In this document: one piece after another, positions 1 to 64,000 of the stretch
Layout: each line of letters starts with the position of its first letter
Numbering within the stretch: position 1 is the first letter of the stretch
The notes under the pieces: generated by a model
What the model saw: the letters and a program-made list of their open reading frames with translations, nothing else
Told to the model about the DNA's origin: nothing
Database searches by the model: none
Translations under genes and position numbers: made by a program
From: Dehalococcoidia bacterium
Lineage (GTDB): Bacteria > Chloroflexota > Dehalococcoidia > Bin125
Direction of reading: 5' to 3'
Assembly: GCA_965237475.1 (NCBI GenBank)
Contig: OZ250140.1
Location: 2,597,877-2,661,876 of the forward strand
Length of the DNA stretch: 64,000 bases

Positions 1-344
1 AGCTCGAGGGCGGCGAGCCGAAGACCTCCTGGGAGATCATGGAGGCGATCTATGGCGACACGATCGACAAGCGCCTGCGTCGGGCTGCGGACGGGAACGT
101 GCAGGCGCACCTGAAGTCGATGGTGAAGTCGGGCGTGGTGCGCCAGTCGCGCGGTGTGCGCAGGACGCGGCGTGCGTCAACCGTCGAGCGCGAGCGCGGC
201 AAGCAGCGCGAGCGCGACGCGGTGATCCGCAAAGCGAAGCGGTTCGAGCGTGACAAGCAACGCCGCCAAATCGCCCGCCAGGAGTCCGCGCCGACAGAGG
301 TTTGGAGCCGGGCGCCGAGCTATCGGCTCAGATCAAAGAGCTAA
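1..344 (+). CDS. C-terminal fragment of a hypothetical protein; the ORF runs in from upstream of the window and has a Lys/Arg-rich tail
   Basis: Open frame from base 3 with no in-window start; translation ...LEGGEPKTSWEIMEAIYGD...; no recognisable family. Confidence 0.3.
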   Translation, partial: LEGGEPKTSWEIMEAIYGDTIDKRLRRAADGNVQAHLKSMVKSGVVRQSRGVRRTRRASTVERERGKQRERDAVIRKAKRFERDKQRRQIARQESAPTEVWSRAPSYRLRSKS

Positions 345-450
345 GCGCGCGCGCTCGGCGCTCGCGTCGTGGCGAGGGCGCGCTCGGGCGCGGAGCGGAC
401 CATCGCTTACCCTCCACTGCGACACCAGTGATTAGCGCAGGAGGTTCAGC

Positions 451-1542
451 GTGGACTATGGCATTGGCATTCCGTCATGGATCGATGCGTGGAAGGAAGT
501 GGTGGCGGCGGAGGAGGCGGGGTTCACGCATGCGTGGTTCTATGACTCGCAGCTGATCTACTCCGATGTCTGGGCGACGATGGCGCTGGCGGCGCATCAC
601 ACCTCGACGATCAAGCTGGGCACGCTGGTCGCGATTCCGAGCAACCGGATCGCGCCGGTCACCGCGGCGGCGGCGGCCTCGATCAACAAGCTGGCTCCGG
701 GCCGCGTGATTCTGGGCATCGGCACCGGCTACACCGGGCGCAACACGATGGGGCTGCCCGCGTACCCGATCCGCCGCTACCGCGAGTACGCCCAGCAGCT
801 GCGCGGACTGCTCGACGGTGAGGACATCCTCTACACCGACGACGTGACCGGGCGCGAGCGCTGGATCCGACTGATTCACGGGCATCGCTCCGAGTTCCTC
901 AATCTCGACGATCACATCCCTGTCTACATCGCCGCCAACGGCCCGCGCGCGCTCGGGGTGGTCGGCGAGGCGGGTGACGGCTGGGTCACGACCGGGATGG
1001 GCGGCAACGCGCAGGCTGGGTTCCCGGTGATCGCCGCGGCCGCGCAGGCGGCCGGGCGCAGCACCGAGAAGCCGTACACCGTGGGCCTCTCGTCGGGTCT
1101 CGTGCTGCGCGAGGGCGAGACGGTCAGCTCCGAACGCGTGCTCCAGCGCGTCGGCCCCGCGATGGTCCCGGGCGTGCACGCGATGTGGGAGGCGGCGCAC
1201 GGTCCGGGGGCCAGCCTGGGGATGAGCAATCCCGACCTCGCGGGCGAATACAACAACTACATCCGCGAATACTCGCGCGAGAAGGGGACGCCTGACGATC
1301 GCCTCTATCTCGACGTCCATGAGGGCCACATGGTCTACCTCAAGCCCGGCGAAGAGCGCTTCATCGACACCAACGTGATGTCGCGCACGCTGGTCGGGAG
1401 CGGCCCCGAGATCATCGGCAAACTCGAAGCGCTTGAGGCTGAGGGCGTCGACAACATCGCGCTCTGCGCCAACGACCCCGAAGGCGCGCGCGAGCTGATC
1501 GAAGATTTCGCGCGCGAAGTGATCAAGCCGATGAGCGGCTGA
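451..1542 (+). CDS. LLM-class (luciferase-like monooxygenase fold) F420/flavin-dependent oxidoreductase
   Basis: 363-aa ORF; N-terminal region (AAEEAGFTHAWFYDSQ ... SNRIAPVTAAAAASINKLAPGRVILGIGTGYTGRN) is typical of the LLM family; GTG start. Confidence 0.75.
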   Translation: MDYGIGIPSWIDAWKEVVAAEEAGFTHAWFYDSQLIYSDVWATMALAAHHTSTIKLGTLVAIPSNRIAPVTAAAAASINKLAPGRVILGIGTGYTGRNTMGLPAYPIRRYREYAQQLRGLLDGEDILYTDDVTGRERWIRLIHGHRSEFLNLDDHIPVYIAANGPRALGVVGEAGDGWVTTGMGGNAQAGFPVIAAAAQAAGRSTEKPYTVGLSSGLVLREGETVSSERVLQRVGPAMVPGVHAMWEAAHGPGASLGMSNPDLAGEYNNYIREYSREKGTPDDRLYLDVHEGHMVYLKPGEERFIDTNVMSRTLVGSGPEIIGKLEALEAEGVDNIALCANDPEGARELIEDFAREVIKPMSG

Positions 1543-1559
1543 AGCGAGCGGAGGACGAG

Positions 1560-2654
1560 ATGGATTACGGGCTCTGCGTCCCGACCTATATCGACATGTG
1601 GCGCGAGGTGGTCGCGGCTGAGGAGGCCGGCTTCACGCACGCCTGGTTCCCCGATTCGCAGCTGATCTGGTCGGACACCTACGCCGCGATGGCGCTGGCG
1701 GCCGAACGCACGTCGACGATCAAGCTGGGCACGCTGGTCTCGATCCCGAGCAACCGGATCGCGCCGGTGACGGCTTCGGCGATCGCGACGATCAACAAGC
1801 TGGCGCCGGGGCGCGTGATCCTGGCGCTGGGCACGGGCTACACGGGCCGTAACACGATGGGGCTGCCGTCCTACCCGGTGGCCAAGTTCCGCGAGTACTC
1901 GCAGCAGGTCAAGGGGCTGCTGGCGGGTGAGGACGTGCTGTTCAGCGACGATGTCACCGGCGCCGAGCGCTGGATCCGTCTGATCCATCCCAACCACGAG
2001 GACTTCATTAACATCACGGACCCGATCCCGCTCTATCTCGCCGCCAACGGGCCCAGGGCGATGGGGGTGGTGGGCGAGCTTGGCGACGGCTGGGTGACGG
2101 CGGGCGGCGGTCCGGCTGTCGCCGCGGGCTTCCCGATCATCGAGCAGGGCGCGGCCAGTGTCGGACGAGCCTACGAGAAGCCCTACACCGTCTCGCTTGA
2201 CGGCGCCTGCGTGCTGCGCGACGGCGAGACGATCAGCTCGCCGCGCGTGGTCCAGCGCGTCGGGCCCTGGGCGGTGGTCGCGGCGCATACGCTCTGGGAG
2301 ATGTCGCACGGGCGCTGGGGCTCGCACCTGCCGGCGAGCGACGCGGACACCGCGGGCCGCTACCACCAGTACATCAGCGAGTACGCCAAGGCGCGCGGGC
2401 GACCGACCGACCGCCTCTATCTCGATGTCCACGAGGGGCACTATTCGTACCTCAAGGAGGGCGAGGAGCAGTTCGTTGATCCCGACCGGGTCCGGCACGG
2501 GTATATCGGCAGCGGCCCGGAGATCATCGAGAAGGTCGAGGCGGCCGAGGCCCACGGCATCAACCACATCGCGCTGGCGGCGCACAGTCCCGCCGGCGCG
2601 CGCGAGCTGATCGCCGACTTCTCGCGCGAGGTGATTGCGAAGACCACGGCCTGA
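1560..2654 (+). CDS. LLM-class F420/flavin-dependent oxidoreductase, tandem paralog of the preceding gene
   Basis: 364-aa ORF, roughly 65% identical at protein level to 451..1542 with the same motifs; 18-bp spacing suggests an operon. Confidence 0.75.
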   Translation: MDYGLCVPTYIDMWREVVAAEEAGFTHAWFPDSQLIWSDTYAAMALAAERTSTIKLGTLVSIPSNRIAPVTASAIATINKLAPGRVILALGTGYTGRNTMGLPSYPVAKFREYSQQVKGLLAGEDVLFSDDVTGAERWIRLIHPNHEDFINITDPIPLYLAANGPRAMGVVGELGDGWVTAGGGPAVAAGFPIIEQGAASVGRAYEKPYTVSLDGACVLRDGETISSPRVVQRVGPWAVVAAHTLWEMSHGRWGSHLPASDADTAGRYHQYISEYAKARGRPTDRLYLDVHEGHYSYLKEGEEQFVDPDRVRHGYIGSGPEIIEKVEAAEAHGINHIALAAHSPAGARELIADFSREVIAKTTA

Positions 2655-2720
2655 CCCTCGCAGGGGAAGAACGTCTCCCAATCGACGACGAGTCCGGCGT
2701 CCGGGGAGCCGGAGGTCGAT

Positions 2721-3356
2721 TTGATGGAACCGCCGCTGACGTTTGACGGGCCGGAGTTCGGGGTGCGCGACCGGGTGCTCGTGCTCACGCACGGGGCGGG
2801 GTCTTCCTCCAGCCATCCGTCGCTGGCGGAGCTTGCGCGGCTGATTGGGGAGCGCGGGGTATCGGTGGCGCGGTTCGACTTTCCCTACATGCGCCGGGCC
2901 GCGCGGGCGGGCCGCCGGGCCTGGCCGCCCGACGACGAGGATGTTCTGACCAGCACCTGGATCGGGGCGATTCGGCAACTGCTGCCGCCGAAGCGGTTGG
3001 TGATCGGTGGCCGCTCGCTGGGCGGGCGGGTTGCTTCGATCGTGGCCGACGCCGCGGAGGTCGCGGGGCTGGTCTGCGTGAGCTATCCGTTTCATCCGCC
3101 GCGCCGCGCTGGGCCGGTACGCACGGCGCACCTGCGCAACATCGCGACGCCGACGCTGATCGTGCAGGGCGAGCGGGACCCGTACGGCTCGCGCGAGGAG
3201 GTGTCGGGCTACAATCTCTCGCCGAACATTCGGGTGCACTGGATCGCCGATGGCGACCACGGGCTGACGCCGCGCAAACGCTCGGGCGTGACCGAGCAGG
3301 GCAACCTGGTGAGCGCGGCGGACGCGATCGCGGAGTTTGTCGGGGGGCTGAGCTAG
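2721..3356 (+). CDS. Alpha/beta-hydrolase fold protein (KANL3/Tex30-like predicted hydrolase)
   Basis: 211 aa; nucleophile elbow GGRSLGG; C-terminal Asp/His (IADGDHG). Confidence 0.55.
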   Translation: MMEPPLTFDGPEFGVRDRVLVLTHGAGSSSSHPSLAELARLIGERGVSVARFDFPYMRRAARAGRRAWPPDDEDVLTSTWIGAIRQLLPPKRLVIGGRSLGGRVASIVADAAEVAGLVCVSYPFHPPRRAGPVRTAHLRNIATPTLIVQGERDPYGSREEVSGYNLSPNIRVHWIADGDHGLTPRKRSGVTEQGNLVSAADAIAEFVGGLS

Positions 3357-3357
3357 G

Positions 3358-3785
3358 CATCCTCTGAACAGGTCGGATGCCATCTCCCCCCGCGGAGCGG
3401 GGGGAGATGTCACGGAGTGACAGGGGGGGGGGCGAGCCCGCTCGCCCACATACAGCTGCGCAGGTGGGTCGGGACCGAAGCCCCCCTCTGCCCCCTGCCT
3501 GCGCAGGGGCAGGCTTCGGCATCTCCTCCCGCCGAGCGGGGGGAGAAGGGATTCGAGTTGTTCCGTGGATTCCGAGGAACGCTCCAAAGGACACCATCTC
3601 CCCCCGCTCTGCGGGGGGAGATGTCACGGAGTGACAGAGGGGGGCTGCCGCGCGTAATGCCGGCTGACCGCGACGCACTCCCCCTCTGCCTTCGGCATCT
3701 CCCCCTCGGGGGGCGATATTGGAAGGGGATTGGATCCCGCTGACCACTCGATGTGGTGAGGGGGTCCGACGTGTTCGGAGGATTC
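3358..3785. repeat. Cluster of palindromic REP/MITE-like elements (TCTCCCCCCGC-GAGC-GGGGGGAGA hairpins, GTCACGGAGTGACAG, a degenerate TCAATG-loop hairpin)
   Basis: The same modules recur at 5725-6655, 30275-30480, 42690-42866 and 58765-58990; each hairpin is an inverted repeat visible directly in the sequence. Confidence 0.8.
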
Positions 3786-4331
3786 CTACGTGCGCCAGAC
3801 GACGTGGTTGGGGGAGCGTTGGGCGGGGGGGATGCGGACGCCTTTGGGGGCGTAGCCGAGGTAGATATAGCCGACGATCCGGTCCTGCTGGCCGATGCCG
3901 AACCAGCGCTTGGCGGCGCTTGAGAGCGCGAGCGCGCCGGTGCTCCACTTGGCGGCGAGGCCGTGGGCGTGGGCGGCGAGCAGCAGATTTTGGGTCGCGC
4001 AGCAGCAGGCGGCGTAGTCCTCGAGGTCGCGCACCGGGTCGTCGGGCGAGGCGGTCTGAGTGACGGCGACGAACAGCGGGGCGCGCTTCAGCTTGCTGCG
4101 CGGGTCCTTCGCGGGGCTCGCGCCGGCTGCTTCGAGCTCGGCCCAGACGGCGTCGGCGAGGGCGTCGCGGGCGTCGCCCTGCACGACGTGGAAGCGCCAC
4201 GGCTCGGTGTGCTTGTGATTGGGCGCCCAGACCGCGCTGTCGATCAGCTCCTCGACCAGTCCGCGCGGGACCGGATCATCGCGAAACGCGCCGATCGTGC
4301 GACGCTCGCGGATTGCCTCAACGACATCCAT
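3786..4331 (-). CDS. Nitroreductase-family flavoprotein
   Basis: Starts MDVVEAIRERRTIGAFRDDPVP; ...AVWAPNHKHTEPWRFHVV...; the ORF-track start at 4499 was trimmed to the internal ATG at 4331. Confidence 0.65.
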   Translation of the reverse strand: MDVVEAIRERRTIGAFRDDPVPRGLVEELIDSAVWAPNHKHTEPWRFHVVQGDARDALADAVWAELEAAGASPAKDPRSKLKRAPLFVAVTQTASPDDPVRDLEDYAACCCATQNLLLAAHAHGLAAKWSTGALALSSAAKRWFGIGQQDRIVGYIYLGYAPKGVRIPPAQRSPNHVVWRT

Positions 4332-4389
4332 CACGCACCTCCGGGCGGCAGAACGGGTCTGCAGCCGGCCAAGCCATAGGATCACCGCC

Positions 4390-5679
4390 ATGTTACGCGC
4401 TGGCGCACGACAGACGTTCGCCGCTTTCGGCGTGCCGGCGTTCCGGTTGCACTGGGCGTGCACGGTCGCGGCGTTCATCTCGTTCATGATGTCGTTCACG
4501 GTTCAGAGCGTGATCACGTATGAGCTGACTGGTTCGAACGCGAGCGTGGCGTTCGTGGCGGCGGGCAGCGGCGTGGCATGGTTCTTCGTGGGGCCGATCG
4601 CCGGGGCGCTGGCGGATCGGCTGCCGAAGCGGCGGCTGCTGGTCATCGCTCAGACGCTGATCGCGATCAACTTCGGCGTGCTCGCGTTCCTGGTGTTGAG
4701 CGATGACATCAGTGTGGCGTGGCTGACCGCGAGTAGCTTTCTGCTGGGCAGCTGCTTTGCGTTCACGGGGCCGACCCGGCGGGCGTACGTGGCCGACCTG
4801 GTGCCGAGCCGCCTGGTCGGCAATGCGGTGGTGTTGCTGCAGTCGGCGCTGAACTTCCCGCAGATCGTTGGGCCGGCGATCGCCGCGGGGCTGATCAGCA
4901 TCGCCTTTGTCGGCGCGGGCGGCGCCTACGTCTTCATGTTCGCCGTGCTCGCGCTGACCATCCTCTCGCTCGGGCTGATGCCGCAGGGGCCGCCGCGCAA
5001 CGTCATGCGGCGCGGCGTCTACCGCGAGATCGTGCTCGGGCTGCGCTATGCGGCGTCGCATTCGCGGATTCGGCTGTTGCTGGGCTCGCTGCTGCTGATC
5101 TCGGTGGCGGGCGGGTCGTATCAGATTCTGCTGCCAGGGTTGCTGGTGAACGCGCTGGGGGTGGAATCGGTGCAGCTTGGGCTGCTGCAGGCGTTCGCGG
5201 GAATTGGCTCGTTCACGGTGGGCGTGGCGGTTGCGGGGGTGGTGGGGACGCGCTGGTCGGGGCGGGTGATGTACGTCATGGCGGTGGGGTTCGGGCTCGG
5301 GGTGCTGCTGCTGGGGATTACGCCGAGCGTCGTGGTCGCGTTTCCGATCATGTTTCTGCTGGGGGCGGGCTTTAGCGCGTTTCAGGCGATCAATACGGCG
5401 GAGGTGTTGATTCAGGCGGATCCCGAGTACCACGGACGGCTGACTTCACTCACGTTTGTGCCGTTCGGGGTGCAGAGCATGGCGGGGCTGGCGTTCGGCA
5501 ATCTGGCGGACGGGATCGGGGAGCGCTCGATGCTGGTGATCATGGGCATCTCCGCGATGGTGATCAGCGTGGTGTCGGTTGCGCTCTACGAGCGTATCCG
5601 GGCCCCCGCCCGCACCACCCTGGCGCTCGCTCCCGACGAGCCGGGGGTCGCTCCGCCACCGTCGTCGCGCGCAGAGTGA
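4390..5679 (+). CDS. MFS transporter
   Basis: About 12 predicted hydrophobic helices; GPIAGALADRLPKRR loop motif between TM2 and TM3; transcribed divergently from the nitroreductase. Confidence 0.65.
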   Translation: MLRAGARQTFAAFGVPAFRLHWACTVAAFISFMMSFTVQSVITYELTGSNASVAFVAAGSGVAWFFVGPIAGALADRLPKRRLLVIAQTLIAINFGVLAFLVLSDDISVAWLTASSFLLGSCFAFTGPTRRAYVADLVPSRLVGNAVVLLQSALNFPQIVGPAIAAGLISIAFVGAGGAYVFMFAVLALTILSLGLMPQGPPRNVMRRGVYREIVLGLRYAASHSRIRLLLGSLLLISVAGGSYQILLPGLLVNALGVESVQLGLLQAFAGIGSFTVGVAVAGVVGTRWSGRVMYVMAVGFGLGVLLLGITPSVVVAFPIMFLLGAGFSAFQAINTAEVLIQADPEYHGRLTSLTFVPFGVQSMAGLAFGNLADGIGERSMLVIMGISAMVISVVSVALYERIRAPARTTLALAPDEPGVAPPPSSRAE

Positions 5680-5724
5680 TGGGGGCGGCCGCGAGCATTT
5701 TGGTGCGAATTCACATCTGTTAGC

Positions 5725-6655
5725 ACGGATCAGGCCCCCCTCTGTCCCTACGGGACATCTCCCCCCGCGGAGCGGGGGGAGAGGGGATCCGACGTGCTCT
5801 GCCCTGCCCCGCGGGAGGAGAAGGGGAACCGGATTCCGCTGACCACTCAATGTGGTCAGCGGGGGGAGAGGGGATCCGACTTGTTCAGAGGATTCCTGGC
5901 AGAGGCTGTTGCAGAAACCCCATGTGCGTCATTCCCGCGCAGGCGGGAATCCATGCGACCACCCAAGATGTGCGAGCGGCTGCGTGGTGTTGACGGCCTT
6001 CCGGAAGGGCCGAGCCGCGATGGCGAGGATCCAGCGCCGTCGGCCGTTCGGGGCGCCAACGGGCATTGGTCGGCTCGCCTGGATTCCTGCCTGCGCAGGA
6101 ATGACGGAGGAGGGCGCAGGAATGACGGAGGAGGGCGCAGGAATGACGGAGGAGGGCGCAGGAATGACGGAGGAGGGCGCAGGAATGGCGGAGAAGGACG
6201 CACGGAATGACGCGAGAGGACGCACCGCACCACGGAGGAGGACTCACGGCGCCACTGAGGAGGACGCGCGGGGATGATGGGAGAGGGCGCGGGAGTGACG
6301 GAACACGGGGTTCTGAGACAGTCTCTGCACGGCGGGGGAGATGGCGAAGGTAGAGGGGGTCGGCCGCGACTCAGCGGCGTGGCTGTATCTGGTCGGACAG
6401 GATCAGGCCCCCCTCTGTCCCTACGGGACATCTCCCCCCGCGGAGCGGGGGGAGAGGGGATCCGACGTGCTCTGCCCTGTCCTGCGGGAGGAGAAGGGGA
6501 TCCGGATTCCGCTGACCACTCAATGTGGTCAGCGGGGGGAGAGGGGATCCGACCTGCTCTGCCCTGCCCCGCGGGAGGAGAAGGGGATCCGGATTCCGCT
6601 GACCACTCAATGTGGTCAGCGGGGGGAGAGGGGATCCGACTTCTTTGGCAGCCGG
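5725..6655. repeat. Large composite intergenic repeat region: an 88-bp minisatellite (1.7 copies at 5731-5880, 2.6 copies at 6404-6640) flanking REP family B (GTCATTCCCGCGCAGGCGGGAATCC) and a 21-bp tandem repeat
   Basis: CGGGGGGAGAGGGGATCCGAC recurs at 5771, 5859, 6442, 6532 and 6620 with 88-90 bp spacing, and the intervening sequence is nearly identical in every unit; the ORFs predicted here are spurious (they translate to ...SVIPAQAGIQ...). Confidence 0.8.
6104..6215. repeat. 21-bp tandem repeat GCAGGAATGACGGAGGAGGGC, about 5 copies (REP family B derived)
   Basis: Directly visible: gcaggaatgacggaggagggc x4, then diverged copies. Confidence 0.85.
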
Positions 6656-8608
6656 CTAGATGTAGCGGGCGAACCAGGTGGTGAGGCGGTCGTAGTACTC
6701 CTGGCGGAGGCTGGGGTGTGCGACGCGGAGCATCAGGTGGGAACCGCCGGGGAAGCGGACGAACTCGACGGGCTTGCCGCGGTCGCGGAGGGCGACGAAA
6801 TACTCCTCGCTCTGGGTGATGGGAACGCGATGGTCGGCGTCGCCGTGCAGCAGCAGGACCCGCGCCGTCACGTTCGCCGCGTAGCTGATCGGCGAACGTT
6901 CGCGGTACCACTCGCGGGCCTCGTCGGGGCGGCCGCTCCACTGATAGCGGCCCCACGACGCCCCGATGTCGGACGTGCCGTACATCGACTCCAGATTGAC
7001 CACGGGCGCGCCCACGACCGCGGCCTTGAAGCGGTCGGTGTGCCCGATCAGCCACGACGACATGTAACCGCCGTAGGAGTAGCCGTGTACGCCCAGGCGC
7101 TCGGCGTCGACGTAGGGGCGCGCGCAGACGTGGTCGAGCGCGGCGAGCAGGTCGAGCGAGTCCTCGCCGCCCCAATCGCCGATCACGGCGTGGGTGAAGT
7201 CGGAGCCAAACGTCGACGAGCCGCGCGGGTTGACGAACAGCACCAGGAAGCCGGCGCCGGCGATGATCTGGTGCAGCGCCGTGAAGCCCTCGCCAAACCA
7301 GCCGTGCGGGCCGCCGTGAATCTCGAGCACCAGCGGGTACCGCTGCGAGGCATCGAAGCCGGGCGGGAAGATCAGGCCGCAGGGAATCGGCACGCCCTCG
7401 CGCACGATCGTGAACCACTCGACCGCGCCGGGCTCGTGCGCTTCGAGGTAATCGGCGTTGACCGAGGTCAGGCATGTCGCCGCGGCGCCGGCGGTCTGCG
7501 TGACCAGCTCGCCCGGCTGGCCGGGGTTGGTCACGATCGCCGCGATGCGGGATCCGTCCGCCGAGATATCGACGCCGTTGATTAGCTCAGCCTCCGCGCG
7601 AATGACCTCCGCCTCGCCGTGGCCGTCGGGTGAGACGCGCCACACGCCGGAGCGCCCGCAGGCGTCGGCGGCGAAGCTGATGCCGGCCTCGCTCCAGCTA
7701 ATCGGCGGCGGCGAGGCGAGCGGGAAGAAGCCGCTCTGCGGGGTCAGGCCGCCGTCGGTGAGCCGCGTGCGGCGTCCCGAGTAGCGGTGGATGCGGGTGA
7801 GATAGGCCTGCTGGGGCTCGGCGACCTCGGTGATCGCGACCGCGAGCTCACGTCCGTCGGGCGACCACGCCGCCCGTCCGGCGGATTGGGCCCCGGGGGT
7901 GAGCCGCTCGATGACGCCGCCGCGGGCGGGCATCACGCAAAGTTCGCTGCCGAACGGGCGGCGGCGGTCGCGCTCCACCGAGCGGTCGGTGGCGAACGCG
8001 ATCCAGCGGCCGTCGGGCGAGATGACGGGGTGCGCGTTGTTGTAGGGACCGCTGGTGAGCTGAGTGGCGGCGCCGCTGCCCGCGTCGATGCTGAAGAGGT
8101 GATGCCAGGCGCCGACGCGATAGCCGAGCGTGTCGCCGCGGTAGTAGACCTCGCGCAGCACGGTGGTGCGCGGCGCGCCGTCGTCCTCGATGAGACGCTG
8201 GGGGTCGACGTCGACGACCGCGATCAGGCCGCGGCCGTCGGGCAGCCAGACGCAGGATTCCAGCTGATATGGCAGGTCGGTCAGTCGCTGGGCCTCGCCG
8301 CCGGTCGTCGGCAGGAGCCAGAGCTGGCGCGACGCGTCGGCGTCGGCTGCGCGCAGAAACGCGAGCTGCGAGCCATCGGGCGACCAGGCCGGCGAGCCGT
8401 CGCGCGGGCCGGCGGTCAGACGGCGGTCGTCGCCGCCGGCGAACGCGACGGCGCGGATGTGGGACTCGCTGCTCATCGTCTCGCGCGAAACCTGGGCGTG
8501 GACGTAGGCGACCGTTTCGCCGTCGGGCGAGAGGGCGGGGCTGCTCACGGATGGCAGGTCGAAGACGATCTCCGAGCCAATCGGCTCGCGCGCTGTCGGG
8601 CTGGTCAT
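6656..8608 (-). CDS. S9-family serine peptidase (acylaminoacyl-peptidase / prolyl-oligopeptidase type): N-terminal TolB-like beta-propeller plus C-terminal alpha/beta hydrolase
   Basis: Repeated SPDG... propeller motifs; catalytic GYSYGGYM; HGDADHRVP; start trimmed to the ATG at 8608, preceded by GGAG. Confidence 0.75.
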   Translation of the reverse strand: MTSPTAREPIGSEIVFDLPSVSSPALSPDGETVAYVHAQVSRETMSSESHIRAVAFAGGDDRRLTAGPRDGSPAWSPDGSQLAFLRAADADASRQLWLLPTTGGEAQRLTDLPYQLESCVWLPDGRGLIAVVDVDPQRLIEDDGAPRTTVLREVYYRGDTLGYRVGAWHHLFSIDAGSGAATQLTSGPYNNAHPVISPDGRWIAFATDRSVERDRRRPFGSELCVMPARGGVIERLTPGAQSAGRAAWSPDGRELAVAITEVAEPQQAYLTRIHRYSGRRTRLTDGGLTPQSGFFPLASPPPISWSEAGISFAADACGRSGVWRVSPDGHGEAEVIRAEAELINGVDISADGSRIAAIVTNPGQPGELVTQTAGAAATCLTSVNADYLEAHEPGAVEWFTIVREGVPIPCGLIFPPGFDASQRYPLVLEIHGGPHGWFGEGFTALHQIIAGAGFLVLFVNPRGSSTFGSDFTHAVIGDWGGEDSLDLLAALDHVCARPYVDAERLGVHGYSYGGYMSSWLIGHTDRFKAAVVGAPVVNLESMYGTSDIGASWGRYQWSGRPDEAREWYRERSPISYAANVTARVLLLHGDADHRVPITQSEEYFVALRDRGKPVEFVRFPGGSHLMLRVAHPSLRQEYYDRLTTWFARYI

Positions 8609-8711
8609 CGGGGGCTCCGATCGGGCTGGTTCTGGTGCGCGCAGGCTAGGCGTCGGCGGCGCTCGCGTATCTTGCGGCCAGTGAACCGACCAGCAAGGCG
8701 GAGGCGACGGG

Positions 8712-9473
8712 ATGTCCACAATCGAACGAGACGGCGTCGAAATCTTCTACGAGGCGCAGGGCGAGGGCCCGGCGATTCTGCTCAGCCACGGCTACGGCGC
8801 GACCGCCCAGATGTGGGCGGGGCAGCTGGCGCCGCTGTCCGAGCAGCACCGCGTGATCGCCTGGGACATGCGCGGGCACGGGCGGACTGCGAGCCCGGAG
8901 GACCCCGCCTGCTACAGCGAGGCGGAGACTGTCGCCGACATGGCGGCGATCCTCGACGCCGAGGGCGCGGACGACGCGATCATCGCCGGCCTATCGCTCG
9001 GCGGCTATATGTCGCTCGCCTTCAACCTCGTGCATCCCGAGCGGACGCGTGCGCTGATGCTGTTCGACACGGGCCCGGGCTACAACAACCCGCGCGGGCG
9101 TGAGGGCTGGAACGCGAACTTCGCCGTTCCCCGAGCCGAAGCGCTGGAGCAGCGCGGGCTCGACGCGCTGGGCGGGTCGGAGGAGGTGCAGGTGTCCACG
9201 CATCGTTCCGCCCTCGGCCTGGCCCACGCCGCGCGCGGGATGCTCGCGCAGTTCGACAACCGCGTGATCCAGTCGCTCGCGGGCATCGAGAAGCCGACGC
9301 TCGTCTTGGTCGGCGAGCACGATGAGCCGTTCCTCGGCTCGACCGATTACATCCACAACAAGGTCGTGGGCTCGAGCAAGGCGGTGATCGCCAACGCCGG
9401 TCATGCGGCCAACATCGACAACCCCGCGGACTTCAACCGGACGGTGCTCGATTTCCTCGCTACTCTCCCGTAG
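8712..9473 (+). CDS. Alpha/beta-fold hydrolase
   Basis: 253 aa; GLSLGGYMS nucleophile elbow; HGYGAT N-terminal motif; C-terminal His (NAGHAANIDNP). Confidence 0.65.
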   Translation: MSTIERDGVEIFYEAQGEGPAILLSHGYGATAQMWAGQLAPLSEQHRVIAWDMRGHGRTASPEDPACYSEAETVADMAAILDAEGADDAIIAGLSLGGYMSLAFNLVHPERTRALMLFDTGPGYNNPRGREGWNANFAVPRAEALEQRGLDALGGSEEVQVSTHRSALGLAHAARGMLAQFDNRVIQSLAGIEKPTLVLVGEHDEPFLGSTDYIHNKVVGSSKAVIANAGHAANIDNPADFNRTVLDFLATLP

Positions 9474-9496
9474 CACACAGACACAGGAGCGGTCAG

Positions 9497-19704: not shown

Positions 19705-20246
19705 GCGGGGGACTCGCCTTCCTGGGCTTCGACCTGTTCCGGCGTGCGGTGGGTGCAGAGCGTGTTGCGCCCAATCGCCACCAGCTCGCGGTGCTGATTC
19801 GTGATTCGTTGCTCCGTCTCGATCCAGACCGACCGCGGGTCGAGCCGGATCGACTTCTCATAGACGTCGATGATCGACATCTGCACCGACAGGTGGTCGC
19901 CGACCCGAGCAGGCTGGAGGTACTCCCATTCGGTGTTCAGATTGATCATCCGGTCGCCGCGGGTCGGGATATCGACCATCAGCCGCATCGGATCGGCGGT
20001 GCTCGGCCAGACTCCGGCGCCCGCGAAATAGCGCGTCATCACCGGCGGAGCGATCACGGCGCCCCACCTGGTCGTCTTGGCGTATTCGGGGTCGAGGAAC
20101 AGCGGGTTGGCGTCCTCGACCATGTGGCAGTGCCGCCGGATGGCGTCGTACTCGACCGGGTAGCGCCCGCGCACGACAGCGGTCTTGCGCCCGATCCACT
20201 CGGAGCGGACTGCGTCGATGTCGTAGGGCACGGTCACACGCACCAT
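19701..20246 (-). CDS. MaoC N-terminal-like / FAS1-like dehydratase hot-dog protein; partner of the downstream MaoC gene (HadA/HadB- or ChsH1/ChsH2-like pair)
   Basis: 4-bp overlap with 19243..19704; hot-dog fold sequence features; start trimmed to MVRVTV. Confidence 0.5.
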   Translation of the reverse strand: MVRVTVPYDIDAVRSEWIGRKTAVVRGRYPVEYDAIRRHCHMVEDANPLFLDPEYAKTTRWGAVIAPPVMTRYFAGAGVWPSTADPMRLMVDIPTRGDRMINLNTEWEYLQPARVGDHLSVQMSIIDVYEKSIRLDPRSVWIETEQRITNQHRELVAIGRNTLCTHRTPEQVEAQEGESPA

Positions 20247-20462
20247 GGGTGGTCCCCAAGCCTTCGCTGAGCGAGGCGAGGGTAGCACTGGCCAAGCGTT
20301 GTGGGCGCGGCCGTTGGGGTTCTGCCCCTGAGGAGCGCTTTGGGAGGGGGATTCCGCAGCACACTCAATGTGTGCTGCGGGGGCCGAAGGGCTCGGGGCG
20401 GGACGCTGCCTCGCGCGGCAACCAGCTCGCGTGGGCGGCTGTCAGAAGTTTTCTCATGGCCT

Positions 20463-21839
20463 TTAGTTCTCCCGATGATCCTGGAACGAGCGGCGCCAGC
20501 TGACAGATGCAGCGATTTGCTCAAGTAGCGAAGCCGGCGAGGCTTTACCCTGACAGTCGTACACACAGCCGGTGTAGTGGCTGCGCTCGGACTCATAGTC
20601 GCGATGCGTGTCGAGGAATATCCAGACATCGTGATCCGTCGCGTCGTGCAAGCTGTACCCAACCCTGTCCCGGTCCCAGACGTGGATATGGCTCATGACG
20701 TAGTTGTGGTCCCCGTCGAATGTCGTGAGGACCGTGATCGAGTGCCCTGGAGGTACGTCAAATGCAGTGAAGGTGTCGTGCATAGTAAGATCATGACGCA
20801 TCCAGTAGGCGCCGGGCGCGAGGTTCGCGTATGATGGTGGTCCCCACATGCTCAGGACCGTTGGCGGCGGACAGTTGGGCAGATCGAGCGTTTCGAGGTC
20901 ATGATCCTCAACGTCGAGCAGCGCCGGCGGGACGCAGCCGGTGAGCGTATTGCCGCCGAGCCTGATCAGGTTCAGGTTGGTGAGGGATTCCAACTTCGTC
21001 GGAATCATGCCGGACAATGAGTTGCGGTCCAGCCGCAACTCGGTGAGTTCGCTGAGGTCACCCAGCCAACCCCAGATTTCACCGGTCAGACCGCGTTGTG
21101 CGAGATCGAGACCGGTCACTCGCATGGGTGTGCCGCCCAGCGTGACCCCTTGCCAATCGGCCGTGGGTCGGTCGACTGTCCAATCCAGGTCAGGCCCATC
21201 GCCCTCCAGCACGTCGCGCAGGGCGAGCAAGTACTCGCGATCGGCTAACAGGCCCGGATTGGATGGCGGTACGGCGATCTCGACATCTCCGTAGCGATAG
21301 GACCCTGTCGATGAGAGCCCGTCGTCGAGCAGCACCTGGACCATGCCCAGCGGCCGCCAAGTCATGCGCAAGGTCGGGCTGAAGTTGGGCGGATCGGGGT
21401 CAACATCGTGAACCTGAAGGAAGATAAGGCTGGGGTCGAGCGCCCGCTGCAGCACCCGCAGACCGATCCCGGCAATAAACACACCGCTCATCCTGTGTTG
21501 CGCGGGATGGAAGCCTGGCCAGCCATACGTTACCGTTACACCGCTTCTGCGAAAGACACCGGGATACGGATCCGGAACGTCGTAATACGGGTGGCTAATG
21601 CCGTAGTCGGGCAAACGGAACGTGCCCAGTTCGTCCCAGCGTGCGCCTGCCTGACGCGCGCTCAGCCACAGCTCCTGCGGGTCCGTCACTCGTTGCCAGA
21701 TGCGAAGTTGAAGGACGACCGTGTCAGTCTCGCCAGCTTCGGCGCCCGCCGCCGGCTGGGCCGAGGCGTGCCCCGCCAGGAGCGCGACGAGCAGAGTGGT
21801 CGCGATGGCCAGCGCTACCAGTGTGGCCGAGCGCCTCAC
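20463..21839 (-). CDS. Secreted leucine-rich-repeat protein (signal peptide, then LRRs with an N-cap WQGVTLGG...RVTGLDL and C-cap LDLPNC)
   Basis: N-terminal MRRSATLVALAIATTLLVALLAGHASA; LxxLxLxxNxLSG repeats; paralog of 22365..23696. Confidence 0.7.
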   Translation of the reverse strand: MRRSATLVALAIATTLLVALLAGHASAQPAAGAEAGETDTVVLQLRIWQRVTDPQELWLSARQAGARWDELGTFRLPDYGISHPYYDVPDPYPGVFRRSGVTVTYGWPGFHPAQHRMSGVFIAGIGLRVLQRALDPSLIFLQVHDVDPDPPNFSPTLRMTWRPLGMVQVLLDDGLSSTGSYRYGDVEIAVPPSNPGLLADREYLLALRDVLEGDGPDLDWTVDRPTADWQGVTLGGTPMRVTGLDLAQRGLTGEIWGWLGDLSELTELRLDRNSLSGMIPTKLESLTNLNLIRLGGNTLTGCVPPALLDVEDHDLETLDLPNCPPPTVLSMWGPPSYANLAPGAYWMRHDLTMHDTFTAFDVPPGHSITVLTTFDGDHNYVMSHIHVWDRDRVGYSLHDATDHDVWIFLDTHRDYESERSHYTGCVYDCQGKASPASLLEQIAASVSWRRSFQDHREN

Positions 21840-22142
21840 GGGCTTGTGTCCATCCAGATCGACTCGGCGAGGCGATCAAACAGGGACGCGACGTTGGTTG
21901 TTGCCGTCTGGCTGGCTGACACGATCTTAGGGTAGCATTCCTTGGCCGCCTCGAGGTCGAGGCGAATCCAGGCGTTGTGGGCGGCGTGGTTGGGGTTCTC
22001 CCGCTCAGGCGCTTCGCGTCAGCTCCCCCGCGCGGGGAGCGCTTTGGGAGGGGATTCCGCAGCACACTCAATGTGTGCTGCGGGGGGGAGCCATCAGAGG
22101 TCGCGGCTGTCAGAAGTTTCCTCACGGCAGTTATTCCTCCCA

Positions 22143-22270
22143 ATGGTGGCCGCGTGAGCGGTTCCAGCTGACAGATGCAGCGAGTTGATCAAGCAGCGAA
22201 GCGGGCGATGCCTCGGCTTGACAGTCGTACACATAGCCGGTGTAGTGGCGACGCTCGGCCTCAGCGGTCG
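22143..22270 (-). pseudogene. C-terminal remnant of a third LRR-family paralog
   Basis: Reverse-strand translation ERRHYTGYVYDCQAEASPASLLDQLAASVSWNR... matches the C-terminus HYTGCVYDCQGKASPASLLEQIAASVSWRR of 20463..21839; homology is lost upstream. Confidence 0.6.
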
Positions 22271-22364
22271 AAGGGTGCCGAGGAATCCTTGAGGACGAAC
22301 AGAAGCGCGCCGACTGATGCGAAGCACGCCGCTAAGACCAAGAGATGGAGGAGCTTTGATTTGT

Positions 22365-23696
22365 TCATGGCCATTCGAAATAACTCTGGTAGGTCTGTTT
22401 GTCTACCGTGGCGACGGTCGTCCACGCGGAGGCCGCGAGCTTTTCGATCCAGGCGGCCGGTGAGTATCCGCCGCGGCAGTCATAGATGCAGCCGGTGTAG
22501 TGACCGCGTTCGCGCTCGAGGGCGGTGTCCCAATCCCAAAACACGTATGCACTATGGTCGAACGGGTTGCGAACGGCGAGGCCCATGGCCATTCCACAAT
22601 CCGCAGATTCGAATATGTCCACGAGGTCTCCATCCAGTTCGCAAGTCGGGCCGCTCGGTTCGGGTCCGTACTGCGCGACGCTCAGGCGGGCCCATGGCCG
22701 GTCGATGACGATGACCATGTAGTCCTCAAGGTCGCTGTCGGACCATGCGATGCTATTTACATAGTGAGGGGCGGTCCCTGGCGGTTCGCCTAGATCCATC
22801 AGCACGGCGCATTCCTCCAGACCTGTGTCCGCCAGATCGTGCTGTGCCACTGACCACAGACCCGGTGGAGCACAGCCGCTCAACTCGTTGCCGCCCAGCC
22901 GCAGCATCGTCAGTTGTTTCAGCAACTGCATCTTCGTAGGGACGGTGCCGCTCAGTTGATTGCCATTCAGCTGCAATCCCTTCAGCTCCGACAGGTCCCC
23001 CAGATATCCCCAGATCTCACCCGCAAGATTGCGCTCCGTGAGGTCCAGGCCGGTGACGCGCGGCGGTGTTCCGGACAACGTGATGCCCTCCCACATTGCC
23101 GTCGGTGTGCCGACGCTCCAGTTCAGCGGCGGACGAGCGTCGAACACGTCCCGCAGCGCCAACAGATGCTCGCGGTCGCGCAGCAGCTCTGGGTTGCCGC
23201 GCGGTACGGTGATGCGCAGATCGCCGTAGCGCATGCGAGTCGCCTCGTCAGCTCCGTGGTCTAGTGGCAACCGTGTCTTTCCGAGCGGACGAAACGGATC
23301 TATATCGGTGATCCCGCGCCCGCTGAGGCAGGCTGAGGCACATGCCGCGACGTAGACGCGCTCCGGCGCAACGTCCTGTTGAACGATCCGCAGTCCTACG
23401 CCAGCCACGGAGACGTTGCCGTACCAGTGCCGCGACTGATCGTTCACCGCGTCCGACAACTGGTCGTTGATCAGCGGGACCCGCTCGAGCGCTTCCTCCG
23501 GATACCCGGGTACTTGCGCGCTCACCCACAACGACTCTGGCTCGTCAACGTCTTGCCACACCCGCAGATCGACGGTGACCGAGTCGAGCTGGAGGTCGCC
23601 CGGAGAGGTACATGCCGAGACCCCAGAGACGATCGCGACTAGAAGCGCGGCTGACGTGATCGGCCACCGTGCGAACGTGCGACGCTGGTTGCTCAC
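22365..23696 (-). CDS. Secreted leucine-rich-repeat protein, paralog of 20463..21839
   Basis: Same architecture (WEGITLSGTPPRVTGLDL...LSGTVP...LEEC); probable GTG start. Confidence 0.7.
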   Translation of the reverse strand: MSNQRRTFARWPITSAALLVAIVSGVSACTSPGDLQLDSVTVDLRVWQDVDEPESLWVSAQVPGYPEEALERVPLINDQLSDAVNDQSRHWYGNVSVAGVGLRIVQQDVAPERVYVAACASACLSGRGITDIDPFRPLGKTRLPLDHGADEATRMRYGDLRITVPRGNPELLRDREHLLALRDVFDARPPLNWSVGTPTAMWEGITLSGTPPRVTGLDLTERNLAGEIWGYLGDLSELKGLQLNGNQLSGTVPTKMQLLKQLTMLRLGGNELSGCAPPGLWSVAQHDLADTGLEECAVLMDLGEPPGTAPHYVNSIAWSDSDLEDYMVIVIDRPWARLSVAQYGPEPSGPTCELDGDLVDIFESADCGMAMGLAVRNPFDHSAYVFWDWDTALERERGHYTGCIYDCRGGYSPAAWIEKLAASAWTTVATVDKQTYQSYFEWP

Positions 23697-23963
23697 GGTG
23701 AGGCGTCCATCCAGATCGATTCGGCGAGTCGGTCGAAGAGGGCTGCGATGTCAGCTGTTCCCGTCTGGCTGGTTGACACGATCTTAGGGCAGCAATCCTC
23801 GGTCGCCTCGAGGTCGAGGCGAATCCAGGCGTTGTGGGCGGCGTGGTTGGGGTTCTCCCCCTCAGGCGCTTCGCGCCAGCGGAGCCTTTCGGGAGGGGAT
23901 TCCGCAGCACACTTAATGTGTGCTGCGGGAGGGAGCCTTTTGGGAGGGGATTCCGCAGCACAC

Positions 23964-24827
23964 TTAGTGTGTGCTGCGGGGGCCGAAGGGCTCGGGGCGG
24001 AAGGGGTCGTCGCGGGCGCGGAGGAAGGCGCCGAAGCCGCCGTCGCGGCGGGCTTGGTCGAGATGCTCGACCTCGGGGCCGTCGGCGGAGGCTTCGACGA
24101 TGGTCGAGAGCAGGGAGCCGACGTTGAGCGCGTTGCGCAGGCCCATCGCCTCGAGGCCGCGCGCGGTGATCAGCTTGTTGTAGCGAATCGAGTCGGAGGG
24201 GACACGCGCAAGCCGCTCGGCCAGCGCGTGGGACCGGTCCATGAGGTCCTCGGCGGGCGCGATCTCGTTGATCACGCCGATTCGCAGCGCCTCCTCGGCG
24301 TCGAAATGGTCGCCCGTCAGCGCGTAGCGATGCGCGACCTTCCAGCCGGCGAGAATCGCGAACAGCACCGACGAGTTCGAGACCATCCGCACCTCGGGCT
24401 GGGCGAACACGGCGCGATCGGACGCGATCGTGATGTCGGAGGCGAGCGCGTACCAGAACCCGCCGCCGATGCACCAGCCGTTGACCGCGGCGATAATCGG
24501 GGTCTCCAGGGTCATCAGGTGCATCATCATGTCGGGGTTGCGGGAGGAGAAGTGGTGCCAGCGGCGCAGGTGGGCGGAGACGGGCGTGCGCGGGCCGCCG
24601 ACGGCGCTGTCGATGCCGCCATCGATGTTGTAGCCGGAGGAGAAGGCGCGGCCGGCGCCGGTCACGATGATCGCGCGCGCCGAGGGGTCGGCGTTGGCCT
24701 CGTCGAGCGCGAGGTGGAACTCATCCTCGAGGGCCGGGGTGATCGCGTTTAGCGTCTCGGGGCGGTTCCAGGTGATGGTCACCACCGGCCCGTCCTGCTG
24801 GTAGAGCACGTTTTCGTAGTCGGGCAT
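23964..24827 (-). CDS. Enoyl-CoA hydratase/isomerase (crotonase) family
   Basis: ITWNRPETLNAI...IIVTGAGRAFSSGYNI oxyanion-hole motifs. Confidence 0.75.
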   Translation of the reverse strand: MPDYENVLYQQDGPVVTITWNRPETLNAITPALEDEFHLALDEANADPSARAIIVTGAGRAFSSGYNIDGGIDSAVGGPRTPVSAHLRRWHHFSSRNPDMMMHLMTLETPIIAAVNGWCIGGGFWYALASDITIASDRAVFAQPEVRMVSNSSVLFAILAGWKVAHRYALTGDHFDAEEALRIGVINEIAPAEDLMDRSHALAERLARVPSDSIRYNKLITARGLEAMGLRNALNVGSLLSTIVEASADGPEVEHLDQARRDGGFGAFLRARDDPFRPEPFGPRSTH

Positions 24828-24906
24828 GGTTTCGCTCCTTCTGCGCTGCACCAAGGTAGGCCAGATGGGGTAGGGCAGATGGGGTCTTGCGGGCGGTGGG
24901 GCCGGC

Positions 24907-25020
24907 GGGCGCTTAGGAGCCGTCGTCGGCGGGTGCGGCGGGGATCATTGCGTCGAAGAGCGCGGACAGCTCGGGGTGTCCCTCGGGGATGTGTCGGGCG
25001 AGTTCGGAGCCGTCGCGGCG
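24907..25020 (-). pseudogene. Short 3'-terminal remnant of a giant-protein paralog
   Basis: Roughly 85% nucleotide identity to 10690-10800; encodes ...SELARHIPEGHPELSALFDAMIPAAPADDGS*, matching the giant protein's C-terminus ...SELARHIPEGNTDLPALFDAMTPAAPADDGS. Confidence 0.6.
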
Positions 25021-25338
25021 GCGAGGATCAAATGCGACCTTCTTTGCTGGTCAGCGATCGAGATGCTGGCCGCCTCGATGGAACGGCACTCCGGCGCCGC
25101 GAAGACCAACCAGACATGGTCTGCCAGCAGACTGAGCGCGAGCTGATGTGGCCGCAAACTCAGCGTCCCTCCAGGGCGCGGATTCGCACGATCTGGTTGG
25201 TGGAAGTACGTTTCACCACCAACCGACCAGTTGGCGACGCGCCCACCCCCAGTCGGCACGTTGCGCGTCACGCCACCGAACAAGCCGCGAAGCGCCGCCA
25301 CTACCGCGCACACCGCGCGTTTGCCTCAGGCATACAGG

Positions 25339-26835
25339 TCACTCAACCTTGTATTCGACGCGATATGTCCCGTCCCCAGCGCACCCAATCTGGTTTTCAA
25401 CAAGCCACTGCGCATTTTCCTCCGCCACCGTTCTTGCCGGAGCAGGTCCCAGCACGAACGGACTCAACCCCGTCACGCAAGTGACGGTCGCGACCCATCC
25501 CGGCTGTTCGCTTGTTGCCCTGACCCCTGACTGACCACCTGTATGGCCCGATCTCGCCGCTGGAATGTTCACTCTCCAATCAAAGGCCACGGTCGCCCAA
25601 ATGCCGTAGGCATGTCCGTTCCGGAGTATAAACCGAGTGTTCAGAAACTCGGGCGCGTCTTTGGCATATATGCGCCAAACCATGTTTGCGACATCATACC
25701 ACACTGCATGACTGATCCTGTCCTCGTTATCGATCGCAATGTCGACCCGCGTCGCGAAACCGGGCCATATTATGTCGGTCAGTTCTCCTGCCTCCAAGCT
25801 GATTGTGGTAGTCTGGATGGAGATGACGACGGGGGTAACGGGCGCTCTCGGCGTTCCATACGCAGGATTACTTGGCCCGCCATGAACCGGGCCGCGAACG
25901 ACACGCAGTTCGATCACGTATTCCTGATCATTGGTCAGAGTCTCGATATCGAAGGTCTCTGCTTGTAGGTTAGGCAAGTCCATCTCCCGCCAATCCCCGC
26001 CATCGAGCCGATGTTGGTACCTGTCGCCCCTCCGCACTATTAGTGGCTTTTCCCAAGTGATACGCAGGCTCTCGTTCGTGGCCGTCGCCTGTAGCGCGGT
26101 TGGTTTTTTGGGAACGCCGTAATAGGCTACGAGAAAATCGGTCAAGTCGGTGTCCGTCAGGCGCGGCAGATTGCCCCCGGCAGTTACCGTGCAAGCATCG
26201 GTGATGGTATCGGTGTTCATCAGGGCGACGTGGTCCAGCTCCAAGTTTCCGCCGGGATCGTGGACAACCGGTGTGTACCCGCAATGATAATGCGACAAGC
26301 CCAGGACGTGCCCCAACTCATGGCCAAGGTCACGAACTAACTGACGATTGGTAGCGCTATCAGTGCTGGGTGTGTAATAGCTGGCAACGACATGAATGAA
26401 GGCCTTGCGCGTATACGTCTGCAGAGTCGGGTTGTAATGTGTGTGTTGTGCGCACAGCAGACCTGCCGCGGAACACGGGTTGATCGCAGGTCTTGACACC
26501 TCGACACTTGCAAGCTTGTCAGTGGATTCGGCGGTGCATTCGTCTCTATCGCTTTGGAAGACGAACAGGGGGGCATCGGTGTACGCTGCAGTCGCATCGT
26601 TCCAGATCCTGATGGCCTCCTCGGTCGCCAGGGGAAAGCCTGCGGAACAAGTGGGGATGCTCTCTGCGAGTTCGACGTTTCTGACTGTAATACTCGGGTG
26701 CAAGAGATAGGGACTTCGGTGTTCGTCTGTGTGACCCGACTTCGTGGTGGTGGCGTCGAGCAGGATTCCCAGCGCGAGCATCAGTAGGATTAGGGCCACT
26801 GCTTTCGCACTTGCGATGTGGTGGCGGGGTGTCAT
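25339..26835 (-). CDS. Secreted zinc metalloprotease of the metzincin clan (HELGHVLGLSH) with a C-terminal FN3/Ig-like region
   Basis: HExxHxxGxxH motif; N-terminal signal/TM; start overlaps the stop of 26832..28895 by 4 bp, so the two are probably co-transcribed. Confidence 0.7.
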   Translation of the reverse strand: MTPRHHIASAKAVALILLMLALGILLDATTTKSGHTDEHRSPYLLHPSITVRNVELAESIPTCSAGFPLATEEAIRIWNDATAAYTDAPLFVFQSDRDECTAESTDKLASVEVSRPAINPCSAAGLLCAQHTHYNPTLQTYTRKAFIHVVASYYTPSTDSATNRQLVRDLGHELGHVLGLSHYHCGYTPVVHDPGGNLELDHVALMNTDTITDACTVTAGGNLPRLTDTDLTDFLVAYYGVPKKPTALQATATNESLRITWEKPLIVRRGDRYQHRLDGGDWREMDLPNLQAETFDIETLTNDQEYVIELRVVRGPVHGGPSNPAYGTPRAPVTPVVISIQTTTISLEAGELTDIIWPGFATRVDIAIDNEDRISHAVWYDVANMVWRIYAKDAPEFLNTRFILRNGHAYGIWATVAFDWRVNIPAARSGHTGGQSGVRATSEQPGWVATVTCVTGLSPFVLGPAPARTVAEENAQWLVENQIGCAGDGTYRVEYKVE

Positions 26836-28895
26836 GGCGTTTGGCCTTCGACGCTCGCGGATGCGGCAATGTAGTCGAACACATCCTCGATAGTCACGCC
26901 GTCAGCAGTCCGGGCGTTGGACCCTATATGCCTGGAAGATACTGTTCCGTCCCCGATTTCGAGGCAGAGAAAAGCTTCATCGGCGGTAGCGGCCAAGCAG
27001 AGGGACATTCCGTTGTAGTTGACGATCGTTCCGCCCCACTCAAGGTGATGAGCGGTAGTAGGAATAGAGAAGGCCAGGTGCGGATTTCCACCTGGTCTGG
27101 TCGAGAATTGATAGCGTCCCGGTGCGAATGGTAGGCCGCTGAGGGCATCGTCCACGGGCGCCGGTGCGGTAGGCGAAGGGGGATTGGTGACCGTGAAGCG
27201 AAGGGTAACGACAATGTCGCCGAGTTGCGGTTTTAGTCCGGGCCGGAGCGGCGGCTTCGCCGCTCGGAGGTCGAAGGTGAGTTCCGATGCCGCGCCTTCA
27301 AATTCAGTCGGCGTGAAGGTGTAGGTCGTGCCGACTGGAGGGATCAGTCGCTCGTAGGTGGTGGGCGAGGGACGCGCGAGGGGCGTCCGTTGCAGGTAGA
27401 AGCGGGTGTAGCCCGCCGGCAGCCGGGCGGCCGTCACGACGGTGACCTGCTGACCGCGCTCGACCTGGTAGCGGCCGTTTGAGTCGGGCTGGATGAGGAG
27501 CGAGTCGGGGATGTCCTGGACCTGGGCGTAGTCGTCCGGGGCGCCTTTGTAGACGGCGCGGATGCAGTCTGCATCGGTCGCCGTGGCGCAGCGGTCCGTT
27601 GGCAGCGGCGTGAATGCCGCTGTGACGGTCTTGTCGGGGTACATCTCCAGGACGCAGGTGGTGGCCGTGCCGGCGCAGTCGCCGCCCCAGCCCCCGAAGC
27701 TGTGCGTCGCATCGTTCCAGCTCGCCGTCAACGTCACTTCGGAGTCTTCTTCGTGGGTGGTCGCGCCGGCCGGGTCGACGCTGCCGCCGGCCCCTGCGGT
27801 GGCGGTCAGGGTGTAGGTCGGCAGCGGGGTCTCGGGCGTCGCCGGTGCGTCCGCGGCGCAGTCGGGCAGGTTCAAGTGCCCCAGGTCATTGGTCCGCACC
27901 CGCCGCAAGCGCGGCGGCACGCAGCCGCTGATCCCGCTGTTGCCCTTCACATACAGCCGGCTCAACTCACGCAAGTTCGTCAACTGCTGCGGCAGCGAAC
28001 CCGTCAAGCGGTTGTGCTCCAGGCGCAGATTGTCGAGTTGCGTCAGGTTGCCCAACTGGGTCGGAAGCGGACCCGAGAGCTGGTTGCGCGCCAGATGCAG
28101 CCAGCTCAGGTTCACGAGCCGGCCCAGGCGCGTCGGGATCGAGCCGGTCAGCCGATTGCCGTCCAGGTAGAGGTCCGCGAGGCCGGTGAGGTTGCCCAGC
28201 TGCGGCGGGATCGAACCGGTCAGCCCGACCCCCTCCGGCAGCGGCCGCGGTCCGCTCAGGATCAGGTCGGTCAGCTGCGGGCCGATCGCGCCCAGCTCGG
28301 GCGGGATCGGGCCGGTCAGCCGGTTGCCGGCGAGGTTGAGATCGGTCAGCCGGGTGAGCTGTCCCAGTTCCGCCGGGATCGAACCGGTGAGCCGGTTGCG
28401 CCAGGCCAACTGCAACTCAGTCAGCCCGGTCAGCCCGCCCAAGGCGGGCGGGATCGTGCCGTCAATGCCCGCCCGATCCAGGTTCAGCACCGTCACTCGC
28501 TGGACGCCGTCCACCGTGCCGACCGTGATGCCGGTCCACTGATTGAGCTGGCGCTCGGCGCTCCAGTTGAGCGTGGCCGTGCCGCGCAATGTGTCCTTGG
28601 CCGCCAGCAGCACGGCGCAGTCTGCGACCAGGTCGGGGTTGTCGGTTGGGCTCGGTACGACGGTGCCGTTCGCGCAGGGCTCCGTCGCCGACGCGGGCTG
28701 GGGGCCAAGGCCCGAGGTCAGGAGGATCGTCGCCACGAGCGCAGCGATCATCAGGAGGAGCGCCGTGGAGGCCGCGTAGCGCTTCCAGCTGGGGGTCGCT
28801 GCCTGTCCGCCTGCGTCCTCGGCGCGCCGCGCCCTCGTCAGCCGGGCGCGCAGCGCCGCCAAGCCAGCCAGAATCGCGCGCGTGACTTCAGACAT
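26832..28895 (-). CDS. Secreted LRR + InlB-B-repeat-like + DRC-domain protein; its N-terminal ~420 aa are a near-copy of the giant protein's N-terminus
   Basis: Nucleotide segment 27820-28900 is roughly 90% identical to 17000-18080; C-terminal ...DVFDYIAASASVEGQTP. Confidence 0.75.
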   Translation of the reverse strand: MSEVTRAILAGLAALRARLTRARRAEDAGGQAATPSWKRYAASTALLLMIAALVATILLTSGLGPQPASATEPCANGTVVPSPTDNPDLVADCAVLLAAKDTLRGTATLNWSAERQLNQWTGITVGTVDGVQRVTVLNLDRAGIDGTIPPALGGLTGLTELQLAWRNRLTGSIPAELGQLTRLTDLNLAGNRLTGPIPPELGAIGPQLTDLILSGPRPLPEGVGLTGSIPPQLGNLTGLADLYLDGNRLTGSIPTRLGRLVNLSWLHLARNQLSGPLPTQLGNLTQLDNLRLEHNRLTGSLPQQLTNLRELSRLYVKGNSGISGCVPPRLRRVRTNDLGHLNLPDCAADAPATPETPLPTYTLTATAGAGGSVDPAGATTHEEDSEVTLTASWNDATHSFGGWGGDCAGTATTCVLEMYPDKTVTAAFTPLPTDRCATATDADCIRAVYKGAPDDYAQVQDIPDSLLIQPDSNGRYQVERGQQVTVVTAARLPAGYTRFYLQRTPLARPSPTTYERLIPPVGTTYTFTPTEFEGAASELTFDLRAAKPPLRPGLKPQLGDIVVTLRFTVTNPPSPTAPAPVDDALSGLPFAPGRYQFSTRPGGNPHLAFSIPTTAHHLEWGGTIVNYNGMSLCLAATADEAFLCLEIGDGTVSSRHIGSNARTADGVTIEDVFDYIAASASVEGQTP

Positions 28896-28948
28896 CGCTC
28901 CACCTCTCACCGCACTACGCTGCCCCGACCTCGGGAGGGGAGCCTAGC

Positions 28949-30268
28949 ATGGCGGGACCGCTTGATGGCGTTCGGGTGCTTGAACTTGGGCAGATCATTG
29001 CGGGGCCGTATGCGGCCACTGCGCTGGCCGACCTTGGCGCCGAGGTGGTCAAGCTGGAGCCGCCGGGGGGCGAGGGCGGGCGCCGGCTGGGGCAGTTCGC
29101 GCCCGGCGAGAGCAAGGCCTTCCACAGCCTGAGCCGCGGCAAGCGCGGGATCGTCGTGGACCTGCGCAAGCCGCGCGGACGCGAGGTCGTCCAGCGCCTG
29201 ATTGCCGATTTCGATGTCTTCGTGACGAACGCGCGGCCCGGCGTGCCGGAACGGATCGGCGTCGACTACGAGACGTTGCGGGGCTACCGCTCCGACCTGA
29301 TCTACCTGCACATCACCGGCTTCGGGGACCCCAACCAGGTCCCGGCGGGGGCGCTCGACGCGCGGCGGCTGCAGGAGATCACGCAGCGCGCGGGCTCGGA
29401 CGTGATCGTGCAGGCGTACTCCGGCCTGCTGGCGGCCGACGAGAAGGTCGACCGGCACGGCGCGCCAGAGCCAATCACTGCGACGGCCCCAGCCGACTGG
29501 GTGGCGGCGTTCGGGGGCGCGATGGGGGTGTGCGCGGCGCTCTTTCACCGCCAACGCAGCGGCGAGGGGCAATACCTGACCACCTCGCTGTTGGCCGCGG
29601 CGCTGACGCTGCAGGCGCCCTGGCTCGCCTCGGTGCCGCCGTCGGACGCGTTTCTGGTGCAGCCGCTGCTCGACCGCTTCGCCGAGCTGCGCGACGCGGG
29701 CGCCAGCTACGCCGAGCTGATCGAGGCTCGCCGCGAGGCGCCGCGCCAGACCCGCGCCTTCCGGCTCTACTACGGCGGCTATTCCGTGAGCGATGGCGCG
29801 ATCATCCTCGGCGCGTTGACGCCGGCCAACCGCAACCAGATCAGGCGGGCGCTGGGGATCACCGACGACCCGACCGAGAGCGACGATTTCAACGCGATCG
29901 CGCCCGAGTCGGGCCCGATCGTCGATGGCGTGCGGCGGCAGATCGCCGAGCGGATGCTGAGCGCCACGATGGAAGAATGGATGCAGCGCTTCGACGCCGA
30001 GGGTGCGCCGGCGTCGATCGTGCGCCTGCCCGAGGAGATCAACCTCGACCCCGAGCTCGACGCGATGGGTCTGCTGCGCCCGATCGAGCACGCGCTCAGC
30101 GGCCCCGAGCGCCACGTCGGTCCGCTGGTGAATATGTCGGCCACGCCGACGGGCACGGATCGCCCGTCGCCGCCACTCGACGCGCACACCGACGAAGTGC
30201 TGCGGGAGCACCACTTCAGCGAGGAAGAGATCGCGGCCCTTCGAGGCGAGGGCGCCATCGGTGTCTGA
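28949..30268 (+). CDS. Family III CoA-transferase (CaiB/BaiF family)
   Basis: VLELGQIIAGPYAATALADLGAEVVKLEPPGG N-terminal signature. Confidence 0.75.
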   Translation: MAGPLDGVRVLELGQIIAGPYAATALADLGAEVVKLEPPGGEGGRRLGQFAPGESKAFHSLSRGKRGIVVDLRKPRGREVVQRLIADFDVFVTNARPGVPERIGVDYETLRGYRSDLIYLHITGFGDPNQVPAGALDARRLQEITQRAGSDVIVQAYSGLLAADEKVDRHGAPEPITATAPADWVAAFGGAMGVCAALFHRQRSGEGQYLTTSLLAAALTLQAPWLASVPPSDAFLVQPLLDRFAELRDAGASYAELIEARREAPRQTRAFRLYYGGYSVSDGAIILGALTPANRNQIRRALGITDDPTESDDFNAIAPESGPIVDGVRRQIAERMLSATMEEWMQRFDAEGAPASIVRLPEEINLDPELDAMGLLRPIEHALSGPERHVGPLVNMSATPTGTDRPSPPLDAHTDEVLREHHFSEEEIAALRGEGAIGV

Positions 30269-30274
30269 GGGGGA

Positions 30275-30480
30275 GGCGTGAGCTTGTTCGCGCTGGGGAG
30301 GGTGGGTGCCCTCTGCCCCCTGCCTGCGCAGGGGCAGGCTGCGGCATCTCCCCCCGCAAAGCGGGGGGAGAGGGGATCCGAAGCGGCATCTCCGCTCGCG
30401 GGGCGGGGGGGGATCCGGTGCAGCCTGTGTCGCCCTACGCTGCGTAGACGCGGGGTGCGCAGGCGCGGTGGGCGCTGCTG
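30275..30480. repeat. REP/MITE-like palindromic repeat cluster (family A)
   Basis: ctctgccccctgcctgcgcaggggcaggc ... catctccccccgcaaagcggggggagaggggatccga. Confidence 0.75.
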
Positions 30481-30508
30481 AGGCTCGCGGGGATGAAGGA
30501 GCACGGTC

Positions 30509-31447
30509 ATGCGAGGTGTTGGCGTCATCGAATTCGGCGGTCCGGAGGCTCTGCAGGTCGTTGAGCTACCGGAGGTCCACGCGGGGCCGGGCGAGCTGCG
30601 GCTGCGCGTCCACGCGGCGACCGTCAACCCGACTGACACGTTCGTGCGCGGCGGCGGGCGCGCGGAGGCGCTGCGGAAGGACCCGCCGCCCTACATCCCG
30701 GGCATGGACGCGGCCGGCGTGATCGACGAGATCGGGCCCGACACCGAGACCGGCCTCGCGATCGGCGACGCGGTGATGGCGATGGTGATACCGAGCGGCA
30801 GCCACGGCGCGTACCGCGAGAGCATCGTGCTGTCGGCCGACGCCGTCGCCCGCGCGCCGGCCGGCGCCTCGCACGCCGAGGCCTCGACGTTGCCGATGAA
30901 CGGTCTCACGGCGCGGCTGTCGCTGGATCAGCTGGCGTTGCAGCCGGGCCAGACGATCGCCGTGACGGGTGCGGCGGGCTGCTACGGCGGCTACATGGTC
31001 CAGCTCGCCAAGGCCGATGGTCTGCGCGTGATCGCAGACGCGTCAGCCAGCGACGAACAGTTGGTGCGTGACCTGGGCGCCGACATCGTGGTGCCGCGCG
31101 GCGACGACATCTCCGAGCAGATCAGGAAGGTCGCGCCGGACGGGGTTGACGCGCTGGCCGACGGCGCGGTGCAGAACGAACTCGCGGTTGGCGCGATTCG
31201 CGACGGCGGGCAGTTCGCCAGCGTTCGCGGCTGGCGCGGGAACGGCGAGCGCGAGATCACGTTCCACGTGACGTTGGTCTTCAGCTACGACCATCGCGCC
31301 GACCTGATCGACGAGCTGCGCCGGCAGACCGAGGCCGGGCTGGTGACGATGCGGGTCGCAGCGACGTATCCGCCGGAGGAGGCGGCCGAGACGCATCGCA
31401 GGATGAAGGCGGGCGGCACGCGGGGCCGGTGCGTGATCACGTTCTAG
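30509..31447 (+). CDS. Zn-independent MDR-superfamily oxidoreductase (NADPH:quinone reductase-like)
   Basis: GGPEALQVVELPEVHAGPGELRLRVHAATVNPTD ... TGAAGCYGGYMVQLAK. Confidence 0.65.
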   Translation: MRGVGVIEFGGPEALQVVELPEVHAGPGELRLRVHAATVNPTDTFVRGGGRAEALRKDPPPYIPGMDAAGVIDEIGPDTETGLAIGDAVMAMVIPSGSHGAYRESIVLSADAVARAPAGASHAEASTLPMNGLTARLSLDQLALQPGQTIAVTGAAGCYGGYMVQLAKADGLRVIADASASDEQLVRDLGADIVVPRGDDISEQIRKVAPDGVDALADGAVQNELAVGAIRDGGQFASVRGWRGNGEREITFHVTLVFSYDHRADLIDELRRQTEAGLVTMRVAATYPPEEAAETHRRMKAGGTRGRCVITF

Positions 31448-33900
31448 CGTTCGGCCGTCGGCGGAGGCTCCGTGCGCGCTGAAGCGGCGATGTAATCGAA
31501 GACGTCGGAGATAGTCACTGAGGCATCCGTCAGGGATCTACCAGGGATGGCACGGTATACCTCCCCGCCGTCTGCCTGGGCGAGACAGAGTGTGGAGGTC
31601 TCTGCCAGATCGGCGAGGCAGAATGAAATGCCACCCGGATCCGAGAGGATGATCTCTTGCCATTTGATCTGGTGGTCGGTCGTCGGGATCTGAATGATCA
31701 ACGGTCGCTGTTCCGACCGCAACGCTGGGAATTGATATGTGCCGGGTGGTAGAGCCTCGGCATTGTAGGCAGAAAGAGGAACTTCCACCGGAATGGCCGC
31801 GGGTGGCGGTGTCAGAACGTCGAACGTGGTCGTCACGACGACGTCGCCGAGTTCGGGCTTGATGCCGGGCCGCTGCACGGGCAGCGGGCGGGCGGCGGTG
31901 AGATCGAATGTGAGGACGCTGGCGCCGCCCTCGAAGGCGATCGAAGTAAACGTGTAGGTCGTCCCTACCGGTTGGATCAGCTGTTCATGGGAGGTCGGCG
32001 AGGGCCGCACCTGGGGGCGGCGCTGGAGGTAGAAGCGGGTGTAGCCGGCGGGCAGGGGGGCGGCTGTGACGACGGTGATCTGCTGGCCGCGCTCGACCTG
32101 GTAGCGGCCGTTTGAGTCGGGCTGGATGAGGAGCGAGTCGGGGATGTCCTGGACCTGGGGGTGATCGTCAGGAGCGCCTTTGTAGACTGCGCGGATGCAG
32201 TCGGCAGCCGTCGGCGTCGTGCAGCGGTCCGCCGGCAGCGGCGTGTACGACGCCGTCACCGTTTTGTTGGCGTACATCTCCAGCACGCAGGTTGTGGCCG
32301 TGCCGCTGCAGTCGCCGTCCCAGCGGGCGAAGGTGTGGGTGGCATCGTCCCAGCTCGCCGTCAGCGTGACCGGCTCTCCCTGAACGTGCGTGGTGATACC
32401 GGTGGGTTCGACGCTGCCGCCTTCACCCGCAGTTATGGTCAACTGAGCTCGCGGCTCGAATAGGCTTCGGGCGATCGCGATGAGGCGATCGACATTGCTC
32501 CCGGTAAGGCTCGTGTTCTCTCCCCGGATCTCATACGTGGCGTCGCTCGCGGAGTCGTAGACCCAGACCGTGACCGGGAACAGGTCGTCGTAGCTTGGAC
32601 CGGGCGGGCTATAGATCACCGTCGCTGGCCGCCCGGCGACGACACGTGTCTCGCGGACTCCGCGACCGTTCCGCCAGGATGCCAGTCTGGGCTCACGCCG
32701 GTGTGCGGTGTCGTAGCCGGAGATGGCGACATCGCTTTCGCCGCCCTGATACTTGGCGTTGTAGCCATAGACCGGATCCGAGACGTCGCCGCTGCGCGCC
32801 CAGTCAAGCGTCGCACCCTCAGCTAGCGTCGGGTCCCGCCAGTATGGCAGCCGGCGCGCCTCATCGATGTCGCTCGTGCCGGTCGGCTGCGAGTAGGAAT
32901 ACCCTGCAGGCTCGCGTGTGAGGGGTTCCTCGACTGCACCGGTCCAGTCTTCGGGAACGATCTGGAAGGGACCATGGATCACTGGCGCCGTAAGGCTCGC
33001 CCCGCCGACGTCGGGCAGGTCGCCCCAGGCGAAGCTGGCATCGGCGCTACCCGCGATCGGGCCGCTGCAACCGCTGAACGCATAGGTCATCCACTCAACT
33101 GTCAGCAGCTTGCGCGGCTCTGCACCTTCCGGGTCGGGCTTGACCTCGGTCACGGTATAGCGCACCCAGCAGTCGTCGGCCGTGCGCCATTCGAAAAGGT
33201 CGTCTGCTTCGATCGAATCGAACAGAGTTGCCTGCGATGCTCCGTGCGTGTCGGACTTGTGGATCAGCAGTCCGGTCGTGGCGCCGTCGCGCAGGCCTTC
33301 GTAGGTGCTGACGGCGCTGGTCGTGTCGGCCGGGTCGGAGAGGAAGGCGTAGCTGCCCGCCGTCGCCACTGCGCCCGTCATGTCGTAGCTGGTGTAATGC
33401 AGAGTCGTCGTGTCGACCTGGAACTTAGTCGTCACGACTACATCCCCGAGCTCCGGCTTCTGTCCCGGTCGCGGGAACGGCCGCGGCCGGGCGGCGGTTA
33501 GGTCGAAGCTGAGCAGGGTGGAGCCGCGCTCATCGGTGGTGACGGTGAAGGTGTAGGTCGTGCCGACCGGTGGGATCAGCTGTGCAGCCGAGGTGGGACT
33601 GACGGTGACCTGCAGCGGGCGGCGCTGGAGGAAGAAGCGGGTGTAGTCGGCGGGTAGCTGAGCGGCGGTCACGACGGTGATCTGCTGGCCGCGCTCGACC
33701 TGGTAGCGGCCGTCCGGGTCGGGGGCCAGGAGCATCTCGGCGGGAATGTCCGTAATCTTTGTGTAGTCGTGCGGGGCGCCTTTGTAGACGGCGCGGATGC
33801 AGTCGGCGTCGGTGGGCGTCGCGCAGCGGTCCGCGGGCTGCGCCGTAAGCAACATGATCACGGCGAACCACAGGATGGCAATGAGTCGCGAGTAGGTCAT
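31444..33900 (-). CDS. Secreted protein with two DRC domains and one InlB-B-repeat-like domain (818 aa)
   Basis: Signal peptide MTYSRLIAILWFAVIMLLTAQPADRC; DRC domain at the N-terminus and again after the B-repeat; C-terminal ...DVFDYIAASARTE. Confidence 0.7.
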   Translation of the reverse strand: MTYSRLIAILWFAVIMLLTAQPADRCATPTDADCIRAVYKGAPHDYTKITDIPAEMLLAPDPDGRYQVERGQQITVVTAAQLPADYTRFFLQRRPLQVTVSPTSAAQLIPPVGTTYTFTVTTDERGSTLLSFDLTAARPRPFPRPGQKPELGDVVVTTKFQVDTTTLHYTSYDMTGAVATAGSYAFLSDPADTTSAVSTYEGLRDGATTGLLIHKSDTHGASQATLFDSIEADDLFEWRTADDCWVRYTVTEVKPDPEGAEPRKLLTVEWMTYAFSGCSGPIAGSADASFAWGDLPDVGGASLTAPVIHGPFQIVPEDWTGAVEEPLTREPAGYSYSQPTGTSDIDEARRLPYWRDPTLAEGATLDWARSGDVSDPVYGYNAKYQGGESDVAISGYDTAHRREPRLASWRNGRGVRETRVVAGRPATVIYSPPGPSYDDLFPVTVWVYDSASDATYEIRGENTSLTGSNVDRLIAIARSLFEPRAQLTITAGEGGSVEPTGITTHVQGEPVTLTASWDDATHTFARWDGDCSGTATTCVLEMYANKTVTASYTPLPADRCTTPTAADCIRAVYKGAPDDHPQVQDIPDSLLIQPDSNGRYQVERGQQITVVTAAPLPAGYTRFYLQRRPQVRPSPTSHEQLIQPVGTTYTFTSIAFEGGASVLTFDLTAARPLPVQRPGIKPELGDVVVTTTFDVLTPPPAAIPVEVPLSAYNAEALPPGTYQFPALRSEQRPLIIQIPTTDHQIKWQEIILSDPGGISFCLADLAETSTLCLAQADGGEVYRAIPGRSLTDASVTISDVFDYIAASARTEPPPTAER

Positions 33901-33912
33901 GTGCGCGAGTCC

Positions 33913-35115
33913 TTATTTGACATTCCGGATCGATGCCATGATCTGATCGAACAGGAGATCGGCCTCGGGCGACTTGGCGAAGCGGCCGAACTCCTCGCCG
34001 GTCCCCGGATTGATGTGGAGCGCCGAGCCGGTTCGCGGCTCGTTCAGCGCAATCCCACGGGATGGGAGGTGGGGGCGGGCTGGGTCACGTTCCATCTCGT
34101 ACAAACCGACGAGAACGATCAAGCTGCCGGCAGGTACGTCGATCACGTATCGCACGCCCGGGTAGAGGCGATAGGTTCCTTTCCCGGCCGGCTCGCCAGG
34201 CAGCAGCAGCTGTACGCCATCTGGAGCAGGAACCCCGTGTGGGACCCGCCAGACGAAGTAGACATCCTTGGCCGCGCCGGGATCTGTGACCAGGCCACCG
34301 CAGCTCCCGCCGTAGCGGTTGACGTTCTCGAGGCCGAAGGTGCGCGTGCTCGCCGCCGCCGCGATGCTCGCGACCTTGAAGCGGAACCCGCAATCGAGGC
34401 CGTTCGTGCGATAGTCGAAGCTGTGACCGATCTGCACCGTGTCGTAGAAGTCGGCGCGGGATGCCCCATTCGCGTCCGTCGGGTGAATGCGTAACTCCAC
34501 GCTCACTTGTGCGGAAGAGCCATAGTTGCCGATCGCGCTTGCTGCATCCCCGGCAGTTTTGAGGAAGGCGTAGCTGCCGGGGGTGGCCGGTGCGCCGGTG
34601 ATGTCGAGCGTGTCGTAGCGCAGGGTCGGGACCAGGAAATTGGTCGTGACCACGACATCGCCGAGTTCGGGCTTCTGTCCCGGTCGCGGTAGCGGTCGCG
34701 GTCGAGCCTCCGTGAGGTTGAAGGTGATCAGGTTTGAACCAGCCTCATTTGCGGCCACAGTGAAGGTGTAGGTCGTGCCGACCGGTTGAATGAGCTGCTC
34801 GAATGAGGTCGGACTGACGGTGACCTGCAGCGGTTGGCGCTGGAGGTAGAAGCGGGTGTAGTCGGCGGGCAGCGGGGCGGCGGTGACGACGGTGATCTGC
34901 TGGCCGCGCTCGACCTGGTAGCGGCCGTCGTCGTCGGGCTGGATGAGGAGCGAGTCGGGGATGTCCTGGACCTGGGCGTAGTCGTCCGGGGCGCCTTTGT
35001 AGACGGCGCGGATGCAGTCGGCGTCGGTCGGCGTCGTGCAGCGGTCGGCCGGCAGCGACGTGAAGAACATGATCACAGCGAAGCACACGGTGGCGACGAG
35101 TCGCGAGTAGGTCAT
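33913..35115 (-). CDS. Secreted DRC-domain protein with a conserved ~250-aa C-terminal domain (400 aa)
   Basis: MTYSRLVATVCFAVIMFF...ADRCTTPTDADCIRAVYKGAPDDY; C-terminal ...LFDQIMASIRNVK; 12-bp gap to the downstream paralog. Confidence 0.7.
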   Translation of the reverse strand: MTYSRLVATVCFAVIMFFTSLPADRCTTPTDADCIRAVYKGAPDDYAQVQDIPDSLLIQPDDDGRYQVERGQQITVVTAAPLPADYTRFYLQRQPLQVTVSPTSFEQLIQPVGTTYTFTVAANEAGSNLITFNLTEARPRPLPRPGQKPELGDVVVTTNFLVPTLRYDTLDITGAPATPGSYAFLKTAGDAASAIGNYGSSAQVSVELRIHPTDANGASRADFYDTVQIGHSFDYRTNGLDCGFRFKVASIAAAASTRTFGLENVNRYGGSCGGLVTDPGAAKDVYFVWRVPHGVPAPDGVQLLLPGEPAGKGTYRLYPGVRYVIDVPAGSLIVLVGLYEMERDPARPHLPSRGIALNEPRTGSALHINPGTGEEFGRFAKSPEADLLFDQIMASIRNVK

Positions 35116-35128
35116 CGTTGTTGAGTGT

Positions 35129-36430
35129 CTAGTTCACCGTGCGGATCGACGCCATGATCTGATCGAACAAGGCTCCCGCTGCGGACGACGTGATGTAGCG
35201 GTAAACCTCTGTGCAGGCGTCCGGATCGATGTGCAGCGACGAGTCGTTCGCCTCGTTGAGGAGAACGGCGGTTGCATGCGGAAGGTCGGGGTTGTCAGGG
35301 TCTGGTTCTGACTCGGCGATCGAGCCATAAACGATCACACTGCCGGCGGGTACGGCGATGGTGCACGGCACTCCATCGTCGATGCGGTATGTTCCCTCGC
35401 CGACCGGCTCGCCGTAGAGCAGGACCCGGACGCCCCCCGGAGCCTCGAGTCCAGGGCGGACCCGCCACGCGAAGTCCACTGGCTTTGCCGCGCCAGGATC
35501 ATCAACGAATTCACCGCACGACCCGCCGTAGTCGGCTACGTCTGCAATGCCGAACGTTCTGGGACTCGCCGCCTCGCCGACGCTGGTCACCTTGAAGCGG
35601 AACCCGCAACGGAGACCATTCGTCCGGTAGTCAAAGACGTCACCGACCTGCACCGTGTCGAAGAAGGCCGCGCGCGATGTCCCGCTCGCGTCCGTTAGGT
35701 GGACGCGCAGTTCGACGCTTCCGTAGGCGGATGCACTGAAGTTGCCAATGGCGCTTGCTGCATCCCCGGCCGTCTTGAGGAATGCGTAGCTGCCGGGGGT
35801 GGCCGCGGCGCCGGTGATGTCGAGCGTGTCGTAGCGGAACTTCGTGGTCTCGATATAGAAGACCGCGCTGACGACCGTATCCCCGAGTTGCGGCTTCAGA
35901 CCGGGCTGTGGCGGCGGCTTGGCTGCCGTCAGGTCGAACGCGATCAGAATGGAGCCCTCGAAGTCGGTGGTGAGCGTGAACGTGTAGGTCGTACCCAGCG
36001 GCGGGATCAGCCGCATGTCCGTTGTCGGTGGGCGGCCCGTCACCGGACGGACTTGCAGGTCGAAGCGGGTGTAGCCGGCGGGCAGCGGGGCGGCCGTCAC
36101 GACGGTGATCTGCTGGCCGCGCTCGACCTGGTAGCGGCCGTCGTCGCCGGGCTGGATGAGGAGCGAGTCGGGGATGTCCGGGACCTGGGTGTAGTCGTCC
36201 GGGGCGCCGCGGTAGACGGCGCGGATGCAAGTGGGGTCGGTCGGTGTCGTGCAACGGTCCGGCGGCATCGGGGTGACCGGGGTGTCCGCCGCATCGCGGG
36301 CCGAGTCCTGCGAAGTCTGCTGCGCTACGGAGGTGGGCTGCGGGGCGGCGTTGGAGGTCAGGAGGATCGTGGCCGCCACGGCGGCGGCCAGCACGAACGT
36401 GGCGGCGAGGGCTGCGTAGCGCATCGGCAT
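35129..36430 (-). CDS. Secreted DRC-domain protein, paralog (433 aa)
   Basis: Signal anchor MRYAALAATFVLAAAVAATILL; DRC domain; C-terminal ...LFDQIMASIRTVN. Confidence 0.7.
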   Translation of the reverse strand: MPMRYAALAATFVLAAAVAATILLTSNAAPQPTSVAQQTSQDSARDAADTPVTPMPPDRCTTPTDPTCIRAVYRGAPDDYTQVPDIPDSLLIQPGDDGRYQVERGQQITVVTAAPLPAGYTRFDLQVRPVTGRPPTTDMRLIPPLGTTYTFTLTTDFEGSILIAFDLTAAKPPPQPGLKPQLGDTVVSAVFYIETTKFRYDTLDITGAAATPGSYAFLKTAGDAASAIGNFSASAYGSVELRVHLTDASGTSRAAFFDTVQVGDVFDYRTNGLRCGFRFKVTSVGEAASPRTFGIADVADYGGSCGEFVDDPGAAKPVDFAWRVRPGLEAPGGVRVLLYGEPVGEGTYRIDDGVPCTIAVPAGSVIVYGSIAESEPDPDNPDLPHATAVLLNEANDSSLHIDPDACTEVYRYITSSAAGALFDQIMASIRTVN

Positions 36431-36448
36431 CAGGGTCTCCTCACCGCG

Positions 36449-36613
36449 ACGGTTCAGCCTGCGGCGGGACGCGACGGGCGGCGACTGTTGCGGTCACCTG
36501 GTCGGCCTCGACGGTTGTGGGGCCTGGCATGCCGAGCGGGGTCAGCGCCGTAATCAGCATGACTACCACGAAGCACAAGACGGCGACGGATCGGGAGTAG
36601 GTCATGGTGAGTG
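36449..36613 (-). pseudogene. 54-aa N-terminal (signal-peptide) fragment of a further DRC-family paralog
   Basis: Translation MTYSRSVAVLCFVVVMLITALTPLGMPGPTT... matches the MTYSRLVATVCFAVIMFF N-termini and then terminates. Confidence 0.5.
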
Positions 36614-36614
36614 C

Positions 36615-37919
36615 TTACTGCCGACGGATCGATGCGATGAGCTGTTCGAACAGTGTGCTCGGATGCGTCCCGATGATGTAGATTTGGCCCGTATGCCCGT
36701 TCGAGGGATCGATGTGGATCACGGAGCCCGTATCGACGTCTTCCAGCACCAGGGTGCTCGTTGGTTGGTCAGGCCGGTTTACGTCCGGTTCGTTGATAGC
36801 GACCCCGTGGTATATGATTCTCATGCCAGCAGGAACGTCGATCACCCACCGCCAGTATGTGTCAATTCGATAGGTTCCCTGACCGACAGGCTCGCCGTTG
36901 AGCAACACGCGCACTCCGTCTGCACCAAGGACGCCAGGCCGCACGCGCCAGATGAACTCGACCGGCTTAGCGGCGCCGGGGTCGTCGATGAAGCTGCCAC
37001 ACCCCCCGCCGTAAGAGCCTGCGTCTTCAATGCCGAACGTCCTCGGACCCGTCGTTGTCCCGATGCTCGTTACGTTGAAGCGGAACCCGCAATCGAAGCC
37101 GTTCGTCCGGTAGTCGAACGCGTCACCGACTTGGACGATGTCGTAGAAGTCCGCGCGCGAGGCCCCGCCCGCATCGGTTGGGTGGACGCGCAACTCGACG
37201 CTTCGGAGGGCGGAAACGCTGAAGTTGCCGATCGCGGTCGATGCGTCGCCGGCGGTCTTGAGGAAGGCGTAGCTGCCGGGGGTGGCCGCGGCGCCGGTGA
37301 TGTCGAGCGTGTCGTAGCGCAGGGTCGGGACCAGGAACTCGGTCGTGACCACAACATCGCCGAGTTCGGGCTTCTGTCCCGGTCGCGGTAGCGGGCGCGG
37401 TCGAGCCTCCGTCAGGTTGAAGGTGATCAGGTTTGAACCAGCCTCATTTGCGGCCACAGTGAAGGTGTAGGTCGTGCCGACCGGTTGAATGAGCTGCTCG
37501 AATGAGGTCGGACTAACGGTGACCTGCAGCGGTTGGCGCTGGAGGTAGAAGCGGGTGTAGTCGGCGGGCAGCGGGGCGGCGGTGACGACGGTGATCTGCT
37601 GGCCGCGCTCGACCTGGTAGCGGCCGTCGTCGTCGGGCTGGATGAGGAGCGAGTCGGGGATGTCCTGGACCTGGGCGTAGTCGCCTGGGGCGCCTTTGTA
37701 GACGGCGAGGACGCAAGTGGGGTCGGTCGGTGTCGTGCAGCGGTCCGGCGGCTGCGGCTTGGCCGGAGTGGCGGGCGCGTCGCGGGACGAGTCCTGCGAA
37801 GTCTGCTGCGCTACGGAGGCGGGCTGCGGGGCGGCATCGGAGGTCAGGAGGATCGTGGCCGCCACGGCGGCGGCGAGCACGAACGTGGCGGCGAGGGCTG
37901 CGTAGCGCATCCGCATCAA
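36615..37919 (-). CDS. Secreted DRC-domain protein, paralog (434 aa)
   Basis: MRYAALAATFVLAAAVAATILL; DRC domain; C-terminal ...LFEQLIASIRRQ. Confidence 0.7.
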   Translation of the reverse strand: MMRMRYAALAATFVLAAAVAATILLTSDAAPQPASVAQQTSQDSSRDAPATPAKPQPPDRCTTPTDPTCVLAVYKGAPGDYAQVQDIPDSLLIQPDDDGRYQVERGQQITVVTAAPLPADYTRFYLQRQPLQVTVSPTSFEQLIQPVGTTYTFTVAANEAGSNLITFNLTEARPRPLPRPGQKPELGDVVVTTEFLVPTLRYDTLDITGAAATPGSYAFLKTAGDASTAIGNFSVSALRSVELRVHPTDAGGASRADFYDIVQVGDAFDYRTNGFDCGFRFNVTSIGTTTGPRTFGIEDAGSYGGGCGSFIDDPGAAKPVEFIWRVRPGVLGADGVRVLLNGEPVGQGTYRIDTYWRWVIDVPAGMRIIYHGVAINEPDVNRPDQPTSTLVLEDVDTGSVIHIDPSNGHTGQIYIIGTHPSTLFEQLIASIRRQ

Positions 37920-38152
37920 GGTCTCCTCGCCGCGGCGGTTCCACGCTGTGGGCAGACGCGAGGGGCGGCGGCTGTTTCGGTCATGCGCCCGCCCCGGACG
38001 CCGGGGGCGGGTGGTTCCAGCCGCTCGGCGCTGGCCGCTGTCGCGTCGTTACGACGCTATCGAAGGGGCCGTGGTTCCGCGGGCGCCGCGAACTCGGCGT
38101 TTGGCTGGCGGCATCGCTCAGTTTCGGCGCCGCGCTAGCCTGCTGCTGAGCG

Positions 38153-39463
38153 ATGATCGGGGGCGATATGCCGGGTCCACTGCACGGGATTTCGGTGCTG
38201 GAGGTTTCGCAGATCATCGCGGGGCCGATGTGCGGGGTGCTTCTGTCGGATATGGGCGCCGATGTGGTGAAGGTGGAAGCGCCCGGCGGCGAGGCGCTGC
38301 GGGTGGTTGGGCAGTTCGCCCCGAACGAGAGCAAGGTCTTCCACGTCTTCAATCGGGGCAAGCGCGGGATCGTGCTGAACCTCGCCGACGAGCAGGGCCG
38401 CGCCGTGGCGCATCGGCTGGTGCGCGACTTCGATGTGTTCCTGATCAATGCGCGGCCGGGCGTGCCGGCGCGGCTGGGCCTGGACTACGAGACGATCCGT
38501 GAGCAGCAGCCGAACATCATCTACCTCGACAACACTGCGTATGGACCGGAGGGCCCGAGCGCCCATCGCGCCGGCGCCGACATCATTGCGCAGGCCTACT
38601 CGGGCCTGATGGCGGCCGACGAGAAGGTCGACGCAAACGGCGACCCGGTGCTGATCACGGCGACGACCCCGGCCGACTTCGGCGCGGCCTTCACCAGCGC
38701 AATCGGCGTCTGCGCGGCGCTGTTTCACCGCGAGCGCACGGGCGAGGGACAACGCATCCAGACGTCGCTGCTGGGCGCGGCGCTGACGCTGCAGAACACA
38801 GGCAACGCGCGGCTGCCGGCGTCGGACGCGATCCTGCTCGACCCGTCCCTGGACGCGGTCGCCGAAGTGCGTGCACGGGGTGGCACGTGGCCCGAGTTGC
38901 TCGCTGCCCGTTCTGGTACGCGCGCGCTGGTCGGAGGAGCGTTTCTGCTGTACTACGGCGGTTACCAGACGCGCGACGGCGCGATCATGCTGGGCGCACT
39001 GACGCCCAACAATCAGCGGCAGATTCGCGACGCGATCGGCCTGGACCACGATCCGAGCAGCGAGCCCGACTTCAATCCGCTGGCGGAGGATTCGGAAGCG
39101 ATCGTTGACGGCGTGCGTGAGCGGATCAGCGCGATTTTTCGCAGCGACACCACGGCGCACTGGATCGAGCGGCTCGACGCCACCGGCGCGCCCGCCTCGC
39201 AGGTCAATCTGCCCGAGGACATGGTCCACGATCCGCAGGTTCAGGCGCTGGGCATCATGGTCGAGCTGGAGCATCCGCTGACCGGGCCGGAGACGATGGC
39301 CGGCCCGTCGTGGTCGATGTCGGCCACGCCACTGGAGGCACAGGGAGCGTCGCCGATGCTGGACCAAGACACAGACAACGTTTTGGCCGAACATGGTTTC
39401 AGCGCCGAAGAGATCGCTGCGCTGCGGGCCAGCGGGGCGATCGGCGCAGCAGCGCCGGAGTAG
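38153..39463 (+). CDS. Family III CoA-transferase (CaiB/BaiF), paralog of 28949..30268
   Basis: ISVLEVSQIIAGPMCGVLLSDMGADVVKVEAPGG. Confidence 0.75.
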   Translation: MIGGDMPGPLHGISVLEVSQIIAGPMCGVLLSDMGADVVKVEAPGGEALRVVGQFAPNESKVFHVFNRGKRGIVLNLADEQGRAVAHRLVRDFDVFLINARPGVPARLGLDYETIREQQPNIIYLDNTAYGPEGPSAHRAGADIIAQAYSGLMAADEKVDANGDPVLITATTPADFGAAFTSAIGVCAALFHRERTGEGQRIQTSLLGAALTLQNTGNARLPASDAILLDPSLDAVAEVRARGGTWPELLAARSGTRALVGGAFLLYYGGYQTRDGAIMLGALTPNNQRQIRDAIGLDHDPSSEPDFNPLAEDSEAIVDGVRERISAIFRSDTTAHWIERLDATGAPASQVNLPEDMVHDPQVQALGIMVELEHPLTGPETMAGPSWSMSATPLEAQGASPMLDQDTDNVLAEHGFSAEEIAALRASGAIGAAAPE

Positions 39464-39468
39464 TGACC

Positions 39469-40638
39469 ATGCCTCAACCGAACAGCGCCGTCGCATCGCT
39501 GGGCACGGAGACCGCATTCGAGGTCCTCGCGCGGGCTAACGCGCTGGCGGCGTCGGGGCGCAGCATCGTCAACCTCGGCATCGGGCAGCCCGACTTCGCG
39601 ACGCCCGAGCACATCGTGGAGGCGGGCCGGCAGGCGCTGGCCGATGGTCGCCACGGCTACACCCCGGCGGCGGGCATCCCCGAGCTGCGCGACGCCGTCG
39701 CGCGCGACCTCGAACGCCGCCACGGCGAGTCGGTTGAGCCGGGCGCCGTGCTGATCACCCCGGGCGCCAAGCCGGTCATGTTCTGCACCATCCTGATGAT
39801 GGGCGCGCCGGGCGCCGAGATCCTCTATCCCAACCCGGGCTTCCCGATCTACGAGTCGCTGATCCGCTTCTCCGGCGCCACGCCGGTGCCGATCGAGCTG
39901 AAGGAGCGCGACGGCTTCACGTTCGACCCCGAGCAGGTGCTCAGCCAGATCAACGAGCAGACCCGCCTGATCATCCTCAACAGCCCGGCCAACCCGACCG
40001 GCGGCGTCTCGACGCCCGACCAACTCGATCGGCTGGCTGCGGGCCTCGCCGACTGGCCTGAGGTGGTGGTGATGAGCGACGAGATCTATTCGAACATCCT
40101 CTACGGCGGGCGTGAGCACGTCACGATGCTGCGCTACCCGCACCTGCGCGACCGCTTGATCCTGCTCGATGGCTGGAGCAAGACCTACGCGATGACCGGC
40201 TGGCGGATGGGCTACGGCGTCTTCCCGCCCGCGCTGTTCGAGCACGCCGAGCGGATCGCGATCAATGTGTGGTCGTGCCCGAACGCCGCGACGCAGTACG
40301 CCGCCGTGGCCGCGCTCGACGGCGACCAATCGCCAGTGGATCGCATGGTCGAGGCGTTTGATGAGCGCCGACAGGTGATCGTCGCCGAGCTCAACGAAGT
40401 GCCCGGGGTCAGCTGTGTGGATCCCGGCGGCGCGTTCTACGCGTTCCCCAACATTTCGGAGACCGGGATCGACGCGCGCACGATGCAGCACCGCCTGCTC
40501 GACGAAGCGGGCCTCGCGGTGATCGCCGGCACGTCGTTCGGGCACCTTGGGGAGGGCTACCTGCGCTTCTCCTACGCGGCGAGCCTGGAAGACATCCGCG
40601 AAGGTGTCAGCCGCATGCGGCGGCTGCTCGCCGGCTAG
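39469..40638 (+). CDS. Class I/II pyridoxal-phosphate aminotransferase (aspartate/aromatic aminotransferase-like)
   Basis: SIVNLGIGQPDFATP...; WSKTYAMTGWRMGY with the PLP-lysine context; start trimmed to the ATG at 39469. Confidence 0.7.
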   Translation: MPQPNSAVASLGTETAFEVLARANALAASGRSIVNLGIGQPDFATPEHIVEAGRQALADGRHGYTPAAGIPELRDAVARDLERRHGESVEPGAVLITPGAKPVMFCTILMMGAPGAEILYPNPGFPIYESLIRFSGATPVPIELKERDGFTFDPEQVLSQINEQTRLIILNSPANPTGGVSTPDQLDRLAAGLADWPEVVVMSDEIYSNILYGGREHVTMLRYPHLRDRLILLDGWSKTYAMTGWRMGYGVFPPALFEHAERIAINVWSCPNAATQYAAVAALDGDQSPVDRMVEAFDERRQVIVAELNEVPGVSCVDPGGAFYAFPNISETGIDARTMQHRLLDEAGLAVIAGTSFGHLGEGYLRFSYAASLEDIREGVSRMRRLLAG

Positions 40639-40753
40639 GCGCGCTCTGGGCGCGCGGCGGCGGGCGACCGCCTGTCTAGACTGCGGCCAACAGACCGGTC
40701 GGCGCGTCTCACGGGAACCATGCCCGATGCGGCGGCCGTTGAGGAGCAACGTG

Positions 40754-41236
40754 ATGAGCGACAACTTCGAGTACATCTCGCGCAACCGCCTCCAGTTTGA
40801 GGGCGGGATGCGACACGCGACGCTGGGCGACGTGCCCGAGCACGTTGTCTACGGCGTGCAGGGCGCGCTCAAGGAGTACTACGGGGTTCCGGCGGACGCG
40901 CCGCCGGTGGCCGCCACGCTTGACCACATCGTGGCCGCGGTCGGCGGTTGAATGTACGGCACTCTCGCGCGGGCGTTGTCCGTGCGCAAGGTCGAGTTCG
41001 ACCGCTCCGGCTTCACTGCTGACGTTCTGGGCACGATTCGCGGCGAGCGTAAAGAGACCATCCGGATCACCGACATCCACGTGGTCTTCCACATTCCCGG
41101 CGTCGTCGAGGAGCAGCGCGCGGCTGCCGAGCGCGCCGTCGAGTTCCACGCCGCCGGCTGTCCGGCGCACGAGAGCGTGAAGGCAGCGATCGAGATCACC
41201 TGGGAGGCCGACTGGGCCGACGCCCTGGCGCCGTGA
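40754..41236 (+). CDS. OsmC/Ohr-family peroxidase-like protein with an in-frame TGA (40949-40951) at the peroxidatic-cysteine position; candidate selenoprotein or pseudogene
   Basis: ...DHIVAAVGG[TGA]MYGTLARAL aligns with E. coli OsmC ...IGAAHAAC FSMALSL; the resolving Cys is retained in FHAAGCPAHESVKAAIEI (OsmC KAKAGCPVSQVLKAEITL). Confidence 0.45.
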
Positions 41237-41616
41237 CCCTGGCCGCGCCCGAGGGGTTGCTCTATTCCGACGACGACCTCTGGGTCGAAGCAGCGGGCGA
41301 TATCCGTCGCGTCGGCGTGACCGACTTCGCTCAGGACCAGCTGGGGGACATCGTCTATCTCGAACTGCCCGAGCCGGGCGTCGCGGTCGTCGCGGGTCGA
41401 GCCTTTGGCGTGATCGAGTCCGCCAAAGCGGTGATCGACCTGATTAGCCCCGTCACGGGAACGGTGCAGAGCCGGAACGACGCCGCCATCGCCGAGCCAA
41501 CCCTGGTCAACACCCACCCGTACACGGACGCCTGGCTGCTGACCGTGCGGCCGACCGATGCACTTGCAGCGGCACTCATGTCCGCCGCGACGTATCAGTC
41601 ACTCCGCGGCGACTGA
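41233..41616 (+). CDS. gcvH: Glycine-cleavage H-protein-like lipoyl carrier (GcvH family)
   Basis: VGVTDFAQDQLGDIVYLELPEPG...IESAKAVIDLISPVTGTV with the lipoyl-lysine motif. Confidence 0.7.
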   Translation: MTLAAPEGLLYSDDDLWVEAAGDIRRVGVTDFAQDQLGDIVYLELPEPGVAVVAGRAFGVIESAKAVIDLISPVTGTVQSRNDAAIAEPTLVNTHPYTDAWLLTVRPTDALAAALMSAATYQSLRGD

Positions 41617-41926
41617 GCCGGTCGCTTCCCGCTGAGTCGCCGGTCAGCGGCCTGCGCGACGCCCACACGACCGACTTGGGCAGAGGCGGGGGCTGCGATT
41701 GCGGCTCCGGGCGTTCCCGGTCCGCCAGCTCCCCCGTCGTCGCCGAGATGAACTCTTCCAGCTCCAGCGGTTTGCCGCCGATCGTGAAGCGCGCCGTCGG
41801 ACCGATCGGGTGTGACCGATCCTCCTCCTCCTCGTCCTCCTCCTCCTCCTCGGCCTCGATCTCTTCGTCGTCCTGTTGTTCGTCGGGCAGGTCGTCGGGC
41901 AGGTCGTCGGGCAGGTCGTCGGGCAT
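41576..41926 (-). CDS. Hypothetical acidic protein with an N-terminal (DDLP)3 repeat and a Glu-rich tract
   Basis: 116-aa ORF; overlaps the 3' end of gcvH on the opposite strand; no recognisable family. Confidence 0.3.
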   Translation of the reverse strand: MPDDLPDDLPDDLPDEQQDDEEIEAEEEEEDEEEEDRSHPIGPTARFTIGGKPLELEEFISATTGELADRERPEPQSQPPPLPKSVVWASRRPLTGDSAGSDRLSRRGVTDTSRRT

Positions 41927-41940
41927 GGCCGCAACTTAGC

Positions 41941-42672
41941 ATGAGCCCCGTGCTCGACTACACGACGCTCGACTTCCCCGCGCCGCCGGACGATCGCCCG
42001 TATGTCGCGATCAACATGGTCATGTCGGCTGACGGACACACCGTCGTTGAGGGCTCCGAGCGCGGGCTCGGCTCGCCCACCGACCAGCGTCTGATGCGGG
42101 AGCTGCGCGTTCACTTCGATGTCGTGCTCAACGGCGCCGGGACGTTTCGCGCCTCCGGCACCTCCGCCCGGCTGAACGATCCCAAGCTCGAGCAGTGGCG
42201 CCTCGACCGCGGCATGAGCGGGTCGCCGATCGCCGCGGTGCTGACGCGGTCGGGCGATCTGCCGGCGGGCCGACGCTTCTTCACCGACGAGAGCTTCGAG
42301 GCGGTGATCTACCTCTCAGGGGCCGCCCCGACGGGCGCACGCGAGCGTCTCGCGAAGCTGGGCCGCCGGGTCGTGGAGGTCGCCGCAGGCGATGAGGTTC
42401 GGGCCGCGCTCAATCACATGCAGGAGGAGCTGGGCGCCCGGCGAGTCCTGGTGGAAGGGGGCGCGGAGCTGAACGGCGAACTCATCGAGGCGGGGCACGC
42501 CGACGAGTTCTTCCTCACGTTGAGCCCCAAGATCGTCGGTGGCCCCGAGCAGAGCCCTGCCGTTCAGTGGCCGGCTCCGTCATTACGGGACGGGATGCGG
42601 GGTCTGGAGTTGGTTCACTACCGGGCGGAGCCTGAGACCGGCGAACTCTTCCTTCGTTACCGCCTCGACTGA
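41941..42672 (+). CDS. RibD C-terminal-domain / dihydrofolate-reductase-like reductase
   Basis: YVAINMVMSADGHTVVEG...LMRELRVHFDVVLNGAGTFRASG; start trimmed to the ATG at 41941. Confidence 0.6.
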   Translation: MSPVLDYTTLDFPAPPDDRPYVAINMVMSADGHTVVEGSERGLGSPTDQRLMRELRVHFDVVLNGAGTFRASGTSARLNDPKLEQWRLDRGMSGSPIAAVLTRSGDLPAGRRFFTDESFEAVIYLSGAAPTGARERLAKLGRRVVEVAAGDEVRAALNHMQEELGARRVLVEGGAELNGELIEAGHADEFFLTLSPKIVGGPEQSPAVQWPAPSLRDGMRGLELVHYRAEPETGELFLRYRLD

Positions 42673-42689
42673 AGCGGCGCCAGGAATCC

Positions 42690-42866
42690 TCTGAACAACT
42701 CTCCCCCCGCTTTGCGGGGGGAGATGCCGAAGGCAGAGGGGGGCTGCGGTGCCGACTCACGGGCGTGGCTGTATCGGGCGAAGCGGGGACGCCCCCCTCT
42801 GTCCCTACGGGACATCTCCCCCCGCAGAGCGGGGGGAGAGGGGATCCGACTTGTTCAGAGGATTCC
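42690..42866. repeat. REP/MITE-like repeat (family A); the adjacent IS is inserted into it
   Basis: ...ccccctctgtccctacgggacatctccccccgcagagcggggggagaggggatccgacttgttcagaggattcctggcag matches the 5731-5905 unit. Confidence 0.75.
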
Positions 42867-44058
42867 TGGCAGGCTGCTGAAGAAGGGCCCCATGCACCGC
42901 GCTTCCCCGATCTTGGTGCGAGGAGTCACAACTCGACCAGCTCGGCGAGTGGATTCCCTAGTCTCACAGACGAACCGCGACAGATGATTGAGGTGAGGCC
43001 ATGGGAGCGCGCTACTCGCAGCTGGATCTGGAGGAGCGATGTGCGGTTGCCCGGTTACAGGCCGAGGGGCGCTCGGTCCGGCAGATCGCTGCAGCTCTGG
43101 ATCGCGCGCCATCGACGGTTGCTCGGGAGCTGAAACGCAACGCGGGGCGCGATGGCTACCGTCCGGGCTACGCCCAGGAGCAGGCCCGGGCGCGGCGCTG
43201 GCGCGGCTCGCGGCTGGAGCGCGACGCGGGCCTGCGCGAGCGGGTGCTGAGCGAGCTGGCGCGCGGGCTCTCGCCGCAGCAGGTCTCGGGCCGGCTGGCG
43301 CGCGAGGCCGGCCGGGCGGTGATCTCGCACGAGAGCATCTACCGCTTCATCTACGCCCAGATCTCACGCGCCAAGCCGAGCCGTCAGGGCGGTTGGCGCC
43401 ACTATCTGCCGCGGGCCAAGGCGAAGCGCGGCTGGCGCGGTCGCAAGGGCGGCAGCTCGGTTGACCACATTCAGCTGCGGCGGCCCTTGAGCGAGCGTCC
43501 GGCCGCCGCCGCCGACCGGCTCCAGGCCGGCCACTGGGAGGCCGACCTGATGCTCTTCGGACGCTCCGGTCCGGCCCTCTTGATGCTGCACGAGCGCCAC
43601 TCGCGGCTGCTGCTGGCGCTGCCGGTCGCGAGCAAGGCGGCGGCCCCGGTCGCGCGCCTGCTGGTCGCGCTGCTGCGCGGCTGGCCGCCGGCCCTGCGCC
43701 GCACGGTCAGCTTCGACAACGGCAACGAGTTCGCCCAGCACCGCGCGCTGCACCGGCTCGGGGTCGAGACGTTCTTCTGCGACGCCTACGCGCCCTGGCA
43801 GAAGGGCGGGATCGAGAACGCGATCGGCCGCCTGCGCCGGGTCCTGCCGCGCCGCCTCGAGCTCGCCCAACTCAGCATCGAACGGCTCGTGCAGGTGCTG
43901 CAGCTGTACAACAACACCCCGCGCAAGTGCCTCGACTACCTCACCCCGGCCGAAGTCTTCGGCCAGCAACTGGCGCACTTGCAATGTGAACCCACCTTCC
44001 CGCCTGCGCGGGAATGACGGAATTGGCGGGTTGCCCGACTTCTCCAGCAGCCTCCTAG
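42866..44058 (+). mobile_element. IS30-family insertion sequence (~1.19 kb) with imperfect terminal inverted repeats
   Basis: Left end GGCAGGCTGCTGAAGAAGGGCC (42869-42890) versus the reverse complement of the right end GCTAGGAGGCTGCTGGAGAAGTCG (44036-44059); single transposase ORF. Confidence 0.7.
43001..44017 (+). CDS. IS30-family DDE transposase
   Basis: N-terminal HTH (LDLEERCAVARLQAEGRSVRQIAAALDRAPSTVARELKRN); catalytic region with HWEADLM. Confidence 0.8.
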   Translation: MGARYSQLDLEERCAVARLQAEGRSVRQIAAALDRAPSTVARELKRNAGRDGYRPGYAQEQARARRWRGSRLERDAGLRERVLSELARGLSPQQVSGRLAREAGRAVISHESIYRFIYAQISRAKPSRQGGWRHYLPRAKAKRGWRGRKGGSSVDHIQLRRPLSERPAAAADRLQAGHWEADLMLFGRSGPALLMLHERHSRLLLALPVASKAAAPVARLLVALLRGWPPALRRTVSFDNGNEFAQHRALHRLGVETFFCDAYAPWQKGGIENAIGRLRRVLPRRLELAQLSIERLVQVLQLYNNTPRKCLDYLTPAEVFGQQLAHLQCEPTFPPARE

Positions 44059-44999
44059 CCCTCGCGGACCAGCTTCTTGAGGGAGTGGAGCTCGATTCCC
44101 AGGGCGTTGCCGCGGATGGTGTTGCAGACTTCGCCGACGTAGACGTCACCCTTGCTGTCTACGGCGATGCCGTGGGGGGCGATGAACTTGCCGGCTTCGT
44201 CGCCCTCGTCCTGGTGGCCGAGGACGGCCAGACGCTCGCCGTCGCGCGAGTAGATGGTGACGCGGTGGCCGAGGCCGGGGGCGTCCGCCATGCCGCCGAA
44301 TTCGGTGAGTTCGCCGATGTAGATGTTGCCGTCGGGCGCGAGCGTGAGGCCGTCGGGGCGGTGGATGTTGTTCCACATCGTGACGAACTGACCGGACTCA
44401 CTGAAGATCTGCACGCGGTGACACTCGCGGTCGGCGATGTAGAGCAGGCCGTCGTCGTCGATCGCGATGTTGTGCGGGCGGATGAACTGACCTGCGTCGA
44501 TGCCGGGGGTGCCCCAGGTCTGCTTGTGATTCCCGTCGGCGTCGAAACGGTGCACGCACGAGTTTCCATAACCATCGGTCACGAAGACATCGCCCGTGCG
44601 CGGCGAGACCGCCGCGTGGGTTGGACGATTGAACGGCTTGCCGCCCCACGCCGGGGCCGGGTTGAAGGGGTCGCCGAGCGTTTGCAACAGCTCTCCGTCG
44701 GGCGACCAGCGGGTGATCGTGTGGGTCCCGTCGTCGGCGCCCCAGACGTCGCCCTCGGGGCCGATCCAGATACCGTGCGAGCGCTCGGTGAAGGAGCCCT
44801 GGCCCCAGGATCCGCGCCAGGTTCCGTCCGCGTCGAAGACCATCACCGGATGCTCAACGTTGCGCGTCAGCAGGTAGACACGGTCGTCCGCGCCGACGGC
44901 GACGCCCGGCGTCTCCACCAGCGTCACCCCGTCGGGCAGCTGCTCCCATATGTCGAGTGCTGTGTATGTGAACCCACCGTCGCTTAGCTGAGCTGTCAT
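44055..44999 (-). CDS. NHL-repeat six-bladed beta-propeller protein
   Basis: Repeated xYVxDxxNxRVxxF-like blades (LLYIADRECHRVQIF; DVYVGEVCNTIRG); its stop codon lies inside the IS right inverted repeat. Confidence 0.55.
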   Translation of the reverse strand: MTAQLSDGGFTYTALDIWEQLPDGVTLVETPGVAVGADDRVYLLTRNVEHPVMVFDADGTWRGSWGQGSFTERSHGIWIGPEGDVWGADDGTHTITRWSPDGELLQTLGDPFNPAPAWGGKPFNRPTHAAVSPRTGDVFVTDGYGNSCVHRFDADGNHKQTWGTPGIDAGQFIRPHNIAIDDDGLLYIADRECHRVQIFSESGQFVTMWNNIHRPDGLTLAPDGNIYIGELTEFGGMADAPGLGHRVTIYSRDGERLAVLGHQDEGDEAGKFIAPHGIAVDSKGDVYVGEVCNTIRGNALGIELHSLKKLVREG

Positions 45000-45105
45000 C
45001 GAACACCTCTCATTTTGCACGGCGACTGAGATTCAGCGCGCCCTCGGCACATACCCTAACCAATCAGCGGGACATTTCGCGCAGGGATCGCTGTGAGGCA
45101 CCGGC

Positions 45106-46764
45106 ATGACGACGAACGAGCTGCATGAGCGACTGGCGGACCAGTTCGAGGGGGTGGCCCCGCTGGGTTCGGCGGTGCAGCCGAGCTCGCCGGAGTTCCG
45201 CGCCAACGCGGAGTGGATGCACGGCCTCGTCTCCGAGCTGCGCGAGCGCGAAGCGGTGGTCCGCGGCGGCGGCGGCGAGCGTTCGGTGGACCGGCATCAC
45301 GGCCGCGGCAAGCTGCTCGCGCGCGAGCGGATCGAACGACTCGTCGACCCCGCCTCGCCGTTCCTCGAGCTCAGCGCGCTCGCCGCGACGGGCATGTACG
45401 GCGACGAGGCGCCAGGCGCGGGGATTGTGACGGGGATTGGGCGGGTGGCCAACCGCGAGGTCGTGATCGTGGCCAACGACGCCACCGTCAAGGGCGGCTC
45501 CTACTACCCGATCTCGGTCAAGAAGCACCTGCGCGCGCAGGAGATCGCCGAGCAGAACCGGCTGCCGTGCGTGTACCTCGTCGATTCCGGCGGCGCGTTC
45601 CTGCCGATGCAGGCGGATGTCTTCCCCGACCGCGACCACTTCGGCCGCATCTTCTACAACCAGGCCCGCATGTCGGCCCAGGGCATCCCCCAGATCGCCG
45701 CGGTGATGGGTTCCTGCACGGCCGGCGGCGCCTATGTCCCGGCGATGAGCGACGAGGCGATCATCGTCGACGGCACCGGCACGATCTTCCTCGGCGGGCC
45801 ACCGCTGGTCCGCGCGGCGACGGGTGAGGAGATCTCCGCCGAAGACCTCGGCGGCGGGATCGTTCACAGCCAGATCTCCGGGGTGGCCGACCATCTCGCG
45901 ACCGACGACGATCATGCGCTGGAGCTGGTCCGCGCGGCGGTCGACTCGCTGGGCGCGACGCCGCCGGCGCCGCCCTGGTCCCGCGCCCCGATTGAGCCGC
46001 CGCTGCACGACCCCGAGGAGCTCTACGGGATCATCCCGCAGTCGACGCGCAGCAGCTACGACGTGCGTGAGGTGATCGCCCGGCTGATCGATGGCTCGCG
46101 GCTGCACGAGTTCAAACCCACGTGGGGCGCGACGCTGGTCTGCGGCTTCGCCCGCGTGCTTGGCTACCCGGTCGGGATCGTGGCGAACAACGGGATCCTC
46201 TTCTCCGAGAGCGCGCTCAAGGGAGCGCACTTCATCCAGCTCTGCGCGCGACGCAAGATTCCGCTGCTCTTTCTGCAGAACATCACCGGCTTCATGGTCG
46301 GGCGTCGCTACGAGCACGAGGGCATCGCGAAGCACGGGGCGAAGATGGTGACCGCCGTCGCCTGCGCGGCCGTGCCCAAGTTCAGCCTCGTGCTGGGCGG
46401 CTCGTTCGGCGCGGGCAACTATGCGATGTGCGGGCGCGCCTACAGCCCGCGCCTACTGTGGGGCTGGCCGAACGCGCGCGTTTCGGTGATGGGCGGCGAG
46501 CAGGCGGCCAACGTGCTGCTCACGATCCGGCTCGACAACCTCCGCGCCCGCGGCGGAGACATGTCGGCCGATGAGCAGCAGGAGTTCATGGCGCCGACGC
46601 TCGAGAAGTACGAGGAAGAGGGCGCTGCCTGGTATTCCACTGCGCGTATCTGGGACGACGGTATCCTCGACCCGCTCGATACTCGCACGGCGCTCGGCGT
46701 CGGCATCGCCGCGTCGCTGAACGCGCCAATCCCCGACTCGCAATTCGGCGTATTCCGGATGTAG
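45106..46764 (+). CDS. Acyl-CoA carboxylase carboxyltransferase (beta) subunit, methylcrotonyl/propionyl-CoA carboxylase type
   Basis: 552 aa with two carboxyltransferase halves; GGAFLPMQ...; [18 protein letters not shown]. Confidence 0.75.
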
Positions 46765-46768
46765 CCGC

Positions 46769-49345
46769 ATGTCCGACGCGCGCCCTTCCGGACGCATGCC
46801 CTACCTGCCCGCGCTCGACGGCATCCGCGCGCTCGCGGTGGCCGCCGTGGTGCTCTACCACGCCGGGGTGTTCTGGCTGCCGGCCGGGTTCCTCGGCGTC
46901 GATGTGTTCTTCGTCGTCAGCGGGTTCCTGATCACGGCGCTGCTGGTGGCGGAGTTCGAGCGCGAGCAGCGCGTCGACCTGCGCGCGTTCTGGATCCGCC
47001 GCGCGCGCCGCCTGCTGCCGGCGCTCGCGCTGGTCCTCGGCGTGACCACCATCTACGCGGTCGTGGTACTCGGCGATCAGCTCGCCACGCATCTCCGCGA
47101 GGTGCTCGCCGCGACCGTCTACGTGACCAACTGGGACCTGATCGTCCGCGATGTCTCCTATTTCGAGTCGTTCGACCGTCCGTCGCAGCTGCGTCATCTC
47201 TGGTCGCTGGCGGTCGAGGAGCAGTTCTACCTGCTCTGGCCGATCCTCTTTGCGGCGCTGACGAGATTCGTCTCGAAGCGGGCCGTGTTGGTCATCGTGG
47301 TGCTGCTCGGCGCGGCGTCGCTCGGATGGATGGTTGCGTTGTACCAGCCGGGCGAGGACCCGTCGCGCGTCTACTTCGGGAGCGATCCTCGCGCGTTCAC
47401 GATCCTGCTGGGCGTCGCACTGGGCCTCGTGTGGCGCCCGTGGCGCTGGTCGTGGCCGCAGCAGAGGGCGCGGTTGGGCGAGGCGCTGGATGTCATCGGT
47501 CTCGCCGGCCTCGGCGCGATGGCGGCGATCATGCTGCACGCGCACTGGTGGGACGCGTGGCTCTATCCGTGGGGATTGCTCGGCGTCTCGCTCGGGGCGG
47601 CGGCGCTGATCGCTGCGGTTGTGCGCCATGCCTCCGCGATCGCGCCATTACTCGAGCTCTCGCCGCTGCGCTGGCTGGGACTGCGTTCCTACGGCGTCTA
47701 CCTCTGGCACTGGCCGGTGCTGATCGCGCTGACCTGGGAGTTCGACTTCGGCGGTTGGCAGCTCCTCGTGTTCGGCGTGGCGATCACGGCCGGGCTGGCC
47801 GAAGCCAGCTATCGCTGGCTCGAGACGCCGGTGCGCCGGGGCGTCTTCTGGGCGCAGTTGCGCCGGCGACCACCGCAGCTGCCGCGCCGCGCCTGGGCGT
47901 CGGTCACGGCCGCGGCTCTGGTTGCCGCCGTTGTGGGTCTCGTGCTGATCGACACGGGGCAGACGCGCTCGGCGCTCGAGGGCACTGCGACGACGGCGGT
48001 CGATTCCGAGCGCGAAGCGCGCGCGCGCGACAGATCAACGGATGCCGTGTTGCAGCAGGCCAGCGCGGGCGAGGTCCGATTCACGACGGAGCCCGTGGAG
48101 GAGGCGGAGGCGCCGGCGAGCTTCGGCGCTTCCTCCGGCTCCGCCCGCTCCCCTGCCTCGTTCTCCAACCCCGCCGCTCCCTCCGCGTCGGCAAGCGCTC
48201 CCGCCTCGGTCTCCGCTTCCGCCTCTGACGGTGACTCCGACTCTGCCTCGGTCTCCGCCACTGTCTCCGCCCCAGCGGATGTTGCTCCTTCCCCTGCCGC
48301 AGCCTCCGTCGCGGCGGACGAGTCGCCGACGGCAGCCGATGTCGGCGCGACCGACGATGCCGGAGAGCCTTCCGAAGGCGCGGGCGAGACCGTTCCGAGC
48401 GGCGACGGGTTCGACGCCGTCGATCCGACGGAGGCCGGCCCGCCGAACACGATTCCATACGTGGTGCGCCGCGGCGACACGCCGATCGGCCTCGCCAGGA
48501 GGTTTGGCACGACCCTCGATGCGCTGGTTGAGAGCAATGGTGACGGGATCCTCTCCATGCTCCACGTCAAAGATGTGCTGGCGATCCCCTGCCCGAACGC
48601 GGGGCCGTGCGCGATTGTCGAGATCGCCACGGTCGAACAGGGCTGCGTGCGCTGGGAGAACGCGCACGGCTTGGGGCGCAGCTGTAGCTACGAGCGCGTG
48701 CTGATGAGCCTGCCGGCCAGCTTCGCGGTTGAGCGCGGCCCGCTCGACGCGGCCGCCAGCTGGGAATGGGGCGGCGCGGTCGCCGAAGGTGACACGGTCG
48801 AGCTGACGGTGGCCAACGCTGCGGGCCGATTCGAGCAGCTCGTGGTGCGCTTCGGCGCGCGGCCGCTGGCGATCGGTGACTCGGTGATGTATCACGCCAC
48901 GTGGGCGCTGCGAACAGCCGGTGTCGAAGTCGACGCAGTGGGGGCGCGCAGCGCGAACGGGAGCATCCAGGTGCTCGCCGGTGGGCTCAGAACCAAGCAG
49001 CGCGAGGTCGTGATCTTTCAGGGCATCGGCTACCAATTCCTGACCACAGCCGACTTCACGCGGCTGGTCGAAGCCGCGGCGGATGTCGAGCACCTGATCG
49101 TGCTGACGCGCCAGTTCCCGCCGCGTAATCCGTGGATTCGGCTTGAGCACGAGGGCAACGAGATGCTGCGTCGCGAGGCGCCGAAGCACCCCAACGTCAC
49201 GCTGATCGACTGGAACGCGATCACCGACGGCCGCGAAGACGAGCTCACCGTCGACGGCACGCACCTGAGCGAGCTTGGCATCGAGCTCTATGTCGAGGCG
49301 ATCGTCGAGGCGATCAGAGCCGGCCCCGGCGGCGCGCGGAGGTAG
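46769..49345 (+). CDS. Acyltransferase-3 (OatA-like) membrane O-acyltransferase with an Ala/Ser-rich linker, a LysM-like segment and a C-terminal SGNH-hydrolase-like domain
   Basis: Acyl_transf_3 N-terminus with 10+ TM helices; YVVRRGDTPIGLARRFGTTLDALVESN (LysM-like). Confidence 0.65.
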   Translation: MSDARPSGRMPYLPALDGIRALAVAAVVLYHAGVFWLPAGFLGVDVFFVVSGFLITALLVAEFEREQRVDLRAFWIRRARRLLPALALVLGVTTIYAVVVLGDQLATHLREVLAATVYVTNWDLIVRDVSYFESFDRPSQLRHLWSLAVEEQFYLLWPILFAALTRFVSKRAVLVIVVLLGAASLGWMVALYQPGEDPSRVYFGSDPRAFTILLGVALGLVWRPWRWSWPQQRARLGEALDVIGLAGLGAMAAIMLHAHWWDAWLYPWGLLGVSLGAAALIAAVVRHASAIAPLLELSPLRWLGLRSYGVYLWHWPVLIALTWEFDFGGWQLLVFGVAITAGLAEASYRWLETPVRRGVFWAQLRRRPPQLPRRAWASVTAAALVAAVVGLVLIDTGQTRSALEGTATTAVDSEREARARDRSTDAVLQQASAGEVRFTTEPVEEAEAPASFGASSGSARSPASFSNPAAPSASASAPASVSASASDGDSDSASVSATVSAPADVAPSPAAASVAADESPTAADVGATDDAGEPSEGAGETVPSGDGFDAVDPTEAGPPNTIPYVVRRGDTPIGLARRFGTTLDALVESNGDGILSMLHVKDVLAIPCPNAGPCAIVEIATVEQGCVRWENAHGLGRSCSYERVLMSLPASFAVERGPLDAAASWEWGGAVAEGDTVELTVANAAGRFEQLVVRFGARPLAIGDSVMYHATWALRTAGVEVDAVGARSANGSIQVLAGGLRTKQREVVIFQGIGYQFLTTADFTRLVEAAADVEHLIVLTRQFPPRNPWIRLEHEGNEMLRREAPKHPNVTLIDWNAITDGREDELTVDGTHLSELGIELYVEAIVEAIRAGPGGARR

Positions 49346-49391
49346 GCCGAGGAACGCGGGGACCTGTGGGGCTACTTGGGGCTGCGGGCGG

Positions 49392-49796
49392 CTAGGCGCC
49401 GAAGCCGGTCACGCTGACCACGTCGCGACGCTTGAAGCGCCACTCGCCTTCGTGCTGCACGATCACGTCCTCGTAGCCGAGCAGCATTGTGGCGACGCCG
49501 CCGTCGGTTGAGGGGATCTTGAAGTCGAGGAAGCACTTGTGATGCACTTCCTCGCCGACCACGTCGAAGAGGTGGTTGTCGGTGAAGTGCATCCCGCCGG
49601 GGAACTGTTCGGCGAGCCCGACCGCGAACGCGATCAGCGCGTCGCGACCCTCGGCGTGACCGGCGGGACCGGCGAAGATGCCATCGGGCGCGAACGTGTC
49701 GGCCCAGGCCGGCCCGTCGCCCTGGTCAACGGTGTAGTTGTAGACCGAGCACAAGTCGATGATCGCGAATCGGTCTTCGAGCGAGATAGCTGACAT
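49392..49796 (-). CDS. SnoaL-like / NTF2-fold protein
   Basis: 134 aa; the pattern matches NTF2-like polyketide-cyclase-fold proteins. Confidence 0.5.
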   Translation of the reverse strand: MSAISLEDRFAIIDLCSVYNYTVDQGDGPAWADTFAPDGIFAGPAGHAEGRDALIAFAVGLAEQFPGGMHFTDNHLFDVVGEEVHHKCFLDFKIPSTDGGVATMLLGYEDVIVQHEGEWRFKRRDVVSVTGFGA

Positions 49797-49812
49797 ACGC
49801 GTTGCTCCTCAA

Positions 49813-50211
49813 TCAGTCGATCACGGCGATCGCTTCGACCTCGATCATCAAGGCCGAGATCGCGAGCGCCTGCACACCGATCAGGGTGCTCGCCGGCGGA
49901 CCGACGGCGGCGAAGACCGCGTTGCGGGCGGCGTCCAGACCGGCGCGCATGCTGCTGTTGTAGTTGACGATGTAGACGTTGGTCTTGGCCACGTCGGCCG
50001 GGGTCGCCCCTGCCGCCTCCAGCGCGATCGCGAGGTTCTCGTAGGCCTTCCTGGCCTGGGCATCGAAGTCACCCACGCCGACGACTCCGCCCTCGACATC
50101 CCAGGCCACCTGGCCGGAGATGTAGACGGTGCGGGTTCCTTCTGCGACGACCACTTGGGAGAAGCTCGGCGCGTTGATCAGTCCGTCAACCTTCAGATGT
50201 TCGAGGGCCAC
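49813..50211 (-). CDS. ridA: RidA/YjgF (reactive intermediate deaminase) family protein
   Basis: 132 aa; ...YISGQVAW...ARKAYENLAIALEAAGATPADVAKTNVYI... Confidence 0.75.
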   Translation of the reverse strand: MALEHLKVDGLINAPSFSQVVVAEGTRTVYISGQVAWDVEGGVVGVGDFDAQARKAYENLAIALEAAGATPADVAKTNVYIVNYNSSMRAGLDAARNAVFAAVGPPASTLIGVQALAISALMIEVEAIAVID

Positions 50212-50302
50212 ATCGGCCTCCTCTCAGCGCGACCACGATAGCGCCCGAGCCGGAGCACCCAGCGCGGCGGATATCGTGCCTCAAACGAATCAGGAGCAGA
50301 TC

Positions 50303-50929
50303 ATGGCAGACCCCCAACGACTCGAGATGACCCTGGCGGAAGCGATGTACTCGATGCGCGCGATCCGACGGGTGCGGCCCGACCCGATTGCACCGGAGGA
50401 CGTGGAGCTGATGCTCGACGCCGCCCGCCAGGCGCCGAACGGCGGCAATGCGCAGCCCTGGCATTTCCTGGTCGTGCAGGACCCCGACCAGATTCGCCGC
50501 TTTGCTCCGCTCTACCGCGAGGCCTGGTGGGCCAAGCGCGCCGACGTCGGGATCGTCGACGGCGACGAGCGTCTGCAGACGCCGGTGATGCGATCGGCGC
50601 GTCGGCTCGCTGATGAGATCGGCCAGGCGCCGCTGCTGGTCTTCCTCTGCGCCACCGCGCAGGGCGCCGGAGCTGCGGCCTCAGTGATTCCGTCGGTGCA
50701 GAATCTGCTGCTGGCGGGGCGGTCACTGGGCATCGGCGGCAACATCACGACGCTGCACCCGACGGTGGATGGTCGGGTCAAGACGCTGTTCAACATCCCC
50801 GACCAGGCGCAGGTCGTGTACTGCGTGCCGATGGGCTACCCGCGAGGCCGGTTCGGCCCGCTGAACCGCAAGCCGCTGACGGAGATTGTGTCGCAGGATC
50901 GGTGGGGCGAGCGTCCGTCGTGGGCATGA
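50303..50929 (+). CDS. Nitroreductase-family protein
   Basis: AARQAPNGGNAQPWHFLVVQD; AGGAG RBS 7 bp upstream of the ATG at 50303. Confidence 0.7.
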   Translation: MADPQRLEMTLAEAMYSMRAIRRVRPDPIAPEDVELMLDAARQAPNGGNAQPWHFLVVQDPDQIRRFAPLYREAWWAKRADVGIVDGDERLQTPVMRSARRLADEIGQAPLLVFLCATAQGAGAAASVIPSVQNLLLAGRSLGIGGNITTLHPTVDGRVKTLFNIPDQAQVVYCVPMGYPRGRFGPLNRKPLTEIVSQDRWGERPSWA

Positions 50930-51049
50930 ATTTCGTCGACCGCCGATCGGACACCACTGTTGCTCGCGTGGCCGCGAACAGCTCGAGGAATGGCTATCGT
51001 CGCATGTGTGCTTGCCCATTCCTGCGGGGCTAGAAGGGATCCGGCGTCG

Positions 51050-51721
51050 ATGGACGCGCTCGAGCAGCACGATCAGTCGCTGGTTGACGCGGCATTGATG
51101 TTGGTGCTGTGGCACCGTGCGGCTCCCCAGGGTGGCGGGGATTTTCACGACGAGAATGACGTGGGGGACCGCCTCCGTCTGATGAAGCTCGCGTTTCTCG
51201 CCGCACACCGGTTCAACGAGCAACAGATCGCCGGACTGGGGCTCACGTTCTATCGCTGGACGTGGGGTCCGCTGTCGAATCAGGTCTACGCGGTCTGGGA
51301 GCTGCTTGAACGAGCTGGCGCTCTTCACGAAGAGGAGCAATGGCTGATTACTGAGTCTGGTGCATCGTTGTCCGATGCATTTTACGGAGAGGTGCTCCAG
51401 GCTGAAAGCAATCGAGGAGCGCGACAGGCATTCGATGACATTGCCGCGCGGTGGCGTGATGAGCCGCTCACGTCAGCGATTATGAAGCACGTCTACGGTC
51501 TTGACGTGCGGCCGGCCGGAAGCAGCCTCCCGGTCACCGTGGCGCGCGTTCCACTGGGGGACACCATCATTACGCCCCTGGAGGCGTCGATCGACTCCCG
51601 CGGCTTCGAAGTTGATCCTGCGTGGCTCGAGACCTTGGCGCTCAGTTTCTCACCAAGTGATGTCGCGTCTATTGCAGCGGCCGAGGAAGACTTTCGTGCA
51701 ACACGGTTCCACGTGGCCTGA
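51050..51721 (+). CDS. Hypothetical protein, possibly a Panacea/SocA-like antitoxin partner of the downstream RelE/ParE-like gene
   Basis: MKLAFLAAHRFNEQQ...YRWTWGPLSNQVY resembles DUF4065-type antitoxins; its 3' end overlaps the next ORF. Confidence 0.35.
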   Translation: MDALEQHDQSLVDAALMLVLWHRAAPQGGGDFHDENDVGDRLRLMKLAFLAAHRFNEQQIAGLGLTFYRWTWGPLSNQVYAVWELLERAGALHEEEQWLITESGASLSDAFYGEVLQAESNRGARQAFDDIAARWRDEPLTSAIMKHVYGLDVRPAGSSLPVTVARVPLGDTIITPLEASIDSRGFEVDPAWLETLALSFSPSDVASIAAAEEDFRATRFHVA

Positions 51722-52082
51722 CGCTTCGAACTGGACCGTGCGATATTCGGACCAGTTCCTGAAGCAGGCACGAAGCCGTCGCTATCGCTCGCTAGCGACG
51801 GTTCTCCGTTCGCGGCTCGAGGCGTTGTTCGAGGATCCGTTCAACGCCGCAAGCGCTGAGCGCCTGCGGCACGAGTTCAGAGGCCTGCGGAGCGCGCGGA
51901 TTGATGCCCGACTCCGCCTGATCTACCGCCTATGCGGCGAATGCCGCGATAGCGGCCACGCGCAGTTCCGGCCGATCGAGTGTTGCTGGAGCGGCGACAC
52001 CGAGGACTGCACCATCAACCTCCTCTGCATCAGCGATCACTACCGCAACATGCCGACACGCTTCGATTTCTCGGCCACATGA
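51692..52082 (+). CDS. RelE/ParE-superfamily toxin-like protein
   Basis: LRHEFRGLRSARIDARLRLIYRL ... CISDHYRNM fits the RelE/ParE core; overlaps the upstream gene; start codon uncertain (GTG). Confidence 0.45.
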
Positions 52083-52289
52083 ATGCGTCCCATCCGTCGT
52101 TCCTCAATGAGTTGATCTCGTCCGTACTCAACCCGGGTTGATCGTCGCTGGATTGCGGTGTCGTCACGAGTCGCCGCTGCAACGCTCCGAACTTGGCCCG
52201 CGTCTATCTGCCGACGCAACACACCCAACGGTTGAGGCGAGCTCCCGCCGGAGGGTGTCTCGGAAGTCCGTATTTCCGATCAGATCGTC

Positions 52290-52415
52290 GATGCCGCGAA
52301 GCGTGGAACGCGGGCCCACCAGATGGGGCGGATCGATTCCCGCTTGCGCGGGAATGACGGGCGAGGGCGCGGCAATGACGGGAGAGCGGCTTCTGAGACA
52401 GGCTCCTACGGAATC
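52290..52415. repeat. REP family B-related repeat (GCGCGGGAATGACGG ... TTCTGAGACAGG)
   Basis: Similar to 6280-6330 and to the 3' end of the IS30 element (44003-44020). Confidence 0.6.
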
Positions 52416-53515
52416 AGCATTGAGCGCGAGACGTTGGTGTCGCGCTCGTGCCACTCGCTGTCCTCGAAGGCCTGGTTGACGTCGGCCAGCGGGTAGGTGT
52501 GCGAGACGATCCGGTCGTAGGGGATGTCGCGCTGGTGCTTCTGCAGCATGTTCATCATCAGCGGCAGCAGGTGCGGGCGGTACATGACCGAGCCCATGAT
52601 CTTCTTGCCGCTGAGCAGCGTGCTGGGGTCAATCGCGACCGTGCGGCCGCGCACGATGTCGCCGATCTCGACGAAGGTGCCGCCGTTGGCGAGGAAATCG
52701 ATGCCTTCGGCGAGCAGCTCGGCGCGGCCGACCAGCTCCATCACGATGTTCGCGCCGCGGCCCTCGGTCAGGTCCCAGACGGCTTCGCGGCGCGTCGCCG
52801 GGGTGTTGAACTCCTCGATGTTGATCGTGTGGTCGGCGCCGAACTGCTCGGCGAGGGCCAGCCGCTGCGGCAGCCGATCGAGCACGATCACCTTGTGCGC
52901 GCCCATATCCTTGGCCATCGCGGTGGCGTTGAGCCCGAGGCCGCCCGCGCCCTGAATCACGACGAAGTCGTTCTCCTTGCAGCCGGCGCGCATCAGGCCC
53001 TCGGTGACGGTGCCCATCGCGCAGTTGACGAAGCCCAGAATCTCGTCGGGCAGGTCGTCGGGCACCTTGAACACCGGATGGTTGGGCTGCAGGTAGTAGT
53101 AGTCGGCGTAGGTGCCGGTGAAATATGGCGGCACGCCCGCCTCGCGCGACCAGGCGCTGCGGTCGGAGCACCAGTTCCACTCGCCGCGCGAGCACTGGTA
53201 GCAGCGCCCGCAGGGGGTGATCGCCGAGTACATCACGCGGTCGCCGAGCTCAAGCGGGCGGCCCAACGAGTCTGAGCTGACGCCATCGCCCAACGAGTGG
53301 ATCACGCCGGTGCCCTCGTGGCCCATGACGCGCCCGCCCTCGGGCAGCGGGTTGGCGATCATGTCGCCGCGCCAGGTGTGCAGGTCAGAGCCGCAGACCC
53401 CCGCCTGGGTGATCCGCAGCACGATCCCGCCCGGCTCAGGGTCGGGGACGGGGTACTCCTCGATCACAAACGGCTGCTGGTATTCCTTGACGACAACGAC
53501 ACGTCCCGTGGCCAT
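52406..53515 (-). CDS. Zinc-dependent alcohol dehydrogenase-family oxidoreductase (MDR)
   Basis: GVCGSDLHTWRGD...GHEGTGVI...; GxGxxG (VIQGAGGLG). Confidence 0.75.
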   Translation of the reverse strand: MATGRVVVVKEYQQPFVIEEYPVPDPEPGGIVLRITQAGVCGSDLHTWRGDMIANPLPEGGRVMGHEGTGVIHSLGDGVSSDSLGRPLELGDRVMYSAITPCGRCYQCSRGEWNWCSDRSAWSREAGVPPYFTGTYADYYYLQPNHPVFKVPDDLPDEILGFVNCAMGTVTEGLMRAGCKENDFVVIQGAGGLGLNATAMAKDMGAHKVIVLDRLPQRLALAEQFGADHTINIEEFNTPATRREAVWDLTEGRGANIVMELVGRAELLAEGIDFLANGGTFVEIGDIVRGRTVAIDPSTLLSGKKIMGSVMYRPHLLPLMMNMLQKHQRDIPYDRIVSHTYPLADVNQAFEDSEWHERDTNVSRSMLIP

Positions 53516-53600
53516 GGCGATCTCCCTCGCTAGTGAGTTTGGACAGTGCGAGTCTAGGGAATTGCGTCAGCCAAGGGCGTGACTTCGGAGCTGAGAGGGA

Positions 53601-54464
53601 ATGCCTTACCTTGGCGGCGAGCGGAGGTCGACGATGGAACAGCGGCTCACTGTTCGGATCGCTGGCCCAGGCGTGCCGGTGGGGAAGATCGGGCTCAAAG
53701 ATCTACAGCGAATCGTGCATCCGCTTGAGCAGGCGGTGCGGGCGCTGCTCCCCGCAAACGAGCCGCCGCCGCCAACAGGCGGCCGTCCGCGTAAGCCGAC
53801 TGTACGGTTGTTGCTCTCGGGAATCGAGCCGGGTTCGGCGGTAGCGAACTTGGAGCTTGACGCGGATCTGGCCCCTACGTTGGACAGTTTTGCTCCCGAT
53901 CCCCTGGGACGACTTGTGGCCGGGGCGGCGGCTGGTGGCGGGAAGCTACCCGCCGACTCACGTCGTCATTTGGAGCGGATGGCTCGCAGCCTTCCTCGTG
54001 GCTTCGAATATGTGGAGTTGACGCTGCCAGACCGAGCGATGTCGGCGCGAATCTATCGTCATGATCCTGAAGAAGCACTGAGCGAAACGGAAGCAGTTCT
54101 CACGATCTCAGGCCGCTTGGTCTCCATCGACTTTCGAACTGGAACAGCGCGTCTACAGATTCAGTCAGGCGGCAAGCGAAAAGTGGGAACGCAGCTGGTA
54201 CCGCTGCGATTCCCAGATGAGTTGGCGAACGACATGCAGCGCTGCGCCCGCCAGCAAGTGTCCGTCCATGGTGTCGCAACGATGACCGCGGCCCGCGTCG
54301 TCGAGTCACTCGCGGTGCAGCGCATTCATGTGGACCTTGACGATCGCCGTGGACTCTGGGCTCCCAAGCGATTCAGATGGCCTAGCGCTGACGAACGCCT
54401 CGATAACGTGGATATGGACGAGTTCTTACGAACGTCACGCGATGATGGCGAGGACGACGTGTGA
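53601..54464 (+). CDS. Hypothetical protein (287 aa), translationally coupled to the downstream PIN-domain gene
   Basis: No recognisable family; GTGA start/stop overlap with 54461..54904. Confidence 0.4.
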   Translation: MPYLGGERRSTMEQRLTVRIAGPGVPVGKIGLKDLQRIVHPLEQAVRALLPANEPPPPTGGRPRKPTVRLLLSGIEPGSAVANLELDADLAPTLDSFAPDPLGRLVAGAAAGGGKLPADSRRHLERMARSLPRGFEYVELTLPDRAMSARIYRHDPEEALSETEAVLTISGRLVSIDFRTGTARLQIQSGGKRKVGTQLVPLRFPDELANDMQRCARQQVSVHGVATMTAARVVESLAVQRIHVDLDDRRGLWAPKRFRWPSADERLDNVDMDEFLRTSRDDGEDDV

Positions 54465-54904
54465 TCTTCGGAGCGCATGTTGACATCGTGGTCGACACGA
54501 ACATCGTCGTTTCGCTGCTGTCGAGTCATCCGGATGAGATCGCTCGCGCGGAGCTGTACCGATCACACATCGAGGGCAGGGCGATCGCGATCTCGTTCCA
54601 GACCGAAGCGGAACTGATGGTGCAGCGTGAGGCGCAGGGCTGGGACGGCACAAAACTCATGACACAAATGAGCAACTATGAGATAGTACCACTGTCAGAT
54701 GACTTGCGTGGCTGTTACATCACGTTGCGGTCCGAGGCGATCCGCAGAAACAGGCGCAATGAGGGACCGTTGTTGGGCCCCGCGGACGGCTGGATCGCAG
54801 CCGCCGCGCTGATGCTGGATTGCCCCCTCGTTACACACGATCGCAAACTCTCCAAGAGCCCACTGATCGTTGCCATCACCGAACTGGACGCTCAGGGACC
54901 GTAG
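54461..54904 (+). CDS. PIN-domain nuclease (VapC-like toxin)
   Basis: VVDTNIVVS...TE.EL...DGWIAAAALMLDCPLVTHD carries the PIN acidic residues. Confidence 0.65.
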   Translation: MIFGAHVDIVVDTNIVVSLLSSHPDEIARAELYRSHIEGRAIAISFQTEAELMVQREAQGWDGTKLMTQMSNYEIVPLSDDLRGCYITLRSEAIRRNRRNEGPLLGPADGWIAAAALMLDCPLVTHDRKLSKSPLIVAITELDAQGP

Positions 54905-54922
54905 CCTTCTGAAGTACAATCG

Positions 54923-55825
54923 CTACGCGCCGCGGAGGCGGGGGTCGAAGGCGTCGCGGAGGGCGTCGCCGATGATGTTGAAGCTGAAGACGGTGAGGAA
55001 GATCGCGAGGCCGGGCCAGACCGAGAGCCAGGGCTGTTCGATCATGTGGATTCTGGCCTCCGCGCCGAGCATGAAGCCCCACGAGGCCGCCGGCGGCTGA
55101 ATCCCGTAGCCGAGGAACGAGACGGACGCCTCGATCAGGATCGCGATGCCCAGGTAGGCCGTCGCGATCACCAGGATCGGCGGCAACGCATTGGGCAGGA
55201 TGTGGCGCACGATCACTCTGGGCGTGGTCGCCCCGATCGAGCGCGCCGCTTCGATGTAGGGCTGTGAGCCGACCTGGATCGCGGCGGCGCGGGAGATGCG
55301 GATGCCCCCGCCAAGCAGCGCGATCGCGATCACCACGATCAGCAGCGAGATGCTGGTGCCGAGAAACGCGGTGAGCGAAATCACGATGATCAGGCCCGGG
55401 AAGGCCATCAGCATGTCGACCACGCGCTGCACCAACACGTCGAACCAGCCGCCGACCGCGCCGCTGATCAGCCCGATCGCCGAGGCGACGACCACTGCCA
55501 GGCCGACAGAAGCGACGCTGATCCCCAGCGAGGCGCGCCCGCCGTAGAGGATGCGGGTGAAGACATCGCGGCCCAGCGCGTCGGTGCCCATCCAATAGGT
55601 CGCATTGGGTCCCTGCAGACGGTCGTACGGCGCGATGGCTCGGGGCTCGTATGGCGCGATCAGTTCGGCCAGCCCGGAGCCCAGGCCGATCGCGATCAGC
55701 ACGAGCGTGACCAGGCAGGGGAAGGGATAGCGTCGCAGCATCCGTCCGAAGCCGCGCAGGAGGCGCGTGGCTTCGAACGCGGGCGGTTCAGCCGCCGACG
55801 CGGATGCGTGGGTCGAGGAAGCCAT
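54923..55825 (-). CDS. ABC peptide-transporter permease (DppC/OppC-like)
   Basis: EAA-type loop motif ...YIEAARSIGATTPRVIVRHILPNA...; start ambiguous (the alternative ATG at 55741 would remove the overlap with the upstream permease). Confidence 0.75.
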   Translation of the reverse strand: MASSTHASASAAEPPAFEATRLLRGFGRMLRRYPFPCLVTLVLIAIGLGSGLAELIAPYEPRAIAPYDRLQGPNATYWMGTDALGRDVFTRILYGGRASLGISVASVGLAVVVASAIGLISGAVGGWFDVLVQRVVDMLMAFPGLIIVISLTAFLGTSISLLIVVIAIALLGGGIRISRAAAIQVGSQPYIEAARSIGATTPRVIVRHILPNALPPILVIATAYLGIAILIEASVSFLGYGIQPPAASWGFMLGAEARIHMIEQPWLSVWPGLAIFLTVFSFNIIGDALRDAFDPRLRGA

Positions 55826-56738
55826 AGGACACGTCCACAAGGAGGTTGGTCAGGATCACGGCGCCGGCGATCCAGACGTTGACGGCCTGCACGACGATGT
55901 AGTCGCGATTCGCGATTCCGTCGAGCAGGTAGATTCCGACACCCGGTAGCGCGAAGATCAGCTCGAAGACCACCGAGCCGCCAACGATCACCGGGAATTG
56001 CACCCCAATCACGGTGATGAACGGGATCAATGAGTTGCGCAACGCGTGCCTGCGCAGCAGCAGCAGCTGCGACAGTCCTTTCGCACGCGCGGTCATCATG
56101 TAGTCCTGGCGCAGCACATCGAGCAACGCGGTGCGCAGGATGCGGGTCTGCACGCCGGCCAGAATCAGACCGAAGAGCAGCGCCGGCAGCCACATTTGCT
56201 GCAGGTTCGTGAGCGGCGCCTCCCAGATTGGCTGGTAGCCGAGCGGCGGCGACCAGGCAAACCATTTGGCGCCGAAGACGACCGCGATGGTCGCCAGCCA
56301 GAAGCCGGGAATCGCCAGCGCGAACACCGCGATGCTGCGGGCCACGTAATCGGGCCAGCGGCTGCGGCGCAGCGCGGCCACGACCCCCAGCGGCACCGAG
56401 ATCGCCATCGCGATCAGGAGGCCGAGCACCGCCAGCTCGATCGTCACATCCATTCGATTGACGAGGTCGCTGCTGACGCTGCGCTGGGTGCGCAGCGCGC
56501 GACCGAAGTCGCCCCGCACTGCGCCGACCAGCCAGTCGCCGAAGTACTCGAGGAACGGCGCGTCGAGGCCGAGTTCTTCGCGCAGCCGCTCCTTCTCGAT
56601 GTCGTCGTAGAACGCTTCGGCCGCGAGTACGTCAACGACATCGCCGGGCAGCGTGCGCATCACGCCGGCGACGACCACGCTGATCCCGAATAACGTGATC
56701 GCCGCGAGCAGCAGGCGACGGAGCACGTAGCCGCGCAT
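55788..56738 (-). CDS. ABC peptide-transporter permease (DppB/OppB-like)
   Basis: MRGYVLRRLLLAAITLFGISVVV...; binding-protein-dependent transport permease motifs. Confidence 0.75.
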   Translation of the reverse strand: MRGYVLRRLLLAAITLFGISVVVAGVMRTLPGDVVDVLAAEAFYDDIEKERLREELGLDAPFLEYFGDWLVGAVRGDFGRALRTQRSVSSDLVNRMDVTIELAVLGLLIAMAISVPLGVVAALRRSRWPDYVARSIAVFALAIPGFWLATIAVVFGAKWFAWSPPLGYQPIWEAPLTNLQQMWLPALLFGLILAGVQTRILRTALLDVLRQDYMMTARAKGLSQLLLLRRHALRNSLIPFITVIGVQFPVIVGGSVVFELIFALPGVGIYLLDGIANRDYIVVQAVNVWIAGAVILTNLLVDVSYGFLDPRIRVGG

Positions 56739-56796
56739 GTGGCCGCCCCCTCACCCGCTTGCAGGCGCCTGCCGACGATCGGCTACGCCGCGCCGA

Positions 56797-58605
56797 TCAG
56801 GCTTTGAACCACATGTCCTCCAGCGACGGCGCGGGCGCAAAGGTCTGGATGAACTGCACGCCGGAGAGTTCGGGACGCGCGATCTGGGAGACGGGGCCGT
56901 TGACCCACGGCACCGAATACATCTTCTCGGCGATGTGCAGCTGTAGGTCGTAGAGCAGCGCCTTGCGCGTCTCGACGTCACCCTCGGTGCGCTGTTGATT
57001 GAGCAGCTCCAACAGACGCGGGTCCTCGCCCATCAGCTCGCCGTTCGGGATCGGGCTGCGCGGGCTGTCGGGGATGAACACGTTGCGCAGCGCCTCGTCG
57101 GGTTCAATCGACGCAACCGAGAGGGTGTGGCCGATCACTCCGGTGGTGCTGCCGTTGAAGATCGTCGAATAGTGGACGGTGGGCTCGTTGACGACCAAGT
57201 CGAGCTCAATGCCGACATCGAGCAGATTGGCCTGGACGACCTGCGACTGCTCGGCGAAGATCGGCCCGTACGCGGTCGTGGTGTGGAACGGTACCCCGCT
57301 GAGTTCGTCAACGCCGGCGGCGTCGAGTAGCTGCCGCGCTTTGGCTGGGTCGTAGCGGTAGAACGCTCCGAGCGCGTCGTCCTTCTTGGGGTCGACCCAC
57401 CAGCCGGCCAGCGGTGGCAATGCGGTGCTCCACTGGCCGGTCTCGAGCGCACCGCCGACGGCGAGGATCGAGTCGCGGTCGATGGCGACAGAGACCGCCT
57501 GGCGCACGCGTGGGTCGGTGAAGGGCTCGAGGGCGAGGTCGGGGAAGATGCCGCCGATCACGAGGCTGGGCTGGATCTCCCAGGTCGCGGCGGGGATGCT
57601 CTCTTCAAGCTGCTCCACGATTGGCGCCGCCACTCCGAACCAGGTCGTGTTGAGCTCGCCGGAGATGAATGCAGCGGCGATCGCCGAGTTATCGCTGAGG
57701 AAGTTGATCACCAGCGAATCCGAATAGGGCTTTGGAGCGTCGAAATAGTTCGGGTTGCGCTTGTACACGACGCGCGAGCCCGGCTCGTATTCGTCGATCA
57801 GATACGGTCCGGCGCTGATCATCGTCGTGCGCGACATCTCGTCAATGAGCAGTTCGGGCGGCATCACGTAGGGCCCGGCGTGGTGCCCCAGATAGAGCAG
57901 GAACGGGGCCAGCGGGCCGCTCAGGTCGAAGCGCACGGTGCGATCGTCGGTGGCCTCAACGCCGGCCAGGCTGGGTAGAATCGCGCCGCGGTTGGGGTAG
58001 CCCTCGTAACGGTCGCCGGCGTAGGAGAAGGCGACATCCTCCCCCGTCACGTTGCGCCCGTCGACCGGCGAGCGGTCCTCCCAGACCGCGTTGCCCTTGA
58101 TCGTGAACAGATAGGTCGTGTCGTCGGGCTGCTCATAGGACTCGGCCAGCCAGAGCTCGGGCTGGAAATCGATCGACGACTGACCCGGCTCATTGGAGAA
58201 CTGGGTCAGCATCGGATAGCAGTTGTGGTTGTGCAGGAAGGCCTTGTAGCCGAAGGTCAGGAAGCCGTCGAAGGAGGCCAGGTCGGCGCCGTCGGAGATG
58301 CGCAGCTCGCCCCCGATCGGCGGCGTGTCGTCGCCGGCCTGGGCGACGGCCGCCTGCTGCTGCGGTTGTTGCTGGGCCTGTTGTTGCGCGGCCGCGGGCT
58401 GGGCCTGCTGCTCAGCCTGTTGGGCCTGCTGCTCGGCCTGCTGCGCGACCTGGGCCGCCGCGGGTTCGCCGTCGTCGTCATCGTCGCCGCAGCCGACCAG
58501 CGCGAGCGCGCTCGCGCCCAGCCCGGCCGACGCCGCTCCGCGCAGCACCGACCGTCGAGACAGTCGTCGCGTCCGCATTCGGGACCAGTAGTTTGTGCTC
58601 GCCAT
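56797..58605 (-). CDS. ABC transporter substrate-binding lipoprotein, SBP family 5 (peptide/nickel), with a Tat signal and a Gln/Ala-rich linker
   Basis: RRLSRRSVLRGAASAGLGASALALVGC (twin-arginine plus lipobox); low-complexity (AEQQAQQ)n tract after the signal. Confidence 0.75.
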   Translation of the reverse strand: MASTNYWSRMRTRRLSRRSVLRGAASAGLGASALALVGCGDDDDDGEPAAAQVAQQAEQQAQQAEQQAQPAAAQQQAQQQPQQQAAVAQAGDDTPPIGGELRISDGADLASFDGFLTFGYKAFLHNHNCYPMLTQFSNEPGQSSIDFQPELWLAESYEQPDDTTYLFTIKGNAVWEDRSPVDGRNVTGEDVAFSYAGDRYEGYPNRGAILPSLAGVEATDDRTVRFDLSGPLAPFLLYLGHHAGPYVMPPELLIDEMSRTTMISAGPYLIDEYEPGSRVVYKRNPNYFDAPKPYSDSLVINFLSDNSAIAAAFISGELNTTWFGVAAPIVEQLEESIPAATWEIQPSLVIGGIFPDLALEPFTDPRVRQAVSVAIDRDSILAVGGALETGQWSTALPPLAGWWVDPKKDDALGAFYRYDPAKARQLLDAAGVDELSGVPFHTTTAYGPIFAEQSQVVQANLLDVGIELDLVVNEPTVHYSTIFNGSTTGVIGHTLSVASIEPDEALRNVFIPDSPRSPIPNGELMGEDPRLLELLNQQRTEGDVETRKALLYDLQLHIAEKMYSVPWVNGPVSQIARPELSGVQFIQTFAPAPSLEDMWFKA

Positions 58606-58764
58606 GTGTTGCCTCCGTCATCTGGTCGCGCGATTCTAGAGCGACTGGCGCGACTGCGTTGCGTGCGGCGCGGACTGGTGTTCCAGAATCGCGTGCCACC
58701 GAGGATAACGGGCGATGCCGCAACGAGACCCTACGACCGGGCGATCATCGACAGGCTGATGCTG

Positions 58765-58990
58765 CCAAGCATCCTCTGAACGATTCGGATCCCCTCTCCC
58801 CCCGCAGGGCGGGGGGAGAAGGTCACGGAGTGACAGGGGTGGGGCGCTTGGCCAGAGAAAGCCACGCCGGTGAGTCGGCACCGCGGCCCCCCTCTGCCTG
58901 CGGCATCTCCCCCCGCAGGGCGGGGGGAGAGGGGATCCGAATCGGCTCTCCCCCGGGACAGCGGGGGGAGAATCGTTCAGAGCTTTGCTA
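58765..58990. repeat. REP/MITE-like repeat cluster (family A; three TCTCCCCCCGCAGGGCGGGGGGAGA-type hairpins)
   Basis: Directly visible palindromes; GTCACGGAGTGACAGG also seen at 3358-3785. Confidence 0.8.
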
Positions 58991-59038
58991 GGGCCGTGGC
59001 AGGATCCCCCGGATTCGGATTCGAGGACGACTGCGGCG

Positions 59039-59950
59039 CTACTCCCGCTCGAACGTTTCGAAGTAGCGCGTTTTGAGGGTCTTCTGATTCTCGTAGATCG
59101 AGCCCTGCTTGGGGGCCGCCGGCAGCGGCAGGTAGGCCGGCACAGCGGTCTGGCGCGGCTGCTCGACGTGCTCGCCGGCGCACATCAGGCCCTTGTAGGA
59201 GTCCAGCGTCGCGTTGCCCAGGCCCTGGATCGGCCAAGCGTCGGCCGCGGCGTAGCTGAACAGCAGCAGACGGCGCGGATTCTCGGAGCGATTGAGCGCC
59301 GAACCGTGCATCGTGCGCACGTGGTGGAATGAGACCGAGCCGGCCGGGCCCTCGAGCGAGACGAGGTCGCGCTGCATGTCCCAGTCGAACTCGCTGGGCT
59401 CGACCGCGCCGGTGAAGTAGCGGCCCTCGGGGTGATGGTGATCGTAGATGTGGCGCTTGTGCGAGCCGGGCACGACCAGCAGCGGGCCGTTCTGCTCGTA
59501 GCAGTCGTCGAGCAGGACGCCCGCTGCGAGCAGGTCGTCGTTGGTGTGCGGGTAGAACGGCCAGTCCTGATGCCACTCGACGGGCGCCCCGTACTGGGCC
59601 TCTTTCATGTTCAGCTTGTCGCTCTGCAGCCGCACGTTTGGGCCGATCAGGGCGGTCACGACCTCCATCAGCGCCGGATGCTGTGCCAGTTCGCGGAAGA
59701 ACGGCCAGTGCACGTGGGGCGTCTTCAGCCGGCGGACGCGCGGGTCATCGGGCGTGTGCGAATCCTCGAGGTCGTAGCGGGCGTCGTGGTCGGTCAGGCC
59801 GGCCGCCTCCGAGACGATCCGGTCGGTTTCGTCGCGCAGCGCCTGCAGCGTCTCGTCGGGCAGCAGGTTCGGGATCAGCAGGTAGCCGTTCTCGTGGTAG
59901 AACTCGACCTGCTCGGGGGTGACGCTCGGCTTGATCGCAGCGGTGGTCAT
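59039..59950 (-). CDS. Phytanoyl-CoA dioxygenase (PhyH) family Fe(II)/2-oxoglutarate oxygenase
   Basis: ...WHQDWPFYPHTNDD...; HxD...H spacing. Confidence 0.7.
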   Translation of the reverse strand: MTTAAIKPSVTPEQVEFYHENGYLLIPNLLPDETLQALRDETDRIVSEAAGLTDHDARYDLEDSHTPDDPRVRRLKTPHVHWPFFRELAQHPALMEVVTALIGPNVRLQSDKLNMKEAQYGAPVEWHQDWPFYPHTNDDLLAAGVLLDDCYEQNGPLLVVPGSHKRHIYDHHHPEGRYFTGAVEPSEFDWDMQRDLVSLEGPAGSVSFHHVRTMHGSALNRSENPRRLLLFSYAAADAWPIQGLGNATLDSYKGLMCAGEHVEQPRQTAVPAYLPLPAAPKQGSIYENQKTLKTRYFETFERE

Positions 59951-60027
59951 GGCATCTCCTCAGCTCAGGCGCATTGTAAGCGATGATCAGGCCGCGCATC
60001 GGGCGCCGCAGGGCTTAGACTGCGCGC

Positions 60028-61653
60028 GTGTACGAGCATCCGATCCGCTGGGAATCCCGACGTTCGCCGATCCTGTCGACGCGCGGCGCCGTGGCTTCGA
60101 GCGAGCCGCATGCCACGCTGGCCGGCATCACGGCGCTGCAGGCCGGCGGCAACGCGGCGGACGCCGCTGTGGCGACGGCGGCCGCGCTGGCCGTGACTGA
60201 GCCGATGTCGACGGGAATCGGGGGCGATTGTTTCTGCCTCTTCTACCGCGCTTCGGACGGCGTGGTGGATGCGGTGAACGGCAGCGGGCGCAGCCCGCGC
60301 GCGCTGACGCTGGAGTTGGCATGCAGTGGGGAGGGCTTCGAGCGCTACGGACCGCACTCGGTGACCGTGCCCGGGACGATCGCGGGCTGGGCCGACACGT
60401 TGGTGCAGTTCGGACGGATGCCGTTGGCCGACGTGCTCGCGCCGGCGATCGCGCTGGCCGAGGACGGCTTCCCCGTTTCGCCGCTGATCAGCAACGGCTG
60501 GCGGCGCCTGGAGGAGCTGCTGACGAGCAAGGGCCCGGCCGGCGGCGACCTGCTGATGAGCGATGGCAAAGCGCCGCGCGCCGGCGAAGTCTGGCGTAAC
60601 CCGCGGATCGCGCGCGTCATGCGCGCCGTCGCCGAGGGTGGTCCCGACGCCTTCTATTGCGGCGAACCGGCGAAGCGGATCGTCGAGGCGCTCGAGCTGC
60701 ACGGCGGCTACATGGCGCTTGAGGACCTCAGCGCCCACTGCTCGACCTTCGAGGCCCCGCTCTCGACCACGTACCGCGACCACAGCGTCTACGAATGCCC
60801 GCCCAACGGGCAGGGGATCACGGCGCTGATGGCGCTGAACATCCTGGAAGGCTGCGACATCGCCTCGACCGCGCCTCGCTCCGTGGAGGCGCTGCACCCG
60901 ACCATTGAGGCGATCCGGCTGGCCTTCGCCGACGCGCGCGCCTACATCGCCGACCCCGCGCGGGCCGATGTGCCGATGCAGGCGATGCTGAGCAAGGAGT
61001 ACGCAGCGGAGCGACGCAAGCTGATCAAATCGGATGCGGCGATGGAGCTGGCGACCGCGGGCGAGCTGCCCGGGGCTTCTGACACCGTCTACCTCTGTGC
61101 CGTCGACGGCGAGGGCAACGCCTGCTCGTTCATCAACAGTAACTACGAGGGCTTCGGCAGCTGCATCGTGCCGCGCGACTGCGGCTTCAGCCTGCAGAAC
61201 CGCGGCGCGGGCTTCGCGCTCGAGCCTGGCCACCCAAACGTGCTGGAGGGCGGCAAGCGCCCCTATCACACGATCATGCCCGCGATGCTGACGCGGCCCG
61301 ACGGGTCGCTGTTCGCGGCGTTCGGCGTGATGGGCGGCTGGAACCAGCCGCAGGGCCACACGCAGGTTGCGATCAACCTGATCGACCGCGGGATGGACCC
61401 GCAGGCGGCGATCGACGAGCCGCGCTTCTCGATCTACGCCGACCCGCCCAACGGCGACATCTGGGTGGAGGACGGCATCCCGGTCGCGACGATCAGCGCG
61501 CTGGCGCAGCTCGGCCACCCCGTCCGCCCAGCCTCAGGCGCGCTGCGCGCCGGCTCCGTCGGCAAGGGCCAGATCATCGTCCGCGATCCCGAGACGGGCG
61601 TCCTTTGGGCCGGCTCCGACCCCCGCTCCGACGGCTGTGCGATCGGCCTCTGA
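60028..61653 (+). CDS. ggt: Gamma-glutamyltransferase-family protein
   Basis: PMSTGIGGDCFCLFY; DTVYLCAVD with the Thr nucleophile; GGxxQ. Confidence 0.75.
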   Translation: MYEHPIRWESRRSPILSTRGAVASSEPHATLAGITALQAGGNAADAAVATAAALAVTEPMSTGIGGDCFCLFYRASDGVVDAVNGSGRSPRALTLELACSGEGFERYGPHSVTVPGTIAGWADTLVQFGRMPLADVLAPAIALAEDGFPVSPLISNGWRRLEELLTSKGPAGGDLLMSDGKAPRAGEVWRNPRIARVMRAVAEGGPDAFYCGEPAKRIVEALELHGGYMALEDLSAHCSTFEAPLSTTYRDHSVYECPPNGQGITALMALNILEGCDIASTAPRSVEALHPTIEAIRLAFADARAYIADPARADVPMQAMLSKEYAAERRKLIKSDAAMELATAGELPGASDTVYLCAVDGEGNACSFINSNYEGFGSCIVPRDCGFSLQNRGAGFALEPGHPNVLEGGKRPYHTIMPAMLTRPDGSLFAAFGVMGGWNQPQGHTQVAINLIDRGMDPQAAIDEPRFSIYADPPNGDIWVEDGIPVATISALAQLGHPVRPASGALRAGSVGKGQIIVRDPETGVLWAGSDPRSDGCAIGL

Positions 61654-61948
61654 GGCTTCCGCTCTGCACGCCGGCGGTGAAGGGCGAGGGCAACCACAAG
61701 GGTTTGCCCCTACAGGAGGCGTCGTGGCCCGCACGAGGAACGATGCGATCGCACAACATCTGCGTGTCGGGGCAGCCCTTGTGGCTGCCCCGTCCTGGTC
61801 TGGCGGCGTTGGTCACGAAGCGACGCCGAGAAGTGCCAAGCGGGCCTTGGGCGACGCCGTCGTGATCGGATGCAAACCGCTTCGTCGCCGAGACGGTCGC
61901 TGCCTTTGACTCGCTATCTTGAGGCCGAGTCTGGATGAGGAGGAGCAC

Positions 61949-62284
61949 ATGCCGAAGATTGCGATCGCCGTGCTCGGTGGCTCGGTGGTCGAGGGCTACT
62001 CTGCTCCGGTGGGCAGCCACTGGCGGTTCTCCATCGCCGGTGGGGATAGTCTCGATCTGCGCCGCGCGGACCTCCCCCAAGACCATACCGTCCAGTTTGG
62101 GTTCGCCACGCTGTTCGGCTCATGCAAGGTCCGAGTTCCCAAGGGCACGAAGGTGGACCTCGGCGGCTTCGTGCTGATGGGCGGCAACAGCTCGAAGGTG
62201 CAGCCTGGCGACGGCGAGACGAATAACAGCATCTCTATCCGGTTCTACGCACTGGCCGGTGGAGTCAGCGTCGAAAGCGACTAG
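61949..62284 (+). CDS. Hypothetical small protein (~111 aa), Gly-rich beta-type
   Basis: ORF with AGGAGG-like RBS (gaggaggagcacATG); no confident family. Confidence 0.35.
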   Translation: MPKIAIAVLGGSVVEGYSAPVGSHWRFSIAGGDSLDLRRADLPQDHTVQFGFATLFGSCKVRVPKGTKVDLGGFVLMGGNSSKVQPGDGETNNSISIRFYALAGGVSVESD

Positions 62285-62359
62285 CCAAGGCGACTGAGTC
62301 GGAGCCGTGTTCTGGGACGACATGGGGCGACAGGCCCGCCCGCGCAGACCGTCGGCCGG

Positions 62360-63124
62360 CTAGCCCCGGCCGAACAGCGGCATCTTGGTGGCCATCACCG
62401 TGAGGAACGGCACGTTGGCGTCGAGCGGCAGCCCGGCCATGTAGACGATCGCCTGGGCCACGTGCTCGACATCGAACGTGGGCTCGGGCACGATCTGACC
62501 GTACGGCTGCGGCATCCCCTGACTCATCCTCGCCGTCATTTCGGTTGCCGCGTTGCCGATGTCGATCTGCCCACAGGCGATGTCGTACTTACGACCGTCG
62601 AGCGATGTCGACTTGGTCAGCCCCGTCAGCGCATGCTTGGTCGCGGTATAGGGCGCGGAGTTGGGCCGCGGCCGGTCGGCCGAGATCGAGCCGTTGTTGA
62701 TGATCCGTCCGCCGCGTGGGTCCTGGTCCTTCATGATCCGGATCGCCTCCTGCGTGCAGAGAAACGACCCGGTGAGATTGAGATCGACGACCTGTTGCCA
62801 TTGGTCCAGGGTCAGGTCTTCCAGAGGCAGTGGCGGCGCGCCGCCGCCCGCATTGTTGAACAGCAGGTCGAGCCGCCCGTACTCCTCGCGCACCCGCGCG
62901 AATAGCGCCGCCACCGAGTCCGCAACCGTCACGTCGGTGGCGACGGCCAGCGTCCGCGCCGCATCCGCGCCGGCCAACTGTTGGGTCTCTTGGAGACGCT
63001 CCACGCGCCGGCCCGCCAGCACCACCGCCCATCCGTGGCGGAGCAGGGCCAGGGCCGACGCCCGGCCGACGCCGGTCCCCGCACCCGTCACGACCGCCAC
63101 CGGGTTCGTTGTCGCGTCTGTCAT
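62360..63124 (-). CDS. Short-chain dehydrogenase/reductase (SDR)
   Basis: [14 protein letters not shown] (TGxxxGxG); YTATKHAL (YxxxK); start trimmed to the ATG at 63124. Confidence 0.75.
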
Positions 63125-63906
63125 ACCGCTGTCCCTTCGCTTGCTTGCGCTGCAGCGTTTGTCACACCGTAGGACCGCGCCCAATCGAGTCCCGCCAGCG
63201 TTCCGTCGCGCGGCCGGTACTCGCAACCGACCCAACCGTCGAATCCCAACTCGTCGATCAGCGACAGGATGAACGGGTAGTTGATCTCCTGGCCCGCATC
63301 GGGCTCATGGCGGCCGGGCACGCCGCTGATCTGGAAGTGGCCGATCACGTCGAACTGAGCGGCGATCGTGTCCGCCAGACGGCCCTCCATGATCTGCATG
63401 TGGTAGCAGTCGTACTGCAAGCGCACATTCGCACGCGCGACCTGGTCAATGATGCGCCGGGCCTGGGCGCTGCCGGTCAGGAAATAGCCGGGGTTGTCGA
63501 CCGTGTTCAGCGGCTCCAGCATGATGCGGACGTCATGCGCCGCCGCCGCGTCGGCCGCCCAGCGCACGTTGTCGACGAACGTCGATTCGGCTACGGGGTC
63601 ATCGGTGCGTCCCGCCAGGCAGTGCAGCTGCTCGCAGCCCAGCGCGGCCGCGTACTCCAGCGCCGTGGCCATCCCGGCCCGGAAGGCGTGCTGCTCGCCC
63701 GGCACGGCCGCCAGCGCGACGGGGGTGTTGATCAGCACTGCCTGCAGCCCCGTGTCGCGTAGCCGCTCCGCCAGCCGCTGCGCCGGCTCCGTGTAGGGCG
63801 CCTGAATCTCGACCGCCCGGAAGCCCGCAGCGGCCGCGAGCGCAAATCGATCCAGCAACGGGGCTTCCTGGAACATCCAAGACACGCTCGCGGCGAGGGC
63901 TGGCAT
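63121..63906 (-). CDS. hyi: Hydroxypyruvate isomerase-like sugar-phosphate isomerase/epimerase (xylose-isomerase-like TIM barrel)
   Basis: [25 protein letters not shown]...; 4-bp overlap with the SDR gene suggests an operon. Confidence 0.65.
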
Positions 63907-64000
63907 GGCGGCATGCTAGGCGCTGTTCGCAGCCAACGCAGGGTGCAACAGTGAGCGCGAGCTGGATGAAGCCGAGGAAGACGACATGCAGGTCGCCGAG

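What the first reader, a model, noticed from the sequence alone, without database searches (positions are those of the whole stretch)
53601..54904. PIN-domain toxin translationally coupled (GTGA overlap) to an unusually large 287-aa upstream protein of unknown family
VapC-type PIN toxins are normally preceded by 70-90-aa VapB antitoxins. Here the coupled upstream gene is three times larger and has no recognisable DNA-binding antitoxin fold. It may be a fused antitoxin-plus-sensor, a new antitoxin class, or a functional partner such as a phage-defence sensor with a PIN effector.
Basis: inference. Interest (0 to 1): 0.5.

Follow-up and report, generated by a model that had tools for sequence, protein, structure and literature searches.

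The report
PIN toxin with novel OB-fold partner
A VapC-type PIN ribonuclease gene is translationally coupled to a 276-aa protein of an undescribed family (ferredoxin-like domain, OB fold, conserved C-terminal tail) that sits directly upstream of a PIN gene at almost every related locus sampled, so it is most likely a new, large kind of antitoxin or regulatory partner for PIN toxins.

Summary

A belongs to a superfamily of about 218 clusters at 50% identity. Of 29 homolog genes sampled down to about 20% identity, 27 are followed immediately by a PIN gene, usually with a 4-bp overlap. One is followed by a HicA-like gene, and one contig ends too soon to tell. A and PIN co-diverge (Spearman 0.88). 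The close family is confined to Dehalococcoidia/Chloroflexota MAGs, is duplicated in tandem in one genome, and lies beside MmeI-type R-M genes in several. The only database link is a weak match to PADLOC's untested candidate PDC-M32A.

Best reading: a non-canonical type II toxin-antitoxin or defence-type module in which the tail of A neutralises the PIN and the OB body replaces the usual DNA-binding domain. Function is inferred, not shown. I class it as a new variant of a known kind, of moderate interest.

The parts
53516..53633 (+). Intergenic/promoter region between the divergent ADH gene (52406..53515, minus strand) and gene A. It contains the SD GGAGG at 53623-53627.
   Evidence: ADH_N/ADH_zinc_N. 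No sigma-70-like site or operator-type palindrome was found. The GGAGG lies 6 nt before the ATG at 53634.
53634..54464 (+). Gene A: a 276-aa partner protein of an undescribed family. The ORF caller extends it to 53601.
   Evidence: Homologs are 275-277 aa and start at the equivalent Met. No Pfam, NCBIfam, PHROG or PDB sequence match. Weak PADLOC PDC-M32A match, E=4.7e-5.
53634..54068 (+). A residues 1-145: N-terminal alpha/beta domain (beta-alpha-beta-beta-alpha-alpha-beta-beta). Residues 1-38 are its most conserved part.
54087..54338 (+). A residues 152-235: OB-fold domain.
54339..54461 (+). A residues 236-276: conserved C-terminal tail (DDRRxLWAPKRFRWP...NVDMxEFLRTS...EDDV). This is the proposed PIN-binding and neutralising segment.
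   Evidence: Conservation is 0.74 although pLDDT is only 45-62 when modelled alone. The tail motif differs between superfamily branches, while all branches keep a terminal acidic amphipathic helix. Its function is inferred.
54450..54454 (+). GAGGA Shine-Dalgarno for the PIN gene, embedded in the acidic C-terminal codons of A.
   Evidence: The equivalent GAGGA/GAGGG/GAAGA sits at the same place in most T1 homologs.
54461..54464 (+). GTGA overlap: the PIN start (GTG) overlaps the stop of A (TGA), which gives translational coupling.
   Evidence: The same ATGA/GTGA 4-bp overlap is found in 14 of the 16 pairs tabulated; the other two overlap by 1 bp.
54461..54904 (+). VapC-type PIN-domain ribonuclease gene (147 aa).
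   Evidence: Pfam PIN E=1.4e-10. NCBIfam VapC models match below their cut-offs. Best PDB match is 6nkl VapC, E=1e-3. D12, E51, D109 and D127 are conserved in all partners.

Best explanation
This is a two-gene, translationally coupled toxin-antitoxin-type module.

Shown:
- The downstream gene encodes a catalytically intact VapC-type PIN ribonuclease.
- The upstream gene encodes a 276-aa protein of an undescribed family. It is built from a ferredoxin/RRM-like N-domain, an OB fold, and a conserved C-terminal tail that is disordered when modelled alone.
- Across a superfamily of about 218 clusters, this protein is almost always followed directly by a PIN gene.

Inferred mechanism:
- A is made first and in excess through translational coupling.
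- Its C-terminal tail folds onto the PIN and occludes the active-site groove, as the C-terminal tails of VapB antitoxins do.
- The large OB-containing body takes the place of the usual small DNA-binding domain. It may act as a nucleic-acid-binding regulatory or sensing module (own promoter or mRNA, or foreign ssDNA/RNA), or as an oligomerisation platform.
- Loss, degradation or titration of A would free the PIN to cleave tRNA or rRNA and arrest translation.

Whether the cell uses this for phage defence, for stabilising genomic regions, or for something else is open.
For: - PIN identity and an intact active site.
- A 4-bp GTGA overlap plus an SD inside gene A, with no intervening promoter-like site.
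- Antitoxin-first gene order.
- Pair conservation: 27 of 29 A-homolog genes, in 28 loci down to about 20% identity, are followed immediately by a PIN gene.
- A and PIN co-diverge: Spearman 0.88 over 136 comparisons. A usually diverges faster than PIN, in 74% of comparisons; in L007, A is 66% identical to the window protein but PIN is 95%.
- The tail is among the most conserved segments, yet it is modelled as disordered in the monomer.
- Tail motifs differ between branches while the body is shared.
- One distant branch member, with a different and longer C-terminus, is followed by a HicA-like gene instead of a PIN.
- The module behaves like an accessory cassette. It occurs in 10 of 185,579 species genomes, all Dehalococcoidia/Chloroflexota MAGs. 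It is tandemly duplicated in L003. It sits in a GC dip, about 0.60 against 0.66-0.70 in the flanks. It lies beside another RelE-type pair and, elsewhere, beside MmeI-type R-M genes.
- PIN toxins paired with diverse non-canonical antitoxins are an established phenomenon (PMC10440598).
Against: - There is no experimental or structural evidence that A binds or inhibits the PIN. A complex could not be modelled with the tools available.
- A is large and well folded, with two domains of nucleic-acid-binding type. This fits an RNA-recruiting (activating) subunit as well as it fits an inhibitor.
- No operator-like palindrome was found upstream, and no recognisable DNA-binding antitoxin domain.
- The tail has no sequence similarity to solved antitoxins.
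- Part of the tail's acidic end may be conserved because it encodes the PIN's SD.
- The module sits at conserved syntenic sites among metabolic genes in related genomes, so it is not obviously mobile at present.
- No relatives were found on sequenced plasmids or phages, or in viral contigs.
- The HicA call is below threshold: 21.6 bits against a cut-off of 27.
Confidence: 0.55

Rival explanations
1. Sensor-effector anti-phage (abortive infection) system. The OB/ferredoxin-like body of A detects a phage cue, such as ssDNA, RNA or an SSB-like protein. Detection releases or activates the PIN effector, which shuts down translation in the infected cell. This overlaps with the best explanation, because A would still hold the PIN inactive. 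The difference is that defence is claimed as the biological role and the OB domain as the trigger sensor.
For: - Weak but repeated similarity of A and its distant relatives to PADLOC PDC-M32A. E is 4.7e-5 for the window protein and reaches 1.3e-9 in relatives. There are further weak hits to PDC-M63B and PDC-M02B.
- PDC candidates are genes found embedded in BREX, DISARM and type I R-M loci.
- MmeI/Eco57I-type R-M genes lie directly upstream of the pair in L003/L013, L004 and L014. A type IIG R-M gene and a STAND NTPase lie within a few kb in L030. An M78-peptidase/HTH gene is adjacent in L003.
- The OB fold resembles ssDNA- and RNA-binding OB domains.
- PIN effectors are known in validated defence systems such as HEC-03.
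Against: - In the window and its closest relatives the neighbours are metabolic or transport genes, not defence genes.
- The PIN has no PADLOC match, so the PDC-M32B partner is absent.
- PDC-M32 itself is untested.
- The R-M association is seen in a minority of loci and at one syntenic site, so it may reflect shared ancestry and not repeated co-localisation.
- No statistical enrichment test was possible.
Confidence: 0.2
2. Two-subunit ribonuclease. A is not an inhibitor but a substrate-recognition subunit. Its RRM-like and OB domains bind a specific RNA (for example a tRNA anticodon stem-loop) and present it to the PIN catalytic subunit, while the tail merely anchors the two proteins together.
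For: - Both folded domains of A are of types that commonly bind single-stranded nucleic acid. Among the OB matches are the anticodon-binding domains of LysRS, AspRS and AsnRS.
- The body is conserved across the whole superfamily, while canonical antitoxins need only a short tail.
- PIN nucleases fused or paired with RNA-binding modules are well known in other contexts (Rrp44, Nob1, PhoH2; my own knowledge, not tested here).
Against: - The patchy, accessory distribution (10 of 185,579 species genomes for the close family), the tandem duplication and the GC dip argue against a housekeeping RNA-processing enzyme.
- A diverges faster than the PIN, which is typical of antitoxins.
- Antitoxin-first order with coupling is the classical TA layout.
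- The fold matches are generic and do not identify a nucleic-acid-binding surface.
Confidence: 0.15
3. The two genes are functionally unrelated neighbours. The upstream protein would be an ordinary metabolic or structural protein that happens to overlap a solitary PIN gene.
For: The flanking genes in the window are metabolic: ADH, nitroreductase and an ABC transporter.
Against: The pair is conserved with overlap in 27 of 29 cases, across about 20-95% identity and across unrelated genomic contexts, with strong co-divergence. A matches no enzyme family.
Confidence: 0.03

Closest known systems
VapBC type II toxin-antitoxin modules (VapC PIN toxin + VapB antitoxin)
   Same: The toxin is a VapC-type PIN domain of about 145 aa with the four acidic active-site residues. 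The partner gene is upstream and translationally coupled by a 4-bp overlap. The partner has a conserved, intrinsically disordered C-terminal tail that could cover the PIN active site, as VapB tails do.
   Different: The partner is 276 aa instead of about 70-90 aa. It lacks any AbrB, RHH, Phd/YefM or HTH DNA-binding domain and instead has a ferredoxin/RRM-like domain plus an OB fold. No operator palindrome was found. Neutralisation has not been demonstrated.
Non-canonical / hyperpromiscuous antitoxins of the NetFlax network (e.g. PanA/Panacea, RHH_6, DUF2680 partners of PIN toxins; PMC10440598)
   Same: PIN toxins there are also paired with structurally unrelated, sometimes large, antitoxin domains. 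Here, too, a shared body carries branch-specific C-terminal tails, and at least one branch appears to pair with a different toxin type (HicA-like).
   Different: No Panacea (DUF4065) or other NetFlax-named domain is detected in A. An OB-fold antitoxin is not mentioned in that paper (text search). Partner swapping is rare here: 27 of 29 partners are PIN, so the family is not hyperpromiscuous on present evidence.
PADLOC phage-defence candidate PDC-M32 (protein A), from genes embedded in BREX/DISARM/type I R-M loci (bioRxiv 10.1101/2024.01.29.577857)
   Same: A and its distant relatives give weak to moderate matches to the PDC-M32A profile over the N-domain plus OB region, with E from 4.7e-5 to 1.3e-9. 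Some loci lie beside R-M genes.
   Different: The match is partial, covering profile positions 61-240 of 375, and low-scoring (20.6 bits). The PIN matches no PADLOC model, so PDC-M32B is absent. The window locus is not embedded in a defence system. PDC-M32 is itself uncharacterised.
Single-stranded nucleic-acid-binding OB-fold proteins (SSB, RPA, PriB, class IIb aaRS anticodon-binding domains)
   Different: Sequence identity is only 10-20%, with no family-level sequence match. The domain is embedded in a larger protein coupled to a toxin. Nucleic-acid binding has not been shown.
HEC-03 defence system (ABC ATPase + VapC-like PIN effector)
   Same: A large non-VapB partner protein is encoded with a VapC-like PIN. 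This is precedent that PIN domains serve as effectors controlled by large sensor proteins.
   Different: The HEC-03 partner is an ABC ATPase. A has no NTPase motifs or fold.

Membership tests
PIN domain / VapC toxin (PF01850) | Significant match to the PIN profile above the curated threshold | tested here: met
   PF01850 scores 42.3 bits against a cut-off of 23.6, E=1.4e-10, covering 116 of 120 profile positions.
PIN domain / VapC toxin (PF01850) | Four conserved acidic active-site residues | tested here: met
   D12, E51, D109 and D127 align with the catalytic positions of VapC 6nkl. They are conserved in all 17 partner PINs, except that the fourth is N in two distant members.
PIN domain / VapC toxin (PF01850) | NCBIfam equivalog-level VapC assignment | tested here: not met
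   NF047863 scores 31.4 bits against a cut-off of 140, and NF047959 scores 13.9 against 80. It is a PIN/VapC-type domain, but not a member of those specific equivalogs.
PIN domain / VapC toxin (PF01850) | Ribonuclease activity and growth inhibition | not testable with these tools
   Requires expression and biochemistry.
VapBC type II TA module | Partner gene immediately upstream, co-transcribed and translationally coupled | tested here: met
   GTGA overlap at 54461-54464, GAGGA SD inside gene A, and no promoter-like site between the genes.
VapBC type II TA module | Small (about 70-90 aa) antitoxin with an N-terminal AbrB, RHH, Phd/YefM or HTH DNA-binding domain | tested here: not met
   A is 276 aa. 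It gives no Pfam, NCBIfam or PDB sequence match. The model shows a ferredoxin-like domain plus an OB fold.
VapBC type II TA module | C-terminal region of the antitoxin binds and occludes the toxin active site | tested here: inconclusive
   The conserved tail is disordered in the monomer model, which is compatible with this feature. No complex model was possible, and the tail has no similarity to solved antitoxins.
VapBC type II TA module | Autoregulation through operator repeats in the promoter | tested here: inconclusive
   Only a trivial 9-nt palindrome at the ADH start was found. There are no repeats in 53516-53633.
PADLOC PDC-M32 | Protein A matches the PDC-M32A profile | tested here: inconclusive
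   E=4.7e-5, 20.6 bits, residues 67-233 against profile positions 61-240 of 375. Relatives reach 1.3e-9. This indicates remote homology, not clear membership.
PADLOC PDC-M32 | Partner matches PDC-M32B | tested here: not met
   The PIN, and the PINs of four other loci, give no PADLOC hit at E<=1.
PADLOC PDC-M32 | Embedded in or adjacent to a BREX, DISARM or type I R-M locus | tested here: not met
   The window neighbours are a nitroreductase, an ADH and ABC transporter genes. Type IIG R-M genes are adjacent only in some other genomes.
OB-fold ssDNA/RNA-binding proteins | Five-stranded OB barrel | tested here: met
OB-fold ssDNA/RNA-binding proteins | Nucleic-acid binding | not testable with these tools
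   Requires EMSA or a similar assay.
Panacea (PanA, DUF4065) antitoxins | DUF4065/Panacea domain | tested here: not met
   No Pfam hit in A or in 120 superfamily members.

The most novel reading that the evidence does not exclude
The ferredoxin-like plus OB body of A would be a dedicated nucleic-acid sensor, detecting phage ssDNA or RNA, or damaged or uncharged tRNA. Ligand binding would be transmitted to an exchangeable C-terminal toxin-holding tail. That would define a new and widespread family of sensor-antitoxins (about 218 clusters at 50% identity, in Chloroflexota, in other uncultivated lineages and possibly in archaea). These proteins would arm PIN toxins, and occasionally HicA-type toxins, as abortive-infection effectors, and would give the untested PADLOC candidate PDC-M32 a mechanism.
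Probability: 0.2. Interest if true: 0.75.

Novelty: new variant of a known kind. Interest (0 to 1): 0.5.

Why it matters
PIN/VapC modules are the most abundant toxin-antitoxin family, and their antitoxins are thought of as small DNA-binding proteins with a toxin-binding tail. Here the partner is a conserved, unannotated family of about 276 aa with an OB fold. It is tied to PIN genes across hundreds of sequence clusters, mostly in uncultivated lineages.

If the partner neutralises the PIN, it adds a new structural class of antitoxin. It would also give a natural system for asking what a nucleic-acid-binding body contributes: sensing, autoregulation at the RNA level, or substrate targeting. It would give the first mechanistic handle on the PADLOC candidate PDC-M32.

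On the practical side, it shows that annotation pipelines currently leave these PIN genes looking like orphans beside a "hypothetical protein".

Tried and rejected
- **Sequence-family searches of A.** Pfam, NCBIfam, PHROGs, and PDB searches by single sequence and by a 120-sequence profile found nothing.
- **DUF7946/DUF7947.** These gave single weak hits only and have no literature. They stay an unverified lead.
- **AFDB Foldseek.** The library was unavailable.
- **Modelling the A-PIN complex.** This was not possible.
- **Broad-alignment word-index search.** It mostly re-found the close family because of the candidate cap. It added no fusions and no names.
- **HicB-like idea for the C-terminus of P0137.** By eye it looked HicB-like, but PDB and NCBIfam gave no support. 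I dropped it as a claim.
- **"Panacea-like" idea for the window's 223-aa neighbour.** Again by eye only. There is no Pfam domain in it or its homologs, and only a weak YefM-like C-terminus. It is unrelated to A (hhalign probability 0.3).
- **Short "OB+tail only" and "tail only" forms in LXNI/LXNJ metagenome contigs.** I rejected these as evidence of modularity, because both genes are frameshifted in those assemblies.
- **Operator repeats and promoter/terminator scans.** Uninformative.
- **Rfam scan of 50500-55500.** No RNA element, so no RNA antitoxin.
- **Plasmid, phage and viral-contig searches for A relatives.** All negative. The T3 alignment was too diverse to scan.
- **Tail versus solved antitoxins.** No similarity.
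Full report
**1. The observation**

The ORF listing shows a 287-aa ORF at 53601..54464 (+) and a 147-aa GTG-initiated ORF at 54461..54904 (+). The sequence reads ...GAC GTG TGA TCT..., so the PIN start GTG (54461-54463) and the upstream stop TGA (54462-54464) share the four bases GTGA.

The upstream ORF is over-called. Forty of its 45 close homologs are 275-277 aa and all begin ME(Q/R/T)RL. A GGAGG at 53623-53627 lies 6 nt before the ATG at 53634. The gene is therefore 53634..54464 (276 aa). A GAGGA at 54450-54454, inside the last codons of the upstream gene, lies 6 nt before the PIN start.

The only sigma-70-like match in 50500-55500 lies inside the PIN gene, and no terminator-like site separates the two genes.

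**2. The downstream gene**

It matches Pfam PIN (PF01850) at 42.3 bits against a cut-off of 23.6 (E=1.4e-10). It matches NCBIfam VapC models below their equivalog cut-offs. Its best solved relative is VapC 6nkl (E=1e-3). The catalytic acidic residues are all present and are conserved in every partner PIN examined: D12 (vvDTn), E51 (SFQTxxEL), D109 (aDgWIAA) and D127 (THD). It is a catalytically competent VapC-type PIN domain.

**3. The upstream protein (A)**

A matches nothing in Pfam, NCBIfam, PHROGs or the PDB by sequence. Where any public source names a member, it is "hypothetical protein". The only library hit is a weak, partial match to PADLOC PDC-M32A (E=4.7e-5, 20.6 bits). PDC-M32A is one of 145 untested candidates defined by being embedded in BREX, DISARM or type I R-M loci.

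An AlphaFold2 model from a 31-sequence alignment (mean pLDDT 73) shows three parts.

- **Residues 236-276** form a tail with one short helix and pLDDT 45-62. It is nevertheless among the most conserved segments of the family, at 0.74 mean column identity against 0.56-0.60 for the domain bodies. Invariant residues are D236, D237, R238, W242, K245, W249 and D260.

The acidic C-terminus (EDDE/EDDV) is encoded by the same GAC GAG GAC GAC bases that provide the PIN's SD. Its conservation may therefore be partly a nucleotide-level constraint.

**4. Related sequences and context**

The close family (tail class T1) was found in only 10 of 185,579 species-representative genomes, all Dehalococcoidia/Chloroflexota MAGs.

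An exhaustive profile search finds 218 representatives (50% clusters) at E <= 1e-3. Most are 270-330 aa, and many align only over positions 1-233. Their C-termini fall into at least three motif classes:
- T1: DDRxxLWxxKRFxWP...NVDMxEFL
- T2: EPFDLEAFLxxPNPKxFDP...SEPFDVDEF
- T3: FWxxxSxxELAxEQGVxP...DEFL

All classes end in an acidic amphipathic helix.

I fetched 28 related loci carrying 28 homolog genes; with the window's own pair that makes 29 A genes (some loci are near-duplicates from sister assemblies).
- 27 are followed immediately by a PIN gene.
- One is followed by a HicA-like gene. This is P0137, the relative closest to PDC-M32A. The HicA match is sub-threshold (Pfam E=2.4e-4).
- One contig ends before the partner can be seen.

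 Among the 16 intact pairs tabulated, 14 overlap by ATGA/GTGA and two by 1 bp.

A and PIN identities co-vary (Spearman 0.88, 136 comparisons). PIN is the more conserved of the two in 74% of comparisons. In the extreme case, L007, A is 66% identical to the window protein and PIN is 95%.

One genome carries two tandem copies of the pair (L003/L013).

The T1 pair occupies two syntenic sites:
- beside an ADH gene (window, L001/L008, L007, L009, L016);
- upstream of a CoA-transferase gene (L002, L003, L004, L010, L011, L014). At this site an MmeI/Eco57I-type R-M gene of about 1330 aa lies directly upstream in L003, L004 and, in part, L014. Small remnants of it persist in L010 and L011.

A T2 member, L030, lies within a few kb of a type IIG R-M gene and a STAND NTPase.

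No relative was found on sequenced plasmids, on phages or in IMG/VR contigs.

In the window, the pair sits in a GC dip of about 0.60 against flanks of 0.66-0.70. Its neighbours are a nitroreductase, an ADH and ABC transporter permeases. A second toxin-type pair lies 1.5 kb upstream.

**5. How it most likely works**

Shown: a catalytically intact PIN gene is translationally coupled to, and co-evolves with, a multi-domain partner of an undescribed family.

Inferred: A is the neutralising partner. I base this on five points.
- The gene order and coupling are those of type II TA modules.
- The tail behaves like a binding-coupled folding element, being conserved but disordered alone. It contains invariant basic and aromatic residues of the kind VapB tails use to cover the VapC active site (VapB tails are described as covering the active site in PMC10127717; the residue-level comparison rests on my own knowledge).
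- The tail changes between branches while the body is kept. A branch with a different C-terminus appears to pair with a different toxin type.
- A diverges faster than the toxin.
- The module has an accessory distribution.

The OB/ferredoxin-like body would replace the canonical DNA-binding domain, acting as regulator, sensor or oligomerisation platform. I put this reading at 0.55.

**6. Rivals**

- **Defence role (0.2).** A true sensor-effector defence role is compatible with the best explanation. Support comes from the PDC-M32A similarity and the R-M adjacency. These are weak and could reflect shared ancestry at a single locus.
- **Positive specificity subunit (0.15).** A could instead be an RNA-recruiting subunit of a two-subunit RNase. 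Both folded domains are of RNA/ssDNA-binding types. The accessory distribution and the faster evolution of A argue against it.
- **Unrelated neighbours (0.03).** This is effectively excluded by the conserved pairing.

**7. Comparison with known systems**

The module works like a VapBC module, but it fails the VapB membership test: size, DNA-binding domain and operator are all lacking.

It resembles the non-canonical PIN-antitoxin pairs catalogued by NetFlax (PMC10440598). That paper lists PanA, RHH_6, DUF2680 and other partners, but no OB-fold partner.

It is remotely related to PDC-M32A but lacks PDC-M32B and the embedded context.

I therefore class it as a new variant of a known kind: a PIN toxin-antitoxin or defence module with a new class of partner protein.

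**8. Noticed in passing**

The window's 51050..51721 gene (223 aa; the ORF caller extends it to 50960) belongs to another small unannotated family. Its C-terminus is weakly YefM-like. It overlaps a RelE/YoeB-like ORF, which matches below threshold and carries a Cys-rich insert.

A homolog of the 223-aa protein lies directly upstream of A-PIN in L001. In L016 the whole pair lies 4 kb downstream of A-PIN. The two modules therefore tend to travel together.

**9. Limits**

No complex model, no biochemistry and no statistical test of defence-island enrichment were possible. The taxonomy of the T2 and T3 branches is unknown beyond metagenome labels. The HicA partner call is sub-threshold.

Noticed in passing
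window 51050-52082 (+): A second toxin-type pair lies 1.5 kb upstream. The first gene encodes a 223-aa protein of another unannotated family (30 clusters, no Pfam domain, C-terminus weakly YefM-like at E about 0.2). It overlaps a RelE/YoeB-like ORF (TIGR02116 E=3e-4, sub-threshold) that carries a Cys-rich insert (CGECRDSGHAQFRPIECCWSGDTEDC). Like A-PIN, this is a large upstream protein plus a small RNase-type toxin, and it also sits in a GC dip.
   Followed up: partly
L001 4267-4920; L016 11175-12180: Homologs of the window's 223-aa neighbour recur next to A-PIN in other genomes. In L001 the homolog lies directly upstream of A, with no RelE-like gene. In L016 it lies 4 kb downstream of A-PIN together with its RelE-like partner. 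The two modules co-localise repeatedly.
   Followed up: partly
L003 (=L013) 1-7837; L004 984-6271; L014 2000-7226: At the CoA-transferase site, an MmeI/Eco57I-type R-M gene of about 1330 aa lies immediately upstream of A-PIN. L003 has two tandem A-PIN copies followed by an M78-peptidase/HTH gene. L014 retains only 739 aa of the R-M gene. L010 and L011 retain 32-33-aa remnants of it downstream of the PIN.
   Followed up: partly
L007 6001-7271 vs window 53634-54904: Divergence is discordant. The PIN is 95% identical to the window's PIN, but A is only 66% identical, even though the flanking ADH is 98% identical. This suggests rapid evolution or recombinational replacement of the partner gene.
   Followed up: no
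window 54441-54464 and equivalent junctions in homologs: The acidic C-terminal codons of A (GAC GAG GAC GAC ...) double as the GAGGA Shine-Dalgarno for the PIN gene. Protein-level conservation of the EDDE end may therefore be partly a nucleotide-level constraint.
   Followed up: partly
L005 2165-3524: A distant relative, closest to PDC-M32A (P0137, 362 aa, low GC of 0.44), has a longer and different C-terminus. It is overlapped by 11 bp by a 93-aa HicA-like gene instead of a PIN (Pfam HicA_toxin E=2.4e-4, below cut-off).
   Followed up: partly
L028 (=L029) 5001-6382: A divergent member (P0163, 311 aa, GC 0.43) with an overlapping PIN sits among archaeal-type genes (tRNA-Thr_ED, a geranylgeranyl-reductase-like gene). 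This hints that the superfamily extends to archaea.
   Followed up: no
window 52346-52386: A 21-bp unit (GCGCGGCAATGACGGGAGAGG) is repeated twice in tandem in the intergenic region between the RelE-like ORF and the ADH gene.
   Followed up: no
window 43001-44017 (+): An IS30-like transposase ORF (HTH_38 + rve integrase core) lies about 10 kb upstream of the locus.
   Followed up: no
L020, L021, L023, L025, L027 (LXNI/LXNJ metagenome contigs): Both the A and PIN genes are split across frames in these assemblies. This is probably sequencing or assembly frameshifts, not real short forms or pseudogenes.
   Followed up: partly
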